Below, one piece after another: positions 1 to 64,000 of a stretch of 64,000 nucleotides of DNA. Origin of the DNA: a virus; IMG/VR virus record IMGVR_UViG_3300022902_000006. One strand, written 5' to 3'. Each line of letters starts with the position of its first letter. Positions within the stretch are counted from its first letter, which is position 1. The translations under genes and the position numbers were made by a program. The notes under the pieces were generated by a model that did not search any database, was not told the DNA's origin, and worked only from the letters and a program-made list of their open reading frames with translations.

Positions 1-28
1 GATGTCATGTTGTGTGTGCGTGCTGAGG

Positions 29-1258
29 CTACGCGTCCTGCAGCACACGTTCCAGTTTCTCCATCGTTTGTACTCCGGGGATACCATCCACGTCAATGAG
101 ATCCTCACGATTCCTGCGGTTCCAGTCCTGTTGAAAGTGCGTCACTGCCGCAATCGTCTCAGCACCAAGGTCACCATCCACCCCATACTTCGGCAAGATG
201 GGCACCCCGTAGATCTTGATCAGCGCCTCCTGCACTTCCGTGGTGGTATCAATGCTCGTGTCGCGGTCGTTGTACGGAATCTTCTGGTCAGGATCCTCTG
301 CGTAAAGGATGGCGCAGTCCAGCTCAGAGAGATCGGCGATGTCGTCCGCACCTTCTGCCGTCACGAACTCCTCCATGAAGGAATATTCCTCAATGGGGTA
401 GTGCTCGAACGCCGCAGCGTTGGCGAGCTTGCGAGGCCACAACGGACCCATATCGAACTTGGATGCACGCCAATCGGCGTGGTCCGACATGCGCGCCTCC
501 GTCAACTTCCCGGTAGCGATGACCGTCAAGCGCTTGAGCTTGATATTCGTGACCACCTGACTCCAGGTGTACGGCATCATGTGTGTGGCCTTCCTGTAAG
601 GCACGTCCAGGCGCGTCGGCACCTGACCACTGTCAAGGACCGCCTGCTTGATGGGGCCTGCCCAGAAGTGCCAGGCGTTGTCCTTGAAGGTGCACACCAG
701 GGGATTCACCATCTCAACGTGGATGCCGTCCCCGTTGCGCTTGGGCTCGCCCCAACACTTGTCCTCCAGATTGAGGAGCATGAATGGGGTGCCATCGCGG
801 AACACCACGAAGTGTGTCACTGCGTTGGCATACCCCTTCCACGACACGACGTATCCTTTCTTACCCTTCTTGACCTTCCCGTCCCGGCGAGCGGCGTACT
901 TCTCCGCCGATACCTCGGTCTTGAATCGCCGAGAGTGGGACCGAATAGCAGATGAGAACCAGCCCAGCGTACCCCAGCCATTGATGCCTGCGGTGCTGTG
1001 GTCCACCCACCAGAGAGACTTCACGTTCTTCAGTCGCCCCCGGCGCCCCTGCTTCGTCGGGAAGAGTTTCCGGTAGGTTGGATTCATCTTGTGATAGATG
1101 TCCAGGTGAGACCGCTCATACAGGAGCCGCAGCGTCCTACGCGCATCTTCCTGTGTGACGAGACCGCTGCTCGTCGCTTCCCACATCACCGCAAACTCTT
1201 CGCGGATTTCTGTTTCCCGGTCCAGGAGGTCTTTCCAGAATTCGTCGTGTTTTGTCAT
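29..1258 (-). CDS. N-acetylmuramoyl-L-alanine amidase (Amidase_2/AmpD-like) endolysin with C-terminal peptidoglycan-binding domain
   Basis: VDHSTAG, THFVVFRDG, NGDGIHVEM, SDHADW..KFDMGP amidase motifs; C-terminal GVDGDLGAETIAAVTHFQ...VDGIPG PG-binding signature; ATG at 1258 overlaps upstream stop (ATGA). Confidence 0.85.
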   Translation of the reverse strand: MTKHDEFWKDLLDRETEIREEFAVMWEATSSGLVTQEDARRTLRLLYERSHLDIYHKMNPTYRKLFPTKQGRRGRLKNVKSLWWVDHSTAGINGWGTLGWFSSAIRSHSRRFKTEVSAEKYAARRDGKVKKGKKGYVVSWKGYANAVTHFVVFRDGTPFMLLNLEDKCWGEPKRNGDGIHVEMVNPLVCTFKDNAWHFWAGPIKQAVLDSGQVPTRLDVPYRKATHMMPYTWSQVVTNIKLKRLTVIATGKLTEARMSDHADWRASKFDMGPLWPRKLANAAAFEHYPIEEYSFMEEFVTAEGADDIADLSELDCAILYAEDPDQKIPYNDRDTSIDTTTEVQEALIKIYGVPILPKYGVDGDLGAETIAAVTHFQQDWNRRNREDLIDVDGIPGVQTMEKLERVLQDA

Positions 1259-2184
1259 CGACTCGCCAGTACCTTTCCTCTGCAATCAAACCAGTAGCCG
1301 CACCACCGCGCACTGCAACACCAAGCTGTTGGGTCGCACGGAGGGAACACGCCCGCCGAAATAGCGCGCGAGACGCCATCAATAATCATAAACATCCACT
1401 GGTAATCTGCTTCGGTGCGTAGTGTGGTTGCTTGTAGAACTTTTGGTTTCTTGAGGCGCAAGAACATATCCATGCGCACCCTGGGAATCTTCTTCGCGTA
1501 CGAGTAGAACGTGAACTGAAGGGACCCATCCAACTCAACCTTGGTCGCCTTCTTCGCTTTCGTTTTGTAGTCCACCACACTGCGCAGCAGCTCTGGTGGG
1601 GGCGTTAAACCGTTGTCCTGTATCAAGGCCAGCTCTGCTGCTGAAAAGCCGGTGAGGTCATTCGCGTCCACGAGGTCGATGAACCCAAGCATCGGAATGC
1701 CGTTGACGTCTACCTCTATCTTCTCTTCGATGCCACGCGTCCCATCTGGGGCCACGTAAGGCTTTACGTCAGGTGCGAACTCCTCATTGTACTTTGTGAT
1801 GAGCGTGATGCCCTGGTCCTTCGCCACGCCCCTATCAATGTCGCCCCAGTCTTCGATGGCTGCAGCCCCCTCCTCATACGAGTCAGAGTACGCCGATGTG
1901 ACCAGCTCATTGCTTGCGGGCACGCCATGATCCACGATGTGATGGTTCGTGACTTCAGCGCCCTTATGGCAGGCGGTGCCCTGGGCCATGAGCGCGCCGG
2001 GAGGTGTGCGCTTCTTGAGGATGTAACGGAAGTAGTATTGATGTGGGCAGCGCTGGTAGCACCCTACCTGTGAGGGGCTAAGGTACCCTGTTGGGAGCAC
2101 GATGCGTGGCGCGTCGCTGCGCAACTTCTCTGCCGCCTCCAACTGCTCTGGGGTAGGAGCGAAGTCTTCAATTCCGCGCCCCAC
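1255..2184 (-). CDS. PD-(D/E)XK (Cas4/RecB-like) nuclease
   Basis: LSPSQ..YQRCPHQYYFRY, GTACHKGAE, GFIDLVD, VVDYKT, QFTFYSYA and terminal C-x5-C..C..C cluster typical of Fe-S Cas4-like exonucleases. Confidence 0.85.
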   Translation of the reverse strand: MGRGIEDFAPTPEQLEAAEKLRSDAPRIVLPTGYLSPSQVGCYQRCPHQYYFRYILKKRTPPGALMAQGTACHKGAEVTNHHIVDHGVPASNELVTSAYSDSYEEGAAAIEDWGDIDRGVAKDQGITLITKYNEEFAPDVKPYVAPDGTRGIEEKIEVDVNGIPMLGFIDLVDANDLTGFSAAELALIQDNGLTPPPELLRSVVDYKTKAKKATKVELDGSLQFTFYSYAKKIPRVRMDMFLRLKKPKVLQATTLRTEADYQWMFMIIDGVSRAISAGVFPPCDPTAWCCSARWCGYWFDCRGKVLASR

Positions 2185-2741
2185 TATCGACCACTCCCTG
2201 ACCCGGGCCTCGGAGGCCGTCCACTCTCACCGCCGATGTTTCCTGGTCCCGTCAGTTTGCTCCGGGCGAACGGCCCCGTCTTACCCGCCGCCAACTTCTT
2301 ACCCGCTGTTGCTGCTGCACGTGCGGAACCGGAAGTGGCACCTGGCTCATCTGTCTGATTGTACTCGGGTGGCTCCTCAGATTCTCCCAGGTCTTCGTCC
2401 AGCTCCACAGGGAGTAGTTCCATCTCCAGCTCGTGAACCGCTGCGCCCTCGGCCTCCTCGCGGAGTACCTCCAGCTCTTCGTCAGACACGTCGAGGGGGG
2501 TCATCTGGGGTGGGGCATGCGCCGCCGAATTGTGCAACGCAGCCTGGCCACACATGATGCACTCTCGGTCCTTCAGTAGGGGGGCGTCAACCGCAGTGAC
2601 CTCGATCGTCATCGCGGTTGCGTCATCGCCGTACTCCGACACCACCACCGTAGACACGTCCAATCCTTTGTGCTGTAGCGCAGCCCTGAGCAGGTGTACG
2701 ATATCGTCGTAATTGAACACCGCTTTGTGTTCCAGTTCCAT
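2184..2741 (-). CDS. hypothetical protein (CxxC, acidic middle)
   Basis: Abuts neighbours on both sides in the same operon; no recognisable domain. Confidence 0.7.
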   Translation of the reverse strand: MELEHKAVFNYDDIVHLLRAALQHKGLDVSTVVVSEYGDDATAMTIEVTAVDAPLLKDRECIMCGQAALHNSAAHAPPQMTPLDVSDEELEVLREEAEGAAVHELEMELLPVELDEDLGESEEPPEYNQTDEPGATSGSARAAATAGKKLAAGKTGPFARSKLTGPGNIGGESGRPPRPGSGSGR

Positions 2742-4625
2742 TTATAGTTCCCTTACCCGCGTCACCGGTCGTGCCACGGATCTTTGGTATTTACAACCAG
2801 CGTCATAGATTTTGGCGCACTTGCACCCTTCTTGCTGGGGGCATTTGGCACACACAATCGCAGTAGTTAGCGTCTCTGCTACGTCTGCACGAAACGTCAG
2901 TGCGCGTGCTACGTGCTCATCTACTGTGTCCTTGCCCAAGAGACGGTACACCGTCGTATTGCGCGTCTGCCCAGCACGGTGGTTACGGTCACGCGATTGG
3001 TCATAGGCTCCGAGTTCCCAGGGGAGTGCGTAGTAGATCATGTAGTTTGCAGCGTTGAGCGTAATGCCCACACCCGTCTTGACCTGCGCCAAGTAGACCC
3101 TACATCGGGGGTCATTGTTGAAGCGGTCTACCAAGGTCTTGGCTTTCTTCCCCGTCTTCAACCGTGCGATGGTCCACTTGGATTTATCTTTCTTCCACGA
3201 CTTCGCGATAGCTGCTTCAATGAAGTCCAGCTCTGCCGTGAAGTTAGCCCAGATGATGACCTTGTGCGTAGGCTCCACCAGGATATCACGCAGCTTCGAG
3301 AGCAGCGCATCGAGCTTCGCGTTTGGAGTGTAGAGTTCCACTTCCCGAGGAACGGGTTGGGGGTGTACGACACAGCGATTCGTGTGTGGTCGAATATTTC
3401 CGATGATGCAATCGCGTAGATGAGGGCACTCATCGCACAGCCCCTCGTCCTCCTTCCGTTTCTTGTAGACGAAGCCACCTGTTACCTGCAGCAGCTTCCC
3501 GACGAGTATTGCTGCGTTCGCCACATCCAACAATCCATCTCCGTGCAGAAGCCCCTCTTCCTTGAGCAAATCTGTAAGCAAGTCTTCGGCGTTCTGCTCG
3601 CGCAGCAACGTCCGATACAGTTTTTGCTGAGAGGCACCCAGGGGGACCGCTACGTCAATAACGGTCCTGGGAGGTAGGTCAAGGCAGTCTTCCTTTTTAC
3701 GACGTAAAGCAACCAAGCCGAGTCGCCGCTGCACAACATCCAGATTCTTGAACCCTACAATGATGTGCTTGCTCTTCGGAGCGCGTGTGCAGAACTTGTT
3801 TGTGAAGTGCCAGTAGTTTTCACGTGCAAAGCACGGGGATAAGAGACGCAACTGGGCGTACACGTCACGCGGGTCCCCGAGAGATGGTGTCCCCGATAGG
3901 AGAAGCCTACGCGGAGCTTTCCCTGCGAGGTCCAGCACTGCCTTCGTCTGCCCGCTATTGTGCGTCTGGAGGTAGTGACTCTCATCCGCCACAAGCGCGG
4001 AGTATGGGAGCGTCGCAAGCAGTTCTTTGTACCTGCGCGCCACGCCATACGTCACCACGCACCCTGAAGTCTCCGGGGCTTCAGCGATCTGCTTCCTCTT
4101 CTTCGCTGGGCTGTACCCATCAATGACGGTATACTCCTGCCCGATTCCGTGGATCCCGGCCTCCTCTGGCCACACATCGAGGACAACCTTGGGGCACACA
4201 ATAAGGGGCCAGCACCCTGTGGCCCGCTGCCAGTCGATGACAATCTTGGTTTTACCCAACCCACACGCGTAGAACAGCGCCGCACGCATGTTGTAGATGG
4301 CGTGAAGCAACCCTTCTCTCTGGTGGTCATATGGGTCTGTTTTGTATTCGAAGCCATCGGGAAGTGTGGCTTCTTTGATGCGATCCCCGTATGCGTCCTG
4401 CGTGTGTATCCACTTCTGCGCTGTATCGGATACCTCTACAGGAAGCTGGAGCACCTCAATGTCGTTCAACACAATGCGATGCACAGGGAAGAAGGCGGGG
4501 AAGTACCACCGCAGGTCTGTGCCTGCCATTGCTCCGTACACCTGGCTCCACTTTTCATCCACGCCGGGGATGACAAAGACAGGGGTACCCATGAGCCGGG
4601 TTACTTTGAGTGGGCTAGGTTTCAT
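2742..4625 (-). CDS. SNF2/SWI2-family helicase
   Basis: GLGKT (motif I), DESH (II), LSGTP (III), GVGITLNAANYMIYY (V), QSRDRNHRAGQT (VI). Confidence 0.92.
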   Translation of the reverse strand: MKPSPLKVTRLMGTPVFVIPGVDEKWSQVYGAMAGTDLRWYFPAFFPVHRIVLNDIEVLQLPVEVSDTAQKWIHTQDAYGDRIKEATLPDGFEYKTDPYDHQREGLLHAIYNMRAALFYACGLGKTKIVIDWQRATGCWPLIVCPKVVLDVWPEEAGIHGIGQEYTVIDGYSPAKKRKQIAEAPETSGCVVTYGVARRYKELLATLPYSALVADESHYLQTHNSGQTKAVLDLAGKAPRRLLLSGTPSLGDPRDVYAQLRLLSPCFARENYWHFTNKFCTRAPKSKHIIVGFKNLDVVQRRLGLVALRRKKEDCLDLPPRTVIDVAVPLGASQQKLYRTLLREQNAEDLLTDLLKEEGLLHGDGLLDVANAAILVGKLLQVTGGFVYKKRKEDEGLCDECPHLRDCIIGNIRPHTNRCVVHPQPVPREVELYTPNAKLDALLSKLRDILVEPTHKVIIWANFTAELDFIEAAIAKSWKKDKSKWTIARLKTGKKAKTLVDRFNNDPRCRVYLAQVKTGVGITLNAANYMIYYALPWELGAYDQSRDRNHRAGQTRNTTVYRLLGKDTVDEHVARALTFRADVAETLTTAIVCAKCPQQEGCKCAKIYDAGCKYQRSVARPVTRVREL

Positions 4626-4641
4626 GTTTATCTGCTCGACC

Positions 4642-5052
4642 TTACGGGCTCTCAGTCTTCAGGTCAAGCAAACAACCTTCACACTTGTAAGAGTGAGTCT
4701 CAAAGTTGCGATCCCCACCAAACCTTAGCTTCCATGCATGCTCGCTGGTAAGGAGTCCTTTGAACTGCCGACAGCGAGGGCACAAGACAATATCGGGTCC
4801 CCCCACCGGGAGCCGAATCCACGCATCCTCCATCATGGCGTTGTACGCCAACAAGCATTTACGCGGTAAATACTTCCACAACTCCAAGTCTGGGTCTGAG
4901 CAATACCCTCCGCTGCTCTCCTTGGTGCACCAGACCTTGGCTGCACACGTGTCACAGGCGTACAGCGCAACCGTGGTGTCACACTTGAACTTATCAGGAC
5001 AGAAGGTGCACGCGAGGCGGTTGTAATCCTCGGTTTTCTTTTCATCTGCCAT
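4642..5052 (-). CDS. Cys-rich hypothetical protein (multiple CxxC, putative zinc-binding)
   Basis: CTFC, CDTC, CPRC, CEGC motifs; first gene of the leftward operon. Confidence 0.6.
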   Translation of the reverse strand: MADEKKTEDYNRLACTFCPDKFKCDTTVALYACDTCAAKVWCTKESSGGYCSDPDLELWKYLPRKCLLAYNAMMEDAWIRLPVGGPDIVLCPRCRQFKGLLTSEHAWKLRFGGDRNFETHSYKCEGCLLDLKTESP

Positions 5053-5088
5053 GTTATACTGTACCCCTCCTGGGCTGAGGAAAACTCC

Positions 5089-6807
5089 ATGATTGAATCA
5101 CTTTATCGGAAAAACGCATCGCACCCTAACCCCGTGTTCGACTTCATGACGGGGTATGTTCCGCGCCAACTACGCGACCTGTTCATGTGGATGGAGTACA
5201 TCTACTTCAACAGCGCTCAAATATCCGCCGCTCTGAAGAAGTTTTCGGAGTACCCCATCACGGACATCTCGTACGAGACGCAGAACGCCAAGCTGACTGG
5301 GCGCGTCAAGGAGCTGCTGGAAGATACACTCAACGTCAAGGACACCCTCATCTTGGCGGGACGAGATCGTTGGATCTACGGTAACTGCTTCCTTTCCATT
5401 TACCAGCCATTCGCTCGGTTTTTGAAGTGCCCTTCCTGCGGAAAAATCACGAACATCAATCACGTGAACTACCGCTTCCGTTTCAAGAGCCTCGCCTTCC
5501 GATACAAGTGTACCAAGTGCAAAGGCGAAGTAGATGGGCAGGTACGCGACCGCAAGCTGACTGACCCCACCCGCGTCAACATTATCAGGTGGGACCCGAA
5601 GCAAATGGACATCGACTGGAACCCCATCACAGGGGAATCCGAGTATTACTACAACATCCCGTCTGACCTTCGCGACAGGGTACAGAAGGGGAACAAGTTG
5701 CTCCTCAACACCATGCCCATGTCGTTCTTGCGCGCCATCCGTGACAACAAGATGTACAAGTTCTCCAAGGACTTCTTGTTCCACATGAAGGTTGCGCCCC
5801 CGGCGGGAATCGATCAGCACTGGGGCTTCCCACCCCTCACCCCCGCCATGAAGCTCTTCTTTTACGTCATGACGCTCCGCAAGGCGAACGAGGCAATCGC
5901 GCTAGATTACCTAGTGCCTTACCGTGTCCTCTCCCCAGCGCAGCGCATGGCTAGTGGTGATCCCGTTCAGAGTATCAGCCTGGCCAACTTCTTCAGTGAG
6001 ATTACCGCTGGCATGTCTCGCTGGCGGCGTGACCCGCTGGAGATCATGACATCACCCGTCCCCGTCGAGCTGTCACAGATAGGAGGCAACGGACGTGCAC
6101 TACTCACACTCGGGGAGGTCAAGGACGCGGAGGACTCTATCATCGCTGCCCTCGGCATCCCCCGGGAGTTCATCTACGGTGGCCTGTCGTTCACCGGGTC
6201 AGCCATTACGTTGCGCATGTTGGAGAACCAGCTCCTGACCTACACATCGGAGCTGAACGGCCTCCTACAGTGGATCACCAATCGCTGCTGCAAGATGCTG
6301 GGCTGGCAGACTGTTCGTGTGTCACTCACCGAGTTCAAGCTCATCGACGATGTGCAGCAGAAGCAGCTCATGCTCAACCTGAACCAAGGTGGACAGGGCA
6401 TCATTTCGAACACCACCATCGCGGAGACCAACGACTTCGACTTGAAGAAAGAGCGTTCCCGGCGACGACAAGAGGCTCTCGACGAGGTCCGCTTTCAGCA
6501 CGACCTACAACTGGAAACCATGAAGCTCCAAAACTCCCTGGCACACCAGACGCAGCAGCAGGCCAACATGGGCCAGGGCCTCACGTACGATCAGCAAGCA
6601 GTCATCGCTGCCGCTGACCAAACCGTGCAACAGCTCATGGGGCTGGACGCGGGTTCGCGGAAGAGTCAACTGCACGCCCTCCAAGTGGAAGACTTCGTGC
6701 TGTACTCCGTCGTCATCCAGCGCTTGGAGGAGATACAAACACAACAAGCACAGCAGGCTCGAAGTCAGGGTCAAGGCCAGGGCGGTGGCCAGGGCGGAGG
6801 TATGTAA
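5089..6807 (+). CDS. portal protein (putative) with Zn-ribbon insertion
   Basis: 572 aa at the head of the structural region; WGFPPL..LRKANEAIA and ALGIPREFIYGG..TLRMLEN segments resemble phage portals; CPSC...CTKC insertion. Confidence 0.7.
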   Translation: MIESLYRKNASHPNPVFDFMTGYVPRQLRDLFMWMEYIYFNSAQISAALKKFSEYPITDISYETQNAKLTGRVKELLEDTLNVKDTLILAGRDRWIYGNCFLSIYQPFARFLKCPSCGKITNINHVNYRFRFKSLAFRYKCTKCKGEVDGQVRDRKLTDPTRVNIIRWDPKQMDIDWNPITGESEYYYNIPSDLRDRVQKGNKLLLNTMPMSFLRAIRDNKMYKFSKDFLFHMKVAPPAGIDQHWGFPPLTPAMKLFFYVMTLRKANEAIALDYLVPYRVLSPAQRMASGDPVQSISLANFFSEITAGMSRWRRDPLEIMTSPVPVELSQIGGNGRALLTLGEVKDAEDSIIAALGIPREFIYGGLSFTGSAITLRMLENQLLTYTSELNGLLQWITNRCCKMLGWQTVRVSLTEFKLIDDVQQKQLMLNLNQGGQGIISNTTIAETNDFDLKKERSRRRQEALDEVRFQHDLQLETMKLQNSLAHQTQQQANMGQGLTYDQQAVIAAADQTVQQLMGLDAGSRKSQLHALQVEDFVLYSVVIQRLEEIQTQQAQQARSQGQGQGGGQGGGM

Positions 6808-7314
6808 ATGGAACAGGGCAAAGGGAGCAGCTTCGCGGGTCTACTAAACGCCGCAGGGGAACTTCCGGAAAACCAAGGACAGGGGGCGAACGTTGATCTA
6901 CCCTCCGGTGCCATGGCGCTTGGCGGATTCCCTATCCCCGCCGATGAACCCGTGGTTAATGACCTCGCGCCCCCCGATAGCTTAGCTGACAAGGGGAAGA
7001 AGGGCATCCAAGGACTCCCGGAGTACAACCTCACCGCGCACATGGAACGCTTCGTCATGGGCACCGTGTGGGAAAAGCAAGAGCAGAGTGAAGAGGCAGG
7101 TGGGGGCTACAAAAACGTCCCCGTAGAGCGCGACGATTCAGCGGAGTACGAACGCATCATCAACATGATGCTCACCGGAGAGGCTGTACGCTCCTGGGAA
7201 GAACGCAATGTCCTGAAAGACGGGACCGTCATCGTCGCACTGTGCTACCTCATCAAAAAAGACAAACCCAGGAAAGACGCCAGCATCGCACCGACACACA
7301 CGCCTCCGTCCTGA
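6808..7314 (+). CDS. hypothetical protein
   Basis: Starts immediately after the portal stop. Confidence 0.7.
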   Translation: MEQGKGSSFAGLLNAAGELPENQGQGANVDLPSGAMALGGFPIPADEPVVNDLAPPDSLADKGKKGIQGLPEYNLTAHMERFVMGTVWEKQEQSEEAGGGYKNVPVERDDSAEYERIINMMLTGEAVRSWEERNVLKDGTVIVALCYLIKKDKPRKDASIAPTHTPPS

Positions 7315-7317
7315 GAG

Positions 7318-7347
7318 GTAAAAAGCAGCCCGGGGAAATCCCCGGGC
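7318..7347 (-). terminator. intrinsic terminator-like hairpin
   Basis: GCCCGGGGA-AA-TCCCCGGGC stem followed on the minus strand by TGCTTTTT; lies between convergent units. Confidence 0.65.
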
Positions 7348-7391
7348 CACTCCATCAACCTGTTAACTGGCATGTACGCGACACCGTCGCC

Positions 7392-7433
7392 TTACAGCAC
7401 GATGATGAGCAGCAACAACGGCGCAATGCTCAT
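7392..7433 (-). CDS. 13-aa hydrophobic micro-ORF MSIAPLLLLIIVL
   Basis: AAGGAGG Shine-Dalgarno 5 nt before the ATG; downstream of 7478..8707 and upstream of the terminator. Confidence 0.35.
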   Translation of the reverse strand: MSIAPLLLLIIVL

Positions 7434-7477
7434 GCCTGCCTCCTTCTTGTAGATTGTTGAGATGGTGCGTGAGGGGC

Positions 7478-8707
7478 CTACTGCTGCACCTCGTCGGCGG
7501 TCTCGACGTCATCCTCCACCTGCACGTCGGCCTCGGGCGCAACCACCACCTCGGGGGCCGGGGCGTCGTCCTGCACCTTGACCTCCTCGGCCTCAGCCTC
7601 GGGCTCAGCGCCCTCCCCCACCTTGGTCGCGTCCTCATCCACCACAGCGTTGTTGCTGGGACGAAGAGCATCGGCCTGGGCATCGGCCTTGGCCTGAGCC
7701 TCCGCGCGAGCCTCGGCCAGGGGGTCCTTGGCCGGGGTCGGGGTGACCGGGGCCTTGCGCCGCTTGCCCTCGGGGGCGGGACGCTGCTGGGGCGAACCCA
7801 CATCCTCGGGGGACGCGGTGGCCACGTGGTTCGCCAGGGCCTTGTCGATGAGGGCGGGGATGCCCGCCTTCGTCTTGGCCGCGCCCTCCTTGAAGCCCGC
7901 CGCCTTGGCCTGGGTGAGGTTCTGCTGGTACTGCTTCTCGGTGAAAGTGACGGGCTTGCCGGGGGTGGGGCGCCCCTTGGCGCGCATGGACTCAGCCATG
8001 GTGGCGCCGAACGTTCCGACGCCGTGCTTCTTCTCGATGTCCAGGCAAGGCCGACAGAGACGATCGCCGGGACGATTCCGCTCGGAACCGTGCTTCTTGA
8101 CCAGACCCTCGATGCGGTACATCTTGGTCTCGACGAGGATCTTGCAGCGGGCACAGGGCTGGACGGACACGGTGGTCTCGCGCAAAGCCTTCCACACGGC
8201 CTTGACCTTCTTGGGCGTGTCGCACGTCTCGAACCGCTTGACCCAGTGCTCGGCGGCGTCGTCCATCACCTCACCCAACATCTCGGCGAGGTCGTTCATG
8301 TCGGGCTTGGTGCGCTCCATGGCGAGCAGCGCCACGAGGTTTTCACGCTGCACCTGGCCATTCAGGGGGATGTGCACACGAATCACGTGCTTCCGCTCAA
8401 CTTCGGTGAGCGGGGTGTGGAAGTACGCGCGGCCAGCCCCGTACTCGGGCGCGGGGGCCGTGACGTACTTGGTGCCCGGCACGCCGGGGATGGACCCGAT
8501 CTCGACCCAGTATTTCCAGTATTTGGCACAGACCTCTTCGAACGCAGCCAGCACGTCCTCATCGAAGCTGTAGCCCTGGGCGGCGAGAATCGCGAAGCCG
8601 TCATCACGCTGACCAGCGCGGTCGTTGGCGATGACAGTGAAGACGTCCTCGGGGAGGATGACCACCCCATTGGCGTCAAGCAGCAGCGACAGGTTCTTAC
8701 ATGTCAT
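7478..8707 (-). CDS. hypothetical protein, CxxC...CxxC zinc site, acidic Ala/Pro/Glu-rich tail
   Basis: Very strong G/C-ending codon bias in this frame; CARC..CRPC. Confidence 0.75.
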   Translation of the reverse strand: MTCKNLSLLLDANGVVILPEDVFTVIANDRAGQRDDGFAILAAQGYSFDEDVLAAFEEVCAKYWKYWVEIGSIPGVPGTKYVTAPAPEYGAGRAYFHTPLTEVERKHVIRVHIPLNGQVQRENLVALLAMERTKPDMNDLAEMLGEVMDDAAEHWVKRFETCDTPKKVKAVWKALRETTVSVQPCARCKILVETKMYRIEGLVKKHGSERNRPGDRLCRPCLDIEKKHGVGTFGATMAESMRAKGRPTPGKPVTFTEKQYQQNLTQAKAAGFKEGAAKTKAGIPALIDKALANHVATASPEDVGSPQQRPAPEGKRRKAPVTPTPAKDPLAEARAEAQAKADAQADALRPSNNAVVDEDATKVGEGAEPEAEAEEVKVQDDAPAPEVVVAPEADVQVEDDVETADEVQQ

Positions 8708-8888
8708 TGGTACCTTCTCCTCAAACTTCCGTGGTTAGTTCTCCCGACGAAAAAGAAATCGTATGTGTGTACAGGTTGATTATCATGCCCGCAGAATCCT
8801 CCCAGTCGGGAGAAGCATGGGTGACCCTGGGGCACATTCTTATACCAAGACTCGCGCTTTATTTAGACTTTCGTCTATACTACCCAGC

Positions 8889-11800
8889 ATGGCACTGACA
8901 CCCGTACTCATTGATGCAAACACCAAGCGCGCCCAGATCCATAAGCGCGCGATTGAAGGTGTGCAAAATGTCTTCCCGTTCGTAGCAGGGGACGAGCACA
9001 CCTTCGACGTCGAGAACCTCAATGTGGACGAGCGGACCTACTCCTCTCGTCAACAGAAGGACGCGATGATGCGTGGCCGCACACTGCAAGAACCTCTGCG
9101 CGGTGACATCGTAATTCGCAACAAAAAAGGCAAGGTCGTCGATCGACAAAAGAACGCGGTCCTCGCTCAGCTCCCATTCTTCACCCCCCGGCATACCTTC
9201 ATCGTGGATGGCAACGAGTACAGCGTACCCCACCAGAAGCGCATCCGCCCCGGCGTTTATACCCGTGTACGTGGCAACGATGAACTGGAGGCCGCATTCA
9301 ACCTGGGCAAAGGAGAGAACTTCCGCGTACACATGAACCCTGAAAAGGGGCACCTCTTCATGCAGTACGGCTCAACGAACATCCCCCTGTATCCGGTGTT
9401 GAAGCGCCTCGGCGTACCCACCAGCCAGTTACAGCGCGCCTGGGGCAAAGGTGTCGTTGACGTAAACCGTGATGCCTTCGCCGCAAAAGATGTAGCGGCA
9501 GTTGACAAACTGTACGCTCGTCTCACCCCTGAGCACAGACTCGCTGACGCCCAAACCACAGAGGAGCGTATTGCCTCCATCCGTGAAAGCTACGAACACA
9601 CCTCCCTGGAGCCAGAAGTTACGCAGCGCACCCTGGGAAAAGCGTATGACCGTGTGACCCCCAACGTTCTCGTGGACGCATCCAAGAAACTCCTTGACGT
9701 CCACCGCAAAGGCATCGACGTCGATGACCGCGACAACCTGGCGGTCCAAACACTACACGGGGTGGACGACTTTATCCGGGAGCGCATCGAACTGGAAGGG
9801 AGAAACCTCACTCGCAAGGTGCGCATGAAGGCCCGAGGATCAGCGGCACCCAGAGTGGCGGAAGTCGTGCCCCCCTCCCCCTTTACGCGGTCTGTCCGAA
9901 ACTTCGTAACCACGTCGTCCCTGGCCTCCATCGGCGCCCAGATTAACCCCATCGAAATGATTGACAGCGCCATGCGTGTCACCTCCCTCGGGGAAGGGGG
10001 TATCGGATCAGAGCGCGCAGTGCCCGATGAAGCCCGGCGCCTGCACCACACGCACTTCGGTGTACTCGACCCAGCACGCACCCCTGAATCCTTCCGAGCG
10101 GGCATTGACCTCCGTGCTGCGCTTTGGACAAGCAAAGACGAGAAGGGGCGCATCCATACCAAGATGCACGACGTACGTAAGGGTAAGCTCCGCGACGTCC
10201 CTGTTGACACCCTCGAAGGATCAACCATCGCATTTCATGGGGAAGGGAAGAAAAGGTACGGCGTCTCCGCCATGCGCAAAGGGGAACTAGTCTCTGTCCC
10301 TCGCAGCCAGGTGGACTACGCAGTCCCGCACGCCAACTTCCTCTACAGCCCGGCGACGACGTTGGTACCTTTCATCGAATCCTCACAAGGCAACCGCGTC
10401 CTCATGGGTGGCAAAATGGCGACCCAGGCACTGCCCCTGCTTGAGCGGGAGGAGCCTTACATCCAGGCAGAATCGTACAATCAAGGCCGCACCATGGAGC
10501 AGGAGATGGCCCAGCTCGTGGTGCCCACATCCCCCGTCAACGGGGAGGTGGCCAAGGTAGACCAAGACTACATCTACATCCGCCCTAACGGCACGAAGAC
10601 GGGCAGTTCCGAACTGGAACTCGCACCCATCGAGCACGCCTGGACTGCGAAGGAAGGATCCGAGTGTTGTGATGTTTGCTCCAGCTCCGCCACGACTCGG
10701 GTATTGTGGGCAGAGGGCCACGGATACATCCCCGCGTGTGAGAAACACAAGGAAGAGATTGCTGAGTCGAAGGGGGACGACTTCTCTGGCTTCAAACCCT
10801 TTCCCCACGACAAGCAAGCGTCTGGTGCGACGCTCGTCCGCGTACCTTACGACACCGACTACCCACTGTCTTCCAAGACGCGGCTACACAACACCGTGAC
10901 CGTCAAGAAGGGGGATAAGGTGCGGACCAACCAACACCTGGCGGAGTCCAACTTCACGCGCAATGGGCGCATGGCACTGGGCCGCAACATGAACGTAGGC
11001 TACCTCGCGTACTACGGACTGAACACCAACGACGCCGTGGTGGTCTCTGAAACCGCCGCACAGAAGCTCACCAGCGAACACATGTACAAAGAAGCGCTGG
11101 CCCTCGACACCGACATCACGCTGAACAAGAAAAAGCACCGGATGATCTACGGGACACGCTGGACCGCAGCGCAGTACGATAACCTGGACAACCAAGGCAT
11201 CGCAAAACCAGGTGCCACCGTACACCCGGGTGACCCCATCATCCTGGCCCTTCGCAAGGCCGCGCCCTCTCCCGAGCAACAGATGTTGGGGCGTCTCCAC
11301 AAGACACTGGCCACCCCCTTCCGCGAGCAAGCGGTAACCTGGGACCACAAGTCTCCAGGCACCATCGCCGAGGTGGTTGCAACCGGGACTCGCATCCTGG
11401 TCACGGTCAAGACCAACGAGCCCGCATCCATCGGTGATAAGCTCGCGGGGCGCTACGGTAATAAGGGTGTCATCTCCCACATCCTCCCCGATGACGTAAT
11501 GGTGCAGACCCCAGACGGGAAGCCTCTGGACATCCTGATGCCCCCAACAGGGGTCAACAGCCGCGTCAACCCTGCCCAAGTGTTGGAGACGGCGCTCGCC
11601 AAGGTGGCGCGCAAAACAGGGGAACCCATCGCTGTAGGTCCGTCCTCACAAAACAACGTCACGATGGTGCGCGCCGCACTCAAGAAGCACGGACTCACTG
11701 ACAAAGAGGTGCTGTTCAACCCCCGCACTGGGAAACATATCAAGGGGCCAGATGGCCGAGGTGTCATGGTTGGGCCGCAGTACACCTACAAGCTGGCCAA

Positions 11801-13472
11801 GTCTACCGACACCAACTACTCCGCTCGTGGCATAGATAGTTACGACGTAAATCAGCAGCCATCCAAGGGTGGATCCGACGGTGCCAAGGCTCTGGGGCGC
11901 ATGGAGATGAACGCCCTGTTGAGCCACAACGCTCGCAACGTGGTCAAGGAATCCGCCACTGTCAAGAGCAGCCACAACGACGAGTTCTGGCGCGCGTACC
12001 AGCTCGGACAACCCCTCCCTGCTCTCCAGGAGCCGTTCGTCGCAAAGAAGTTCACTGCTATGCTGCAGGGGGCAGGCATCCGTGTGGACAAGGGAGATGA
12101 ACAAGTAACTCTCGGGCCGCTGACCGACCCTGACATCACACGCCTCTCGTCGGGCCGCGTCGAAAAGCCCACCATGCTGCGCGAGCGTGACCTCGCACCC
12201 GAGAAGGGGGGCTTGTTTGACCCCGTCGTAACTGGGGGTTCTCAAGGGGAACGCTGGTCTCACATCAACCTATCCGAACCCATCGTCAACCCCTCCTTCG
12301 CTGACCCTGTACGTCGGATGTTGGGAATGACGGTCAAGCAGTATCGCGCCACGATTGGTACGGAGGGCGGGCGTGGCATCCAGTCCCGTCTCGCAGGTCT
12401 CAACATGCGCCAGCGAGAACAGGACCTCATCGCTACCACGCGCACTGCGACAGGAGCCAACCTCGACAACGCAGTGAAGCAGCTCAAGGCTGTGCGTGCC
12501 CTACGCAAAGAAGGGCTCACCCCCGACAAAGCCTACGTCTTGTCCAAGGTTCCCGTGGTGCCCCCGACCGTGCGCCCCATCCTCCCCTCACGCGGTGGGC
12601 GTGACATGCTCATCGCTGACGCCAACTACCTGTACCGCGACACCATGTTGGCGAACGACGCTCTCCGCGACGCCAAGAAGGTACTTCCTGATGAAGCCAT
12701 CGGTGACGCCCGCCGCCACCTACACGATGCGGTGGGTGCGACCTTCGGCCTCAACGACCCCGTGAGCCCATCCATCAAGGCCAGGGGCGCGAAGGGCTTC
12801 ATTACCACCATCGCCGGACAGGGGAGCCCGAAGCGAGGCTTCTTCCACTCTCGTGTCATGTACCGCCCCCAGGACTTGTCGGGACGCGGGACCGTTGCTC
12901 CAGACCTCACCCTCAACATGGATGAGATCGGTGTGCCAGAAGAGATGCTGTGGACCACCTACGGCCCCCACATCGTCAGACGCCTGGTACAGAATGGGTA
13001 CCCCGCGATGCAGGCCAAGGAGATGATCGAACAACGACACCCTTCTGCCAAGAACGCACTCGATGCAGAAATCAAGGAGCGCCCTGTCTTCGTGAACCGC
13101 GCACCCACGCTACACCGCCACGGCATGATCGGCGCGTACCCCATCCCCGTTCCAGGCAAAACCATCCGTGTGAACCCCTTCATGGAAAAGGGCATGAACA
13201 TGGACTACGACGGCGACACCCTCCAGCTCCATGTCCCGGTGCTGCATGAAGCAGTACAAGAAGTGAAGGGCATGACGCTGTCCAATCTCCTGTTCGGAGA
13301 CCGCACCAAGTCCGACCTGTTGATCTTCCCCCAGCACGAGGCTGTGCTCGGAATCCACATGGGCACGCAGCCGGGGAAGGGTCGCGCCAAGAAGTTCAAG
13401 AGCCCCGGCGAAGCCATCAAGGCGTTCAATAAGGGGGACCTGGACTTGATGGACTCGGTACTGATCGACTAG
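8889..13472 (+). CDS. rpoBC: multisubunit DNA-directed RNA polymerase: beta fused to N-terminal half of beta' (probable virion RNAP)
   Basis: beta motifs FIVDGNE, HFGVLDPARTPES, GNRVLMGGKM, GDKLAGRYGNKGV, GRMEMNAL; then beta' motifs GGLFDP, VPVVPPTVRP, LSGRGTV, NRAPTLHR and catalytic NMDYDGD. Start taken at MALTP (8889). Confidence 0.93.
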   Translation: MALTPVLIDANTKRAQIHKRAIEGVQNVFPFVAGDEHTFDVENLNVDERTYSSRQQKDAMMRGRTLQEPLRGDIVIRNKKGKVVDRQKNAVLAQLPFFTPRHTFIVDGNEYSVPHQKRIRPGVYTRVRGNDELEAAFNLGKGENFRVHMNPEKGHLFMQYGSTNIPLYPVLKRLGVPTSQLQRAWGKGVVDVNRDAFAAKDVAAVDKLYARLTPEHRLADAQTTEERIASIRESYEHTSLEPEVTQRTLGKAYDRVTPNVLVDASKKLLDVHRKGIDVDDRDNLAVQTLHGVDDFIRERIELEGRNLTRKVRMKARGSAAPRVAEVVPPSPFTRSVRNFVTTSSLASIGAQINPIEMIDSAMRVTSLGEGGIGSERAVPDEARRLHHTHFGVLDPARTPESFRAGIDLRAALWTSKDEKGRIHTKMHDVRKGKLRDVPVDTLEGSTIAFHGEGKKRYGVSAMRKGELVSVPRSQVDYAVPHANFLYSPATTLVPFIESSQGNRVLMGGKMATQALPLLEREEPYIQAESYNQGRTMEQEMAQLVVPTSPVNGEVAKVDQDYIYIRPNGTKTGSSELELAPIEHAWTAKEGSECCDVCSSSATTRVLWAEGHGYIPACEKHKEEIAESKGDDFSGFKPFPHDKQASGATLVRVPYDTDYPLSSKTRLHNTVTVKKGDKVRTNQHLAESNFTRNGRMALGRNMNVGYLAYYGLNTNDAVVVSETAAQKLTSEHMYKEALALDTDITLNKKKHRMIYGTRWTAAQYDNLDNQGIAKPGATVHPGDPIILALRKAAPSPEQQMLGRLHKTLATPFREQAVTWDHKSPGTIAEVVATGTRILVTVKTNEPASIGDKLAGRYGNKGVISHILPDDVMVQTPDGKPLDILMPPTGVNSRVNPAQVLETALAKVARKTGEPIAVGPSSQNNVTMVRAALKKHGLTDKEVLFNPRTGKHIKGPDGRGVMVGPQYTYKLAKSTDTNYSARGIDSYDVNQQPSKGGSDGAKALGRMEMNALLSHNARNVVKESATVKSSHNDEFWRAYQLGQPLPALQEPFVAKKFTAMLQGAGIRVDKGDEQVTLGPLTDPDITRLSSGRVEKPTMLRERDLAPEKGGLFDPVVTGGSQGERWSHINLSEPIVNPSFADPVRRMLGMTVKQYRATIGTEGGRGIQSRLAGLNMRQREQDLIATTRTATGANLDNAVKQLKAVRALRKEGLTPDKAYVLSKVPVVPPTVRPILPSRGGRDMLIADANYLYRDTMLANDALRDAKKVLPDEAIGDARRHLHDAVGATFGLNDPVSPSIKARGAKGFITTIAGQGSPKRGFFHSRVMYRPQDLSGRGTVAPDLTLNMDEIGVPEEMLWTTYGPHIVRRLVQNGYPAMQAKEMIEQRHPSAKNALDAEIKERPVFVNRAPTLHRHGMIGAYPIPVPGKTIRVNPFMEKGMNMDYDGDTLQLHVPVLHEAVQEVKGMTLSNLLFGDRTKSDLLIFPQHEAVLGIHMGTQPGKGRAKKFKSPGEAIKAFNKGDLDLMDSVLID

Positions 13473-13501
13473 GATGTAACCACACTGCTGGAGACACCCC
13501 C

Positions 13502-14002
13502 GTGAAAACTGCACAAGCCCTTGGCGTACGCGCTGCACTAATGAAGCTCGGCGCAGACCTACCCACCAATCAACGCGAGAACGCGTACCAACACTCCGAC
13601 AACTTTCTGGGCATGTCCGGCGAGTTCCTGCCCAAGGTGACCGGGACCATCGGGGGCGCGAGCGCGGGCGCTGCGGTAGGGGCTGGCCTGGGTGGTGGTG
13701 CTGGGATACTCGCCAGCCTCCTCAGTCGTGGGCGAATTCCAGGTGCTGCCGCTGGCGCTGGTGCCTTGCTCGGCGGCGCAGCGGGAACGGGCCTGGGTGC
13801 CATGTCCGGGTACCAAACGGGCAAGAATGAGGGGCGTGCCAACCGTTACATGGCCGAACGCGGCCTACACCGAGAGCGTGGGTTGGAGCGGCACGACAGG
13901 CTCCACGAGCTGCGAAATAAACACCCCGCGTTCAACACGAAGTTTCGCCAGATTATGTTGGGTGGGTCCACCCCAGCACCCGCCTCCCCTCCTACACCGT
14001 AG
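13502..14002 (+). CDS. glycine-zipper head-associated protein
   Basis: KTA..LG..AL.KLG leader; GxxxG repeats (GGASAGAAVGAGLGGG...). Confidence 0.7.
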   Translation: MKTAQALGVRAALMKLGADLPTNQRENAYQHSDNFLGMSGEFLPKVTGTIGGASAGAAVGAGLGGGAGILASLLSRGRIPGAAAGAGALLGGAAGTGLGAMSGYQTGKNEGRANRYMAERGLHRERGLERHDRLHELRNKHPAFNTKFRQIMLGGSTPAPASPPTP

Positions 14003-14009
14003 AGCACGG

Positions 14010-14038
14010 TTGAATAAAAGAATTCGCAGACCTATACT
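14010..14038 (+). promoter_or_regulatory. sigma70-like promoter TTGAAT-N17-TATACT
   Basis: Exact 17-nt spacer, GACC before the -10 box, intergenic. Confidence 0.65.
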
Positions 14039-14066
14039 TGCTTCGTAAAGTTTCCCGGAGAAATGT

Positions 14067-14501
14067 ATGTCCCATATCGACACTGCGTATCATCTCGGCG
14101 CTCTTGCTGCCCAGGAAAAAATTGCGGAGGAAGAGAAGAAGGGCTTCACGCTAATTGAAGCGCTGATCCTCGCGGGGGGTATCGGAGTTCCCGCCGCATA
14201 CATGGGGAATCGGGCAGCAACCGCAGACCGCGAACCCGTTTCAATGGGGCGGCGCGCTCTGAGAGGAGCGGCCACGGGCACCGCTGGTGTACTCGGCGGA
14301 GCGTTCGGCGGGGGCATGGGTGCCTGGGCCGGGTCCCATCTCCCTGGACGCCTCCAAGCGCCCGGAGCCATGCTCGGTGGTCTCGCAGGTGCCATCGGCG
14401 GGGGCTACATAGGGGGACACACCGCTGGAGACCAGCTAACTCCTGGTGCTGCACCCAAACCACCAGCACCACCACAACCAACACCACCACAAGGAACCTA
14501 A
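14067..14501 (+). CDS. glycine-zipper protein with embedded type IV prepilin-like motif (KKG/FTLIE)
   Basis: Leader TAYHLGALAAQEKIA, then KKGFTLIEALILAGG, then GxxxG repeats. Confidence 0.7.
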   Translation: MSHIDTAYHLGALAAQEKIAEEEKKGFTLIEALILAGGIGVPAAYMGNRAATADREPVSMGRRALRGAATGTAGVLGGAFGGGMGAWAGSHLPGRLQAPGAMLGGLAGAIGGGYIGGHTAGDQLTPGAAPKPPAPPQPTPPQGT

Positions 14502-14504
14502 GCC

Positions 14505-14957
14505 ATGTCCCATCTTGATACCGCATACCGTCTCGGTGCCCTTGTGGCCCAAGAGAAGTTCGCAGCAGAAGAGCAAGCTGCACTCGAACAAGCACAAGGT
14601 ACCCCGCCCCAGGAAGATCCGAGCATGCTCGCCCAGATCTCTCAGCTCGCCCAGACCCCCGAAGGTATGGGCGGCGCGGCGGGCGGCGTGGGCGGCGCAG
14701 CAGCAGCGGGTAGCGCGGCGGGTCTCGGCCTGCGCGGCAGCAGCATGAGCCCCAAGGCGAAGGCTGCGCTGATCGTCGCCAGCGTTCTGGGTGGTGGAGC
14801 AGCAGGCGGTGTGGGAGGCGCAGCAGCAGGTAACGCCCTCGCCCCTCCGCCCCCAGCACCGCCCGCACCCCCGACACCCGCGCCTGAGCCAAGCGCCATC
14901 GAGAAGCTCAAGGGCATGTTCGGCGGCGGCACACCGGCAGCAGCACCACCCCAGTAG
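14505..14957 (+). CDS. glycine-zipper protein, leader paralogous to 14067..14501
   Basis: MSHLDTAYRLGALVAQEKFA vs MSHIDTAYHLGALAAQEKIA; Gly/Ala hairpin; Pro-rich tail. Confidence 0.7.
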   Translation: MSHLDTAYRLGALVAQEKFAAEEQAALEQAQGTPPQEDPSMLAQISQLAQTPEGMGGAAGGVGGAAAAGSAAGLGLRGSSMSPKAKAALIVASVLGGGAAGGVGGAAAGNALAPPPPAPPAPPTPAPEPSAIEKLKGMFGGGTPAAAPPQ

Positions 14958-14974
14958 TCCCCGCACCTGATGCG

Positions 14975-16093
14975 ATGGCCAGATATGACGAGCACGTACA
15001 AGAGAAACTGCGTGAGGTCCTAGCGGCCTACGCCCCCGGTATCCCTGCTCGTCGCACCTCCGCACTCCCCACCATCACCCAGAACACCACCAACCGTTGG
15101 GTCATGGCCATCCAGAACCACAAGGCGCAACGCGCCGGTAAGCACCACGACCTGCGCCTCGTTGACCCCGACGCAGGCAAGGCGCACTCCTGGGCCATCC
15201 CCAAGTCACGCATGCCAGCCCCGGGAGAGCGCCTCCTCGCTGTACAAACCCACACGCACACACCGCAATATGCGTTGCACGGCAAAGGGGAAGGCGTAAC
15301 CCTTGCTCGCAAGGAGCCAGTGAGTGTACTGGAGTCGTCTCCCGATAAACTGCGCTTTCAGCTTGAGGATGACGCTGTGAGTGAGTTCCTTTTACGGCGT
15401 AAATCCAAGGACAAGTGGCTCCTCATGAACACGACGAAGACGAGCGCCGTGCTCGGCCAGACCCACGCACTTCGCAGCCTGGGGCTCCTAGAAAAGGACG
15501 CCGCCTGGGGCGCAGCAGCAATGAAGGGGCTGGGCGCTGCGTGGAACTGGGGCAGTAAGATGTTGGGACGCGTTGGAGGTGGAGGAGCATCCAAGAGCAC
15601 CGCACTCGTCCCCCGCACTCCCGGTATGCCCCCTATGCCAGGACCAGCAGGTCCAGGACTAGGACAGAGATTTATGTCCTGGGCAGGGGCCAGTCCCGTG
15701 AATGCCTACGCCGCACAGGGTGGTATGGGCGCAGGCATCGGTGGCGTTGCTGGTGCTGCGTCCGCAGACCCCGGTAACCGCATGGGTGGGTTCATGCGCG
15801 GAGCAGTAGGAGGTGCTGCGCTGGGCCTGGGAGGCGCGCACTTCGGAGGCAAGGCAGGACTAAACTACGCGGCGGGCAAGGGATTCAACCTGAACCAAAC
15901 GCAGGGTGCCGTCGGTGCCATGGGGCTCGGTGGGCTCAGCGCAGGTGGACTCGCCGGGGGCATCGCCGGGGGTGCAGGTTTCGGAGGTGCGCCGCCACCA
16001 CCCGCTCCACCCATGAACCCAACGAACCGTAGCCCGTGGGGTGGGCAACAAAACGCCGGTGGTATGAGTGGCACGTTTCCTGGCAAGCCCTGA
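14975..16093 (+). CDS. LigD-type 3'-phosphoesterase (PE) domain fused to glycine-zipper region
   Basis: AIQNH..R..HHDLRL..SWAIPK..GERLLAVQTHTH...Y matches the LigD PE signature; C-half is GxxxG-rich after LGLLEKDA. Confidence 0.8.
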   Translation: MARYDEHVQEKLREVLAAYAPGIPARRTSALPTITQNTTNRWVMAIQNHKAQRAGKHHDLRLVDPDAGKAHSWAIPKSRMPAPGERLLAVQTHTHTPQYALHGKGEGVTLARKEPVSVLESSPDKLRFQLEDDAVSEFLLRRKSKDKWLLMNTTKTSAVLGQTHALRSLGLLEKDAAWGAAAMKGLGAAWNWGSKMLGRVGGGGASKSTALVPRTPGMPPMPGPAGPGLGQRFMSWAGASPVNAYAAQGGMGAGIGGVAGAASADPGNRMGGFMRGAVGGAALGLGGAHFGGKAGLNYAAGKGFNLNQTQGAVGAMGLGGLSAGGLAGGIAGGAGFGGAPPPPAPPMNPTNRSPWGGQQNAGGMSGTFPGKP

Positions 16094-16099
16094 TGACAC

Positions 16100-16128
16100 T
16101 TGCACAAACAAAAACAGCCTTCTATCAT
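16100..16128 (+). promoter_or_regulatory. sigma70-like promoter TTGCAC-N17-TATCAT
   Basis: Intergenic, 17-nt spacer. Confidence 0.55.
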
Positions 16129-16178
16129 GCGGGTAGACAGTCTGCTCTGCATGCAATAGGGATTACAGGAGAACGACA

Positions 16179-16850
16179 ATGAGATATTACGCACTCCGCG
16201 CCGCAGCTTTCTGCATCTGGGTTGCTGTTACCGGACTCACCATCGGCGCACCCCTGGTTTCCATCGCGGCTGACGCTCAACCCACTGCTGCGGTAGGCGA
16301 CGCCGCAGTTCCCGCCGCCCCGGCTGTGCCTGTTGATGCTATGGTTACCGCCGCGCCCGTGGCTCCTGTGGCTCCCGTCCCCACCGTTGAGGCGCCCGCC
16401 GCCCCGAAAGAGCAAGCCTGGTGGCAAGCCGCTCTCCTCCCGATCCTCAGCGCTCTGGGCCTGGGCATCGCTGCGTTCATTGGTGCGGGTCTACGCAAGC
16501 TCACCCAGCTCATGGAAGCCAAGTGGAAGATCGACATCCCCGATCGGATGGTGGATATGCTTATCAAAGAGGCAAAACACCTTGCGGCCTGGGCTGAGGA
16601 GGTCGCTGAGGATCGCCTCCTGAATGGGGACGGCGTGAAGACCCCGGGCGCTGAGAAGTTCTCCGGTGTCGTGGATGGTCTGGAGACCTTCGCCAAGGCC
16701 CGGGGCTGGGACAAGGAATGGCGTCGTGCACAGCTTGAGAAGCTGGCCACGAGCGTCGTGCACCTGGAGCGCAGCGGTGATACCGGCGTGGGCACCACGA
16801 ACGGCGACCGGAAGAAGGCCCTGGACGCGGCCAAGAGCGCTGCCGCATAG
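16179..16850 (+). CDS. membrane protein, LL-H-type holin-like
   Basis: N-terminal hydrophobic helix, Pro/Ala linker, second TM (WWQAALLPILSALGLGIAAFIG), then A..AEE...GAEK...V pattern resembling LL-H holins. Confidence 0.45.
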   Translation: MRYYALRAAAFCIWVAVTGLTIGAPLVSIAADAQPTAAVGDAAVPAAPAVPVDAMVTAAPVAPVAPVPTVEAPAAPKEQAWWQAALLPILSALGLGIAAFIGAGLRKLTQLMEAKWKIDIPDRMVDMLIKEAKHLAAWAEEVAEDRLLNGDGVKTPGAEKFSGVVDGLETFAKARGWDKEWRRAQLEKLATSVVHLERSGDTGVGTTNGDRKKALDAAKSAAA

Positions 16851-16852
16851 AT

Positions 16853-17146
16853 ATGGCGAGCACCGCATACAAACTGGGGTCTGACCAGGCGCTCCACTCT
16901 CTGGGGATCATCAAGGTGAGTGGGGACACCCTCGACCGTGTTCCCTTCCCCAACAGAGACTCCAACATCACAGCGGAGCGCCTGGCAAAAGTGCTGCAAC
17001 AAGATGAAACCCCACGCGTGGAGATCAGCCCCGACAACCAGAAGTTCGATCGCTGGTCACGGCCCGTTGTGTGGAGCGCGTCCCACCGAATAAGCGATGA
17101 GCTGCCCAACCCCGGGCTGTACACACCACACAGCACACGAGCCTAA
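16853..17146 (+). CDS. small head-associated protein with shared leader
   Basis: TAYKLGSDQALHSLGIIKVS leader. Confidence 0.65.
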   Translation: MASTAYKLGSDQALHSLGIIKVSGDTLDRVPFPNRDSNITAERLAKVLQQDETPRVEISPDNQKFDRWSRPVVWSASHRISDELPNPGLYTPHSTRA

Positions 17147-17148
17147 CT

Positions 17149-18942
17149 TTGGCGCAGCAACGCACATCTGTCGGGCGTCTCCTGCTCAACGATGTCCTCC
17201 CTGAGCCTTATCAGCTACCCGAGGACGTTACGAAGAAGGTCCTCAATGCCACCATGGCTGACTTCGCGAGGACAGACCCCCAACGCTACGTCCAGGCCAT
17301 CGGGGACCTCAAAAGAATAGGGGACCAGGTTGCTACCGACATGGGGCTCACCGTAGGGCTGGATGATATCGAACCAGACTACGCCCGCCGTGACCGTGTT
17401 CTTGAGCCCGCTCTGCGCAGAGTCAAGGCACTGAGCGACCCTACTGCCAAGCGGCGCCTCATCATCAGTACCCAGGATAAGATGTTTGAAATGGCCCCCC
17501 AGCACCCTGGTCAGATGGCCATCGTTGCCACGAGTGGTGCACGGGGCAACGCGGGACAGCTCATGCGCACCGTCACATCCCCAACGGGAGTGACTGACGC
17601 ACAGGGTGCAGTGATCCCGTGGATGATTAGTAAGAGCTTCTCGGAGGGGTTGAAGCCTGCTGACACATGGATCGCCATGGCGGAAGCCAGGCGTAACGTG
17701 GTCGAATCCAACATCGCTGTCTCTGGCCCCGGTGAGATGAGCAAGATCCTGGTCAGTAATATGAGTGACCAGCTCGTCACGGTGCCTGACTGCGGAACAA
17801 CGAATGGGGTTTCATTCGCACATACCGACCCTCACATCGTTGGACGCTACGCTGCCAGCGGAGGGTTTCTGAGCGCCCACCACGTGTCTGGTTTACGGCG
17901 TAAAGAGCCCAAGGGGAGCATCATCGTACGATCCCCTATGACCTGTGAAGCGCCGAACGGCGTCTGCCAAAAGTGCTACGGACAAACGCCAACAGGTAAA
18001 GACCCCCAGATTGGGTACAACGTAGGAATGATCGCAGCCCAGGCTATGGGGGAGCCACTAACCCAGATGGCGCTGAGCGCAAAGCACGCAACGCGTACTG
18101 CCAAATCGCAACGTGCAGTCCTCCAGGGGTTGAGTGGCCTGAAGCAGCTCACCGAGATGCCACAGAGCTTTTTCAACCGCGCCACCTTGGCTCAAGAGCC
18201 GGGACGCGTAACCGCTGTCCGCGAAGCACCTCAAGGTGGACACTACGTCAACGTCAACGAACAAGAGCACTACGTACCCCCAAACCTGGACGTAACCGTC
18301 AAGCCTGGTCAGCGCATCGAACAAGGAGACGCGCTATCCGACGGCATCCCCAAACCCGATGAAGTGGTGCAGCACAAAGGTCTCGGAGCAGGGCGGCGCT
18401 ACATGGTGGACCAGCTCCACCAGATCTACACGCGTAATGGTCTCGACCTGGATAAGAGGCACCTGGAGCTGCTCGCCAAGACCGACCTGAACTACGTCAA
18501 GGTGTTGGACGCTGACAGCCCAGAACTGGGTGTAGCTCGCGGAGAAGTTGTGGATTACAACCGCTTCCGCGCAGCCGTCGCAAAGAAAGCGAAGAGGCGC
18601 CCCACCGCCCAAGCCCAGGGACAGTTCCTTGGAGACAACGTCCTGCATTACACCGCAGGCACCGAAGTTACCCCCAGTGTAATGGCAGACTTGGAGCGCA
18701 GTGGGGTGAAAAACGTACCCACACTCCCCCACGTACCCCAGCACGAACTCATCCTCAAGCCTATCAGCCGTACTCCCCTGTTACACTCGGACTGGTTGGC
18801 GCGGTTAGGCCACCGCAATTTGAAAGCATCCATCTTGGATGGCGCAACCTTTGGTGAATCATCTAATATACACGGCACGCATCCAGTCCCAGCGTTTGTC
18901 TTTGGCGAAACACTGGGGCGCGGGCCGCAAGGACGATACTAA
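17149..18942 (+). CDS. rpoC: RNA polymerase beta' C-terminal half
   Basis: SGARGNAGQL, SFSEGL..bridge helix..GEMSKIL, DCGT, RSPMTC..GVCQKCYG (Zn site), GMIAAQAMGEPLTQMAL (trigger loop); TTG start. Confidence 0.92.
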   Translation: MAQQRTSVGRLLLNDVLPEPYQLPEDVTKKVLNATMADFARTDPQRYVQAIGDLKRIGDQVATDMGLTVGLDDIEPDYARRDRVLEPALRRVKALSDPTAKRRLIISTQDKMFEMAPQHPGQMAIVATSGARGNAGQLMRTVTSPTGVTDAQGAVIPWMISKSFSEGLKPADTWIAMAEARRNVVESNIAVSGPGEMSKILVSNMSDQLVTVPDCGTTNGVSFAHTDPHIVGRYAASGGFLSAHHVSGLRRKEPKGSIIVRSPMTCEAPNGVCQKCYGQTPTGKDPQIGYNVGMIAAQAMGEPLTQMALSAKHATRTAKSQRAVLQGLSGLKQLTEMPQSFFNRATLAQEPGRVTAVREAPQGGHYVNVNEQEHYVPPNLDVTVKPGQRIEQGDALSDGIPKPDEVVQHKGLGAGRRYMVDQLHQIYTRNGLDLDKRHLELLAKTDLNYVKVLDADSPELGVARGEVVDYNRFRAAVAKKAKRRPTAQAQGQFLGDNVLHYTAGTEVTPSVMADLERSGVKNVPTLPHVPQHELILKPISRTPLLHSDWLARLGHRNLKASILDGATFGESSNIHGTHPVPAFVFGETLGRGPQGRY

Positions 18943-18958
18943 CCCCCAAATCGAACAC

Positions 18959-18987
18959 TTGGAAAAGACAAGTGCTTGACCTATACT
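18959..18987 (+). promoter_or_regulatory. sigma70-like promoter TTGGAA-N17-TATACT
   Basis: GACCTATACTTG identical to the 14029-14040 site. Confidence 0.6.
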
Positions 18988-19046
18988 TGTGGTGATTTTA
19001 CGCAGACTCACGCCGAAGAGAGTCACCCGGACGGAGGACAGAACCA

Positions 19047-20453
19047 ATGCAAGCATCGCTCTTCAAACGTTCCAGTGTACGAGGCATCAACGATGCCCTC
19101 ATCAACGCCGGGCTACAGTACCCATCCAAGACCGCAGCCGACGAGGTAGCGGACGCGGTGGCTGATGAGATGATGGTGACCGAGCCCGCGATGGAAGGGG
19201 CCGAGGGAGAAATCCCCGCTGAGGAAGCCGCTGAAATCGCCACCAAGCTGGTGGAAGTGGCCAACGAGCTGATGGCCAGCACGCAGCCCGCACCCGACGC
19301 ACCCGAGGAAGAGCGCATCGCCGCCTACCACGGCGTCATGGGGAGCAAGACCGCCGCAGCCCGGGACGTCAACACCCGCGCCGGGGAGCAATCCTACGCC
19401 TGCATGCAGAAGGCAGCGGAGGAAGCCGACACCAACGTGTCCGGCGCAGGCGGCACCGGGTCCACCATCGGTGTGGGCGCGGCAGCGCCCGAGAACACCC
19501 TGCCCAACGCCACCTTCGCAGAGACGCAGATGGAAGCGTCCCAGCGTCCCCCAGGCACCCACGAGGTTGGGGTGGGCAACACCGAGCAAGCACACGCTGG
19601 TGTCGTGGGTTCGGAGGATGTCGGCGCAGACACCCCGGCACCGCACACCACCGCTGGTGGCGCAGGAACCAACTCGGTGATTGAGCACTCGGAGAAGAAC
19701 AGCACCCTCCGTCAGATCATCCAGAAGGTGGCCGCAGGGTCGAACATCGAGGGCGGCGACAAGCCCGAGAACACCCTGCCCAACGCCCCCGCCGCCGAGA
19801 CCCAGATGGAGAACTCCCAGCGCCCGCCAGGGTACGCTGCACTCCCGCAGCTCGGTGGTACCGTCACCGACATCGGCACCTCCCCCGCCGCAACCGTGGG
19901 CACCGAGCAGCCCGTCGACGCCGGTCCCCAGAACACCCCAGCAGGCGCGGTCCCCGGAAGTGCGGGCAACTCCGTGGTCGAGCACTCGGAGACCTCGATG
20001 CCAGGCAAGACTGCAGGCGTCGACCCCGCGTACCTCCATCTCTTCCAGAAGACCGCCAACCACGTGGTCGACTTCCTGCCCAGCCAGTACACCGAGAACG
20101 ACAAGGTGGCGCAGGTCCGCTACATGATGGGCCTGAATGACGGCGAACGCTCCGCGCACATCTCCTCCCTGCACAAGCACGCCGGGACCATGGACGCACA
20201 GAGCATCGTCGACATGTACAGCATCTACGCCGACAAGGTGGCCGAGGAAGAGGCCGCTGCTGCCGGTGCACCACCCCCGGCCCCGAAAGCGGAGAAGGGC
20301 GACTGGATGGACCGCATGTCCAAGACCACGGACGGCGCGTACGACTGGGCCAACGCCAAGGCCCACGACGTCAAGACGTGGGTGCAAAAGAAACTCAAGA
20401 AGGACCCGAAGCCCGCAAAGCCCGCAGCACCGGCGGCAGCACCGGCGAAGTAG
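19047..20453 (+). CDS. putative head-core protein with internal duplication
   Basis: Strong GC3 bias; many KxA motifs; PENTLPNA..AETQME.SQRPPG..NSV.EHSE twice. Confidence 0.7.
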   Translation: MQASLFKRSSVRGINDALINAGLQYPSKTAADEVADAVADEMMVTEPAMEGAEGEIPAEEAAEIATKLVEVANELMASTQPAPDAPEEERIAAYHGVMGSKTAAARDVNTRAGEQSYACMQKAAEEADTNVSGAGGTGSTIGVGAAAPENTLPNATFAETQMEASQRPPGTHEVGVGNTEQAHAGVVGSEDVGADTPAPHTTAGGAGTNSVIEHSEKNSTLRQIIQKVAAGSNIEGGDKPENTLPNAPAAETQMENSQRPPGYAALPQLGGTVTDIGTSPAATVGTEQPVDAGPQNTPAGAVPGSAGNSVVEHSETSMPGKTAGVDPAYLHLFQKTANHVVDFLPSQYTENDKVAQVRYMMGLNDGERSAHISSLHKHAGTMDAQSIVDMYSIYADKVAEEEAAAAGAPPPAPKAEKGDWMDRMSKTTDGAYDWANAKAHDVKTWVQKKLKKDPKPAKPAAPAAAPAK

Positions 20454-20522
20454 CTTCGGTTTCGCCCGGTAGAGACAGCCCGTGGCGCACTCACACTGGG
20501 CTCATCAGTATGGGGTAGCGCT

Positions 20523-20768
20523 ATGGCTTTCGATTTCACAGACGACATCTTCAAACTCGCCGAAGTCCTGATTGAGGACCAGCTCGCCTCTCGCGCTGAG
20601 CAACCCCAAGCACAAGGGCAAGAACCAGCCGACCTGGGTGTCCCCACTCAGGGCCGATCCGTCCTCAATTTACTGGGTAAAACGACCGCCACCACGACCG
20701 AACCCGCCCCGAAGATTCTGCACGTGGACTCGGGCAAGCGACAAGTGTCCACGCCGACGAACGAATGA
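20523..20768 (+). CDS. hypothetical small protein
   Basis: FKLAE motif; overlaps next start. Confidence 0.6.
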   Translation: MAFDFTDDIFKLAEVLIEDQLASRAEQPQAQGQEPADLGVPTQGRSVLNLLGKTTATTTEPAPKILHVDSGKRQVSTPTNE

Positions 20769-21364
20769 TCCTCCGCGACCTCACACAGGCCAAGGGGCTG
20801 AGCGAGCTACTCGCCGCCACGGGAGGAACGGACAGCTTCTTCAATTACCCAGAGCGTATTGATGGTGTACGCAACGTCGCCCAACAAGCGATAGCCAGCT
20901 CTCCTGCCATGGCAAATACGCAGGTGCGCATCATGCCAAACATCGCCAATGCGTACTACGACTACGAGAACAACGAAATCCTGCTCGGCCTCGTTAACCC
21001 CGACGCACTCGCGCACGAACTGGGGCACGCGGAGAACCTAAAGCAGAAGGGGTTGTACACCAAGATATTGCGTGTGGCGCAAGGTGTCGCTAAAATCAAC
21101 AATATTGCAGCGGTACCTGTGATGTTGGGACTGAGAACCATGGTCAAAGACGAAGATACCCGAAACGACATACTCAGCGCACTGTCAGCCGTGTCATCCG
21201 CTGTCGCCGCTCCCCTGTTGTTGGAGGAGGCGTCAGCCAGCTACCAAGCACTACACAACGCACCTGATAAACTCCAAGCCCTGAAGACATTAGCACCTGC
21301 CTTCCTGGCGCACGCAGGTATGAGCCTGGCTCCAGTTGGTATCTACCAAGCGGGGAAAATCTGA
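20765..21364 (+). CDS. zincin metallopeptidase-like membrane protein
   Basis: LAHELGHA (HExxH) and downstream LLEEASASYQAL third-ligand pattern with hydrophobic helices. Confidence 0.65.
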   Translation: MILRDLTQAKGLSELLAATGGTDSFFNYPERIDGVRNVAQQAIASSPAMANTQVRIMPNIANAYYDYENNEILLGLVNPDALAHELGHAENLKQKGLYTKILRVAQGVAKINNIAAVPVMLGLRTMVKDEDTRNDILSALSAVSSAVAAPLLLEEASASYQALHNAPDKLQALKTLAPAFLAHAGMSLAPVGIYQAGKI

Positions 21365-23970
21365 TGGAACGAACTGCACAAATGTCCCCACGGACCCAAG
21401 CCTTCATCGACGGACTTCCTTCAGGTGACGAAGCGGAGAAGCTCTTCGAAGAGGGGTTCAACCAGCTCGCCTACAACGTGATGATCAGCAAGTTCCCTGA
21501 CCTCACACAAAGCATCGTCACCTTCAAGGTTCTGGAGACAGACCTCGATGCAGGCGCCGCCGTTGGGTCCTTCGTCGTGCAGTACGGCCAGGAGAATCTG
21601 TACATCCCCGTCGTGATGGCCGACAACCAGATCAAGCCACTGGACATGTTCTACCACAAGAAGCTGAACGTGTTCCTCCCGCTCACCAACGACTGGTTGG
21701 ACGAGGTACGACAACTCACCATCGACGAGATGGGTGAGGGGGTACAGCGCCCACCGACCCTGCAGCACAACGTGGACACGCGCAACACCGTCATCCCTCC
21801 CTCGCAGCATGGGAGGCACGTCTACGCAAGCGCGCAGATCACTGATGCTGATATCGACGTAGACCTACGCCGCATGATCGTGAAGTGCGCCGACGCCCCT
21901 CACAACATCCCAGCCATGCTCCCCGCAGTGCTCGCGCACGCACCCAAGGTGTACAGTGACGCCTTCGTGGGTGTCATCCAGTCCCGCACCAAGATCGCTG
22001 CACACCTCGGCGTGTTCTATGACCTGGACACGCTATACGCCAGTCTGGAGGCAGAGAAGACCGCTGCCGCTGACACGCACAGCGGAGGTGCACTGAACGT
22101 AGTGTCGCGTACCGACGGCGCCGACCGCTTCAAGGACGTGTTTGGCAAGAACGCTCCCGCTGCATTTCAAGGAGCGCTCGCCAAGGGCTACGCCGCCAAG
22201 GACACACGCACCAACCTGAACAGCGCGGTGCAGATCCAAGAACCTCAACACCTGGTCACCCCCGAGGAGTCCGGCTTCTACCGTGTGTTCACCACGGATG
22301 GCACCGCGATCCCCGCCTTCGTGCTGCACAACCCCCGGAGTGTCACGAAGAGCTGGTCCCGGAGCCCCACCTCCCGCCCCAGCAAAATCCACCCCAGCAA
22401 AAACTACATCGTGGTTCTCAACGGGGGTCGCTGGCTGGACACCGACACCCTGGTGGGTGAGCGTCTGGTGAACGCGGAAGACCTGCGTGGCCTCGACGTC
22501 TTCCACAAGCTGACCACTGAGAAGGGTGGCGACACGCCTGGTGTAGACAAGCGTGGTTTCTTCGTTCTCAAAACCGGAACGGGGTTCATTGGCACCGGCG
22601 TGTTTGGTGTGCGGCGCTCCACCACCTCGAAACAGATCAAGCGGCTGGTCTGTGATGACCACCAAAGCACCACCCTCATCATCGACCCCAAGGTGACCAA
22701 GGGTACGCTGCACCGCCCTGACAGCGCAGCCCTGATGTACATCCCAGCCATGGCACGCTTCATCAAGCTGCAGGACAAAGCAGCCGACTCCTGGGAGCAC
22801 CGTGAGAAGGGTGACCGACTCTCCCTGCTCTCCACCAAGGAAGATGTGATGCGGTGGTTCCAGGGCAACATGAGTACCCTGGGTGCCAGCTCCATTTCCG
22901 TGAAGGACGCATCTGCCGGACAGTTCTCTTTCAACGGTTCCATGGGTGTGGGTCCCGCGCCCTCCGCGATGAAGCACGCAGCGCTCACGTACCACATCCC
23001 GTTCCCCGTGGCTGAAGCTCTCGTGAAGACTGCTGCAGAAGTGGGCCGCGCTGTCTGCTGGGTCATGCCGCGTGCCGCACTGCAGAAGTTGGCACAGGGT
23101 CCCATGATGGACCCAGCGATGGCGGGTGGTGCAGGTGGAGCACCCCCGATGGACCCGGCGATGGCAGGCGGCGGCGCAGGTGGAGCACCCCCGATGGACC
23201 CGGCCATGATGGGCGGCATGATGCCTCCCCCAGGACCACCAGCTCCTCCCGTGACTCCCTCCCCGCTGGACATCGCGGTGGGTGAATCGCAGGCGCAGAT
23301 CAACCAGCAGAACGCTGACCTGCAACAGCAGCAAATGGCCCTGATGGATAAGGCCCAGACCATCCAGATGATCCAGATGCGCGCCCAGGAAATCGCTGGC
23401 GGTGGTGCTGAAGCCGTACAGGCCGGTGCGCCCCCGATGCCTCCACCCGGACAGCCCCTTCCTCCTGGCCCCGAAGCAGGTGGCCCCGCAGGTATGGCTC
23501 CCCCGATGGGCGGCGCTCCCCCGATGGGCGGCGCTCCCCCGATGGGCGGCGGCATGGACCCCAGCATGGGCGGCGCTCCCCCACAGGGCGGGGGCAGTGG
23601 TGGTGCTTTCATGCGCACCGAAGCACCAACTTCCATGGAGGTGCAGCAGCAGGTCAACCCCCAGTTCCTGGAACAGGCAGCAGCACTTCAAGACTCTGGG
23701 ACGTTCGATGCTGCCACCCTGGCGAGTATGGCGCGTAACCCCAGCTTCCGTGAGCTGGTCATCGACTACGTTCCGACGCTGGAGCGCGCGCTGGACAACC
23801 TGGGGCGATCTCTGCTCACCATGTGGATGCAGGAGAGTGAGCTGAAGCAGCAGCTCGGTGACGAAGACTACAGCGAACTGGAAGACAACGTCCGCTCTGT
23901 GTTCGAAGGGCTGGGCAAACTGATCCTCCAAATGAACCGCAACGCAACGGTGGTGGACCCACAAGTGTAA
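21364..23970 (+). CDS. large putative head-core/internal protein with Gly-Pro-Met repeats
   Basis: 868 aa; EKTA, VKTA, QKLA sites; GGAPPM repeats. Confidence 0.7.
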   Translation: MERTAQMSPRTQAFIDGLPSGDEAEKLFEEGFNQLAYNVMISKFPDLTQSIVTFKVLETDLDAGAAVGSFVVQYGQENLYIPVVMADNQIKPLDMFYHKKLNVFLPLTNDWLDEVRQLTIDEMGEGVQRPPTLQHNVDTRNTVIPPSQHGRHVYASAQITDADIDVDLRRMIVKCADAPHNIPAMLPAVLAHAPKVYSDAFVGVIQSRTKIAAHLGVFYDLDTLYASLEAEKTAAADTHSGGALNVVSRTDGADRFKDVFGKNAPAAFQGALAKGYAAKDTRTNLNSAVQIQEPQHLVTPEESGFYRVFTTDGTAIPAFVLHNPRSVTKSWSRSPTSRPSKIHPSKNYIVVLNGGRWLDTDTLVGERLVNAEDLRGLDVFHKLTTEKGGDTPGVDKRGFFVLKTGTGFIGTGVFGVRRSTTSKQIKRLVCDDHQSTTLIIDPKVTKGTLHRPDSAALMYIPAMARFIKLQDKAADSWEHREKGDRLSLLSTKEDVMRWFQGNMSTLGASSISVKDASAGQFSFNGSMGVGPAPSAMKHAALTYHIPFPVAEALVKTAAEVGRAVCWVMPRAALQKLAQGPMMDPAMAGGAGGAPPMDPAMAGGGAGGAPPMDPAMMGGMMPPPGPPAPPVTPSPLDIAVGESQAQINQQNADLQQQQMALMDKAQTIQMIQMRAQEIAGGGAEAVQAGAPPMPPPGQPLPPGPEAGGPAGMAPPMGGAPPMGGAPPMGGGMDPSMGGAPPQGGGSGGAFMRTEAPTSMEVQQQVNPQFLEQAAALQDSGTFDAATLASMARNPSFRELVIDYVPTLERALDNLGRSLLTMWMQESELKQQLGDEDYSELEDNVRSVFEGLGKLILQMNRNATVVDPQV

Positions 23971-24695
23971 TGGACGTATTCGACCCCCGAAACCTGGACC
24001 CGCACCACCGCATCAACGACGCGGTGCGGTACGCAGAGTCTCCCGACGAGGACATCCCCAATGACCTCGACAACCAGACGCTTGCGCTCATCTACGGTTT
24101 ACGCGGTAAACCACCCACGGTTGATCTGTACCACGCACTGCGTAAATACCAGAACCCCTTCTCCAGAAACGTCCTGACAGGATTCCTACTCGCGGAAGCG
24201 AAGGAAGAACTGATCACCAAAACCACGGGCATGGCTGCAGGGGTGCTCACTGCCTACGTCACCTACATCTTTGATAACTCCATTTTCTCCGACAAGATGG
24301 ACCGCTTCAGCTATGCACACGCGGTACGCAACTTCGTATCTGCGGAACACGCTGCATTCCTGGAGGCGGCTGTAACCCACGGCCCAGAGTACCTCGTATG
24401 GATGCTCAATGGAGACCCCAGCCACACCCCCAAGGACATCATGGCCTCCGTCATGGTAGACGCGCTGTATCGTGGTCGCGCACACCGTAACGCGGCCATC
24501 ACGTCACCCGCTGCAAAGGAAGCTCGCGCCTGGTTGTCCCTGGCGGGGTCTACCGCGACCAACGCGCATAGGCTAGACCCGAGTGGTGACGCAGACGACG
24601 CCCTGCGCGACCTTAAATTAGCGCTGTCCTACGAGGACGAAACCACCAACGAAGAAACCCCCGGGGCACCTGCGCCCGGTGATATACTGCATTAG
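23970..24695 (+). CDS. hypothetical protein
   Basis: Translationally coupled (TAATG). Confidence 0.7.
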   Translation: MDVFDPRNLDPHHRINDAVRYAESPDEDIPNDLDNQTLALIYGLRGKPPTVDLYHALRKYQNPFSRNVLTGFLLAEAKEELITKTTGMAAGVLTAYVTYIFDNSIFSDKMDRFSYAHAVRNFVSAEHAAFLEAAVTHGPEYLVWMLNGDPSHTPKDIMASVMVDALYRGRAHRNAAITSPAAKEARAWLSLAGSTATNAHRLDPSGDADDALRDLKLALSYEDETTNEETPGAPAPGDILH

Positions 24696-24704
24696 GAGCG
24701 CACC

Positions 24705-25526
24705 ATGCTGATGGACGAAGTAAGACTGGAGAAATACGCCGCTGAAGTAATCCAGGGCTACAAGTCCGCGAACGTGCCGTTGACGGACGGCGTCGTCAAG
24801 GTAGCGGAGGCGCGCTCGCTGAACGAGGAACAGGTACGTCGCCTGGTCGAGCGCGTGAACAACGATGTCTTTCAGCACCACTTCAAACAAGCAGAGGAAG
24901 CGAAAAGCGAAGACCGGAACGTGACCTTCGAACCCGCGAACCCCGACAGCGTACTCACCCGGCTCATCAACTCCGCCAAGGACGCCATCAACCCCACTCC
25001 CGAAGACTCGGCGGCGTCTGACCCTATGGACCTCATTGGAGACCTCCCCAATGGTTCTGACGCAGCGGGCCTGGGTGAACCAGAAAAGACTGCCTCCGCG
25101 CCAGAAGAGGAGCCCCTCCCATCCAAAGCAATCGTCATCACGCGACTGCGGAAAGCAGCCGGGGAGATGCGCATCGCTGAGACACAGGCCCGGTCCACCC
25201 TCACCGACGCCATGCAGAAGCTCGCGCGCCACTTCACCTTCCTGGACAACAAAGAGAAGTTTGCTGGCTTCGAGCGTGATGCGGTTTACCACCGTGGCAA
25301 CGACGCCGCGCCGTACCTCGCCCTCACTCGCCGTGCTCTGCGTATGCCCCGCATGACCTACGACGCCACCGCACTCCACAAGGTGGCACGTGTGGTCGAC
25401 ACCAACACCACTGAGATGCGGCTGTTGGATGCCTTCATCGCGGCTGACCAAGAAGTGGCGCGGCTGCACGCAGGCGTGGAGAAGATGGCAGCATACGAGA
25501 AGCAAGCAGGGACGCTGACCAGGTGA
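24705..25526 (+). CDS. putative head-core protein, KxA-rich
   Basis: 12 of 15 lysines are in K-x-A. Confidence 0.7.
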   Translation: MLMDEVRLEKYAAEVIQGYKSANVPLTDGVVKVAEARSLNEEQVRRLVERVNNDVFQHHFKQAEEAKSEDRNVTFEPANPDSVLTRLINSAKDAINPTPEDSAASDPMDLIGDLPNGSDAAGLGEPEKTASAPEEEPLPSKAIVITRLRKAAGEMRIAETQARSTLTDAMQKLARHFTFLDNKEKFAGFERDAVYHRGNDAAPYLALTRRALRMPRMTYDATALHKVARVVDTNTTEMRLLDAFIAADQEVARLHAGVEKMAAYEKQAGTLTR

Positions 25527-26884
25527 GTTCACCAGGCGAAAGGCCACTCTGGGGGGCTATCCCAGGAATCGGTGATGCGCTCCAGAACTGGGTGCAGACA
25601 GGGAACATCCGTAAATCTGAGGGGTTCCTCAGCCCTATCACCGACCCCAGTCATGTACCCATACCAACCCTGGACGCCCAACAAAAAGGATGGCGTGATA
25701 CCATCCTTCAAGACCTGCTCCGCGCACAGACCACACCCCCGGGAGAACGCGTCATGACCTCCTCATTCGTAAAGAAGCGAGCCTCCCTCCAGGATGACAC
25801 GGAGAAGCGTGCCGCATCCACCGCCCGGCTCGTACGGCAATTGATGAAGACAGTACCCGATGCCCCACGCATGCCGGGTATGTTGTCCCGTGTCTTCAGT
25901 GGGCGAGCCCGTGCCGAAGCACGGCAAGTTAGCACCCTGCATGATGACGTCATTCGCCGCATCGAAGCAGCAAGAATTCATGGCCCCAGCAACCCAGCCA
26001 TCGGGCAGACTGCCCCCACTGCACCTCACGAGGTAGAGCAGCTCCGCAACATGATCCAGGGTGAACTGACCAACATGCAGGTGCGTCGAGGCTTCAACGC
26101 AGGTGACGCAGCAAAGAGGATGTACCTGGATGGTGTCGAAGCAGAAGCACGCGCAGGGATTCTCCGCTCCAACCCGGGCGTTGACCCCGCAACCCTGGAC
26201 CGACTCGCGGCAAACGCCCGCTCCGCTGCGAACCAGTCCGGCAGCAAACACAAAGACCTCATCGAGCAAACCGTTGCCACCGCCCGCGATTCCGCACTAA
26301 AAAGCCCCCTCCCGGGGACTGTGCACACGCCGATCACGGATAACCCAGGGATGAAGGGTCTGCTCGGATTGGGCCTTGGTTCCACCGCCCTCATCGGTGG
26401 TACGGCTCTGACCCTGAACAACTTCGCGGACCCCACCACGCAGCGCGCCGGGTTCGGGGTTCGTTCTGGCGTCTACCCCAACATCATGGAGCGTCTGCGC
26501 TTGGATGAAGTAGCCGCTGACTCCTTCGCCAACGCCATAGGCAAGGAGATGGGGAAGAGCACCGTGGGATTGCTGGGTGACCTCGCGTCCAAAGCTGTTG
26601 CCTCTCCGGGTGACCTGGTCAAAAGCATGCAACGCAAGAACGTTTTCGACCAACTGCAAGAAGAGGATGACGTCATCGCCCGTGCAGACCCAGCACAACT
26701 GGACGAGGCTTACCACACGATGGTACGCTTCGCACCGACGCTTGCCACAGACAAGAACGCCGTCAAGACGTTCCTTCGCGAAAGCGTCCTGTACGGCACG
26801 GGACCGAACTTCGTTGCTATCAAACAACTGGCTGACGCCGAACGCGCCGTAAGCGCGCCCCCCAGCGTCGTAGTGAAAAAATAA
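25523..26884 (+). CDS. putative internal head protein with one TM segment
   Basis: KKRAS..EKRAA; GLLGLGLGSTALIGG helix. Confidence 0.65.
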   Translation: MSSPGERPLWGAIPGIGDALQNWVQTGNIRKSEGFLSPITDPSHVPIPTLDAQQKGWRDTILQDLLRAQTTPPGERVMTSSFVKKRASLQDDTEKRAASTARLVRQLMKTVPDAPRMPGMLSRVFSGRARAEARQVSTLHDDVIRRIEAARIHGPSNPAIGQTAPTAPHEVEQLRNMIQGELTNMQVRRGFNAGDAAKRMYLDGVEAEARAGILRSNPGVDPATLDRLAANARSAANQSGSKHKDLIEQTVATARDSALKSPLPGTVHTPITDNPGMKGLLGLGLGSTALIGGTALTLNNFADPTTQRAGFGVRSGVYPNIMERLRLDEVAADSFANAIGKEMGKSTVGLLGDLASKAVASPGDLVKSMQRKNVFDQLQEEDDVIARADPAQLDEAYHTMVRFAPTLATDKNAVKTFLRESVLYGTGPNFVAIKQLADAERAVSAPPSVVVKK

Positions 26885-26895
26885 AGGACCGCGCC

Positions 26896-27120
26896 ATGAC
26901 AAATCTATTCAAAGCCCTGCAACCCCGCGTTCGAAGCAACCTTCGCGGGAATATGCACAAGGTCGCCGCAGTGATGGCGCGCGGCGAGGGTATCCCCCTC
27001 ACGCGAGACGAAGTCACCATCAAGGAAGCGGCACTCATCCTCGGCATCAAGTTCCACCGGCAATACCTCGAAAAAGCGGCCATGCTCGACGGCCTGATGT
27101 GCCTCAAACGCCTGGGATAA
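26896..27120 (+). CDS. small KxA-containing protein
   Basis: HKVA, EKAA; in operon. Confidence 0.6.
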   Translation: MTNLFKALQPRVRSNLRGNMHKVAAVMARGEGIPLTRDEVTIKEAALILGIKFHRQYLEKAAMLDGLMCLKRLG

Positions 27121-27123
27121 GTC

Positions 27124-27774
27124 ATGACCCCCGAAGAAGCGTACCACCAGTTAATGGCAAAACTCTCCGCGTGCTCTGCACAGGAGAAGACTGCCTCCGT
27201 GACCCCCACGGATGCCGCCCTGCTCCAGAAAACTGCAGCGGATGTGGACGCGTTCGAGACTTTCATGAAAATCGCCTTGTCCTGGCGCGGTGTGAAGGAT
27301 GTTGCCCGTATCGCAGTACCAACTGCGATAGGTGCAGGTGGGGTCGCAACGGGTGGTGTTTACCTGGCGGGCCAGAACCTCATCAACAACGCAGACGCCA
27401 AAGCAAAGGCGCGCATTGAGGAGATGCGTGCGAAAGCATCCAAGGTTGCACTTGGTGCAACTGTAGCGGGGGCCACGCTGCTCGGCCTGCACCACTACCT
27501 CTCCAAGGACCGAGAACGGGCGCTGCTCCCTGGACGCCGCCCTGCACCACGCCGCCGCCCTGCACCACGCCGCCTCGCACCGATGATGCCCACTTACAGG
27601 GGCTACGCATCGAAGTTCGGCTCCGCATTCAACCCAGCAGAAGCCGAGACCCTCGAAAAGATAGGGACGGTTGTGTACCTGGAAGTGATGCTGCAAAAAA
27701 CAGCACACAGTGATACACTGCGTCTACTCAACGCAGAACACGGATCATCACTACTCCAAGAGCTACTGCCGTGA
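27124..27774 (+). CDS. putative internal head protein with two Gly-rich hydrophobic segments
   Basis: EKTA, QKTA twice, KIA; AIGAGGVATGG and ALGATVAGATLLG. Confidence 0.65.
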   Translation: MTPEEAYHQLMAKLSACSAQEKTASVTPTDAALLQKTAADVDAFETFMKIALSWRGVKDVARIAVPTAIGAGGVATGGVYLAGQNLINNADAKAKARIEEMRAKASKVALGATVAGATLLGLHHYLSKDRERALLPGRRPAPRRRPAPRRLAPMMPTYRGYASKFGSAFNPAEAETLEKIGTVVYLEVMLQKTAHSDTLRLLNAEHGSSLLQELLP

Positions 27775-29735
27775 CCCACGACCCCACTGACCGCCTCAAG
27801 ATAATCAACCTGGGTGAACGTTTTGAACACACAGGTGAGCCCACTGTACAGCCAGTGGTGCTCTGGGGTTTACGCGGTAAACCATGCTTCGAAAAAGTGT
27901 CCGCAGAGCTTCAGGGGAGCCCCGCCCTGGAGTACGCACGCAGCATCGAACCCGTACCCGGGAAAACGATATCCCTGATCATCGGGCTGGGTAGTTTTGA
28001 ATTTTACGGCCTGAACCGCAACGGTGATGGGTTCAACGAACAACCCTACCGCGTCGGGCAGCAGCCAACCTGCGGGTGCTGTACTGATAAGACGCGCACC
28101 GCGTGGATTGAGGAAGCTGAGTGCACCACCCACCACTACCAGAGCTACGAAAACGGTGCGGTGTTTCGCCACCACGTCAATAAGGACCGGAAGAAGGCTG
28201 TTGGGCACATCCTCAAAGCGTTCTGGAATCCCATCATGCACCGTGTCGAGGTCATCGAAGACCTGAACAACGCCAAGGCTCCCGACCTCGCAACACGGAT
28301 AGGGGACGGGGAATTCCCTGCCAAGAGCATGGGGTGCCGCATCAAGTTCGATGTCTGCACCAAGTGTGGCCATCGCGCCCCAACCAGGAAACAATACTGC
28401 GACCACCTCAAGTGGGAAATGGGACACCTGGACCAAGCGACAGGTATTCGCTACGGCGCCCTCAACCCTGCCCCCAACTTCTTCGACAGTTCCTGGGTTT
28501 TCCGCCCCGCTGACCGCACAGGTTGGATGCTCAAAAAAGTCGCAGAACACGCGTACGAACTACAGGGCTCCAGTATCCTGGGCGAGCGTGTCGAAGACCT
28601 GAATCACAAAGCTGCGGCTGCGCAGAAGCTGGCCGTCATCGACAAAATCGTACAGGGGTACCCCGCCGCTGCATTCCCCGATGACGCCGACGCACCCCTC
28701 ATCGAGCGCTTCTGCCAGACAACGCTACCCACCATGGTAGAGAACACCGAAGAACTAACCACGGAAGATATGTCGCAGTTGAACCCAACTGACGACATCG
28801 CTGACGTACTCGCGTCTTTGGCTGAAGAAGGCATCACCCTCACTACCCCTGAATTCATTCGTCTGTTCGTATCACGCATGGCACCAGGTGTTGAAGTTCC
28901 TCCCGCCATCATGCCATACGCAGTTATCCTACAGTCGGAGTTGTTCGACCTTCTACGGCAACACCCCTCTCTGGTTGAAGAGGTGGTTACTCCTCTGACC
29001 AAGGAAAAACCACAACGCATCAAAATCCCAGAACCCATTCTGGAGAAGCGCTCATTCATCGGTGAATATCTACAACGCCGCCTGGCACCCACCATGCTGC
29101 AAGGCAACGCCGCTCCTACCACCGACCTCCTGCACGTACTCCCTTCACAGGGTCAAGACGGCTTCAAAACCACGCGAGGCGCTGCACAAGGAACACAGGA
29201 TGCCATCGCAGAAGCGAAGCTCAAGCAGGGTGTAGTCGCGGGCCTCCTGAGCAGCGTTGGCCTGGGCGTAGCTGGTCTCGTAGCCAAGAAAGCCCCTGGT
29301 GCACAAAAGTGGCTCGCTCTGGCCCCACTCGCAGGTGGGCTGGGCCTCGGGGGATACTACGGGGCAGAGGCCCTGCGCCCTGTGAAAATGAGGCGCACTA
29401 CAGAAGGTGGTCTGATCCCCGCACGAACCCCCATGAAAGAGTATCCACGCGCCGATGTTGAAGAGAGCGCACTCATGGAAGCAACGAAACGAAGTGGTTT
29501 GAGCCACCGCGTAAAGTCTGGGTCTGTCATTGCGCACTTGCGCAAGTACAGCGCAGCACAGCACCCCATGGCGCTGTTTGTTACAAAGCACGCCAGTCAC
29601 GGCGCCCAGTGCTCACACCTGTCTCTCGCAGCCATCGCACACGCACTCGAAAAGCGCGCATCTGCGGGCATATTTGAAGAGCCAATTGACCTAGACAAAG
29701 TAGCCGATTTGGTCGGATGCCTCATATGGGCGTAA
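27771..29735 (+). CDS. prohead (maturation) protease, HK97/assemblin-like fold, with KxA-rich C-terminal extension
   Basis: NRNGDGF, FRHHVNKD (His), SMGC (Ser nucleophile) followed by CTKCG..CDH, NPAPNFFDSSWVFRPAD; located upstream of scaffold/capsid genes. Confidence 0.75.
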   Translation: MTHDPTDRLKIINLGERFEHTGEPTVQPVVLWGLRGKPCFEKVSAELQGSPALEYARSIEPVPGKTISLIIGLGSFEFYGLNRNGDGFNEQPYRVGQQPTCGCCTDKTRTAWIEEAECTTHHYQSYENGAVFRHHVNKDRKKAVGHILKAFWNPIMHRVEVIEDLNNAKAPDLATRIGDGEFPAKSMGCRIKFDVCTKCGHRAPTRKQYCDHLKWEMGHLDQATGIRYGALNPAPNFFDSSWVFRPADRTGWMLKKVAEHAYELQGSSILGERVEDLNHKAAAAQKLAVIDKIVQGYPAAAFPDDADAPLIERFCQTTLPTMVENTEELTTEDMSQLNPTDDIADVLASLAEEGITLTTPEFIRLFVSRMAPGVEVPPAIMPYAVILQSELFDLLRQHPSLVEEVVTPLTKEKPQRIKIPEPILEKRSFIGEYLQRRLAPTMLQGNAAPTTDLLHVLPSQGQDGFKTTRGAAQGTQDAIAEAKLKQGVVAGLLSSVGLGVAGLVAKKAPGAQKWLALAPLAGGLGLGGYYGAEALRPVKMRRTTEGGLIPARTPMKEYPRADVEESALMEATKRSGLSHRVKSGSVIAHLRKYSAAQHPMALFVTKHASHGAQCSHLSLAAIAHALEKRASAGIFEEPIDLDKVADLVGCLIWA

Positions 29736-29741
29736 TCTGAC

Positions 29742-29770
29742 TTGTTTTTAGAAAACCTTCGACCTATGAT
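29742..29770 (+). promoter_or_regulatory. sigma70-like promoter TTGTTT-N17-TATGAT
   Basis: GACC before the -10 box, as at 14033 and 18982. Confidence 0.55.
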
Positions 29771-29808
29771 TGAGAAGAAATTCGCCGACACCCAGTGAGG
29801 CCAACGAC

Positions 29809-30429
29809 ATGGAACTCAAAGACATCCTGAACCGCCTGGACAAGACCACGCAAGCCAACGAAGGTGGCGTGAAAACTGCCGGTGCCCAGCCCACCACCCC
29901 CATCGCTCCCGACGCATTGCGCGATGCGGTGCGCAACGCCTCCGGTGACGGTGAGACCAAAGTGGCCTCTGCACCAGAAGAGGACACCAGCGCACAGCTC
30001 CTCAAGATGGCGTCCGACCTGGCCAGCGCAGAAGACCAAGCGCTCACCAAGCGGGCCTCCGTGCTCGGCGCCGCCATGTGTGATGGCTTCATGACCCGCT
30101 TCGCCTCCTACGAGGAGGCCGCAGGCGCCGTCGCCCCGCAGGCGGAAAAGGTCGCCGCCGCGCAGGAGTACCACGGCGACATCACCGTGGACATGATCAA
30201 GCAGGCCGCAGCGAGCCCGGACTTCACCAAGTTCGCGGAGGACAACCCGCAGCTCGTGAAGGAAGCCTTTGACCTGGGCTACCAGCAGACCCTGGGTGCG
30301 ATGGAGAAGCAAGCCGCCGCCGAGTACGAGCAGGGCTACAACGAGACCATGGCCACCGTGCACAAGATCGCCGCCGAGTGCTACATCCAGGGTGAGACCA
30401 AGATCGCCCAGATTCTGGCCGCAGGTTAG
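29809..30429 (+). CDS. putative scaffold/core protein, KxA-rich
   Basis: 11 of 13 lysines in K-x-A; repeated [FY]xxG..[TA].. helix before KxA; strong GC3 bias. Confidence 0.7.
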   Translation: MELKDILNRLDKTTQANEGGVKTAGAQPTTPIAPDALRDAVRNASGDGETKVASAPEEDTSAQLLKMASDLASAEDQALTKRASVLGAAMCDGFMTRFASYEEAAGAVAPQAEKVAAAQEYHGDITVDMIKQAAASPDFTKFAEDNPQLVKEAFDLGYQQTLGAMEKQAAAEYEQGYNETMATVHKIAAECYIQGETKIAQILAAG

Positions 30430-30440
30430 CCCCGACGGGC

Positions 30441-31058
30441 ATGCGCTACGACGCCGCCACATTCGCGCTGTACGACGAGGTCTTCGCTGAAACGCTGGGC
30501 TTCGTGAAACGTGCTGGTCTGTTCGGCACCCTGGGAACGAAGTTCAAGGACTTCGTAACCGGGAGTCGGCGTGCTGAACAAGCGACTGCCACCCTGAATG
30601 CCACCGAAGCAGCGCGCGCCAGAGCGGTCCAAGAAGCAGCGGCGTTACGCGCCCGCATGCCCTCGGGCAACTTCAGCACTTTCGAAGACGCGGCACACAG
30701 TGCCCAGCAAGCGGAGATGCGTGCAGGTGCGGCAGAGGCTGCGGCTATCGAACGGCAACGTCTCGCTGAGGAAGCTGCTACTGTTGCACAACAAGGTGCA
30801 CGCCGTAACAAGCGCCTCGCCATCGGCGGGGGAGTAGTAGGCGCGACCGGGCTAACCGCTGCTGGAGCTGGCATCCCCATGGCATACGACAAGGGAGTTG
30901 ACCAGGGGCAAGAGCACCAGACGCGCACGCGAAACCTTGCCTTCGGGTCGGGCATCGTAGCCGGGACCACCGCACCAAACATCATCCGTGGCCTGGGTGG
31001 CATCGCCAGGTCTGCTGGACGCACGGGATTGTTCCCCGAGTTCCAAGGGCTCCGCTGA
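30441..31058 (+). CDS. glycine-zipper/coiled-coil putative head protein
   Basis: FVKRAG; Ala-rich coil; IGGGVVGATGLTAAGAG. Confidence 0.65.
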   Translation: MRYDAATFALYDEVFAETLGFVKRAGLFGTLGTKFKDFVTGSRRAEQATATLNATEAARARAVQEAAALRARMPSGNFSTFEDAAHSAQQAEMRAGAAEAAAIERQRLAEEAATVAQQGARRNKRLAIGGGVVGATGLTAAGAGIPMAYDKGVDQGQEHQTRTRNLAFGSGIVAGTTAPNIIRGLGGIARSAGRTGLFPEFQGLR

Positions 31059-31059
31059 A

Positions 31060-31293
31060 ATGAAACAAGTACCCAGCATAGCGCAGATCGCTGCTGACAT
31101 TCTGCGAGAGGTGGACGCCGAGCGGCAGACCAAGGTCGCTGCGGCCCAGCTTGCTGGTCCCACGGCCTCTCCTGTCCCGCACTCAGAGGTTGCGCGGGGC
31201 CTGAACAAGATCGCACACCGTCTCCGCGAGCTGCCAACAGAGCCCGTCGTCACCATGACTGACATCCACAACTTCATGGGGAGGGTGGGATGA
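31060..31293 (+). CDS. small KxA protein
   Basis: MKQVPSIAQ start; TKVA, NKIA. Confidence 0.6.
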   Translation: MKQVPSIAQIAADILREVDAERQTKVAAAQLAGPTASPVPHSEVARGLNKIAHRLRELPTEPVVTMTDIHNFMGRVG

Positions 31294-31445
31294 TCGACAA
31301 GACCGCCGAGGGGCTGCGCAAACTCGCAGCAAAACTGCGCGAAGAGGCTGACCTCCGTGACGCCGCGCACACCGTAAAGTGTGCGCAGGTAATCCGGGGA
31401 GCTACCTCGCTGTACCAACTCAAAAAGAAGCTGGGAGTGTCCTGA
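31290..31445 (+). CDS. 51-aa KxA protein (not in the ORF track)
   Basis: MIDKTAEGLRKLAAKLREE...VKCA; overlaps neighbours at both ends (ATGA, TGATG). Confidence 0.6.
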   Translation: MIDKTAEGLRKLAAKLREEADLRDAAHTVKCAQVIRGATSLYQLKKKLGVS

Positions 31446-31816
31446 TGACCAACTCACAACTACTCCGCGACACAGCCGACGTGCTGGAGAAGGTCGCCGA
31501 GCACATGGATCAACAAGCATCCGTGGTGGACTCCGAACGCGCCGCCGCACATGCCGCGCAGGTCTCCGAGCTGTCCACCAAGGTTGGGTCCAAGGTTGAC
31601 GTCGACGACGCCACCCTGGGCCGCATCGCCGAAGACCCCGCCCTGGTGGAGATCGTCACCAAGCTGGCATCAGACAGCGACGCACCCCCCGACGACATGG
31701 GTGAGGGCCACGACCTGGATGAGGGCAACACCGCCACAAGGACCAAGACGGGTTCTGCACAGGGAGAAATGGCTCCCGAGGACGCCCGGCTCTTGGCCTG
31801 GGTCAACGGCGACTGA
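31445..31816 (+). CDS. putative scaffolding protein
   Basis: Acidic helical protein with EKVA, TKLA, directly upstream of decoration/capsid genes. Confidence 0.55.
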   Translation: MTNSQLLRDTADVLEKVAEHMDQQASVVDSERAAAHAAQVSELSTKVGSKVDVDDATLGRIAEDPALVEIVTKLASDSDAPPDDMGEGHDLDEGNTATRTKTGSAQGEMAPEDARLLAWVNGD

Positions 31817-31876
31817 AAAAGATCGACGACGAGGAACACCACCTCTTAGCAAGCTACACGCAAAAGGAGCATTGAA

Positions 31877-32332
31877 ATGTCCGTACTCGCATCCAAGTTC
31901 GACATCACCAGAGGGTACCCCAACGGCGCCCTGGAAGAGGACTTCCCGATCAAGAAGACCGGCACCACCTACGAGACCATTCCCGCTGGTCACCTCGTGG
32001 TCCCGGAGGCCGACGCCGCTGGCGCAGCCGTCATCAGCGCGGGCACCACGCCCGACACGTCCCAGACCGACAACGCCCCAGTGTGGCTGGTGGTCGAGGG
32101 CAACGACGACTTCTCCGGGGACTACGTCAAGAAGGCGCACTGCCTGCGCCTGGGCTCGGGCCTCATCTGGGAGACCGATCAGTTCGCCGCCGGAACCTAC
32201 GCCGTGAGCACCCCCGTGTCGTTCAGCGCGGGCAAGATCAAGGTCAAGGGGTCCAACGAGCAGATCATCGGCTACGTGGTGGCGAACGAAGTCACCGCGC
32301 GTGGCGTCCTGCGCATCGCCGACACCGCGTAA
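31877..32332 (+). CDS. capsid decoration/stabiliser protein (putative)
   Basis: AAGGAG RBS; small beta-rich protein immediately before the capsid gene; strong GC3 bias. Confidence 0.6.
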   Translation: MSVLASKFDITRGYPNGALEEDFPIKKTGTTYETIPAGHLVVPEADAAGAAVISAGTTPDTSQTDNAPVWLVVEGNDDFSGDYVKKAHCLRLGSGLIWETDQFAAGTYAVSTPVSFSAGKIKVKGSNEQIIGYVVANEVTARGVLRIADTA

Positions 32333-32409
32333 GGAGTGGTGATTCCTCGTCGGTTGTACTAAGCTAAACACGAAACGCACCACGTAAACGGTTCTGGAGG
32401 ACCAAACAA

Positions 32410-33324
32410 ATGGAACAGTACGCCACGCAAGAAAGCGAAGTTGAAGCGCGGCTCGTCAACTCGAACTTCGTCAAGAAGATCGAGGAGGGGCGCACCAAAG
32501 AGGCCCAAGACGAGGGCTCCGCATTCATCCGCATGAAGGTCCGTCAGGAATCCTTCGCCCGCGAGATCATCCACCCCATCCTTCTGGAAGACGACCAGAT
32601 CGACCGGGACGAGAACTCCGACCAGCCCAAGAAGATCGTGGAGAAGGAGCCAGACAGCGTGGCCACCTTCGTGACCTTCCAGGGCACCGGGCGGCGTACC
32701 TGGTTCCGTGGCCTCCGCTTTGCGGTGAAGTTCGGGAAGACCGAATCCCAGCGCTTCACCAAGAACAAGTGGGAGCTGATGACGTACCAGAACGACATCC
32801 GCAAGATCCTCTCAGACAACTCGGTCAAGGACATGGCCGACCAGGAGGACACCCACTTCATCGGCACCATCGATGACCTGATCGCGCTGAACCTCGCGAC
32901 GCAGATGACCACGGCCACCGGCTTCAACTCCGCCAGCTTCAAGAAGGCGTTCCAGGCCATGGTGCGTCGTCGCCAGCCCATCGGCAAGATGCTGATGACC
33001 AAGGAGCTGTACTACGAGGCCCTGGACCTGCCCGCCACCTCCGTCGGCAACACGGTCGCCTCGCGGCACTACGACGAGGGCATCGAGGACGAGGACGTCC
33101 TGTGGGGTCTGCCGGTGGTGTCCACCATGAAGAGCGACGTCCTGAACCCCAAGAAGGCGTACGTCTTCGCCCCCGAGGAGTTCCTGGGCTGCTTCTTCCT
33201 GCTGCAGGACGCGACCCTGTACATCAAGCACGAGGCCGACATCATCGAGTTCTGGAGCTACGCGGCTCCGGGCATCGGCATCGGGAACACGCTGGCTTTC
33301 CAGGCCATCACCTTCCCGGCGTAA
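32410..33324 (+). CDS. major capsid protein (HK97-type)
   Basis: GGAGG RBS, extreme codon bias, position after protease/scaffold/decoration, downstream stem-loop. Confidence 0.8.
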   Translation: MEQYATQESEVEARLVNSNFVKKIEEGRTKEAQDEGSAFIRMKVRQESFAREIIHPILLEDDQIDRDENSDQPKKIVEKEPDSVATFVTFQGTGRRTWFRGLRFAVKFGKTESQRFTKNKWELMTYQNDIRKILSDNSVKDMADQEDTHFIGTIDDLIALNLATQMTTATGFNSASFKKAFQAMVRRRQPIGKMLMTKELYYEALDLPATSVGNTVASRHYDEGIEDEDVLWGLPVVSTMKSDVLNPKKAYVFAPEEFLGCFFLLQDATLYIKHEADIIEFWSYAAPGIGIGNTLAFQAITFPA

Positions 33325-33340
33325 GAACGGCTGCATCACT

Positions 33341-33378
33341 CCCAGGCCCCCGACTAATGAAACGGGGAGGGGCCTGGG
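33341..33378 (+). terminator. stem-loop after capsid gene (terminator or mRNA stabiliser)
   Basis: CCCAGGCCCC...GGGGCCTGGG 10-bp stem; weak U-tract. Confidence 0.5.
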
Positions 33379-33405
33379 CTGCTTGACTGCTACAAGGAGT
33401 ACGAC

Positions 33406-33807
33406 ATGACGAAAGTCCGTCTGACATGGTGTGGGCAGGGCGCTCTGGATCTTTCCCATCTCACCACCGACGAGGGGCTTCCCCTCATGTTCGCCGCCCC
33501 AGGGTGTACGGCAGTTGTGAGTACGGACACCACCAAGCACCCGCTTCTCTCCTCGTTCCTCAAGCCACTGGGGGATCTTCACAGCGTGGACGCCGAGTCC
33601 CCAGAAGAACCCCTCGTAGCCGCTCCATCCCCGGAACCACCTCCTCCAGAACCAGTACCGGAGAAGGAGTCAACACCCGCACCCGCCGTCGTATCTGAGC
33701 CGGAACCCGAGCCCGAGCCCGAGCCCGCCCCGGAACCCGACAAGCCTAAGCCGGGCCGAGGTCGGGGACGTGAGAGGGCAGGCGGTGAGAAAAAGAACGA
33801 CAAGTAG
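33406..33807 (+). CDS. hypothetical protein with Pro/Glu-rich C-terminus
   Basis: AAGGAG RBS; (EP)n repeats. Confidence 0.7.
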   Translation: MTKVRLTWCGQGALDLSHLTTDEGLPLMFAAPGCTAVVSTDTTKHPLLSSFLKPLGDLHSVDAESPEEPLVAAPSPEPPPPEPVPEKESTPAPAVVSEPEPEPEPEPAPEPDKPKPGRGRGRERAGGEKKNDK

Positions 33808-33847
33808 AGGGGCATCACGCACCTCAACCTCAACACCCGATTCACCC

Positions 33848-33883
33848 AAAGGCGCGTGCTGCTCTGCGGTGCGCGCTTTTTTT
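33848..33883 (+). terminator. intrinsic terminator
   Basis: GCGCG..CGCGC stem followed by T7. Confidence 0.65.
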
Positions 33884-33908
33884 ACATGACATTTACGCGG
33901 TAAATCAC

Positions 33909-34163
33909 ATGACAGAAAAAACAGATGAGACAGTAGATGTAACGGAAACCCACGACCTCAATATCGCAGCCTACATCAAGGAAGTGAAGGAGGTACCTAC
34001 AATGGGGCACGTAGTTCGGGACCGGAAAGTCTATATCCAGTTCGGACTATCTGCTGAGGTGTTTGCGGCACACCAGAACGACTACTGGAACTCGGTGCAC
34101 GCGAGGTGTGACAGCACACGGAAGAACTTCCTGCAGCTAACGAAGCGCGCCAAACATAGGTAA
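33909..34163 (+). CDS. small protein resembling DUF5659-type phage proteins
   Basis: THDLNIAAYI...KVYIQF pattern; preceded by the TTTAC-N3-GTAAA palindrome. Confidence 0.5.
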   Translation: MTEKTDETVDVTETHDLNIAAYIKEVKEVPTMGHVVRDRKVYIQFGLSAEVFAAHQNDYWNSVHARCDSTRKNFLQLTKRAKHR

Positions 34164-34168
34164 AACCA

Positions 34169-34561
34169 ATGCTGTTATCAGCGGTACCCGCCCAACCCAA
34201 CGAATTCCTAGCGGTGTCGTGCCTGAGTGCTGACGCAGTAGGGGACGTCGTCTACTTCACAGGGGTGGACGCAGTGGCGCGAGTGGTCATGACCGACCGC
34301 ACAAAGGGACCCGGCGTAGGGATCATCATCAAAAAACGCGGCGCTACTTCTGCCGTAGTCCAGACACGCGGAATAGTACGCAACGTCTACGCGGGTCTGC
34401 CCACACGTAGTACCCTCTTCGTCTCCGACGATGGTGGACTCACCGCACTGGTGCCCTCGTTTCCTTCTACCGGAATACGCTACATTCACCGCTTCGCAAA
34501 AACAATAAATCCGACTACATTACTGTTGTTGCACGAAACGCCTATTGTTTTAAACGCGTAA
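34169..34561 (+). CDS. capsid cement/head-fibre base domain protein (DUF2190-like)
   Basis: VGDVVY..VGII..VQTRG..TLFVSDDGGLT pattern, similar to the C-terminus of 35277..36923. Confidence 0.45.
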   Translation: MLLSAVPAQPNEFLAVSCLSADAVGDVVYFTGVDAVARVVMTDRTKGPGVGIIIKKRGATSAVVQTRGIVRNVYAGLPTRSTLFVSDDGGLTALVPSFPSTGIRYIHRFAKTINPTTLLLLHETPIVLNA

Positions 34562-34567
34562 TACCTT

Positions 34568-34634
34568 TTCGACTACTCGGAAGATAGTGCTCACGCGGTG
34601 GTGAGCGGTGCACAACGGGTAGTCGAATTTTTTT
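34568..34634 (+). terminator. long stem-loop with U-tract
   Basis: TTCGACTACTCG/CGGGTAGTCGAA outer stem, GCTCAC/GTGAGC inner stem, T7. Confidence 0.6.
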
Positions 34635-34661
34635 CTACACCACACCACAAGGAGCAGTGCC

Positions 34662-35210
34662 ATGCCCAACACCAACGCCCCCACCACACGAGCCCTCGAA
34701 GAAGACGTCGACGTCACCCCCGAGGTTGAGGAGGAGACTCCCAAGGAAGAAGAGCCCGTGGTTGAGGAGGAGACTCCCAAGGAAGAAGAGCCCGAGGTTG
34801 AGGGAGAGCCCGAGGTTGAGGGAGAGCCCGAGGTTGAGGGAGAGACCCATGCCGAAAAGGTAGCGCGCATGGTCAGCGGCGACACCATCGAGCTGCCCGA
34901 CGGTACCCCCGCCGTGAAGCTGTCCGACCTGGAATTGTGGGCCTTCCGTGCCAAGACCGCCGAGCGGGAGTCTGCGTTTCACACGCACACGATCGCAGTC
35001 CAGAAGCGGGACATTACGGACCTGCGTCACCGTCTCACCATGTCCGAGCAGGACAACCTCATCCTGCAAGCCAAGCACGCCGCCGAACAAAGCATCGCTG
35101 AAGAGGCTTCGTACACCCGGACACTGTGCGAGCGGTACAACCTCGAACCCACCAAGTTGGGTATTGACATCACATCCGGGTTGTTGCACGATCTTCGTAC
35201 TCAGAGTTAA
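34662..35210 (+). CDS. hypothetical protein with acidic tandem repeats
   Basis: AAGGAG RBS; EEETPKEEEP twice, EVEGEP about three times. Confidence 0.7.
   Translation: MPNTNAPTTRALEEDVDVTPEVEEETPKEEEPVVEEETPKEEEPEVEGEPEVEGEPEVEGETHAEKVARMVSGDTIELPDGTPAVKLSDLELWAFRAKTAERESAFHTHTIAVQKRDITDLRHRLTMSEQDNLILQAKHAAEQSIAEEASYTRTLCERYNLEPTKLGIDITSGLLHDLRTQS
34728..34846 (+). repeat. coding tandem repeats (30-bp core x2, 18-bp x3)
   Basis: gaggaggagactcccaaggaagaagagccc x2; gaggttgagggagagccc repeated. Confidence 0.8.
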
Positions 35211-35276
35211 AGGGTACGCAGTACCCCCACCACCGCTAACTCTACACGGAAACCATCAGCAAGGAGAGTTAGCCTC

Positions 35277-36923
35277 ATGACCGCACGCCCACAATTTTTC
35301 AACACCTCCACCGGAGTCGTGGAGTCCCTCCCAGCAGGGACCGCACTCGACCTCGGTACCGGGGGCCTCAACGTCGGCGGTAACATCGCCTTGTCCAACA
35401 GCGCCAAGATCACCGGCATGGGTGCAGGTACCCAGGCAGGCGACGCGGCACGCTACGAACAGGTCCTCCTGCGCAGTGGCGTCAACGCCATGTCCGCTGA
35501 CCTGGCCATGGGTGACAACCAGATCACTGGTCTGGGGAGCCCGAGCGCCGCAACCGACGCAGCCTCCAAGCAGTACGTGGACGGTGTGGCCCAGGGTCTC
35601 AGCGTCAAGCGCAGCGTCAAGGCCGCGACCCAGGCCAATCTGGTGGGCACCCGTACGCTCAGCGTGATCACCGCCGGTGCCAATGGCGCCTTCCCCACCG
35701 TGGACGGCATCACGATCACCACGGACGGCTCCGCCGGGGCCAACGATGGTACCGAGGCCGCTTCCGACCGCGTGCTGGTCAAGAACCAGACCGCCGACGT
35801 GGACAACGGCGTCTACTTCCTGTCCGATCCCGGCGACGGCAGCAACCCATGGAAGCTGACCCGCTGCTCCGACGCCGACGAGCAAAGCGACGACATGAGC
35901 GGCGCCTTCATGTTCGTGGAGCAGGGCACCGTTGACGCCGACACCGGGTGGGTCTGCACCGGCGACGGTGACATCCTCCCCAACACCCACGACATGGTCT
36001 TCACCCAGTTCTCCGGCGCAGGCAGCTACACCGGCGGCGACGGCGTCGCCATCACGGGCACCTCCGTGGCCGTGGACCTGGGCACCGCCCCCGGCCTCCT
36101 GTTCAACGCTGGGAAGCTGCTGGTCAAGACCAAGACCAACGGCGGCGTCACCCTGGACGCGGACGGCCTCAGCGCCACCATCGGCAGCGGCGACGTCGGG
36201 GTCAACGGCTCCGGGCAGCTCTACGTGCCCGACGGCGCGCTCGACAACGACCACATCAACGCCTCCGCAGGCATCGTGGACACCAAGCTGGCCACCCTCG
36301 CCACCGCGAACAAGGTGTCCGGTTCCGCCGTGCAGCTCGGCACCAACCCCGGCATCGAGGACAGCACCGGCCTGAAGATCAAGATCGGCGACAGCAACAC
36401 CCTGTCCCTGGATGGTGACGGCCTCGCCGTCGATGGTGTGCCCACCACGTTCAACATCGGCGCCACCGCCGTCGGAGCTGCCGTCACGGCCCCGAACCTG
36501 GACACCCTGACCGACGTCAGCCAGGCTGACAGCCTGCACACCCACGGCCAGGTGCAGAACAAGGAGAACTTCACCGCCGACACCGCTGGCGTGACCGCCG
36601 ACACCGCCGTGCGCTGCAGCACCGCAAGCAAAGTCGTCACCGCAGCCTGCGACACCGCCGCCAACGCCCGCATCATCGGCGTAGCCCCCGCCGCCGCAAC
36701 CAGCGGAAACCCTGCCCTGTTCGTGGCAGCGGGTTACACGGAGGGCGTGACCGTGGCTGGCACCCCCTCGATCAACGACCCGGTCTTCCTGCAGTCCAAC
36801 GGCACCCTGAGCAGCGTTCAGCCCAGCACCGCTGGCCACCAGATCGTCCGCGTGGGCTTCTACTGTGGTACCAACGCGATCTTCGTGCAGATCGCCTACC
36901 TCGGCACCGTGCCCGCAGCGTAA
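35277..36923 (+). CDS. head/tail fibre-like structural protein with C-terminal cement-like domain
   Basis: ITGLGSP..TDAASKQYVD, DRVLVKNQT..NGVY, FVEQGT, FTQFSGAG..GDG repeats typical of phage fibre/decoration proteins. Confidence 0.7.
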   Translation: MTARPQFFNTSTGVVESLPAGTALDLGTGGLNVGGNIALSNSAKITGMGAGTQAGDAARYEQVLLRSGVNAMSADLAMGDNQITGLGSPSAATDAASKQYVDGVAQGLSVKRSVKAATQANLVGTRTLSVITAGANGAFPTVDGITITTDGSAGANDGTEAASDRVLVKNQTADVDNGVYFLSDPGDGSNPWKLTRCSDADEQSDDMSGAFMFVEQGTVDADTGWVCTGDGDILPNTHDMVFTQFSGAGSYTGGDGVAITGTSVAVDLGTAPGLLFNAGKLLVKTKTNGGVTLDADGLSATIGSGDVGVNGSGQLYVPDGALDNDHINASAGIVDTKLATLATANKVSGSAVQLGTNPGIEDSTGLKIKIGDSNTLSLDGDGLAVDGVPTTFNIGATAVGAAVTAPNLDTLTDVSQADSLHTHGQVQNKENFTADTAGVTADTAVRCSTASKVVTAACDTAANARIIGVAPAAATSGNPALFVAAGYTEGVTVAGTPSINDPVFLQSNGTLSSVQPSTAGHQIVRVGFYCGTNAIFVQIAYLGTVPAA

Positions 36924-37029
36924 TCCTGAACACCCCCTCCTGTAACACCTCCTAGCTGAATCCTGCTCCATCCAAGACTGGTCAAACCCAACCGGGACCG
37001 CTACAATACTGCGTAGCGCAAGGAATCCA

Positions 37030-37743
37030 ATGAGTTCTATAATCCAGACAGGTGAAACCGAGCCCGTTGAAATCTACGTTACAGATATCGTAGGTGACGC
37101 GCTTCTCGGAAAAACGGACATCAAACTGCGTATCCGCCGCCACGCAGATGGGTACTATCTGGACTGGAGTGACGATACCTTCAAAATTGCAGGCTCAGTT
37201 GTCACGATGTTGGAAGCGTTGTCTGAAGTTGACGCCACCAACAGTCCCGGAATGTACGCTTTAGACACCGCTACACACAAGCACGGCTTGGATACTAACG
37301 CGATAACGAACCCCGGCACTAATGACATCTACGCCATCACCGTCCTACAGGACGGAGGTGCGGACGCCACCGGACTACCCACCAACAGCGAACTCAAAGT
37401 AGGCTTCTGGGCTGACCAAATAGGCGGTGTACCCGTCAGCGTAGCCAACGCCGTGTGGAACGCCATGCAAGCTGACCACGTCGTACAGGGGTCCTTCGGC
37501 GAACTACTGCTCCGTGTAGAGGCACTGAAACACGGCAACCACGTCCTGGACAACCTCGTCTACAACAGCCAGAACCTAATCATCTCCGGACGCATGCGTC
37601 TATTCACCACAAAAACCGCTGTTGCCGCAGCCACGGATGGGGGCACCGGAGAAGGGGAGTTTGCTTCCTACTCCTTCACCACTACCGTTGATAGCCAGAA
37701 CGACTACCGCGCAGATGTGATCCGCGCCAGCAAGGATAGTTGA
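37030..37743 (+). CDS. hypothetical virion protein (beta-rich)
   Basis: AAGGA RBS; in the structural operon. Confidence 0.65.
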   Translation: MSSIIQTGETEPVEIYVTDIVGDALLGKTDIKLRIRRHADGYYLDWSDDTFKIAGSVVTMLEALSEVDATNSPGMYALDTATHKHGLDTNAITNPGTNDIYAITVLQDGGADATGLPTNSELKVGFWADQIGGVPVSVANAVWNAMQADHVVQGSFGELLLRVEALKHGNHVLDNLVYNSQNLIISGRMRLFTTKTAVAAATDGGTGEGEFASYSFTTTVDSQNDYRADVIRASKDS

Positions 37744-37745
37744 CG

Positions 37746-37898
37746 ATGTTTAGTCTACTAAACCTCGTAACACGCGGTTCCGTGACCATAGGACTTAAAC
37801 CAGCACCGATCACCGCCCCCAAGAACACACAGGCAGTGATCGACGCTGCGCCTGCGGCGCCCCAGGGGGCTTCCGCCGTCAAAAAAGAGACCAGCTAA
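37746..37898 (+). CDS. 50-aa hypothetical protein (not in the ORF track)
   Basis: Fills the gap exactly; stop overlaps the next ATG (TAATG). Confidence 0.45.
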   Translation: MFSLLNLVTRGSVTIGLKPAPITAPKNTQAVIDAAPAAPQGASAVKKETS

Positions 37899-38458
37899 TG
37901 AGTGTGCGCATCCAGTGGTCCCCGAACACTGAATCAGATATTAAGTCCTACGAACTGGTGCGCTGCGCCACGAAGACGGGAACCTACGCACTGGTGACCA
38001 CCATCGTGCACGACCTGCTCGGAGCCAACTACGACGCCACCGCGTCCAAGTTCTTCTACGACGACACTGCAGGCACAACCGCGCACTGGTACAAACTACG
38101 CGCCGTGGATCAGTACAGTAATCCCAGCGGCTACACAAACCCTTTCCAACCGGGGGAAAGCACAACGCCCCCTGTATTTCCCAACACGGTGTCCCTAACT
38201 GAAGACTACCCCACGACCGATAACCTTCGGTACATCACTGCAGGGGCTGCGGGGGTGGGTGACGCTCAAGTCCGCGTCTACAAAAAAACGGACTACGACC
38301 AGGGAAAACTAACCCTCATCCAGGGTCAAACCACCACCGACGCCAATGGACGCTGGAAAGTCCCTATCCTGGTGGAGGCCGGAACAACGTACACTATCTA
38401 CTTCCAGAAACCCCACGCCTTCGGCCCTGATACCACAGAAGTGGTAGTGCCCTCATAA
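37898..38458 (+). CDS. fibronectin type III-like structural protein
   Basis: IQWSPN..IKSYELVR..YDDT....WYKLRAVDQY.N.S FN3 pattern. Confidence 0.6.
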   Translation: MSVRIQWSPNTESDIKSYELVRCATKTGTYALVTTIVHDLLGANYDATASKFFYDDTAGTTAHWYKLRAVDQYSNPSGYTNPFQPGESTTPPVFPNTVSLTEDYPTTDNLRYITAGAAGVGDAQVRVYKKTDYDQGKLTLIQGQTTTDANGRWKVPILVEAGTTYTIYFQKPHAFGPDTTEVVVPS

Positions 38459-38468
38459 GGAACTAGCC

Positions 38469-38945
38469 ATGCTCATCGAACAGAAGAACGTCGAACCTGA
38501 CCACCTCATCACAACGGTAGAGCAGGCCATCAAGATAGGCGCGCAGTTCACCGGCGAAATACCCTCCATCGACGATGGGGGTGAGGACATCCTGTTCGTC
38601 CCCTACATGAACGACGCCGATGGCATCTATCGCATGATGAGGTCCGCTACCACCCCAACCGTGGTTGAGGGCGACAAAGGGGGCCTGTTTCTCTTCGCAA
38701 ACAAGGTGCCCGTGCGTATCGAGTACATCCTGGCCGACCTCGGTACGTCCCAGGCGTGGAACCTCCACCACGCCCTGGCACACGGGAACTTTCCCATCGC
38801 CAACGCCACCAGCCAATACATCCGGCGCACCTTCGATGACGACGGGCTGATCCTGGCCCCCACGGAAGGGGTAAAGCTGATTACTACCGCTGCCACGAAA
38901 GCGATGTGGATGCGGGTAGGCGTCAGCGTTTGTCGCGCACTCTAG
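38469..38945 (+). CDS. hypothetical virion protein
   Basis: AAGGA RBS; in the structural operon. Confidence 0.65.
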   Translation: MLIEQKNVEPDHLITTVEQAIKIGAQFTGEIPSIDDGGEDILFVPYMNDADGIYRMMRSATTPTVVEGDKGGLFLFANKVPVRIEYILADLGTSQAWNLHHALAHGNFPIANATSQYIRRTFDDDGLILAPTEGVKLITTAATKAMWMRVGVSVCRAL

Positions 38946-38966
38946 GAATTTACGGGGTAAATCGCC

Positions 38967-39452
38967 ATGGCCGTCACAGCCACACCAGCAACTCCCAGCG
39001 TCGTCAGTGCAGACGAAATCCGCATGTTTTTGCGCGACTTCGCCCTGGGGCACCTCACCAGCGGGCAGGGGAACCTGATCCTGGATGACGTGCAGTTCTC
39101 CCCCAAAGAACTTGCCCTGGCCATCAAGATGGCAGTGTCGGCGTACAACCTGGTGACCCCTGTATCCAACGTCACCGCCGCCAACTTCCCCAATGAGTAC
39201 CTCCTGCTGATTGGTGTCACGCGCTTCCTGCTCCTCTCTGAGGGCTTCCATCAACTCCGCAACCAAGTGAACGCACAGGATGGGGATATTGCCCCCGCAG
39301 GCATCTACGAGAAGGCTGCAGCCTACATCGCGCTCTCCAATACCTTGAACGCGGAGTGGACCACCTCTGTCAGATCGCTCAAAAACCAACTGAACATGGA
39401 AGGTGCGTACAGCAGCCTCGGGTCGGGCATGGGTGGGGGTAAAACAATCTGA
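38967..39452 (+). CDS. head-tail adaptor/neck protein (putative)
   Basis: Helical protein in neck position. Confidence 0.5.
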   Translation: MAVTATPATPSVVSADEIRMFLRDFALGHLTSGQGNLILDDVQFSPKELALAIKMAVSAYNLVTPVSNVTAANFPNEYLLLIGVTRFLLLSEGFHQLRNQVNAQDGDIAPAGIYEKAAAYIALSNTLNAEWTTSVRSLKNQLNMEGAYSSLGSGMGGGKTI

Positions 39453-40276
39453 TGTCCTTCTCAGTAGAGATCGTGAAGGTGACACCGCTGTACCCAAAAA
39501 AGGTACTGCTGCAGTGGGACATCCAGGATCCACCCGCTGCTGGGTCCTACACCTTCACCATCGAACGTAGTGGCTCCACTTCTGGACCGTGGACCCTCGT
39601 CGTAGCTGGACTACAAAACACGTACAACTACTTCGATGACTTCAGCACACTAACCAAAGAACACGACATCAACCTCCTCTCCCTGCAGCGAAACGTCTAC
39701 TATCGCATCACTGCTGCACCTCCCACGGGAAGCGCTGTAACTAGCGAGCCGCACGGCTTTGAACCCAGTGAACTCAGTCCTATGGCACGGGGACTCCGCC
39801 GCCGCCTCCGCCACGACCAACTCATCACTTACAAAAAAATCAACGGCGTAAAGCTCGCTATCTCCAAGCGCCGCCGCTGGGGTCCACGCTGCACCGTGTG
39901 CTTCGACCCCGTATCCAAGGCAGCACTGCATTCACACTGTGAGGCGTGCTATGGCACCGGCTTCGCAGACGGGTACTGGACAAGCGTCATAATGTGGGGG
40001 CGCATTAGCCCTGACAAAGTTGCTGTACAAGGTGCGCCCGCTGGGGTGGTGGAAAGCTCAGGGCATGTCATCACACTGCTTGATGTTCCCAGACTGCAAG
40101 ACGATGACCTGATCACCGAGCTGGATACAAACCGCCGCTACGTCGTACGCCGTCAGCTCCAAACAGAGCTGCGCCGCTACCCTGTGCATCAGCAAGTACA
40201 AGTATCCCAGCTATCTCGAAACGCCGTCGAGTACCTCATAGCGGTAGACAGCTCCTTATCTCCTCCGCTACTCTAA
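39452..40276 (+). CDS. neck/head-closure protein with FN3-like N-terminus and Zn motif
   Basis: RRWGPRCTVC..CEACYGTGF..GY motif characteristic of large-myovirus neck proteins. Confidence 0.6.
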   Translation: MSFSVEIVKVTPLYPKKVLLQWDIQDPPAAGSYTFTIERSGSTSGPWTLVVAGLQNTYNYFDDFSTLTKEHDINLLSLQRNVYYRITAAPPTGSAVTSEPHGFEPSELSPMARGLRRRLRHDQLITYKKINGVKLAISKRRRWGPRCTVCFDPVSKAALHSHCEACYGTGFADGYWTSVIMWGRISPDKVAVQGAPAGVVESSGHVITLLDVPRLQDDDLITELDTNRRYVVRRQLQTELRRYPVHQQVQVSQLSRNAVEYLIAVDSSLSPPLL

Positions 40277-40280
40277 GCGT

Positions 40281-40967
40281 ATGGATCCGCCCACTCGCTC
40301 AGACCCGCCAGCACCCCGTGTCGCCACCCAGAATGCCCTCATCGTTGAGGCGTCACCCTTAGCAATCATTGGTATATTTGTAGTGTTCCTACAGGAGCGA
40401 TTTAGGGAGGGGAACGGTCCTACCGCGTACACCCACCACCCAAACCACACGCAATCAAAAATAATCATTGAATCAGCGTTTGAGGACACCCGCGCAGAGC
40501 GAGGGTCCCACCCGGCTATTTACGTGGACAAAGACTCCTCCACCTTTCGAAAAATATCAATCGGGGACCGTTCACAATTCTCCCCCAAATCAGGCAAAAA
40601 CTGGGGGACGTGCCACTCCCACATGCCCATTCGCATTGAATGTGTTTCCGCGAACAAGGGGGAGAGCGCCACCATTGGCGACCTGGTACACACCAGCACG
40701 ATGATGGCCTCCGATGTGATCCAAGCCGCGTTCAACCTTCACGACATAACACCACCTGTTCTAAGCCGTACCATCCCTTACGAAGAAGACACCAAGGTAT
40801 GGAATTCCGTCGTCACCTTCAGTGTGGTATGCACCATGAACTGGTCTACTCTCCCGATTTCTCCTGTGCTCCAGGAGTGTGTACTCCGCATACAAGGTGG
40901 CGCAGGAGACGCATCACCCACACAACACCTCATCGACATCGCCACTCGCAGCAGGGGACTTCCGTAG
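40281..40967 (+). CDS. tail completion/terminator protein (putative)
   Basis: Between neck and sheath genes; size and beta pattern fit. Confidence 0.5.
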   Translation: MDPPTRSDPPAPRVATQNALIVEASPLAIIGIFVVFLQERFREGNGPTAYTHHPNHTQSKIIIESAFEDTRAERGSHPAIYVDKDSSTFRKISIGDRSQFSPKSGKNWGTCHSHMPIRIECVSANKGESATIGDLVHTSTMMASDVIQAAFNLHDITPPVLSRTIPYEEDTKVWNSVVTFSVVCTMNWSTLPISPVLQECVLRIQGGAGDASPTQHLIDIATRSRGLP

Positions 40968-40973
40968 CCGTTC

Positions 40974-41002
40974 TTGTGTAATCAATAGGCGCAGCCTATA
41001 AT
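40974..41002 (+). promoter_or_regulatory. sigma70-like promoter TTGTGT-N17-TATAAT
   Basis: CC before the -10 box; upstream of the sheath gene. Confidence 0.65.
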
Positions 41003-41045
41003 TTGGGCGAAATATCACGCGTTTTTTCCTCGTAGGAGATGCACG

Positions 41046-43676
41046 ATGCGACCAATCGTCCTGCTTTACCAAGAATATACCGCCACGGCAGCTACTCCAG
41101 CCACACCGGATATGAATGCCCTCATGGTGGCCCCGGCGTACTGGATTAAAGACTACCTGGATGATAAGGCGTCCATCAAAGTCTCCCTGACCTACGGTAC
41201 CAAGGATGAAGACAACCCGTACACGCCTCCCGTCCTGAACACAGACGCGGTCATCGTGGCCGAACCCCCAGGGAACAAGACAGGTGCACTGCTCGACGCC
41301 TCCAGCGTCAAGGTCTACCTGGACGAGTGCCGCGTCCTCATCGGCCAGGACACCACCACCGGAGTGCCCAGCGTAGCGAACAGCAACTACCTGGACTGCA
41401 CCGGCGCTGCCGCCGCGTTCAAGACTGCGCTCGCCGATGTACTGCCGGGTGACTACCTCATCATCGAAAACCCAGCAGGGGGTGGCGCTTCCGACCTCGT
41501 GAAGAGGGTTCAGGCCGTCGTAAGCACGGCAGGCAGCGAGGCGATCTACACCATGACCAACTTCGCCGCCGCCACTGCGGGGTTGTCGCTGCGCATTGAG
41601 CGCCAGGTCACGGACGTCCTGGTCGGATCCTCGTTCATCACCGTGAACAAAAACGCCGTCACCATCGGCGGTGGGGTCACCACGCTCCTCACGGGTGAAA
41701 CCGTTGCCCGCGCCGTGCAGTACGGCCAACCGTACATCGAGTACCGTTCCCTGCGCCAAGACCTGTGTGTCGTGGACACCGTCAGCTCTTCCACAGACGT
41801 CACCACCAAGATCGGAAAGGTGGACTCCCGCAACCCCCTGGCTGGCATGTGCACCGCCGCACTCGCCAACACCCTGACCCCCATCCAGTTCTTCGGCCTG
41901 AAAACGGACGACGCCGCTGGCCACAACTACTGCATGGACGTCATCGAAGGGCGCACGGATATCTACGCCATCGTGCCCGCCACGACCAGCGTGAGCATCC
42001 TCACCACTTACAAGACGGCAGTCGAGGGCCTGGCAAGCGTCACCCTCGCCAGCACCACTGGGATCCCCCAGAAGTTCCGTGTTGTCATCGGCTCCCAGGC
42101 GCTCCCCACCTCCAAGGTCATATCAGGGACCACCACGGGGTACACCGCAGGTGCACACAACACCGTGGACGCTGCTGTCCCCAACACCGCCATCACCGTG
42201 GCTGACGCCATTGGCGTCTTCGCAGATGGGGACGCCGACTTCGTCACGGACGGCGTGCGCGCCGGGGACATCCTGGTCGTCACCAACTCAACCGGCGCAG
42301 TGAACCTCGGGTCCTACGCTGTCGCCGAGGTGTACGACAAAAACCGACTGCGCACCACCACCGCGTTCACTGCGCAGAACACCGCCCTGGCAGGGGTACA
42401 CTACTACATCATCCGCAGCACGGGCACCCTCGTCGCCAGCACCGCCTTCACGGGGGGCCTGGCCTCTGCTGGCTCCAGCGCAGACGCTCTCGACGGCAGA
42501 GTCACCATGACCGGCGCTGCGGGGCTCACCACATACGCAGGCAAGGTCCTGCGTCTGTCTGCCGAAGCGGGGAACGCAGCCGACTGGCTCATCGTCTCCT
42601 GCACCGCTGCAACGCCGGGTGTGGCTACCGTGGACCACGGTACCAAGACCCTCGCCGCCGATGCAGTAGGCAACACCGTTGGTGCGATCTATGACACCGT
42701 CTCGTACGGTATCAACCGCACCGTGGCAATGCGCCGCCCCTTCCGCATCATCACGGACAACAACGCCACCTTCATCACTGACCTGGTGAAGGCAGGTGAT
42801 TACCTCCAGGTGCCAAACCCCATCACGGGGTCCTCGTACACCGCGAGCTTCGCCCACAAGATCGCCTACATCAGCAGCGAAAACACCGTGGTCCTGGATA
42901 CCAACGTGGACTGCGTTGCCACTGACCCGGAAGCGGGGGACACCACTCTGAAGTTCCGCGTCAGCCGCACACTGTCCAAGGACGACCAGGTCAAAGAACT
43001 GGGGGCCATCGCACAATCCTTCAACAGCAAACGCGTCATCCTCGTGTGGCCCGACTCCATCAAGGTTACGGGACTGAAGGACGGGTCCAAGACCCGCGCC
43101 GTGAGCACCAAGGCAGAGAACGCTGACGCGCAGCCTGGGTACTACATGTCCGCTGTCGTGGGTGGCATGACCGCTGGCCTGCCCTCTCACCAGGGCTTCA
43201 CCAACCTGGGCATCGCAGGCATCGACGAAATCACCAACTCCACTCGGTACTTCAGCGACACGCAGATCACCAAGCTGTCGGACAGCGGGTGGTTCGTCTT
43301 CGTGCAAGCCAGCCCCAACACACTGCCCTACTGCGTGCACCAGCTCACCACTGATGCTGACGCCCTGGAGACAGGTGAGTACAGCCTGGTCAAGAACTTC
43401 GACTTCATCTCCCTGTTCTACCGGGACATCGTCGACGACTACCTGGGTGACTGGAACATCAACACGGACACCATCGACTTCATCAAAGCCGACATCAACG
43501 CGGGTACTGACCTGCTGAAGCTGCGCAAGGTCGCCAAGATCGGTGCCCCCATCATCAGCGCCACACTGTCCAGCATCGCCCAGCACAAAACGGCCAAGGA
43601 CCGCGTCGAGGCGTACCTGAACGTCACCATGCCCAAGCCCCTGAACGTCATCGGGCTACACATCCTCAGCAGCTAA
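41046..43676 (+). CDS. contractile tail sheath protein
   Basis: 876 aa; C-terminal sheath domain (G..AGLP.HQGFTN..., YCVHQLTTD, EYSLVKNFD, VEAYLNVTMPKPLN); precedes the tube gene. Confidence 0.85.
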   Translation: MRPIVLLYQEYTATAATPATPDMNALMVAPAYWIKDYLDDKASIKVSLTYGTKDEDNPYTPPVLNTDAVIVAEPPGNKTGALLDASSVKVYLDECRVLIGQDTTTGVPSVANSNYLDCTGAAAAFKTALADVLPGDYLIIENPAGGGASDLVKRVQAVVSTAGSEAIYTMTNFAAATAGLSLRIERQVTDVLVGSSFITVNKNAVTIGGGVTTLLTGETVARAVQYGQPYIEYRSLRQDLCVVDTVSSSTDVTTKIGKVDSRNPLAGMCTAALANTLTPIQFFGLKTDDAAGHNYCMDVIEGRTDIYAIVPATTSVSILTTYKTAVEGLASVTLASTTGIPQKFRVVIGSQALPTSKVISGTTTGYTAGAHNTVDAAVPNTAITVADAIGVFADGDADFVTDGVRAGDILVVTNSTGAVNLGSYAVAEVYDKNRLRTTTAFTAQNTALAGVHYYIIRSTGTLVASTAFTGGLASAGSSADALDGRVTMTGAAGLTTYAGKVLRLSAEAGNAADWLIVSCTAATPGVATVDHGTKTLAADAVGNTVGAIYDTVSYGINRTVAMRRPFRIITDNNATFITDLVKAGDYLQVPNPITGSSYTASFAHKIAYISSENTVVLDTNVDCVATDPEAGDTTLKFRVSRTLSKDDQVKELGAIAQSFNSKRVILVWPDSIKVTGLKDGSKTRAVSTKAENADAQPGYYMSAVVGGMTAGLPSHQGFTNLGIAGIDEITNSTRYFSDTQITKLSDSGWFVFVQASPNTLPYCVHQLTTDADALETGEYSLVKNFDFISLFYRDIVDDYLGDWNINTDTIDFIKADINAGTDLLKLRKVAKIGAPIISATLSSIAQHKTAKDRVEAYLNVTMPKPLNVIGLHILSS

Positions 43677-43681
43677 CATAC

Positions 43682-44716
43682 GTGGCGCCCGCGTCCCATA
43701 ACGCTCGCGAAGCGGGGCGCGTCACTGCGCTGCAAGAGCTTGGCCTGGCCGAAGCGGGGGAGGAGAAAGTTGCCTTCCCCGCTGGTGCTGCGTTCAATGC
43801 TCTTGCAGGTGCAGGTAAGTGGGGCTTCAAACAACTGGGGCGCGCAGCGGGCTTTGCTATGGGCGGGGGTCCCCTCAACCCCGTGATACGCGGGGCCACC
43901 AACTACGCAGGCAGGGGCATAAACGCCGCAATGAAACACCTGCGCGTCCCCGAGAAGGTACGAAAAACGCTCGGGTACATGGGCAAGACTGCGCCGCTGC
44001 ACGCGGGAGCCTGGGGGGGATTCGGGGGCCTGATGGGTGGGGCCATGGGCTACGCTGATCCTAACAAACGAAGCTGGGATTGGGCGGGAGCAGGGCGCGG
44101 GGCACTCATGGGTGCCGCATCCGGTATCGGCATGGGGCTCATAGAGGGCGGCGCTCGCGCAGGTCTACGCGGGGTGCTAGGGCAGCAGCGCTGGAGGGGC
44201 CTCCAAAACACCGCACGCCGAGGGCGCGTCGGCACAGCTACGCCAGGCGGCGTACGCAGCCAATCCATGCTACCGGGCATTGGAGCCGCCGCTGGTGCCG
44301 CCGGTGGCTACATGACACGTGACCCCAACCAGGAGGGTATCCCCTGGCAGCGCATGGCGGCAGGTGCAGCCATAGGCGCAGGCGCAGGTCTCGGGGGCAC
44401 CGCCCTCATGCACGGCGGAAAAGCTGCCAGGGGCTGGCTCGCAGGGGGCGTCACCGGCACTACCGGGCGTCTAGGTAATACCGCCAACTACAACAAAATG
44501 CGTATGCTGAGTATCCCCGGTATCGCGGGCATGGGCCTCGGAATGGGTGTCATCGACCCCCTGATACACGGAGATGGGGGCGAACAGTCACAGCACCAAC
44601 AACAGTACGGTCCCCAAGGCCCCATGGGCTACGCACCACACAGACTAGCAGGCCACGGTATTTCACAATTGCCCCGCCCGTACAATCCGTACTACAATCG
44701 GTACTATAATCGGTAA
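43682..44716 (+). CDS. multi-glycine-zipper protein with shared leader
   Basis: GRVTALQELGL..EEKVA leader; several GxxxG hairpins; GTG start. Confidence 0.65.
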   Translation: MAPASHNAREAGRVTALQELGLAEAGEEKVAFPAGAAFNALAGAGKWGFKQLGRAAGFAMGGGPLNPVIRGATNYAGRGINAAMKHLRVPEKVRKTLGYMGKTAPLHAGAWGGFGGLMGGAMGYADPNKRSWDWAGAGRGALMGAASGIGMGLIEGGARAGLRGVLGQQRWRGLQNTARRGRVGTATPGGVRSQSMLPGIGAAAGAAGGYMTRDPNQEGIPWQRMAAGAAIGAGAGLGGTALMHGGKAARGWLAGGVTGTTGRLGNTANYNKMRMLSIPGIAGMGLGMGVIDPLIHGDGGEQSQHQQQYGPQGPMGYAPHRLAGHGISQLPRPYNPYYNRYYNR

Positions 44717-44739
44717 CGCCATGAAGGAGGCGTAAACAG

Positions 44740-45537
44740 ATGCCCAGTCCAGGAATCACAACCAACACCAATACGTGGTACGCGCAGGACAACTACGTTG
44801 AGCGGGTGATGGACAACTCCGCGTACACCGCCGCGCACCCGGATGACACCTTGGTGCTCGCTGGGCCTCCCAGGATCCCCGCTGACATGAAGGCCGGGAC
44901 AAAGGGCAACGGGACAACGGCAACGGGCGCGAGCTTCAAAGCCACCGATATGCTGGCCATCGGGCACCTGCAGAGCCTCAACTTCACGCAGCAGAAGGCG
45001 ACGCAACCCGTGATGGCCATCGGGTCCGGGCGCTCCTTCTACGTCTCAGGCAAAGCACAAGGCCAGGCGTCCCTGGGACGGCTGTTCGTCAACGGGCGCA
45101 ATCTGATGCGCGTCCTGATGCACAACATGCGGCGCTCTGACGGTCCCGACATCACCAAGTTCGATGAGAAGCCCGCGCACACCAAGGACGCCACGTTCCT
45201 CATCAACCTGGACTCCGAGATGTACCTCATCCCCATCGGGCTCGGCGTGCTGTTCCGCGACAAGGTGCACCACACCCTGGGCAGCTTCTACGCTGAGCTG
45301 ACCATGATCACCAGCTACGCCATCAGCGCCACGGCGGGGCAGAACATGATCATGGAATCCACCTCCCTGCTGTTCGACCGCCTGTGCCCCTTCATCCCCG
45401 AAGTAGGGGGCCAGGGTGACTACGCAGGCATGACCGACACCGCCATGGCAGCGGTCATCGGCTTCATCGACAACACCATCACCAACGCCCAGAAGACCGG
45501 CAGCGGCAGCGCCCAAGCGCAACCCAAGGCAGGATAG
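44740..45537 (+). CDS. tail tube protein
   Basis: AAGGAGG RBS; IGHLQSLNFTQQ..QPVMAIGSGRSFYVSGK..SLGRL; follows the sheath gene. Confidence 0.75.
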   Translation: MPSPGITTNTNTWYAQDNYVERVMDNSAYTAAHPDDTLVLAGPPRIPADMKAGTKGNGTTATGASFKATDMLAIGHLQSLNFTQQKATQPVMAIGSGRSFYVSGKAQGQASLGRLFVNGRNLMRVLMHNMRRSDGPDITKFDEKPAHTKDATFLINLDSEMYLIPIGLGVLFRDKVHHTLGSFYAELTMITSYAISATAGQNMIMESTSLLFDRLCPFIPEVGGQGDYAGMTDTAMAAVIGFIDNTITNAQKTGSGSAQAQPKAG

Positions 45538-45579
45538 CCCATCGTTGCTCTTTGAGCCCTGAGCACGTATTCTCACTGC

Positions 45580-47178
45580 ATGGGTTCCAAGCTCCCACCT
45601 GACGCAGACGCAAACGCACAAGCACTTCGCCAACAGCAACGCGTTGCGCGCCCTCTCCCTGAGAAATGTCATGGGATGATCAGCGCCGTAAACCCAGCTC
45701 GCCACTCCTATGAAGTATCCATCAAAGGACGCCGTCCCGCACAGAACGTTCCGCGCATGCAAAGCTCCCCCGCAGCGCAAGACCTTCTCGAAGTAGGTAC
45801 CATGGTGGCGGTGGACTCCACGTACACCGGACAGCCCCTAATCGTAGGCGTGATACCCCAGGCCCAGCTCACTCCCAATACAGGTGTGAGCGTCACCGGC
45901 GTAGATGCTGATGTTGCCGAGGACATTGGTGGTGTTGGATACTACCACGACCCAAACACACCCAGCGACGTCAGGGACGGTGACTACGCCCGTGTCTGCC
46001 CCGATGGGACCGCAGCCATGGTACTCCTCAACGGAGGTATCGCTGCGCTCCAAGGTGGGAGCGCGCGCATCGCCGCACAGCTCATCGATGCTGCGATCGA
46101 CATGAAGTGCCGAAATCTACGTCTCGAAACAGATATGGGCACGCTCGAAATGACCAACAAAGCAGGGAGGACTGGGCTCACTTTCCAAGGTGGGAGCGAC
46201 CACCACAGTGAGTCCAGCCAGGGACAATGGAGCATCGACTACGCTCTCGGTGCTGGGGGCAACGTATCCCGTTTCTCCGTACGGAAAGCAGGGGGCAAGT
46301 GCGTCTACGAATCCCACATCGACCCCGAGGGGAATTGGGCTGTAACGCAACAGGGGGATGTCAACTTCATGGCTGTGGGGCACCTCCTTCAACAAACCCT
46401 GAGCAATCGTGAGCTGCACGTCTCTGGGACAGACCTGCGCAAAATAGAGGGTGCGCAAACCATGCGTGTTTCGTCTGACCGCACACTTCGTGTTGGTAGC
46501 AACACCTCCGACTTTACAGGCAACGACCGCACCGAAGCCACCATGCGCAACAAAGTAGTAAGCGTGGGTGGGTCCATGGAAGACAGCTACGGCGCAGGCG
46601 ACCCCATAAAAGCAACGGATAGTGACGTCGCACGCAAGACAACGATGCACGCCTCTTGGGAAATAAACGTAGGGCGCACAGGGCCTACGGCACTAAAAAA
46701 TAAAGCAGGATTCCATCTCAAAGTTAAAAAGGGAAATGTCTCTCACGAAATAGCTACATCGGGAGACATCAAATACACCACAAAAATGGGCAAGGTGACC
46801 GTCCTCACCAAGAGCGGGACGACCAACATCGACGGCACCAAAGTTCACCTTGGTAATACCAACGTAGCACCAACCAACGCAGTGCTTCGAGGCAACGTCC
46901 ACAATACAGGCGTCGATGCTTTCCTCACGACGCGCATGGCCGCGCGCCCCTCTTACCTGGGCCTCACTCAATCCCTGTCCACCACCATCTCCCCACCACT
47001 CCTAACCTTATTCATGATCCCTGTAGTGGGTCCAATGTTGTTCTTCATAATCGCTGGTCCCGTATGGATCGCGAAGCTCCAAGCAGAGTTCGCATCCGGC
47101 ACCGCAAACCAAGCAGCGGATGTAGCCCTAAAAGCAGCCCTCCGAGGCATGCTCTCCACGAAGATATTTACGGAGTAA
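45580..47178 (+). CDS. baseplate hub/spike protein (gp5/VgrG-like)
   Basis: N-terminal OB-like segment followed by beta-helix-like repeats (e.g. HLKVKKGNVSHEIATSGDIKYTTK). Confidence 0.6.
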   Translation: MGSKLPPDADANAQALRQQQRVARPLPEKCHGMISAVNPARHSYEVSIKGRRPAQNVPRMQSSPAAQDLLEVGTMVAVDSTYTGQPLIVGVIPQAQLTPNTGVSVTGVDADVAEDIGGVGYYHDPNTPSDVRDGDYARVCPDGTAAMVLLNGGIAALQGGSARIAAQLIDAAIDMKCRNLRLETDMGTLEMTNKAGRTGLTFQGGSDHHSESSQGQWSIDYALGAGGNVSRFSVRKAGGKCVYESHIDPEGNWAVTQQGDVNFMAVGHLLQQTLSNRELHVSGTDLRKIEGAQTMRVSSDRTLRVGSNTSDFTGNDRTEATMRNKVVSVGGSMEDSYGAGDPIKATDSDVARKTTMHASWEINVGRTGPTALKNKAGFHLKVKKGNVSHEIATSGDIKYTTKMGKVTVLTKSGTTNIDGTKVHLGNTNVAPTNAVLRGNVHNTGVDAFLTTRMAARPSYLGLTQSLSTTISPPLLTLFMIPVVGPMLFFIIAGPVWIAKLQAEFASGTANQAADVALKAALRGMLSTKIFTE

Positions 47179-47181
47179 ATC

Positions 47182-47424
47182 GTGGCCGACGAACCCACCA
47201 CCAAGCCCCCACCTCCTGACGTATCCGCGCTCCTTGGAAAATTGAAGGTCCAGTTCCCCACACAACTAGAGGGGTACGAGGACACCGTACGCCGAGGTCT
47301 ACAGCATATGGCTGACAACCTGCCTGAAGGGATGGACTTCGACGCCTACGTGGCCCAAGTTGAGGGGATGCTTGCGAATATCCCTGCCCCCACAAAGACA
47401 AACGACCCGGCCACCCGGGGGTGA
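47182..47424 (+). CDS. hypothetical protein
   Basis: GTG start directly after the previous stop. Confidence 0.55.
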   Translation: MADEPTTKPPPPDVSALLGKLKVQFPTQLEGYEDTVRRGLQHMADNLPEGMDFDAYVAQVEGMLANIPAPTKTNDPATRG

Positions 47425-47631
47425 CGAGGTCGTTTGCTGACCCAAACTGCGGCCATGCCTCAAGGGCTTGACCCATCCTCACGCCTCCCGCCCGCGTGGC
47501 GAAGATGGTGTCGTCAGTCCGAAGACTGCGCAGGAGCTGGGTAGTCACTTCCCATCCGAAGACGTTCTGCGACCTTCGCGAGACCAGGCCCAGTAACTCT
47601 GGTTCCTTTATACTCCTACTCTCTCCCACCC

Positions 47632-47660
47632 TTGTCAATACGGAGGCACTCACCTATAAT
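47632..47660 (+). promoter_or_regulatory. sigma70-like promoter TTGTCA-N17-TATAAT
   Basis: CACC before the -10 box. Confidence 0.7.
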
Positions 47661-47712
47661 TCAGTGTGTTTTCAAAAGATAGATAGCCACGCCACAGCGC
47701 TGGAGGAGATTT

Positions 47713-48555
47713 ATGTTCACCCTACGCATCGTCAATGTCGGTGAAACCGATATCACGCTCCAAGACCCCTCCGGGATCACGAGCTTCTCGTGCACCATCG
47801 CCAAGGGCGCGACCGTCGACAAGGACGTCTCCCAGGACCTGCTGGAGAGGCTCGCACCCCTGCTCAAGAAGTGGGAAGGTGAGACGCGTGACGCCACCAC
47901 CAAGAAGGTCATCGCCGGTCTCCGCTGGTCCCTGCTGAAGGGTGACGACATCGACATCCGCATGCTGAACGAGGGTGTCGTGGGCCAGCCCGTGCTGACC
48001 CTCTTTCCCGCCGCCAGCTACAGCACCGGCACCGGCGCCGCAACCGTCGCCTGCGTGGGCACCGGCCTGCTCGGCGGGCAGACGAAGGCCACCGCACAAC
48101 TCCTCAGCGGCACCGCGCGCCTGGACCTGGAGGCCGTCATCCCAGGGAGCCCAAGCAACGCCTACTCCTGTGAGATCGTCATCAGCGGCTCTTCGGCCAT
48201 CGACGTGGCAGTCGCCAACGGCAAGATCACCATCACCGTGAAGACCGCCGGGGAAACCGTCGCCGACATCTTTGCCGCCGTCAACGCCGACACCGACGCC
48301 AAGCTGCTCGTGAAGGCCAGCGAAGGCGTGGCGGGCACCGTCACCGCCGCTGTGGCGGAGACAAACCTGGAAGACGGCGAAGGCCCCGGCGCCTCCCTGT
48401 CCCTGGGTGGCACCGCGTGCAGCATCCTGGCCGTCACCGCCACCGCCCTGACCTGCGCACTGCCAACCGGCGTCGGCGCCAACGGCAACATCGTTCCGCT
48501 GACCTACAAGTGCGGCCCCACCACCACCCAGCTCTCCATCCCCGTCGTCACGTAA
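47713..48555 (+). CDS. abundant structural protein with Ig/TIG-like C-terminus (putative)
   Basis: GGAGG RBS, strong GC3 bias, beta-rich Thr/Ala/Gly composition. Confidence 0.65.
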   Translation: MFTLRIVNVGETDITLQDPSGITSFSCTIAKGATVDKDVSQDLLERLAPLLKKWEGETRDATTKKVIAGLRWSLLKGDDIDIRMLNEGVVGQPVLTLFPAASYSTGTGAATVACVGTGLLGGQTKATAQLLSGTARLDLEAVIPGSPSNAYSCEIVISGSSAIDVAVANGKITITVKTAGETVADIFAAVNADTDAKLLVKASEGVAGTVTAAVAETNLEDGEGPGASLSLGGTACSILAVTATALTCALPTGVGANGNIVPLTYKCGPTTTQLSIPVVT

Positions 48556-48630
48556 ACGTCGGAGCTAAAAAGCTGGGGCACGTCCCCATACCTCAGCCTC
48601 CCCCAGGCCACCCAAGCGCATCTTGCGCCA

Positions 48631-49116
48631 TCACCCCCTGTAGCTCTGCATTATTAGCCATTTCTTGCCTTCGCATTCTGCGCAGCGATGTATGGGGTCC
48701 ACTTCCTGAACTTGGGGAGGTGTAGTGGGGGCTTGATCAATGTTTTGAAAAGCTGTTTTGGTTTGGATGACGCCGCTTGTGACTGCCGTAGGTTTCAAAC
48801 CGGAGCCGTTGCACACTGAACACACGACACGAACTAAAGAACCATCGCGCAACTTCAGCGACACCTCCAGATTCTCCGTCTCGCGCTTCAAGAACGCGAG
48901 CGTATCCTGTGCGTGTCTCTTCGCCGTCGTACACTCCACGACGTAACCCTCCCACTCCTCCACTGCCTGTTCCAACACGACGCGCCGCGCCTCTACGTCC
49001 TTGGGCAGCATGACATGCGCCAAACTGTGAACTGGAACATGGCGAACCGGGATGTCTATCTCAGTAACTTTCATAACCACCATCATTGATAAAGAAGACG
49101 CAGCCGTCAAGGCCAT
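48631..49116 (-). CDS. hypothetical protein with DnaJ-type CxxCxGxG zinc motifs
   Basis: CSVCNGSG and CAECEGKK; start uncertain. Confidence 0.6.
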   Translation of the reverse strand: MALTAASSLSMMVVMKVTEIDIPVRHVPVHSLAHVMLPKDVEARRVVLEQAVEEWEGYVVECTTAKRHAQDTLAFLKRETENLEVSLKLRDGSLVRVVCSVCNGSGLKPTAVTSGVIQTKTAFQNIDQAPTTPPQVQEVDPIHRCAECEGKKWLIMQSYRG

Positions 49117-49169
49117 GTGTGCGTGGTGAGCGCACGCGTCTTCAGTGGAGCTGGATTGTGTACTGTTTA

Positions 49170-49901
49170 CTACGCCGACTGCACTTTGATGATGTCCCCC
49201 AACGGAATCCGGTGGAGCACGGAATCAATGAGGTGCCCTCCCATCATCTGATGTTCAATGAGGGACAACATCGCGCTCCCCACGGACTTCACGTCCCCTG
49301 TCAAGACGCCCGCCACGCGGTGCATCTCAGGATTATCGTGCCCATCCAAGATGGGATCGCCGTTGCCGTCTAGCTGCTCCGTCTCGTGCCAACGCGTAAC
49401 GTGCAGCGTAGTGCCGACGAACTTATGGAGGAACTCCATCGCGTCCTTCTCGCGCTCACGAAGGTCCCGATCATCCACACGCCAGGTCTCGGCCCGGTCG
49501 CGGTCTTCCGTACGTTGTGCAGCACGGAGGTCCAAGTCCTGCTTACGCTGCTCTGCCGCGAGGGCCTTGTCCTCACCACGCTGCCGGGTACGCAATTTGA
49601 GGTCTTCAACGCGCTCACGCCTCTGGCGCAGCACATCTTCCGCTCGCTGTGCAGCACGCAAGCCCATATCCTCATTACGCTGGACATCCTTCTTCGCCGC
49701 TTCGAACGACGCGAAAAAGGAACCGCCTTCAACGTACTCCTTGGGGGGAGCATCGGCGTGGCCTTTCAACCACGCAACAGTAGCCAATCCAACCCCACCG
49801 AGCACCAAGGTTATCCCGAGTGACACAGGGCACCTCCACGGTAAGGGTTTCCTCCTACGTATGCAGGAAGATTGGTGATATGAGTGCGTTTCCACACTCA
49901 T
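49170..49901 (-). CDS. hypothetical membrane-anchored coiled-coil protein
   Basis: One TM segment, charged AxQRxED repeats; start uncertain. Confidence 0.55.
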   Translation of the reverse strand: MSVETHSYHQSSCIRRRKPLPWRCPVSLGITLVLGGVGLATVAWLKGHADAPPKEYVEGGSFFASFEAAKKDVQRNEDMGLRAAQRAEDVLRQRRERVEDLKLRTRQRGEDKALAAEQRKQDLDLRAAQRTEDRDRAETWRVDDRDLREREKDAMEFLHKFVGTTLHVTRWHETEQLDGNGDPILDGHDNPEMHRVAGVLTGDVKSVGSAMLSLIEHQMMGGHLIDSVLHRIPLGDIIKVQSA

Positions 49902-49937
49902 TTTCTTATACCAGGCATACTGGTATACTTTTGACCT

Positions 49938-50138
49938 ATGCCTACCTGGACCAAAGTCAGCAGCGATAGCACCCCCGTCCGTCTCGCCAATTTGGTAGGG
50001 CGACTCCAACGCGTCCTACTCGCACAGAAGATATCGCGTGTCGATCAAATACTCGAAATGCACCCGCTGGATGCTGACACCCACACTGCGGTCAAGGCGC
50101 ACCTCGCGGACCTCAAACAGCGGCTTCAAGGTATATAA
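49938..50138 (+). CDS. hypothetical protein
   Basis: Abuts the next gene. Confidence 0.5.
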   Translation: MPTWTKVSSDSTPVRLANLVGRLQRVLLAQKISRVDQILEMHPLDADTHTAVKAHLADLKQRLQGI

Positions 50139-51938
50139 ATGGCCACCCCTCCTGACGCGCTAACCACCACTGTAACGGACGAGGAAAACAACGACCTCCT
50201 CCAAGATTGGCAGTCTGTCAACATATCAGTCTCCGGTCTTGAGCCCGCCCTCACCGGCCTCCAGAAGATAATCGCTGCCAAGAAACAGATCCTGGTTCTC
50301 ACAAAGACGATGCTCCAGATTGTGTCTGCCGTCACCTCGAACGCCATAGACACTGCGTCGAATATCATGTTGCAAGCCATTACAGGCGTCGAAAAAACTC
50401 TCGATACTTTCACAGGGTCCGATATCAAGGTACACGTCCTTGCCGTACCTCCGCACCGACGTGAAGCCCCTGCAGCACCCCGCACATTCTCCGCCCCCAC
50501 CGACGTGGGTTCCTGGAGCCTGGACTCCGAGATCTCTGAAGAAACGAAAAAAGGGCTCCGTGATTTTATGGCCAAAGCACAAGCCTGGGATGGGGGCAAC
50601 CCCGGCTACGTGCAAACCGTACTAGAGACCCTGTCCGATATTTACGACGTAAATCGCCCCACGTACGACGCCAATTCCGCAATCGCGTCCTTGGTTCTCG
50701 TAGGGGGTGCCGACTCATTAGCAGGAATCCGCGACATCATGCGGTTTCTTAACGGACTATTCGGCGCCACCCTCCGTGGCAACATGTACGTCAACGGAGA
50801 AGTGGGGCCTCAAAGCCTGACCGCAACACCTATCGCTGCTCTTGAATCTGCCTCGTCAAAACCCTCCCCCATCGGCATCCGACTGGATTGGCGCAACCCC
50901 ACCATCGTCAGCACCAGCACAGGGCGCGTGCGTATAGACGAAATAGCCGTTATCCAATCCACAGACCCGGAAGTAATGCGTTCCGAAACATGGGGCGACC
51001 TATTCGGAACCAGTGACCCAACCGCACTCAAAAAAGGAGAAAACTCCCTTACCTCCAGTCTCCCAAAATCGGCTAACGCCAAAACAGAGGTAATCGAAGT
51101 TTTTCGCTACAACCCCGTAACTTCCTCATACGTGGTGCCCCGCACATACGAAAAAGGAAAAACGTACTACTTCATGTTGGCCTTCCGTACCGCCACTGGG
51201 ACTGTGAATAGTGCCGGAAAGGTAATATGGACACAGCACTCCTTCTCTGACACCAACCTCCTGAGTGGCTTCACACGTGTACGTATCCCCGACACACGCA
51301 TTCCGTCCGGCGCCGCCCCCGCACCTAATTGGTACACCCACCCGGGGGTACTGGAATTGGTTCCAAGCCTGTACCAACTCATCATCATCATCAAAAACTT
51401 TCTCGGCACACTCAAGAATCAAACCACAGGGAGCGCCGACCTCCTCAAGGACTACCTCGCGTACCTGGAAGACGAGGTCACCCGCTATGGTGACTACGGT
51501 ACGCAGATGACTGATGCACTAAACAACCTGTCCAGCATTCTGAAACCACCTTCTGCTGGCCTGTACGCTACGTTCATCATGTTGGAAGAAGGTGGCATGG
51601 ACGCATTCATCGCCGAGCTAGTCGGACGCATGAGTAATGAAAGTGACCCCCTAGCACCACCGTTCCACAAAGGGGGTTTTGTATGCGGTGCTGTGCTCCT
51701 GGCTGGTGCCCCAAACCCGGCGTCACTGGAGTCATTTCAGACCATGGTGGAACTGATCACCGGCGTGGAAGCGCAGGCCACAACTGCCTACGAATCCGCC
51801 GTCAACTCCATCGATACGGAACTGGCTACTCTGGAAGCCACCACCTTCACTACAGACCCGGGAGAAGCCACCTTCAACGACGCAGGCGAACCCGTCGATC
51901 CTTCGAGTGCAGAGGCCAACGTACCCCACGACCCTTGA
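50139..51938 (+). CDS. hypothetical (possibly baseplate-associated) protein
   Basis: 599-aa ORF; function not recognised. Confidence 0.6.
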   Translation: MATPPDALTTTVTDEENNDLLQDWQSVNISVSGLEPALTGLQKIIAAKKQILVLTKTMLQIVSAVTSNAIDTASNIMLQAITGVEKTLDTFTGSDIKVHVLAVPPHRREAPAAPRTFSAPTDVGSWSLDSEISEETKKGLRDFMAKAQAWDGGNPGYVQTVLETLSDIYDVNRPTYDANSAIASLVLVGGADSLAGIRDIMRFLNGLFGATLRGNMYVNGEVGPQSLTATPIAALESASSKPSPIGIRLDWRNPTIVSTSTGRVRIDEIAVIQSTDPEVMRSETWGDLFGTSDPTALKKGENSLTSSLPKSANAKTEVIEVFRYNPVTSSYVVPRTYEKGKTYYFMLAFRTATGTVNSAGKVIWTQHSFSDTNLLSGFTRVRIPDTRIPSGAAPAPNWYTHPGVLELVPSLYQLIIIIKNFLGTLKNQTTGSADLLKDYLAYLEDEVTRYGDYGTQMTDALNNLSSILKPPSAGLYATFIMLEEGGMDAFIAELVGRMSNESDPLAPPFHKGGFVCGAVLLAGAPNPASLESFQTMVELITGVEAQATTAYESAVNSIDTELATLEATTFTTDPGEATFNDAGEPVDPSSAEANVPHDP

Positions 51939-51967
51939 TTGTATCCCCAGTGCTAATCGCCTATAAT
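51939..51967 (+). promoter_or_regulatory. sigma70-like promoter TTGTAT-N17-TATAAT
   Basis: CGCC before the -10 box. Confidence 0.65.
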
Positions 51968-51986
51968 TGCAGCAGGAAATTACCAC

Positions 51987-52295
51987 ATGGCATACGAAAA
52001 TCCATACAGCCCTCACGTCCCGCGCCCCAGTGTGGACACCGACGTGTTATCCCAACTCCCGGAATCTGCGAAGTATTACCCCGGTGGGAAGGCATTCTCT
52101 TCTGGAGCATCCGACAACGCCCTCTACGGTACCGTCGCCCTGGGTATGAGTCCTTTACTACTCCCTTTTCTGGTCATGGCGGGCAAGAAGGGTCTGCGCC
52201 GCTTCCGCAAAACGTCCTCCGCGCCCCCGACTCGCCGAGCCTCCACCGTCGCCGCTGCCCTCGGCCTCATCTCACGATGCCCCTCTTCCAAGTAA
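51987..52295 (+). CDS. hypothetical protein
   Basis: AGGA RBS after the promoter. Confidence 0.6.
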   Translation: MAYENPYSPHVPRPSVDTDVLSQLPESAKYYPGGKAFSSGASDNALYGTVALGMSPLLLPFLVMAGKKGLRRFRKTSSAPPTRRASTVAAALGLISRCPSSK

Positions 52296-52885
52296 CAGAT
52301 GCACGCCTACGCGTCGAACACGCGAAGTGGCACAATGTGTTCAACCGCTACCGTGGCCCTATCCCATTGGGGTTGTGCTTCACGTGCATGATCGCAGACA
52401 CCAACGGAAACGCAGCCACCCCCAGAGCACCACGCCTCGAAGGCATCATGGGTATACACCTTCGAGAAGGTCTCAGCATCGGCCTCACGCGTGAAGACTT
52501 CGTGAAAGACACCAACAACATCTACGCCTGGTGCACGTACGTCAACGCACTCGCCGATGCGGTGCACACCGCGTACCCAAAAAGGTGGTTACGCGCAGAC
52601 TACGACTTCTGGAGCGCCGTACGTCTCTACCAACTGCTGGGCGCGCTACACTTCGCCAACTTCCCAAAAAAAGCAACCATCGAAGCCATCGAACAGATGC
52701 TGGCTACGAACCCCACCATCGCAGTGTCCCACGTCGTGATCAACAGACAACTCATGGCGCACACAAAACGAGTGCGCACAGCGTGTAAACTACTCGACGG
52801 CGCGGACAAAAAAGGATCCGTTTTCTCAACCCGGCCAAATACACTCCCTGGCAACGGATTGCAGCGCTTGGAGGCCACAGCATGA
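52277..52885 (+). CDS. divergent lytic transglycosylase (SLT-like)
   Basis: MIADTNGN (for I..ES.GN), GIMGI (for GLMQ), NIY, AVRLYQLG-like pattern; catalytic Glu replaced by Asp. Confidence 0.45.
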   Translation: MPLFQVTDARLRVEHAKWHNVFNRYRGPIPLGLCFTCMIADTNGNAATPRAPRLEGIMGIHLREGLSIGLTREDFVKDTNNIYAWCTYVNALADAVHTAYPKRWLRADYDFWSAVRLYQLLGALHFANFPKKATIEAIEQMLATNPTIAVSHVVINRQLMAHTKRVRTACKLLDGADKKGSVFSTRPNTLPGNGLQRLEATA

Positions 52886-53676
52886 ACACGGAGAAAACAG
52901 AAACGGAGGAACTGGCACAGGTAGTACAACGCCTGCTGCCTCCAAAATTCCGCCCTGCAGCAAAAGCAAGTCGTCTGCTCGAAAATATAACAGACCCGGA
53001 GCCCACCATGACGCCAACAATCCAAGGTAAGACCGCTGCACTGGTCCTCCTCAAAATCGCAGCCCCCGCCCCGGGACCCTACCAGGACCCCAGCGCCAGC
53101 ACCGACGCAGGCGACATCACCTCCACGCTCCTTGGGGGCATTCCTGTACTTGGCCCCGCAGCCGCAGGTCTCGCCAGCGGGTACATGACTCCACGAAACA
53201 ACACCAGCGTCGGGGCCATGACCACCGCAGGTAGTGCCTTCGGGCAGGCCGCTGGTGGCATGGGTGGCGCGGCCATCGGTGCGGGCCTGGGAGCTGGTGG
53301 TCTGGCCCTGGCCAAACGCCTGGGCTTCGACCCCGGCATCAGCACGGGTGACGCAGCCGCGATCGGTGGCCTCCTGGGTGGTGGCCTCGGCATGATCGGC
53401 GGTGGAAGCTACGGTGCCAGCCGAGGGCGCGACGCTACCGAGAGCGCGGCCATGAAAAGCGAGATTCGTGGCATTGTCCAAGAACAGCTCGCCCAGGCGC
53501 GTGAACAGCGTCGTGCCGCGCAGCAACAACGGGCAATCATCGACTCTCGCCGCCAGGGTGCCCAGATTGGTGCCCAGCGTGGGATGCAGCTCTACGCCCG
53601 GAAGCTCCATGAAGCAATGCGTCAGCGTCAGCAACAGCGTCAGCAACCACAGCAGCAGCCCCAATACTTCCAGTAG
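52882..53676 (+). CDS. glycine-zipper protein with Gln-rich coiled coil
   Basis: LLKIA; extended GxxxG repeats. Confidence 0.65.
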   Translation: MNTEKTETEELAQVVQRLLPPKFRPAAKASRLLENITDPEPTMTPTIQGKTAALVLLKIAAPAPGPYQDPSASTDAGDITSTLLGGIPVLGPAAAGLASGYMTPRNNTSVGAMTTAGSAFGQAAGGMGGAAIGAGLGAGGLALAKRLGFDPGISTGDAAAIGGLLGGGLGMIGGGSYGASRGRDATESAAMKSEIRGIVQEQLAQAREQRRAAQQQRAIIDSRRQGAQIGAQRGMQLYARKLHEAMRQRQQQRQQPQQQPQYFQ

Positions 53677-53685
53677 GAGAGGCAG

Positions 53686-54054
53686 ATGGCCCGTGAACTC
53701 AAAGTAACCGCCACCGTCGAATGGCCCATGGTCGCAGGTCAGCAGGCCATGAAGATCCCCCTCGCCGTCGCGTTGACGTACGAAGAGGCCGTCGCCATCG
53801 AGAACAAGTACGCCAGTCCAGTTACGGATGAGGCCGTCACGCTCCCCATGACCACTGCCAAGTTCCTTCTCGTACAGTGCACAGGGGAAAACGCCTCCAT
53901 CAAGATCAACGGCGGTGGTGCCATCCCCATCACGAAAACCGTGGGCACCACTGGGGGCTTCGCAATGGTCTGGAGCAACGACGGCGCAATCACAGCCTTG
54001 TCTGTCACGCTCGCCGCTGCACCCGCCACCGTCACCATTCTCGCGTTCGCGTAG
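53686..54054 (+). CDS. hypothetical beta-rich structural protein
   Basis: AGGAGAGG RBS. Confidence 0.65.
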   Translation: MARELKVTATVEWPMVAGQQAMKIPLAVALTYEEAVAIENKYASPVTDEAVTLPMTTAKFLLVQCTGENASIKINGGGAIPITKTVGTTGGFAMVWSNDGAITALSVTLAAAPATVTILAFA

Positions 54055-54065
54055 GGAGAACCACC

Positions 54066-54869
54066 ATGGATAAAATCGCCATCCGTCAGTTCGCACAAAA
54101 CCTACTGCGCCGCACGCAGGGGGCGAAGGGGCACATACCCGGTGCAAACCAGCTCAACCTCGCCGCGAGCCCCCAGAACGCCGCAGCCGGGGGTGGTCTC
54201 CTGGGTGGGGCCGCAGGCGCAGCCAGCGGGGACGACTACTCCCTGTCCCGCATCCTCGGAGGCGCAGCAGCGGGCGCGGGTCTGGGATACGGCGGTGCCA
54301 AGGGGTTGAAACACCTGACGGGCCAGCGACACGGGTCGCGCCTACTGGGACCGGGGGTCGGAGTTCCACGACAACCACCCCCTTCCTCTGGTGCGCCCAT
54401 CATCACACCTTCACCCGCAGGAGCGGCAGGGGGGACTGCGGCAACCCCCGCGCGCCAAGCAGGCCAAGAAGCGGCGCGGAAGCAACTCGCGCTGCCTCAA
54501 CACGCAGGACAGACCCAGCAGGGTGCTGTCGAGCTGGAAGCAGGTCTCCCGTCGCTGGCCGAACGCGCTGCGCCACGCGTCGCACCCCCATCCAGCGGAC
54601 GCCCCATCGAGCTGGGCCAAACCGCAGGCAAGTCTGAGGGCATGGGCGCGGCTGCGAAAAGCTGGATGAACACCCCCGAGGGGAAGAACCAAATGTTCAA
54701 CGACCTCCGCCGTAAGATACAAGCTGGTAAGCCGCTCAGTTCACAAGAGCAGGGTCTCGCCCGGCAACTCGGGGTTCCCCCCCAGAACCTCCCCGGCCCT
54801 GGACTCGGACGCATCCCCACTCCACAGCAAGCCCCCACTCCACCAATCTACGGCCCATTCGGCATGTAA
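54066..54869 (+). CDS. glycine-zipper protein with Pro-rich tail
   Basis: MDKIA start; GGGLLGGAAGAASG..GGAAAGAGLGYGG. Confidence 0.65.
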   Translation: MDKIAIRQFAQNLLRRTQGAKGHIPGANQLNLAASPQNAAAGGGLLGGAAGAASGDDYSLSRILGGAAAGAGLGYGGAKGLKHLTGQRHGSRLLGPGVGVPRQPPPSSGAPIITPSPAGAAGGTAATPARQAGQEAARKQLALPQHAGQTQQGAVELEAGLPSLAERAAPRVAPPSSGRPIELGQTAGKSEGMGAAAKSWMNTPEGKNQMFNDLRRKIQAGKPLSSQEQGLARQLGVPPQNLPGPGLGRIPTPQQAPTPPIYGPFGM

Positions 54870-54870
54870 G

Positions 54871-55116
54871 GTGCGAAAGCTCGGGCAAATACACGCACTT
54901 GCGTCGCTAGGTTACGGCGTAAAGCACGCAAGTGCGATGATACCCGTCCAGGGATCCAGGGACCCATACAGCGACGTGCAGCGTAAGTTGACCGACGCCT
55001 TCTCTGTTAAGATGCCGAAGTTCGACATCTCCGAATCCCTCTCTCGCATGTTGGGTAACCCATTCAAGCAACCCCAGGATCAAATTGCGGGGAAGATAAC
55101 GCCAGTGAGGATGTGA
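54871..55116 (+). CDS. small protein with shared leader
   Basis: KLGQIHALASLGYGVKHAS. Confidence 0.6.
   Translation: MRKLGQIHALASLGYGVKHASAMIPVQGSRDPYSDVQRKLTDAFSVKMPKFDISESLSRMLGNPFKQPQDQIAGKITPVRM

Positions 55117-64000: not shown

Follow-up and report, generated by a model that had tools for sequence, protein, structure and literature searches.

The phage gene g14067 encodes a small protein in which a leader common to otherwise unrelated phage proteins ends at a type IV pilin-type site, K-K-G/FTLIE; this site recurs in three lineages and is probably a working pilin-like signal. The source genome, an IMG/VR virus record of an uncultured marine phage, comprises 180,179 bases with 58% G+C and is rated complete by CheckV; the window is the whole stretch of 64,000 nucleotides of this DNA that was analysed, and positions without a prefix refer to it. 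To our knowledge, G/FTLIE is read only by the host prepilin peptidase, of the PilD/GspO type, and by the assembly platform of type IV filaments, which makes a mechanism involving the host peptidase the most likely one. We tentatively favour the reading that the g14067 product is directly processed by the host prepilin peptidase and has a function in the pilin pool, a possibility that we place somewhat short of an even chance. The gene and the modules of its product are the following.

14067 to 14501, plus strand: g14067, a modular small protein of 144 residues with a 99% identical twin (P0001) and diverged homologues (P0002, P0005 and P0003/L001).
14067 to 14144, plus strand: leader, residues 1-26, net charge -2, with a helix predicted at residues 3-17 in a low-confidence model.
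14118 to 14126, plus strand: K18-I-A20; the E-K-[IF]-A form is present in the four closest leaders only.
14136 to 14144, plus strand: K24-K-G26, both a [KR]-x-G class III leader end and a K-x-[A/G/S] leader-end motif.
14145 to 14207, plus strand: pilin-type start F27-G47, i.e. FTLIE (14145 to 14159; E31 is Glu+5) and the uncharged residues that follow.
14265 to 14429, plus strand: Gly/Ala-rich glycine-zipper region, approximately residues 67-121, where conservation with P0005 and L001 is highest.
14439 to 14498, plus strand: proline-rich tail, in which the twin P0001 has one more five-residue repeat.

The letters and coordinates of EKIA-EEE-KKG/FTLIE are as originally predicted; the interval assigned to the signal (14118 to 14180) spans K18 to G38, but the hydrophobic stretch runs approximately 27 bases beyond it. 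Prepilin leaders are hydrophilic, approximately 6-26 residues long and end in Gly, and this Gly-1 has been described as "absolutely critical" (PMC4471445). The g14067 leader, with its 26 residues and its terminal Gly (K24-K25-G26), is within this range of lengths; yet it has a net charge of -2 and contains a conserved helix. The same definition places Glu+5 in a tract of approximately 21 mainly hydrophobic residues. In g14067, Gly-1 is in place, as is Glu+5 in a stretch of approximately 21 residues that are uncharged apart from Glu+5, FTLIE being followed by 16 more uncharged residues in a run that reaches N48. The PilFind rule describes a protein of at most 350 residues with [GAS]-x4-[DE] no more than 35 residues from the N terminus, at least 14 uncharged residues next and one transmembrane segment close by (PMC3244431). 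In our re-implementation, in which Kyte-Doolittle hydropathy was substituted for TMHMM, g14067 agrees with this rule (144 residues, motif at residue 26, 17 uncharged residues next), and residues 26-45 are the only segment of the protein with a Kyte-Doolittle value of at least 1.6.

The class III signal that had been predicted is thus borne out in its layout (Gly-1, Glu+5 and 17 uncharged residues, within 35 residues of the N terminus of a protein of less than 350 residues) but not by the curated profiles. Pfam N_methyl (PF07963) gives the window copy 14-15 bits at residues 24-34, a match that covers only profile positions 4-14 and is below the cut-off of 21.2, and TIGR02532 (cut-off 16.3 bits) reported no match to it; on its own, the window copy is a good motif match, yet outside the family by HMM. 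Similarly, the segment after FTLIE, expected to be a hydrophobic helix, is uncharged to N48 but its 19-residue Kyte-Doolittle maximum is only 1.67, compared to 2.93 in the genuine pilin L013, to which g14067 is 42% identical over residues 22-88 only, a match driven by the N terminus. Prepilin peptidase faces the cytoplasm and requires a leader-in orientation; with three Lys in the leader and five Arg in the 20 residues past the helix, the positive-inside rule does not favour this orientation. Moreover, past the helix the protein is rich in Gly, Ala and Pro, it has no pilin head (alpha-1 helix on a beta-meander), and no pilin domain was found in Pfam or NCBIfam. In total, g14067 resembles the class III signal described by PF07963 and TIGR02532 in the K-K-Gly leader end, Phe+1, Glu+5 and its small size. 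It differs from prepilins, which have featureless, basic leaders, in that its leader is acidic, helical and common to non-pilin paralogues, and it differs from pilins in its Gly-rich and marginally hydrophobic helix, the missing alpha-beta head and the lack of pilus genes nearby.

For the Gly/Ala-rich part, an all-helical AlphaFold2 model of low confidence (five-row alignment; pLDDT 50, pTM 0.25), too poor for a usable fold, predicts two helices. The Gly-zipper HMMs of Pfam gave no match for g14067 at E up to 1. Leads from the ESM Atlas were weak (at most 0.87), with a feature match scoring 0.81 to one cluster, 53% of whose members carry Gly-zipper_YMGG.

g14067 is part of a cluster of small genes bounded by two RNA polymerase genes.

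8889 to 13472, plus strand: first RNA polymerase gene, encoding beta and the N-terminal half of beta' as a fusion, one boundary of the small-gene cluster.
13502 to 14002, plus strand: g13502, a glycine-zipper protein with a related leader of the K-T-A-x-x-L-G type; in P0005, a single protein combines its orthologue with that of g14067.
14505 to 14957, plus strand: g14505, a paralogue of g14067 with the same leader and without the pilin-type motif.
17149 to 18942, plus strand: second RNA polymerase gene, C-terminal half of beta', the other boundary of the cluster.

As predicted, the motif is specific to g14067 among the leader-bearing paralogues, g14505 having the leader alone. Except for a LigD phosphoesterase domain in the product of g14975, the neighbouring small proteins have no match in PHROGs, Pfam or NCBIfam.

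An exhaustive HMMER search of g14067 against 1.8 billion representatives returned four matches, the first of which is the twin P0001. The second, P0002 (300 residues, ENA metagenome), has the same leader followed by K-Q-G/FTLIE; it is approximately 74% identical to g14067 over the first 34 residues, while only three of the next 16 are identical. P0002 exceeds both curated cut-offs, with 24.3 bits against 16.3 for TIGR02532 over all 24 positions and 23.2 bits against 21.2 for Pfam N_methyl, and its helix has the pilin positions Gly14, Ala17-Ala18 and Pro22. Synteny around P0002 and P0005 was taken from the gene tables of the ENA contigs. P0005 is encoded on the same contig as P0002 and next to it; it is the best orthologue of the g14067 body (45% identity over 125 residues), and it also contains a fused g13502 orthologue (78%). 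Its motif has decayed to K-Q-S/FTLGE, with Ser at -1 and Gly at +4. At locus L001 (P0003), an orthologue of g14505 comes after another orthologue of the g14067 body. The latter reads K-Q-G/LVDLG at an internal position and has no Glu+5, i.e. the motif is lost. Given these in-frame protein homologues, g14067 is a real gene. The order of the modules varies: in the window, two separate genes (13502 to 14501, with 13502 first) encode the g13502-type and g14067-type bodies, the order in the P0005 fusion is 14067-13502, and in L001:1-729 it is possibly 13502-14067, as judged by eye with weak BLAST support.

A pattern scan of IMG/VR yielded a third lineage with the motif, L116/L118 (records G007 and G006, the latter of 130,894 bases). 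The RNA polymerase of G006 is 30% identical to that of the window phage, and the capsid protein approximately 28%. In L118 the motif is found in a frame of 428 residues adjoining the capsid gene, in which a weakly nucleotidyltransferase-like N-terminal part is followed by a K-T-A-type tag, E-L-E-K-K-G/FTLIE-L and a glycine zipper. The Gly at -1 is residue 262, and Pfam N_methyl gives 14.2 bits, under the cut-off of 21.2. Because this motif is internal, it would be readable only after an upstream cleavage or from an internal start; an internal ATG with GAGGAG-N10 5' of it would yield an 18-residue leader.

An alignment of the four sequences with the motif, anchored at the cleavage point, shows agreement in E-x-E-K-[KQ]-[GS]/F-T-L-[IG]-E-[LA], and the residues past this block are nearly free to vary. 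The exact block E-x-E-K-[KQ]-G-FTLIE is present in three lineages, represented by the window, P0002 and L118. These comparisons argue that E-x-E-K-[KQ]-G-FTLIE-[LA] is a selected, sequence-specific site. By contrast, in L002, L006 and L007, which are closer syntenic relatives with 57-63% identity in the polymerase, the leader heads small proline-rich proteins that lack a pilin-type motif. Nor was there an N_methyl match in five related viral records, of which two are nearly complete. Recurrence in three lineages together with losses elsewhere indicates an old motif that is under selection in some lineages and has disappeared from others. A lack of conservation in homologues had been set beforehand as refuting the original prediction. 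Such a lack is not observed, the block being kept in the three lineages; it is decayed in two orthologues and absent from the closer syntenic relatives.

A word-index homologue search with g14067 returned only the 99% twin, and with g13502 only its own copy; a related-loci search with g13502 gave no match. The g14067 family alignment had no match among IMG/VR loci and, among metagenomes, matched only the genuine bacterial pilin L013; tblastn of g14067 against 50,697 deposited phages gave no match. Contigs of four seawater runs are identical to the window, with no population variants at the motif codons, and are thus uninformative on selection. Every run with the stretch bears the label seawater or marine metagenome; most date from 2018, and they may stem from one campaign or be the source itself.

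The degenerate pattern G[FMILVY][TS][LIV][ILVMP]E matches once in the six frames of the 180,179-base genome, at the g14067 site, and the amino-acid composition of the phage predicts 0.0017 occurrences of the exact six-mer GFTLIE per proteome. It could be argued that the resemblance is due to chance and without meaning, given that any of many famous motifs could have matched and that the window copy is below the curated thresholds. With this expectation, the recurrence of the motif in P0002 and L118 and the scores of P0002 above both cut-offs, conservation brings the chance reading close to refuted, and we consider it extremely improbable.

A further alternative is that the segment is a plain membrane or oligomerisation helix, i.e. 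only the first hydrophobic helix of a glycine-zipper protein, which arose by capture of the 5' end of a host pilin gene or by convergence and has no present link to pili. This would agree with the decay of the motif where the body is best conserved (Ser-1 and Gly+4 in P0005, no Glu+5 in L001), with its absence from syntenic relatives, and with the sub-threshold HMM scores, weak helix and missing pilin head of the window copy. Codon usage can be cited in the same direction: GC3 of g14067 is 0.55, compared to 0.71 for the genes of the window, and Leu29 and Ile30 have rare codons, CTA (8% of Leu codons) and ATT (12% of Ile codons), which together are a weak hint of foreign origin. A plain helix would not need the exact six-mer, yet three lineages retain these six residues and E-x-E-K, with almost no constraint on the next 16 residues. 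We judge this alternative unlikely.

We favour processing by the host, which would proceed as follows. The full-length g14067 product, with its own 26-residue leader and no prior trimming, would insert in the host inner membrane in the leader-in orientation, be cut after Gly26 by the host prepilin peptidase, and be methylated. The pilin-like helix bearing Glu5, tied to the glycine-zipper body, would then join the pilin pool of a type IV pilus or of a type II secretion machine and would disturb or exploit it, e.g. by affecting pili such that superinfecting phages are excluded, as published phage pilin mimics do. Neither Peptidase_A24 nor a T2SSE ATPase is encoded in the complete phage record, which would make the phage dependent on host enzymes; the lack of own pilus biogenesis genes is as expected for a phage mimic that uses those of the host. 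Support for host processing comes from the uniqueness of the site in the genome, its low expected number and a block kept in three lineages with diverged flanks, from P0002, which is over both HMM cut-offs, and from the fit to the PilFind rule and leader layout; published phage pilus subunits and canonical prepilins on viral contigs (below) add to it. It is weakened by the copies in the window and in L118 that are below the cut-offs, by the weak helix, the acidic shared leader and the unfavourable charges, by Ser-1 in P0005, the loss in L001, the absence from five viral records and the internal site in L118, and by the missing pilin head.

Pilin-like phage genes are already known. P-FimU, encoded by F10-like Pseudomonas phages, is incorporated into the Pseudomonas pilus and blocks phages that bind the tip (Sztanko et al. 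2026, PMC12952977); P-PilA is found in Xylella prophages, and 60-residue N-terminal PilA stubs in virulent Pseudomonas phages (PMC12952977). Like these, g14067 is a phage gene with a pilin N terminus that is not accompanied by pilus biogenesis genes, and, like the stubs, which occur in virulent phages, it lacks a pilin head. However, P-FimU, P-PilA and the stubs have recognisable homology to host pilins over their full length, whereas g14067 is pilin-like over 11 residues and P0002 over 23; moreover, unlike the published mimics, g14067 has a glycine-zipper body and is located in a virion-polymerase gene cluster. What is new in g14067 is that a minimal graft follows a leader shared among phage proteins, that the body is a glycine zipper and that the gene belongs to a polymerase cluster. 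Only in 2026 was it demonstrated that complete pilus subunits encoded by phages become part of the pilus and exclude competing phages (PMC12952977). The g14067 family would reduce such mimicry to a minimal graft of a dozen pilin residues, a phage-specific leader and a glycine-zipper body, and, if the host peptidase cuts the site, would show how little of a pilin suffices to enter the pilin pathway.

K[KQ]GFTLIE itself is not confined to this family among viral records: the pattern scan of IMG/VR matched approximately 85 contigs (L124-L220), some of which may be host DNA on viral contigs. Nearly all of these encode canonical prepilins with a leader of one to five residues and a strongly hydrophobic helix, and only L116/L118 have the glycine-zipper architecture. 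The matches include a repeated type of 319-335 residues, the body of which presumably resembles planctomycete DUF1559-type proteins, and many proteins of 50-190 residues.

The position of Gly26 is also that of a second, phage-encoded candidate cleavage site. Leaders of the type M-S-H-[LI]-D-T-A-Y-x-L-G-A head 14 proteins of seven loci from several phages, with otherwise unrelated bodies; the first 24 residues of the g14505 leader, for instance, are approximately 79% identical to the leader of the relatives. K-x-[A/G/S] is found at positions 24-28, where the conserved leader meets the variable body, in 10 of the 14, which are mutually related so that the counts are not independent. The copy of this leader-end motif in g14067 is K24-K-G26 itself. 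Since Gly26 is the leader-end residue of the family, a protease of the phage's own could make the same N terminus as a prepilin cut. A head-protease domain is encoded at 27771 to 29735, and two head-region proteins are strongly enriched in K-x-A compared to shuffles: K-x-A takes 12 of 15 lysines in the product of gene 24705-25526 (z 7.3) and 11 of 13 in that of gene 29770-30429 (z 6.6). We regard this enrichment as a candidate maturation-protease code.

These observations bear on the alternative that g14067 is virion cargo matured by the phage protease. The leader would be a capsid-targeting tag, the head protease would cut at K-x-[A/G/S], here after Gly26, and the ejected protein would start at Phe27, its FTLIE helix and glycine zippers entering the inner membrane during delivery of DNA and polymerase; prepilin peptidase would not be involved, and the likeness to a mature pilin would have been reached without it. 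A precedent exists in the internal proteins of phage T4, which have a capsid-targeting sequence of approximately 10 residues that is removed by the prohead protease gp21 at the motif [LI]-x-E. The leader of g14067 is similar in that it is a short N-terminal peptide on otherwise unrelated proteins that is followed by a motif over-represented in head proteins, and different in its length of 26 residues, in the motif K-x-[A/G/S] and in that packaging and cleavage are putative. Maturation as cargo would account for one leader on unrelated bodies in several phages, for the leader-end motif in 10 of 14 proteins with G26 exactly there, for the K-x-A enrichment near the head-protease gene and for Ser at -1 in P0005; leader-like tags that, in g14975 and L118, separate an enzyme domain from a glycine-rich part, and a marginal hydrophobicity that suits a protein kept soluble until ejection are consistent with it. 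On the other hand, cleavage at the leader end is putative in all of these phages, the motif enriched in this phage is K-x-A and hardly ever K-x-G, and a letter-for-letter FTLIE across phages with 30% identity is left unexplained.

The location of g14067 between the polymerase genes is of further relevance to the cargo alternative. The two polymerase genes of the window are 32% identical to their homologues in Salmonella phage Arash. In virion preparations of Arash these two homologues rank first (that of the first polymerase gene) and fifth in abundance, on a list of 116 proteins that may include contaminants (PMC10585845). By analogy, the small-gene cluster probably travels inside the virion with the RNA polymerase; none of the genes between the Arash polymerase genes is homologous to g14067. 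Ejection (pilot) proteins delivered with a virion RNA polymerase are described for phage N4 (PMC13434306) and for podoviruses generally (PMC8954989). To the ejection proteins described there, g14067 is similar as a small gene adjoining virion-polymerase genes whose product has hydrophobic segments that could enter the host envelope, a putative function; it has no sequence or fold relation to them, and its relative Arash is of the myovirus type with a contractile tail. Altogether, we consider maturation as cargo rather unlikely.

The original prediction combined the two proteases in sequence: the head protease would cut at K18-I-A20 and leave a six-residue leader, prepilin peptidase would then cut after Gly26, and the product would be a pilin mimic that jams or joins pili. 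K-x-A enrichment is real, the four closest leaders retain E-K-[IF]-A, and the segment is internal in L118 and L001, where an upstream cut or an internal start would be needed. Within g14067, K-x-A alone is not above chance (one seen, 0.7 expected), and K18-x-A20 is not kept in the more distant leaders, in which E-D-F-Q takes its place; cleavage at this K-x-A is putative. Nor is the motif cryptic behind K-x-A as had been proposed: a leader of 26 residues lies within the range of 6-26 residues (PMC4471445) and the 35-residue limit of PilFind (PMC3244431), which makes the first cut superfluous in g14067, while the motif at residue 262 of the 428-residue L118 frame, readable only after an upstream cut or from an internal start, does favour the original idea. 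Capsid-internal trimming is hard to combine in time and topology with host cleavage at the cytoplasmic face: a protein trimmed in the capsid would meet the peptidase only after ejection and from the wrong side of the membrane. We consider the two-step model very unlikely.

The pilin-like N terminus could also be produced by the phage itself, with no part for the host peptidase. If the head protease cut between Gly26 and Phe27, the virion would carry a phage-made 'mature pilin' starting with F-T-L-I-E, which would be ejected into the inner-membrane pilin pool or assembly platform, and the machine would be used as a gate for DNA and the packaged RNA polymerase or shut behind the phage. We regard this scenario as quite improbable; cleavage by a phage protease would allow a ready-made pilin-like N terminus to be delivered from outside. 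The leader and K-x-A also provide a handle on the putative maturation code of a poorly known clade, i.e. phages of 130-180 kb with virion polymerases.

The start of g14067 is preceded by two signals.

14057 to 14060, plus strand: ribosome-binding site GGAG, 6 bases 5' of the g14067 ATG, read directly.
14010 to 14038, plus strand: promoter-like TTGAAT-17-TATACT within the 64-base gap 5' of g14067, a consensus match only.

The sequence CCTATACTTG is common to this promoter-like site and to a second site 5' of gene 19047. CTATACT occurs three times in the 180-kb genome on either strand, at 8875, 14032 and 18981 of the window, all on the plus strand and each just upstream of a gene start (the first polymerase gene, g14067 and gene 19047, respectively); the two sites with CCTATACTTG have it behind a TTGNNN -35-like hexamer at a spacing of 17 bases. 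These three sites are candidate promoters that would divide the region into three transcription units. In the product of gene 19047 (19047 to 20453), K-x-A takes 11 of 25 lysines (z = 3.6 compared to shuffles).

Several observations concern the remainder of the cluster. Gene g14975 (14975 to 16093) encodes a LigD-type 3'-phosphoesterase domain followed by an internal leader-like tag and a glycine-rich tail, whereas its counterpart in L002 (L002:6512-8632, 706 residues) runs on into an ATP-dependent DNA ligase domain instead. A mini-ORF of 29 codons (16093 to 16182, plus strand), which shares one base with the stop of g14975 and four bases with the start of g16179, consists of a leader-like tag only; the matching tag in L002 is the C-terminal tail of a SET-domain protein (L002:8632-9054; Pfam SET, E 7e-10). 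The window seems to have kept the tag after loss of the SET enzyme.

The polymerase genes themselves differ among these phages. In the distant phage G006 (L123, G006:C1:58318-64512) the whole polymerase, beta and all of beta', is a single open frame of approximately 2,064 residues, compared to two genes 3.7 kb apart in the window; a head-region protein of 417 residues in G006 shows a milder K-x-A enrichment (11 of 33 lysines). A search of the beta' protein against genome contigs returned cellular rpoC genes at approximately 25% identity only, with no phage relatives and no hint of a host. The first polymerase gene of L002 contains an in-frame insert of approximately 340 residues with a LAGLIDADG domain (E 5e-7; L002:2675-3705), which falls inside a conserved beta motif (G-D-K-L ... 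G-N-K-G-V); the insert is an intein in a phage RNA polymerase. Finally, the codons for G-F-T-L-I-E-A in g14067 form a perfect 6-bp inverted repeat, GCTTCA-N7-TGAAGC, at 14143 to 14161.

Follow-up and report, generated by a model that had tools for sequence, protein, structure and literature searches.

Why are so many lysines in the head proteins of this phage followed, one residue on, by alanine? The window analyzed here is a stretch of 64,000 nt from IMG/VR record IMGVR_UViG_3300022902_000006, a phage of about 180 kb. A first-pass annotation had noticed the pattern and attributed it to a head protease encoded at 27771. Our analysis indicates that K-x-A is probably what the head-maturation protease encoded by the phage itself recognizes in its substrates (27771..29735, plus strand, 654 aa).

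Motif counts were compared with expectation gene by gene by shuffling residues inside each protein in 2,000 rounds, with composition kept. Two plus-strand genes stand out. In the scaffold-like head protein of 24705..25526 (273 aa), whose predicted fate is cleavage to short peptides, 12 of 15 lysines lie in K-x-A, with 2.2 expected; in the acidic, Ala-rich scaffold-like protein of 29809..30429 (206 aa), 11 of 13 do, with 2.6 expected. None of the 2,000 shuffles came as high in either case, and the recount reproduced the first-pass figures for both genes exactly. The motif is less dense in other plus-strand genes of the module: 19047..20453, encoding 468 aa (11 of 25 lysines, 4.3 expected, P = 0.0015); 21364..23970, encoding a large protein of 868 aa (9 of 36, 4.0 expected, P = 0.015); the protease itself (8 of 38, 4.1 expected, P = 0.045); and two small proteins within 26896..27774, at 26896..27120 (3 of 6, P = 0.015) and 27124..27774 (5 of 13, P = 0.05). 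In two further small plus-strand proteins within 31060..31445, at 31060..31293 (2 of 3, P = 0.053) and 31290..31445 (3 of 7, P = 0.07), the motif is present in numbers that are small and short of significance. Enrichment was not significant in gene 31445 (2 of 5, P = 0.16) and was absent from gene 25523 (3 of 21 against 2.5 expected, P = 0.48). The earlier list of genes punctuated by the motif, which had included all of these, holds for 19047, 21364, and 26896 (P ≤ 0.015) and more narrowly for the protease and 27124, and it loses 25523 and 31445.

The excess is specific to the head module and to a single spacing. Pooled over 17 head-module proteins, K-x-A occurs 77 times where 31.3 would be expected (z = 9.2, none of 200 shuffles as high) and ranks top among 1,600 gapped residue pairs (20 × 20 residues, gaps of 0 to 3). 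The first-pass annotation had asked for a comparison with non-head proteins; the 48 other genes in the window show no enrichment (79 against 70.6, z = 1.1). It had also written the motif as K-x-[AS], the serine half of which finds no statistical echo in the 17 proteins: K-x-S (9 against 12.0) and K-x-G (13 against 17.7) are not enriched, and Ser takes the place of Ala only at a few conserved protease sites (K286-x-[AS] and K426-R-S). In the head genes, AAR-NNN-GC occurs 77 times in frame but only 11 and 9 times in the two remaining reading phases, which places the signal at the protein level.

Such a motif might arise as a by-product of Ala-rich amphipathic scaffold helices, or of composition, with no sequence-specific reader. 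The richest proteins are Ala-rich (Ala fraction, 0.15 to 0.20), and the products of 24705 and 29809 resemble helical scaffolds, judged by composition. Helices, however, predict signals at i + 3 and i + 4 and with Arg and Glu, and in the 17 proteins K-xx-A (38 against 31.5), K-xxx-A (26 against 30.7), R-x-A (38 against 33.0), and E-x-A (47 against 40.7) were flat, while K-A was depleted (21 against 31.6). A-x-K was likewise flat (29 against 31.7). Moreover, the composition-keeping shuffles never reached the observed counts, K-x-A is found as well in linkers that the protease model renders with low confidence, and K and A are conserved by column while their neighbors drift. The gap controls and the column conservation largely refute this by-product reading, which we regard as very improbable. 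Taken together as sequence statistics, these data support K-x-A as a linear motif that is under selection and limited to the proteins of the head module.

We then consider the relatives of the phage. K-x-A is also the top pair in Salmonella phage Arash (46 against 21.4) and Vibrio phage D181 (51 against 22.4), and across IMG/VR relatives with GC contents of 0.33 to 0.71 it heads the ranking in 50 of 57 loci and is among the top two in 54, some of these loci being near-duplicates. Its rank over that range makes the signal clade-wide and independent of base composition. In phage G and mycobacteriophage Cali, which carry more distant SMGC proteases, the excess is weak (z = 2.3 and 2.5) and K-x-A is not the top pair, which counts against recognition by the protease. 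Among orthologues of 29809 (n = 73), 747 of 937 lysines (80%) lie in K-x-A, 3.8 times expectation, and among those of 24705 (n = 53), 507 of 1,029 do, 3.85 times expectation; the factors are 2.4 for 19047 (n = 40) and 2.05 for 21364 (n = 57). The K and A columns of the 29809 family are conserved at 0.68 versus 0.28 in other columns, with a variable middle residue and drifting flanks; K is seldom swapped for R, and A seldom for S or G. Between 29809 and Arash gp223, K-x-A is kept although overall similarity is gone (E = 0.05), and the 24705 product is homologous to Arash gp220 (E = 1e-12). In the 19047 product, K101 and K122 are conserved at 87% and 91%, versus a mean column identity of 0.24, and at K232-T-A234 of the 21364 product, K232 is conserved at 87% and A234 at 93%.

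A strict Lys, seldom Arg, is also what a Lys-modifying enzyme would need, and HK97-type capsids can cross-link via Lys; K-x-A could on these grounds mark Lys for covalent modification or cross-linking (methylation, acylation, or an isopeptide bond) rather than cutting. Against this, PHROGs and Pfam searches of the head module detected no transferase or ligase family, and the capsid protein, which is what cross-linking usually involves, belongs to a family with no overall K-x-A enrichment (0.98 times expectation). It would also entail modifying about 80% of the lysines in a normally discarded protein, for which we know of no precedent, and we find this scarcely credible.

Recognition by a head-maturation protease requires such an enzyme, and the 27771..29735 product is the candidate. 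It matches phrog_18299, "head maturation protease," in part (E = 5.8e-8, 33.3 bits, residues 117–215 on 104–209 of 257) and, more strongly, phrog_2774, of unknown function (E = 9.9e-11). Pfam assigned it no family at E ≤ 0.01; PF03420, PF20034, and PF04586 were not matched at E ≤ 5 across 49 homologues; and no sequence relatives were found in the PDB. The nearest Pfam-named Atlas clusters, Peptidase_S77 (score, 0.92) and Peptidase_S80 (0.91), are leads, not tests. Homologues number 590 at E ≤ 1e-3, with 2,817 clusters at 50% identity and E ≤ 1e-10. The catalytic domain comprises about residues 50–250 (27918..28520; plus strand, as are all sites in this gene). There, H134 and H135 (28170..28175), S186-M-G-C189 (28326..28337), the SMGC that had been reported at this locus, and a Cys-x2-Cys...Cys-x-His cluster from C196 to H212 (28356..28406) do not vary across the 49 aligned homologues, His preceding Ser by about 50 residues. 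Ser186 and His134/135 are likely the catalytic residues. Inteins interrupt 12 homologues, between SMG and C189 (8), between DV and C196 (3), or after HH (1).

An AlphaFold2 model of the protein had a pLDDT of 68.5 (65 to 91 in 10-residue blocks over residues 51–240). VIA-align against 48,161 chains placed T4 gp21 (5jbl_A) first, a moderate match (Z = 8.2, rmsd 3.2, 128 of 165 residues aligned), with MCE-domain barrels next at Z = 7.8 to 6.9, the nearest less than 1 below gp21, and the VZV, HCMV, and KSHV proteases also listed (Z = 5.8, 4.4, and 3.8). Foldseek gave no match at E ≤ 1e-3 and listed 5jbl at E = 0.16. Profile comparison of the family with T4 gp21 by hhalign (probability 1.8%, E = 0.027, 31% identity over 51 columns) paired S186 with T4 S140 and N137-x-D139 with T4 N90-x-D92; H85 and S140 are the catalytic residues of gp21. 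The gene lies in the head module, 2.7 kb upstream of an HK97-fold capsid gene, and the gene order is the same in Arash, D181, phage G, and Cali. The phrog_18299 match, the 5jbl score, and the S186/S140 alignment make a prohead serine protease akin to T4 gp21 the best reading of this protein. Going by the model, the best explanation of its N-terminal domain is a predicted serine protease of the T4-gp21/assemblin type, followed by a long C-terminal extension bearing K-x-A/S.

The positions of the motif can be compared with those at which processing is expected. K256-V-A258 (28536..28544), all three residues of which are invariant (n = 49), lies in the linker just past the catalytic domain and is a candidate for the site at which the protease would release itself by self-cleavage. 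At this offset after the PAD motif, 93 of 101 representatives have K-x-A, versus 24% of random 20-aa windows; the site falls in a low-confidence segment of the model (residues 246–275). It is followed by K280-A-A282 (28608..28616; K280 and A282 invariant in 49 sequences) and K286-L-A288 (28626..28634; K286 invariant in 49 sequences). C-terminal copies (29046..29705) comprise K426-R-S428 (29046..29054), where E-K-R-[ST] is nearly invariant in columns 465–469 of alignment A1, K606-H-A608 (29586..29594), K628-R-A630 (29652..29660), and K643-V-A645 (29697..29705). The six strings singled out in the first-pass annotation were all located: KKVA (K256), QKLA (K286), EKRS (K426), TKHAS (K606), EKRAS (K628), and DKVA (K643). 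On the N-terminal flank of the catalytic domain, K-x-A is present in the 48 other aligned homologues; the window's own protease reads EKVSAE and lacks it, which again counts against our explanation.

The major capsid protein (32410..33324, plus strand) was identified as an HK97 fold from an AlphaFold2 model (pLDDT 84.9), with 349 Foldseek matches in the PDB at E ≤ 1e-3 (HK97, SaPI1, and encapsulins), and it is 39% identical to Arash gp226. Near its N terminus, K30-E-A32 (32497..32505, plus strand) is a candidate maturation site, with K30 conserved at 99% and A32 at 100% in 71 orthologues, and it comes after a helix break in the model. This N-terminal stretch is conserved in general, and the conservation of K-E-A could have a structural cause. 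Overall, sequence conservation supports a placement of K-x-A where processing is expected: at the capsid N terminus, at the flanks of the catalytic domain, and at a fixed spot just past it.

As a control, the same scan was run on T4 proteins. On gp67, gp68, gp21, and gp22 it ranked I-x-E first and L-x-E third, and with gp23 added, L-x-E first and I-x-E second. Because the scan recovers the known I/L-x-E sites of T4, cut sites yield the same kind of signal as K-x-A. This bears on the proposal that K-x-A serves for binding or targeting, as a repeated contact with the inside of the capsid, with the portal, or with DNA, or that it is cut by a host protease or by the small HExxH protein of 20765..21364. 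The latter, with a zincin-like AHELGHA, is encoded in the same module, and the repeated short motifs of scaffolds can serve as interaction sites. Yet known cut sites give the same statistical picture in T4, and invariant sites at the edges of a serine protease domain and at a capsid N terminus form a pattern of self-release and maturation. BLAST homologues of the HExxH protein occur in only 10 of the fetched loci, in contrast to a near-universal K-x-A enrichment, and the HExxH protein has no K-x-A among its own 9 lysines. Binding or cutting by another enzyme is therefore unlikely, and recognition by the 27771 protease remains the preferred reading.

Known systems offer several parallels. T4 gp21 (MEROPS S77/PF03420), the best structural match, has an alignable His...Ser block, and the two phages share the head-module order of protease, scaffold, and capsid gene and a scaffold saturated with a two-residue motif of gap 1. 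Self-cleavage and core degradation, documented for T4, would be shared as well: gp21 cleaves itself, and gp22, gp67, and gp68 are degraded to small peptides, as described in PMC9958956. Substrates of gp21 comprise gp22, gp67, gp68, gp23, gp24, and internal proteins. The motif differs, however, being Leu/Ile-x-Glu in T4 and Lys-x-Ala here, and the 27771 protein belongs to a sequence-distinct family with no Pfam S77 match even at E = 5; at 654 aa, it has a C-terminal extension of about 400 aa and a Cys/His cluster inserted beside the Ser. The first-pass comparison with x-x-E processing was apt: the T4, phiKZ, 201phi2-1, and SPN3US proteases all cut after Glu, and phiKZ gp175 and SPN3US gp245 (Peptidase_S80) recognize (S/A/G)-x-Glu, with many head and ejection proteins processed and their own C terminus cut (PMC5694885). 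In that group, as in the window phage and its relatives, genes for a virion-associated multisubunit RNA polymerase lie close to those of the head, but its characterized members cut after Glu, which has no role in the motif here, and the sole tie of the 27771 protein to S80 is its Atlas score.

Herpesvirus assemblin (UL26/MEROPS S21) likewise joins an N-terminal protease to a C-terminal part that resembles a scaffold, and its release site comes directly after the catalytic domain, although its structural scores against the 27771 model are low. Its consensus is (V/L/I)-x-A, cut before S. In the pseudorabies virus (PrV) assemblin sites, YLQA-T and VQA-S, the cut falls behind an Ala that a small residue follows (PMC4498786). 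The herpesvirus P3 is hydrophobic, whereas the window phage would have Lys there. A Lys is the key residue elsewhere: the HK97 gp4/gp5 maturation cut falls between K103 and S104, and the capsid of Listeria phage A511 is cut after Lys23. In those phages a small residue directly follows Lys, whereas K-A is depleted in the window phage and Ala lies one residue further.

Inside the assembled prohead, we propose, the protease would free itself at K-x-A sites on either side of its catalytic domain and chop the scaffold-like 24705 and 29809 products into peptides of about 10 to 30 residues able to exit the shell. It would also trim about 30 residues off the capsid protein N terminus and may process the head proteins of 19047, 21364, 26896, and 27124. 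Such a scheme would mirror T4 gp21 acting on gp22, gp67, gp68, and gp23, with Lys-x-Ala replacing Leu/Ile-x-Glu. As for the register, residues around the motif point two ways. At position +3 from K, A and S are enriched (1.9-fold and 2.6-fold) and K-x-A-[AS] occurs 31 times in the head-module proteins against 6.2 expected, which, with the depletion of K-A, favors a cut after the Ala, before Ala or Ser; we lean modestly toward this bond, which would share its P3-x-P1 geometry with T4 and phiKZ and its small P1′ with assemblin. At position −2, L, F, and M are enriched 2.3-fold, matching the HK97 and A511 context, and [LFM]-x-K-x-A (28 against 4.3 expected) fits K as P1 equally well; a cut directly after Lys, in keeping with a hydrophobic-x-Lys pattern, is a serious though less probable option, and a bond elsewhere is quite unlikely. 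The Arash virion proteome was trypsin-digested and gives coverage but no termini, and with 116 proteins in the sample, ribonucleotide reductases among them, it does not decide the matter.

More tentatively, a clade-wide gp21-like protease with a Zn cluster may have left the Glu-P1 rule that all characterized myophage prohead proteases follow and cut after Ala in Lys-x-Ala, before Ala or Ser, an Ala-small bond as in assemblin. The clade is very large and mostly uncultured, and consists of phages of about 180 kb with virion RNA polymerase genes. If this is true, sequence alone could reveal how the virion proteins of thousands of metagenomic phages are processed.

The window belongs to a phage genome that is 180,179 bp long with a GC content of 58%, and the head genes of the window form a co-directional module that runs from about 19047 to 33324. 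The genes for multisubunit RNA polymerase beta/beta' (8763..13472 and 17149..18942, both +) lie directly upstream of this module, and its last gene encodes the major capsid protein (32410..33324, +). The AF2 model of the capsid protein (pLDDT 84.9) had an HK97 fold, with 349 PDB matches at E ≤ 1e-3 in Foldseek, including HK97, SaPI1, and encapsulins. Megablast of window positions 24000..34000 against phage records gave no close DNA match. The nearest named relatives were the “orphan” Salmonella phage Arash and Vibrio phages D181, D148, and D69, which have gene order in common with the window and show 35–38% identity across the protease domain and 39% for the capsid protein. Homologous RNA polymerase subunits are reported among the most abundant proteins of the Arash virion preparation (PMC10585845), an abundance that suggests a packaged RNA polymerase. 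After the capsid gene, 33406..33807 (+) encodes a small protein with a Pro/Glu tract (PEPEPEPEP), a basic tail, and no family match.

The first-pass annotation had proposed that Lys-x-Ala (K-x-A), or K-x-S, is the cut signal of the SMGC-type protease encoded at 27771. Its counts for the two scaffold-like head proteins were exact, with K-x-A at 12 of 15 lysines in 24705..25526 (2.2 expected) and at 11 of 13 in 29809..30429 (2.6 expected); 0 of 2000 within-protein shuffles reached the observed count in either case. The wider list of head genes said to be punctuated by the motif held in part. Enrichment was present in the products of 19047 (11 of 25 lysines, p 0.0015) and 21364 (9 of 36, p 0.015), borderline in those of 26896, 27124, 31060, and 31290 and in the protease itself, and absent from 31445 and from 25523 (3 of 21 lysines vs 2.5 expected). 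K-x-S found no statistical support as part of the motif, with 9 observed vs 12.0 expected across 17 head proteins. Once composition was taken into account, the signal proved specific to the head, as the 48 other window genes were flat (79 K-x-A vs 70.6 expected).

When every one of 1600 residue pairs (gaps 0–3) was scored without bias over the 17 head proteins, K-x-A came out on top, with 77 observed vs 31 expected (z 9.2–9.4). Second place went to P-x-M (24 vs 9.2 expected), which owes its rank to low-complexity Pro/Met/Gly/Ala repeats (APPMDPAMAGG and similar) at approximately residues 580–720 of the 21364..23970 product. Within the head proteins, K-xx-A, K-xxx-A, R-x-A, E-x-A, A-x-K, K-x-S, and K-x-G were all flat, and K-A was depleted. 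A DNA-level origin was ruled out, as AAR-NNN-GC occurred 77 times in frame vs 11 and 9 times out of frame. Outside the head module, a gene approximately 18 kb upstream of the window (whole-genome contig G000:C1:36711-37799, +; L088:6712-7800) encodes a 362-aa protein with 10 of 18 lysines in K-x-A (2.2 expected) and no PHROG family. The gene sits between the large terminase gene and an HNH/reverse-transcriptase cluster, and its product is predicted from its sequence to be an extra protease substrate. The automatic gene call over the whole genome chose an antisense ORF at 24705..25526, so the resulting list lacks the 24705 gene.

The same pair scan was run on T4 proteins. For gp67, gp68, gp21, and gp22, the top rank went to I-x-E and the third to L-x-E; when gp23 was included, L-x-E took first place and I-x-E second. 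Both are experimentally known gp21 sites, and their recovery indicates that a scaffold-saturating motif is how a prohead-protease site looks in this statistic. The K-x-A signal here was stronger than that of T4's motif. In kind, the arrangement read from our sequence resembles that of T4, a prohead protease plus a scaffold full of its own sites. In T4, gp22, gp67, and gp68 are reported to be degraded to small peptides, 65 residues are taken off gp23, and the protease cleaves itself (PMC9958956). The proteases of T4, phiKZ, 201phi2-1, and SPN3US are described as cutting after Glu (PMC5694885).

The head genes annotated in Arash (46 vs 21.4 expected) and D181 (51 vs 22.4 expected) likewise had K-x-A as their top pair. 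With a protease profile, 141 relatives were pulled from IMG/VR and 80 loci were kept; 24 of 81 IMG/VR loci were shorter than 15 kb and were set aside, leaving 57 of at least 15 kb. K-x-A was the top pair in 50 of these 57 loci and among the top two in 54; the set includes several near-duplicates, so the loci are not independent trials. Their GC content runs from 0.33 to 0.71, a span that also opposes a DNA-level origin. Locus L078, considered as a natural motif variant because L-x-K came top there and K-x-A 21st, was not a clean case: K-x-A still accounts for 10 of the 33 lysines in the scaffold-like ORF of this locus. For the distant SMGC proteases of phages G and Cali, the head-module K-x-A excess was weak (z 2.3 and 2.5), and the rule therefore cannot yet be extended to either.

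Counts were also made by orthologue family, leaving out hits whose alignment spanned under half the query. K-x-A held 747 of 937 lysines in the 29809 family (3.8× expectation), 507 of 1029 in the 24705 family (3.85×), 422 of 1137 in the 19047 family (2.4×), and 596 of 2747 in the 21364 family (2.05×); the capsid protein family (129 of 1618, 0.98×) and the 31877 family (27 of 252, 1.02×) stood at expectation. In the fast-evolving 29809 family, conservation of the K and A columns was 0.68 vs 0.28 for the remaining columns, the position between them was free to vary, and K→R and A→S/G changes were rare. Similarity between the 29809 protein and its positional counterpart, Arash gp223, was insignificant (E 0.05), and the motif saturates both. 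The conservation of K and A around a free position and the persistence of the motif beyond overall similarity point to direct selection on a short linear motif.

Individual sites were fixed as well. In the capsid protein, K30 is kept in 99% and A32 in 100% of 71 orthologues, and the model places them just past the break between the N-terminal helix (5–25) and the next helix (29–47). Other conserved head-protein sites are K101 and K122 of the 19047 protein and K232 of the 21364 protein. In the protease, a K-(T/E)-A-(S/C) site, or K-(T/E/V/I)-A in its looser form, lies upstream of the catalytic domain in 48 of 48 other aligned homologues; at this position, the window protease reads EKVSAE (residues 42–45; 27894..27905, +), which suggests that its upstream site was either lost or shifted to a K-x-S form. 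Downstream of the catalytic domain, K256-V-A258 (within the low-confidence model segment 246–275), K280-x-A282, and K286 are invariant among aligned homologues. Among 101 representatives at the 50% identity level, after those without both anchor motifs in order were left out, K-x-A occurs within 20 residues past the PAD motif in 97 and at an identical offset in 93, vs 24% for random windows. The motif could instead be a binding motif or a site read by a different enzyme, a helical by-product, or a mark for lysine modification; each of these would account less well than self-cleavage for the constant sites that border the protease domain.

The protease matched phrog_18299, “head maturation protease” (E 5.8e-8), with no Pfam family match, no PDB match by sequence at E < 1, and no Foldseek match for its model at E ≤ 1e-3. 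In an all-against-representatives structural search, the AF2 model (pLDDT 68.5) best matched T4 gp21 (Z 8.2, rmsd 3.2, 128 residues), with MCE barrels at most 1 Z unit away and three herpesvirus proteases further down. The hhalign probability against T4 gp21 was low (1.8%), and the aligned block set N137-x-D139 to S186 on T4 N90-x-D92 to S140 at 31% identity. H134, H135, S186, M187, G188, C189, and the cluster C196-x2-C199...C210-x-H212 (28356..28406, +), which directly follows the SMGC serine motif, show no or almost no variation. Bacillus phage G gp19 has the Cys/His cluster as well, as does mycobacteriophage Cali gp93 in its N-terminal domain. To our knowledge, a zinc site would be unusual for a prohead protease. 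In phage G gp19 (L084) and Cali gp93 (L085), K-x-A-(A/S) strings flank the catalytic domain on both sides, those of gp19 being VKTAAK, EKVASK, and LKIASE.

One search returned 590 family proteins at E ≤ 1e-3, and another returned 2817 clusters at 50% identity and E ≤ 1e-10. Among 120 homologues listed, 12 carry inteins (P0016, P0027, P0033, P0038, P0043, P0047, P0053, P0059, and P0061–P0064), inserted between SMG and C189 (8), between DV and C196 (3), or after HH (1). Inteins tend toward functionally critical sites. Those found here, of 364–391 aa, account for the ~1000-aa length of their hosts, and LAGLIDADG/Hint Pfam domains were found on some; further intein-sized members occur among the 50%-identity cluster representatives. 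Separately, the head-module gene 20765..21364 (+) encodes a 199-aa product whose AHELGHA (HExxH) motif is zincin-like, with no family match, K-x-A at 0 of 9 lysines, and BLAST homologues in only 10 of the fetched loci; judged by this motif, the product may be another protease, of the metallo type.

A weak extended logo surrounds K-x-A, with L/F/M at −2 (2.3×), E/V/T at −1, T/V at +1, A/S at +3 (1.9× and 2.6×), and A/E/D at +4. We lean toward K-x-A↓(A/S) as the scissile bond because P3 and P1 are the positions that known assemblin-fold enzymes recognize, with a small residue accepted at P1′, because +3 is rich in A/S and the position immediately following Lys is not a small residue, and because herpesvirus assemblin is reported to cut YLQA-T and VQA-S. 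A cut directly after Lys is also plausible, as a hydrophobic residue is enriched two positions upstream of it. Natural protein termini were uninformative: of 1105 ORF products, 3 have K-x-A at the C-terminus where the internal rate predicts 14, and a terminal K occurs in 54 vs 60 expected. The Arash paper gives no termini in Table 2 (coverage only) or in its annotation-table supplement.

In the mechanism we propose, the protease would be co-assembled into the prohead and then activated, and its catalytic domain of ~210 residues would be released by cuts at K-x-A on either side. The 24705 and 29809 proteins would be reduced to short peptides, the capsid protein would lose ~30 residues, and the 19047 and 21364 proteins would be trimmed at K101 and K122 and at K232, respectively. 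A prohead protease with a site-rich scaffold is a well-known kind of system. Our literature search, which covered the K-x-A motif and phage maturation protease sites, found no description of the motif, of a protease family bearing this Zn cluster, or of a clade this large. No protease is mentioned in the Arash paper, and a 2025 phage G paper applies the name head maturation protease to gp19 on the basis of annotation alone. Tryptic virion proteomics cuts at identical lysines and could hide any such processing; cultured members exist (Arash, D181, D148, and D69), making the prediction directly testable. Should the protease indeed cut at K-x-A, a rule of two residues would be enough to forecast the fate of each head protein, trimming or destruction, and the positions of the cuts, across a 2817-cluster protease family without any Pfam model. 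It would also add a further specificity for assemblin-fold capsid proteases, beside Glu (T4 and phiKZ) and Ala (herpesviruses), and would thereby bear on how these proteases diverged.
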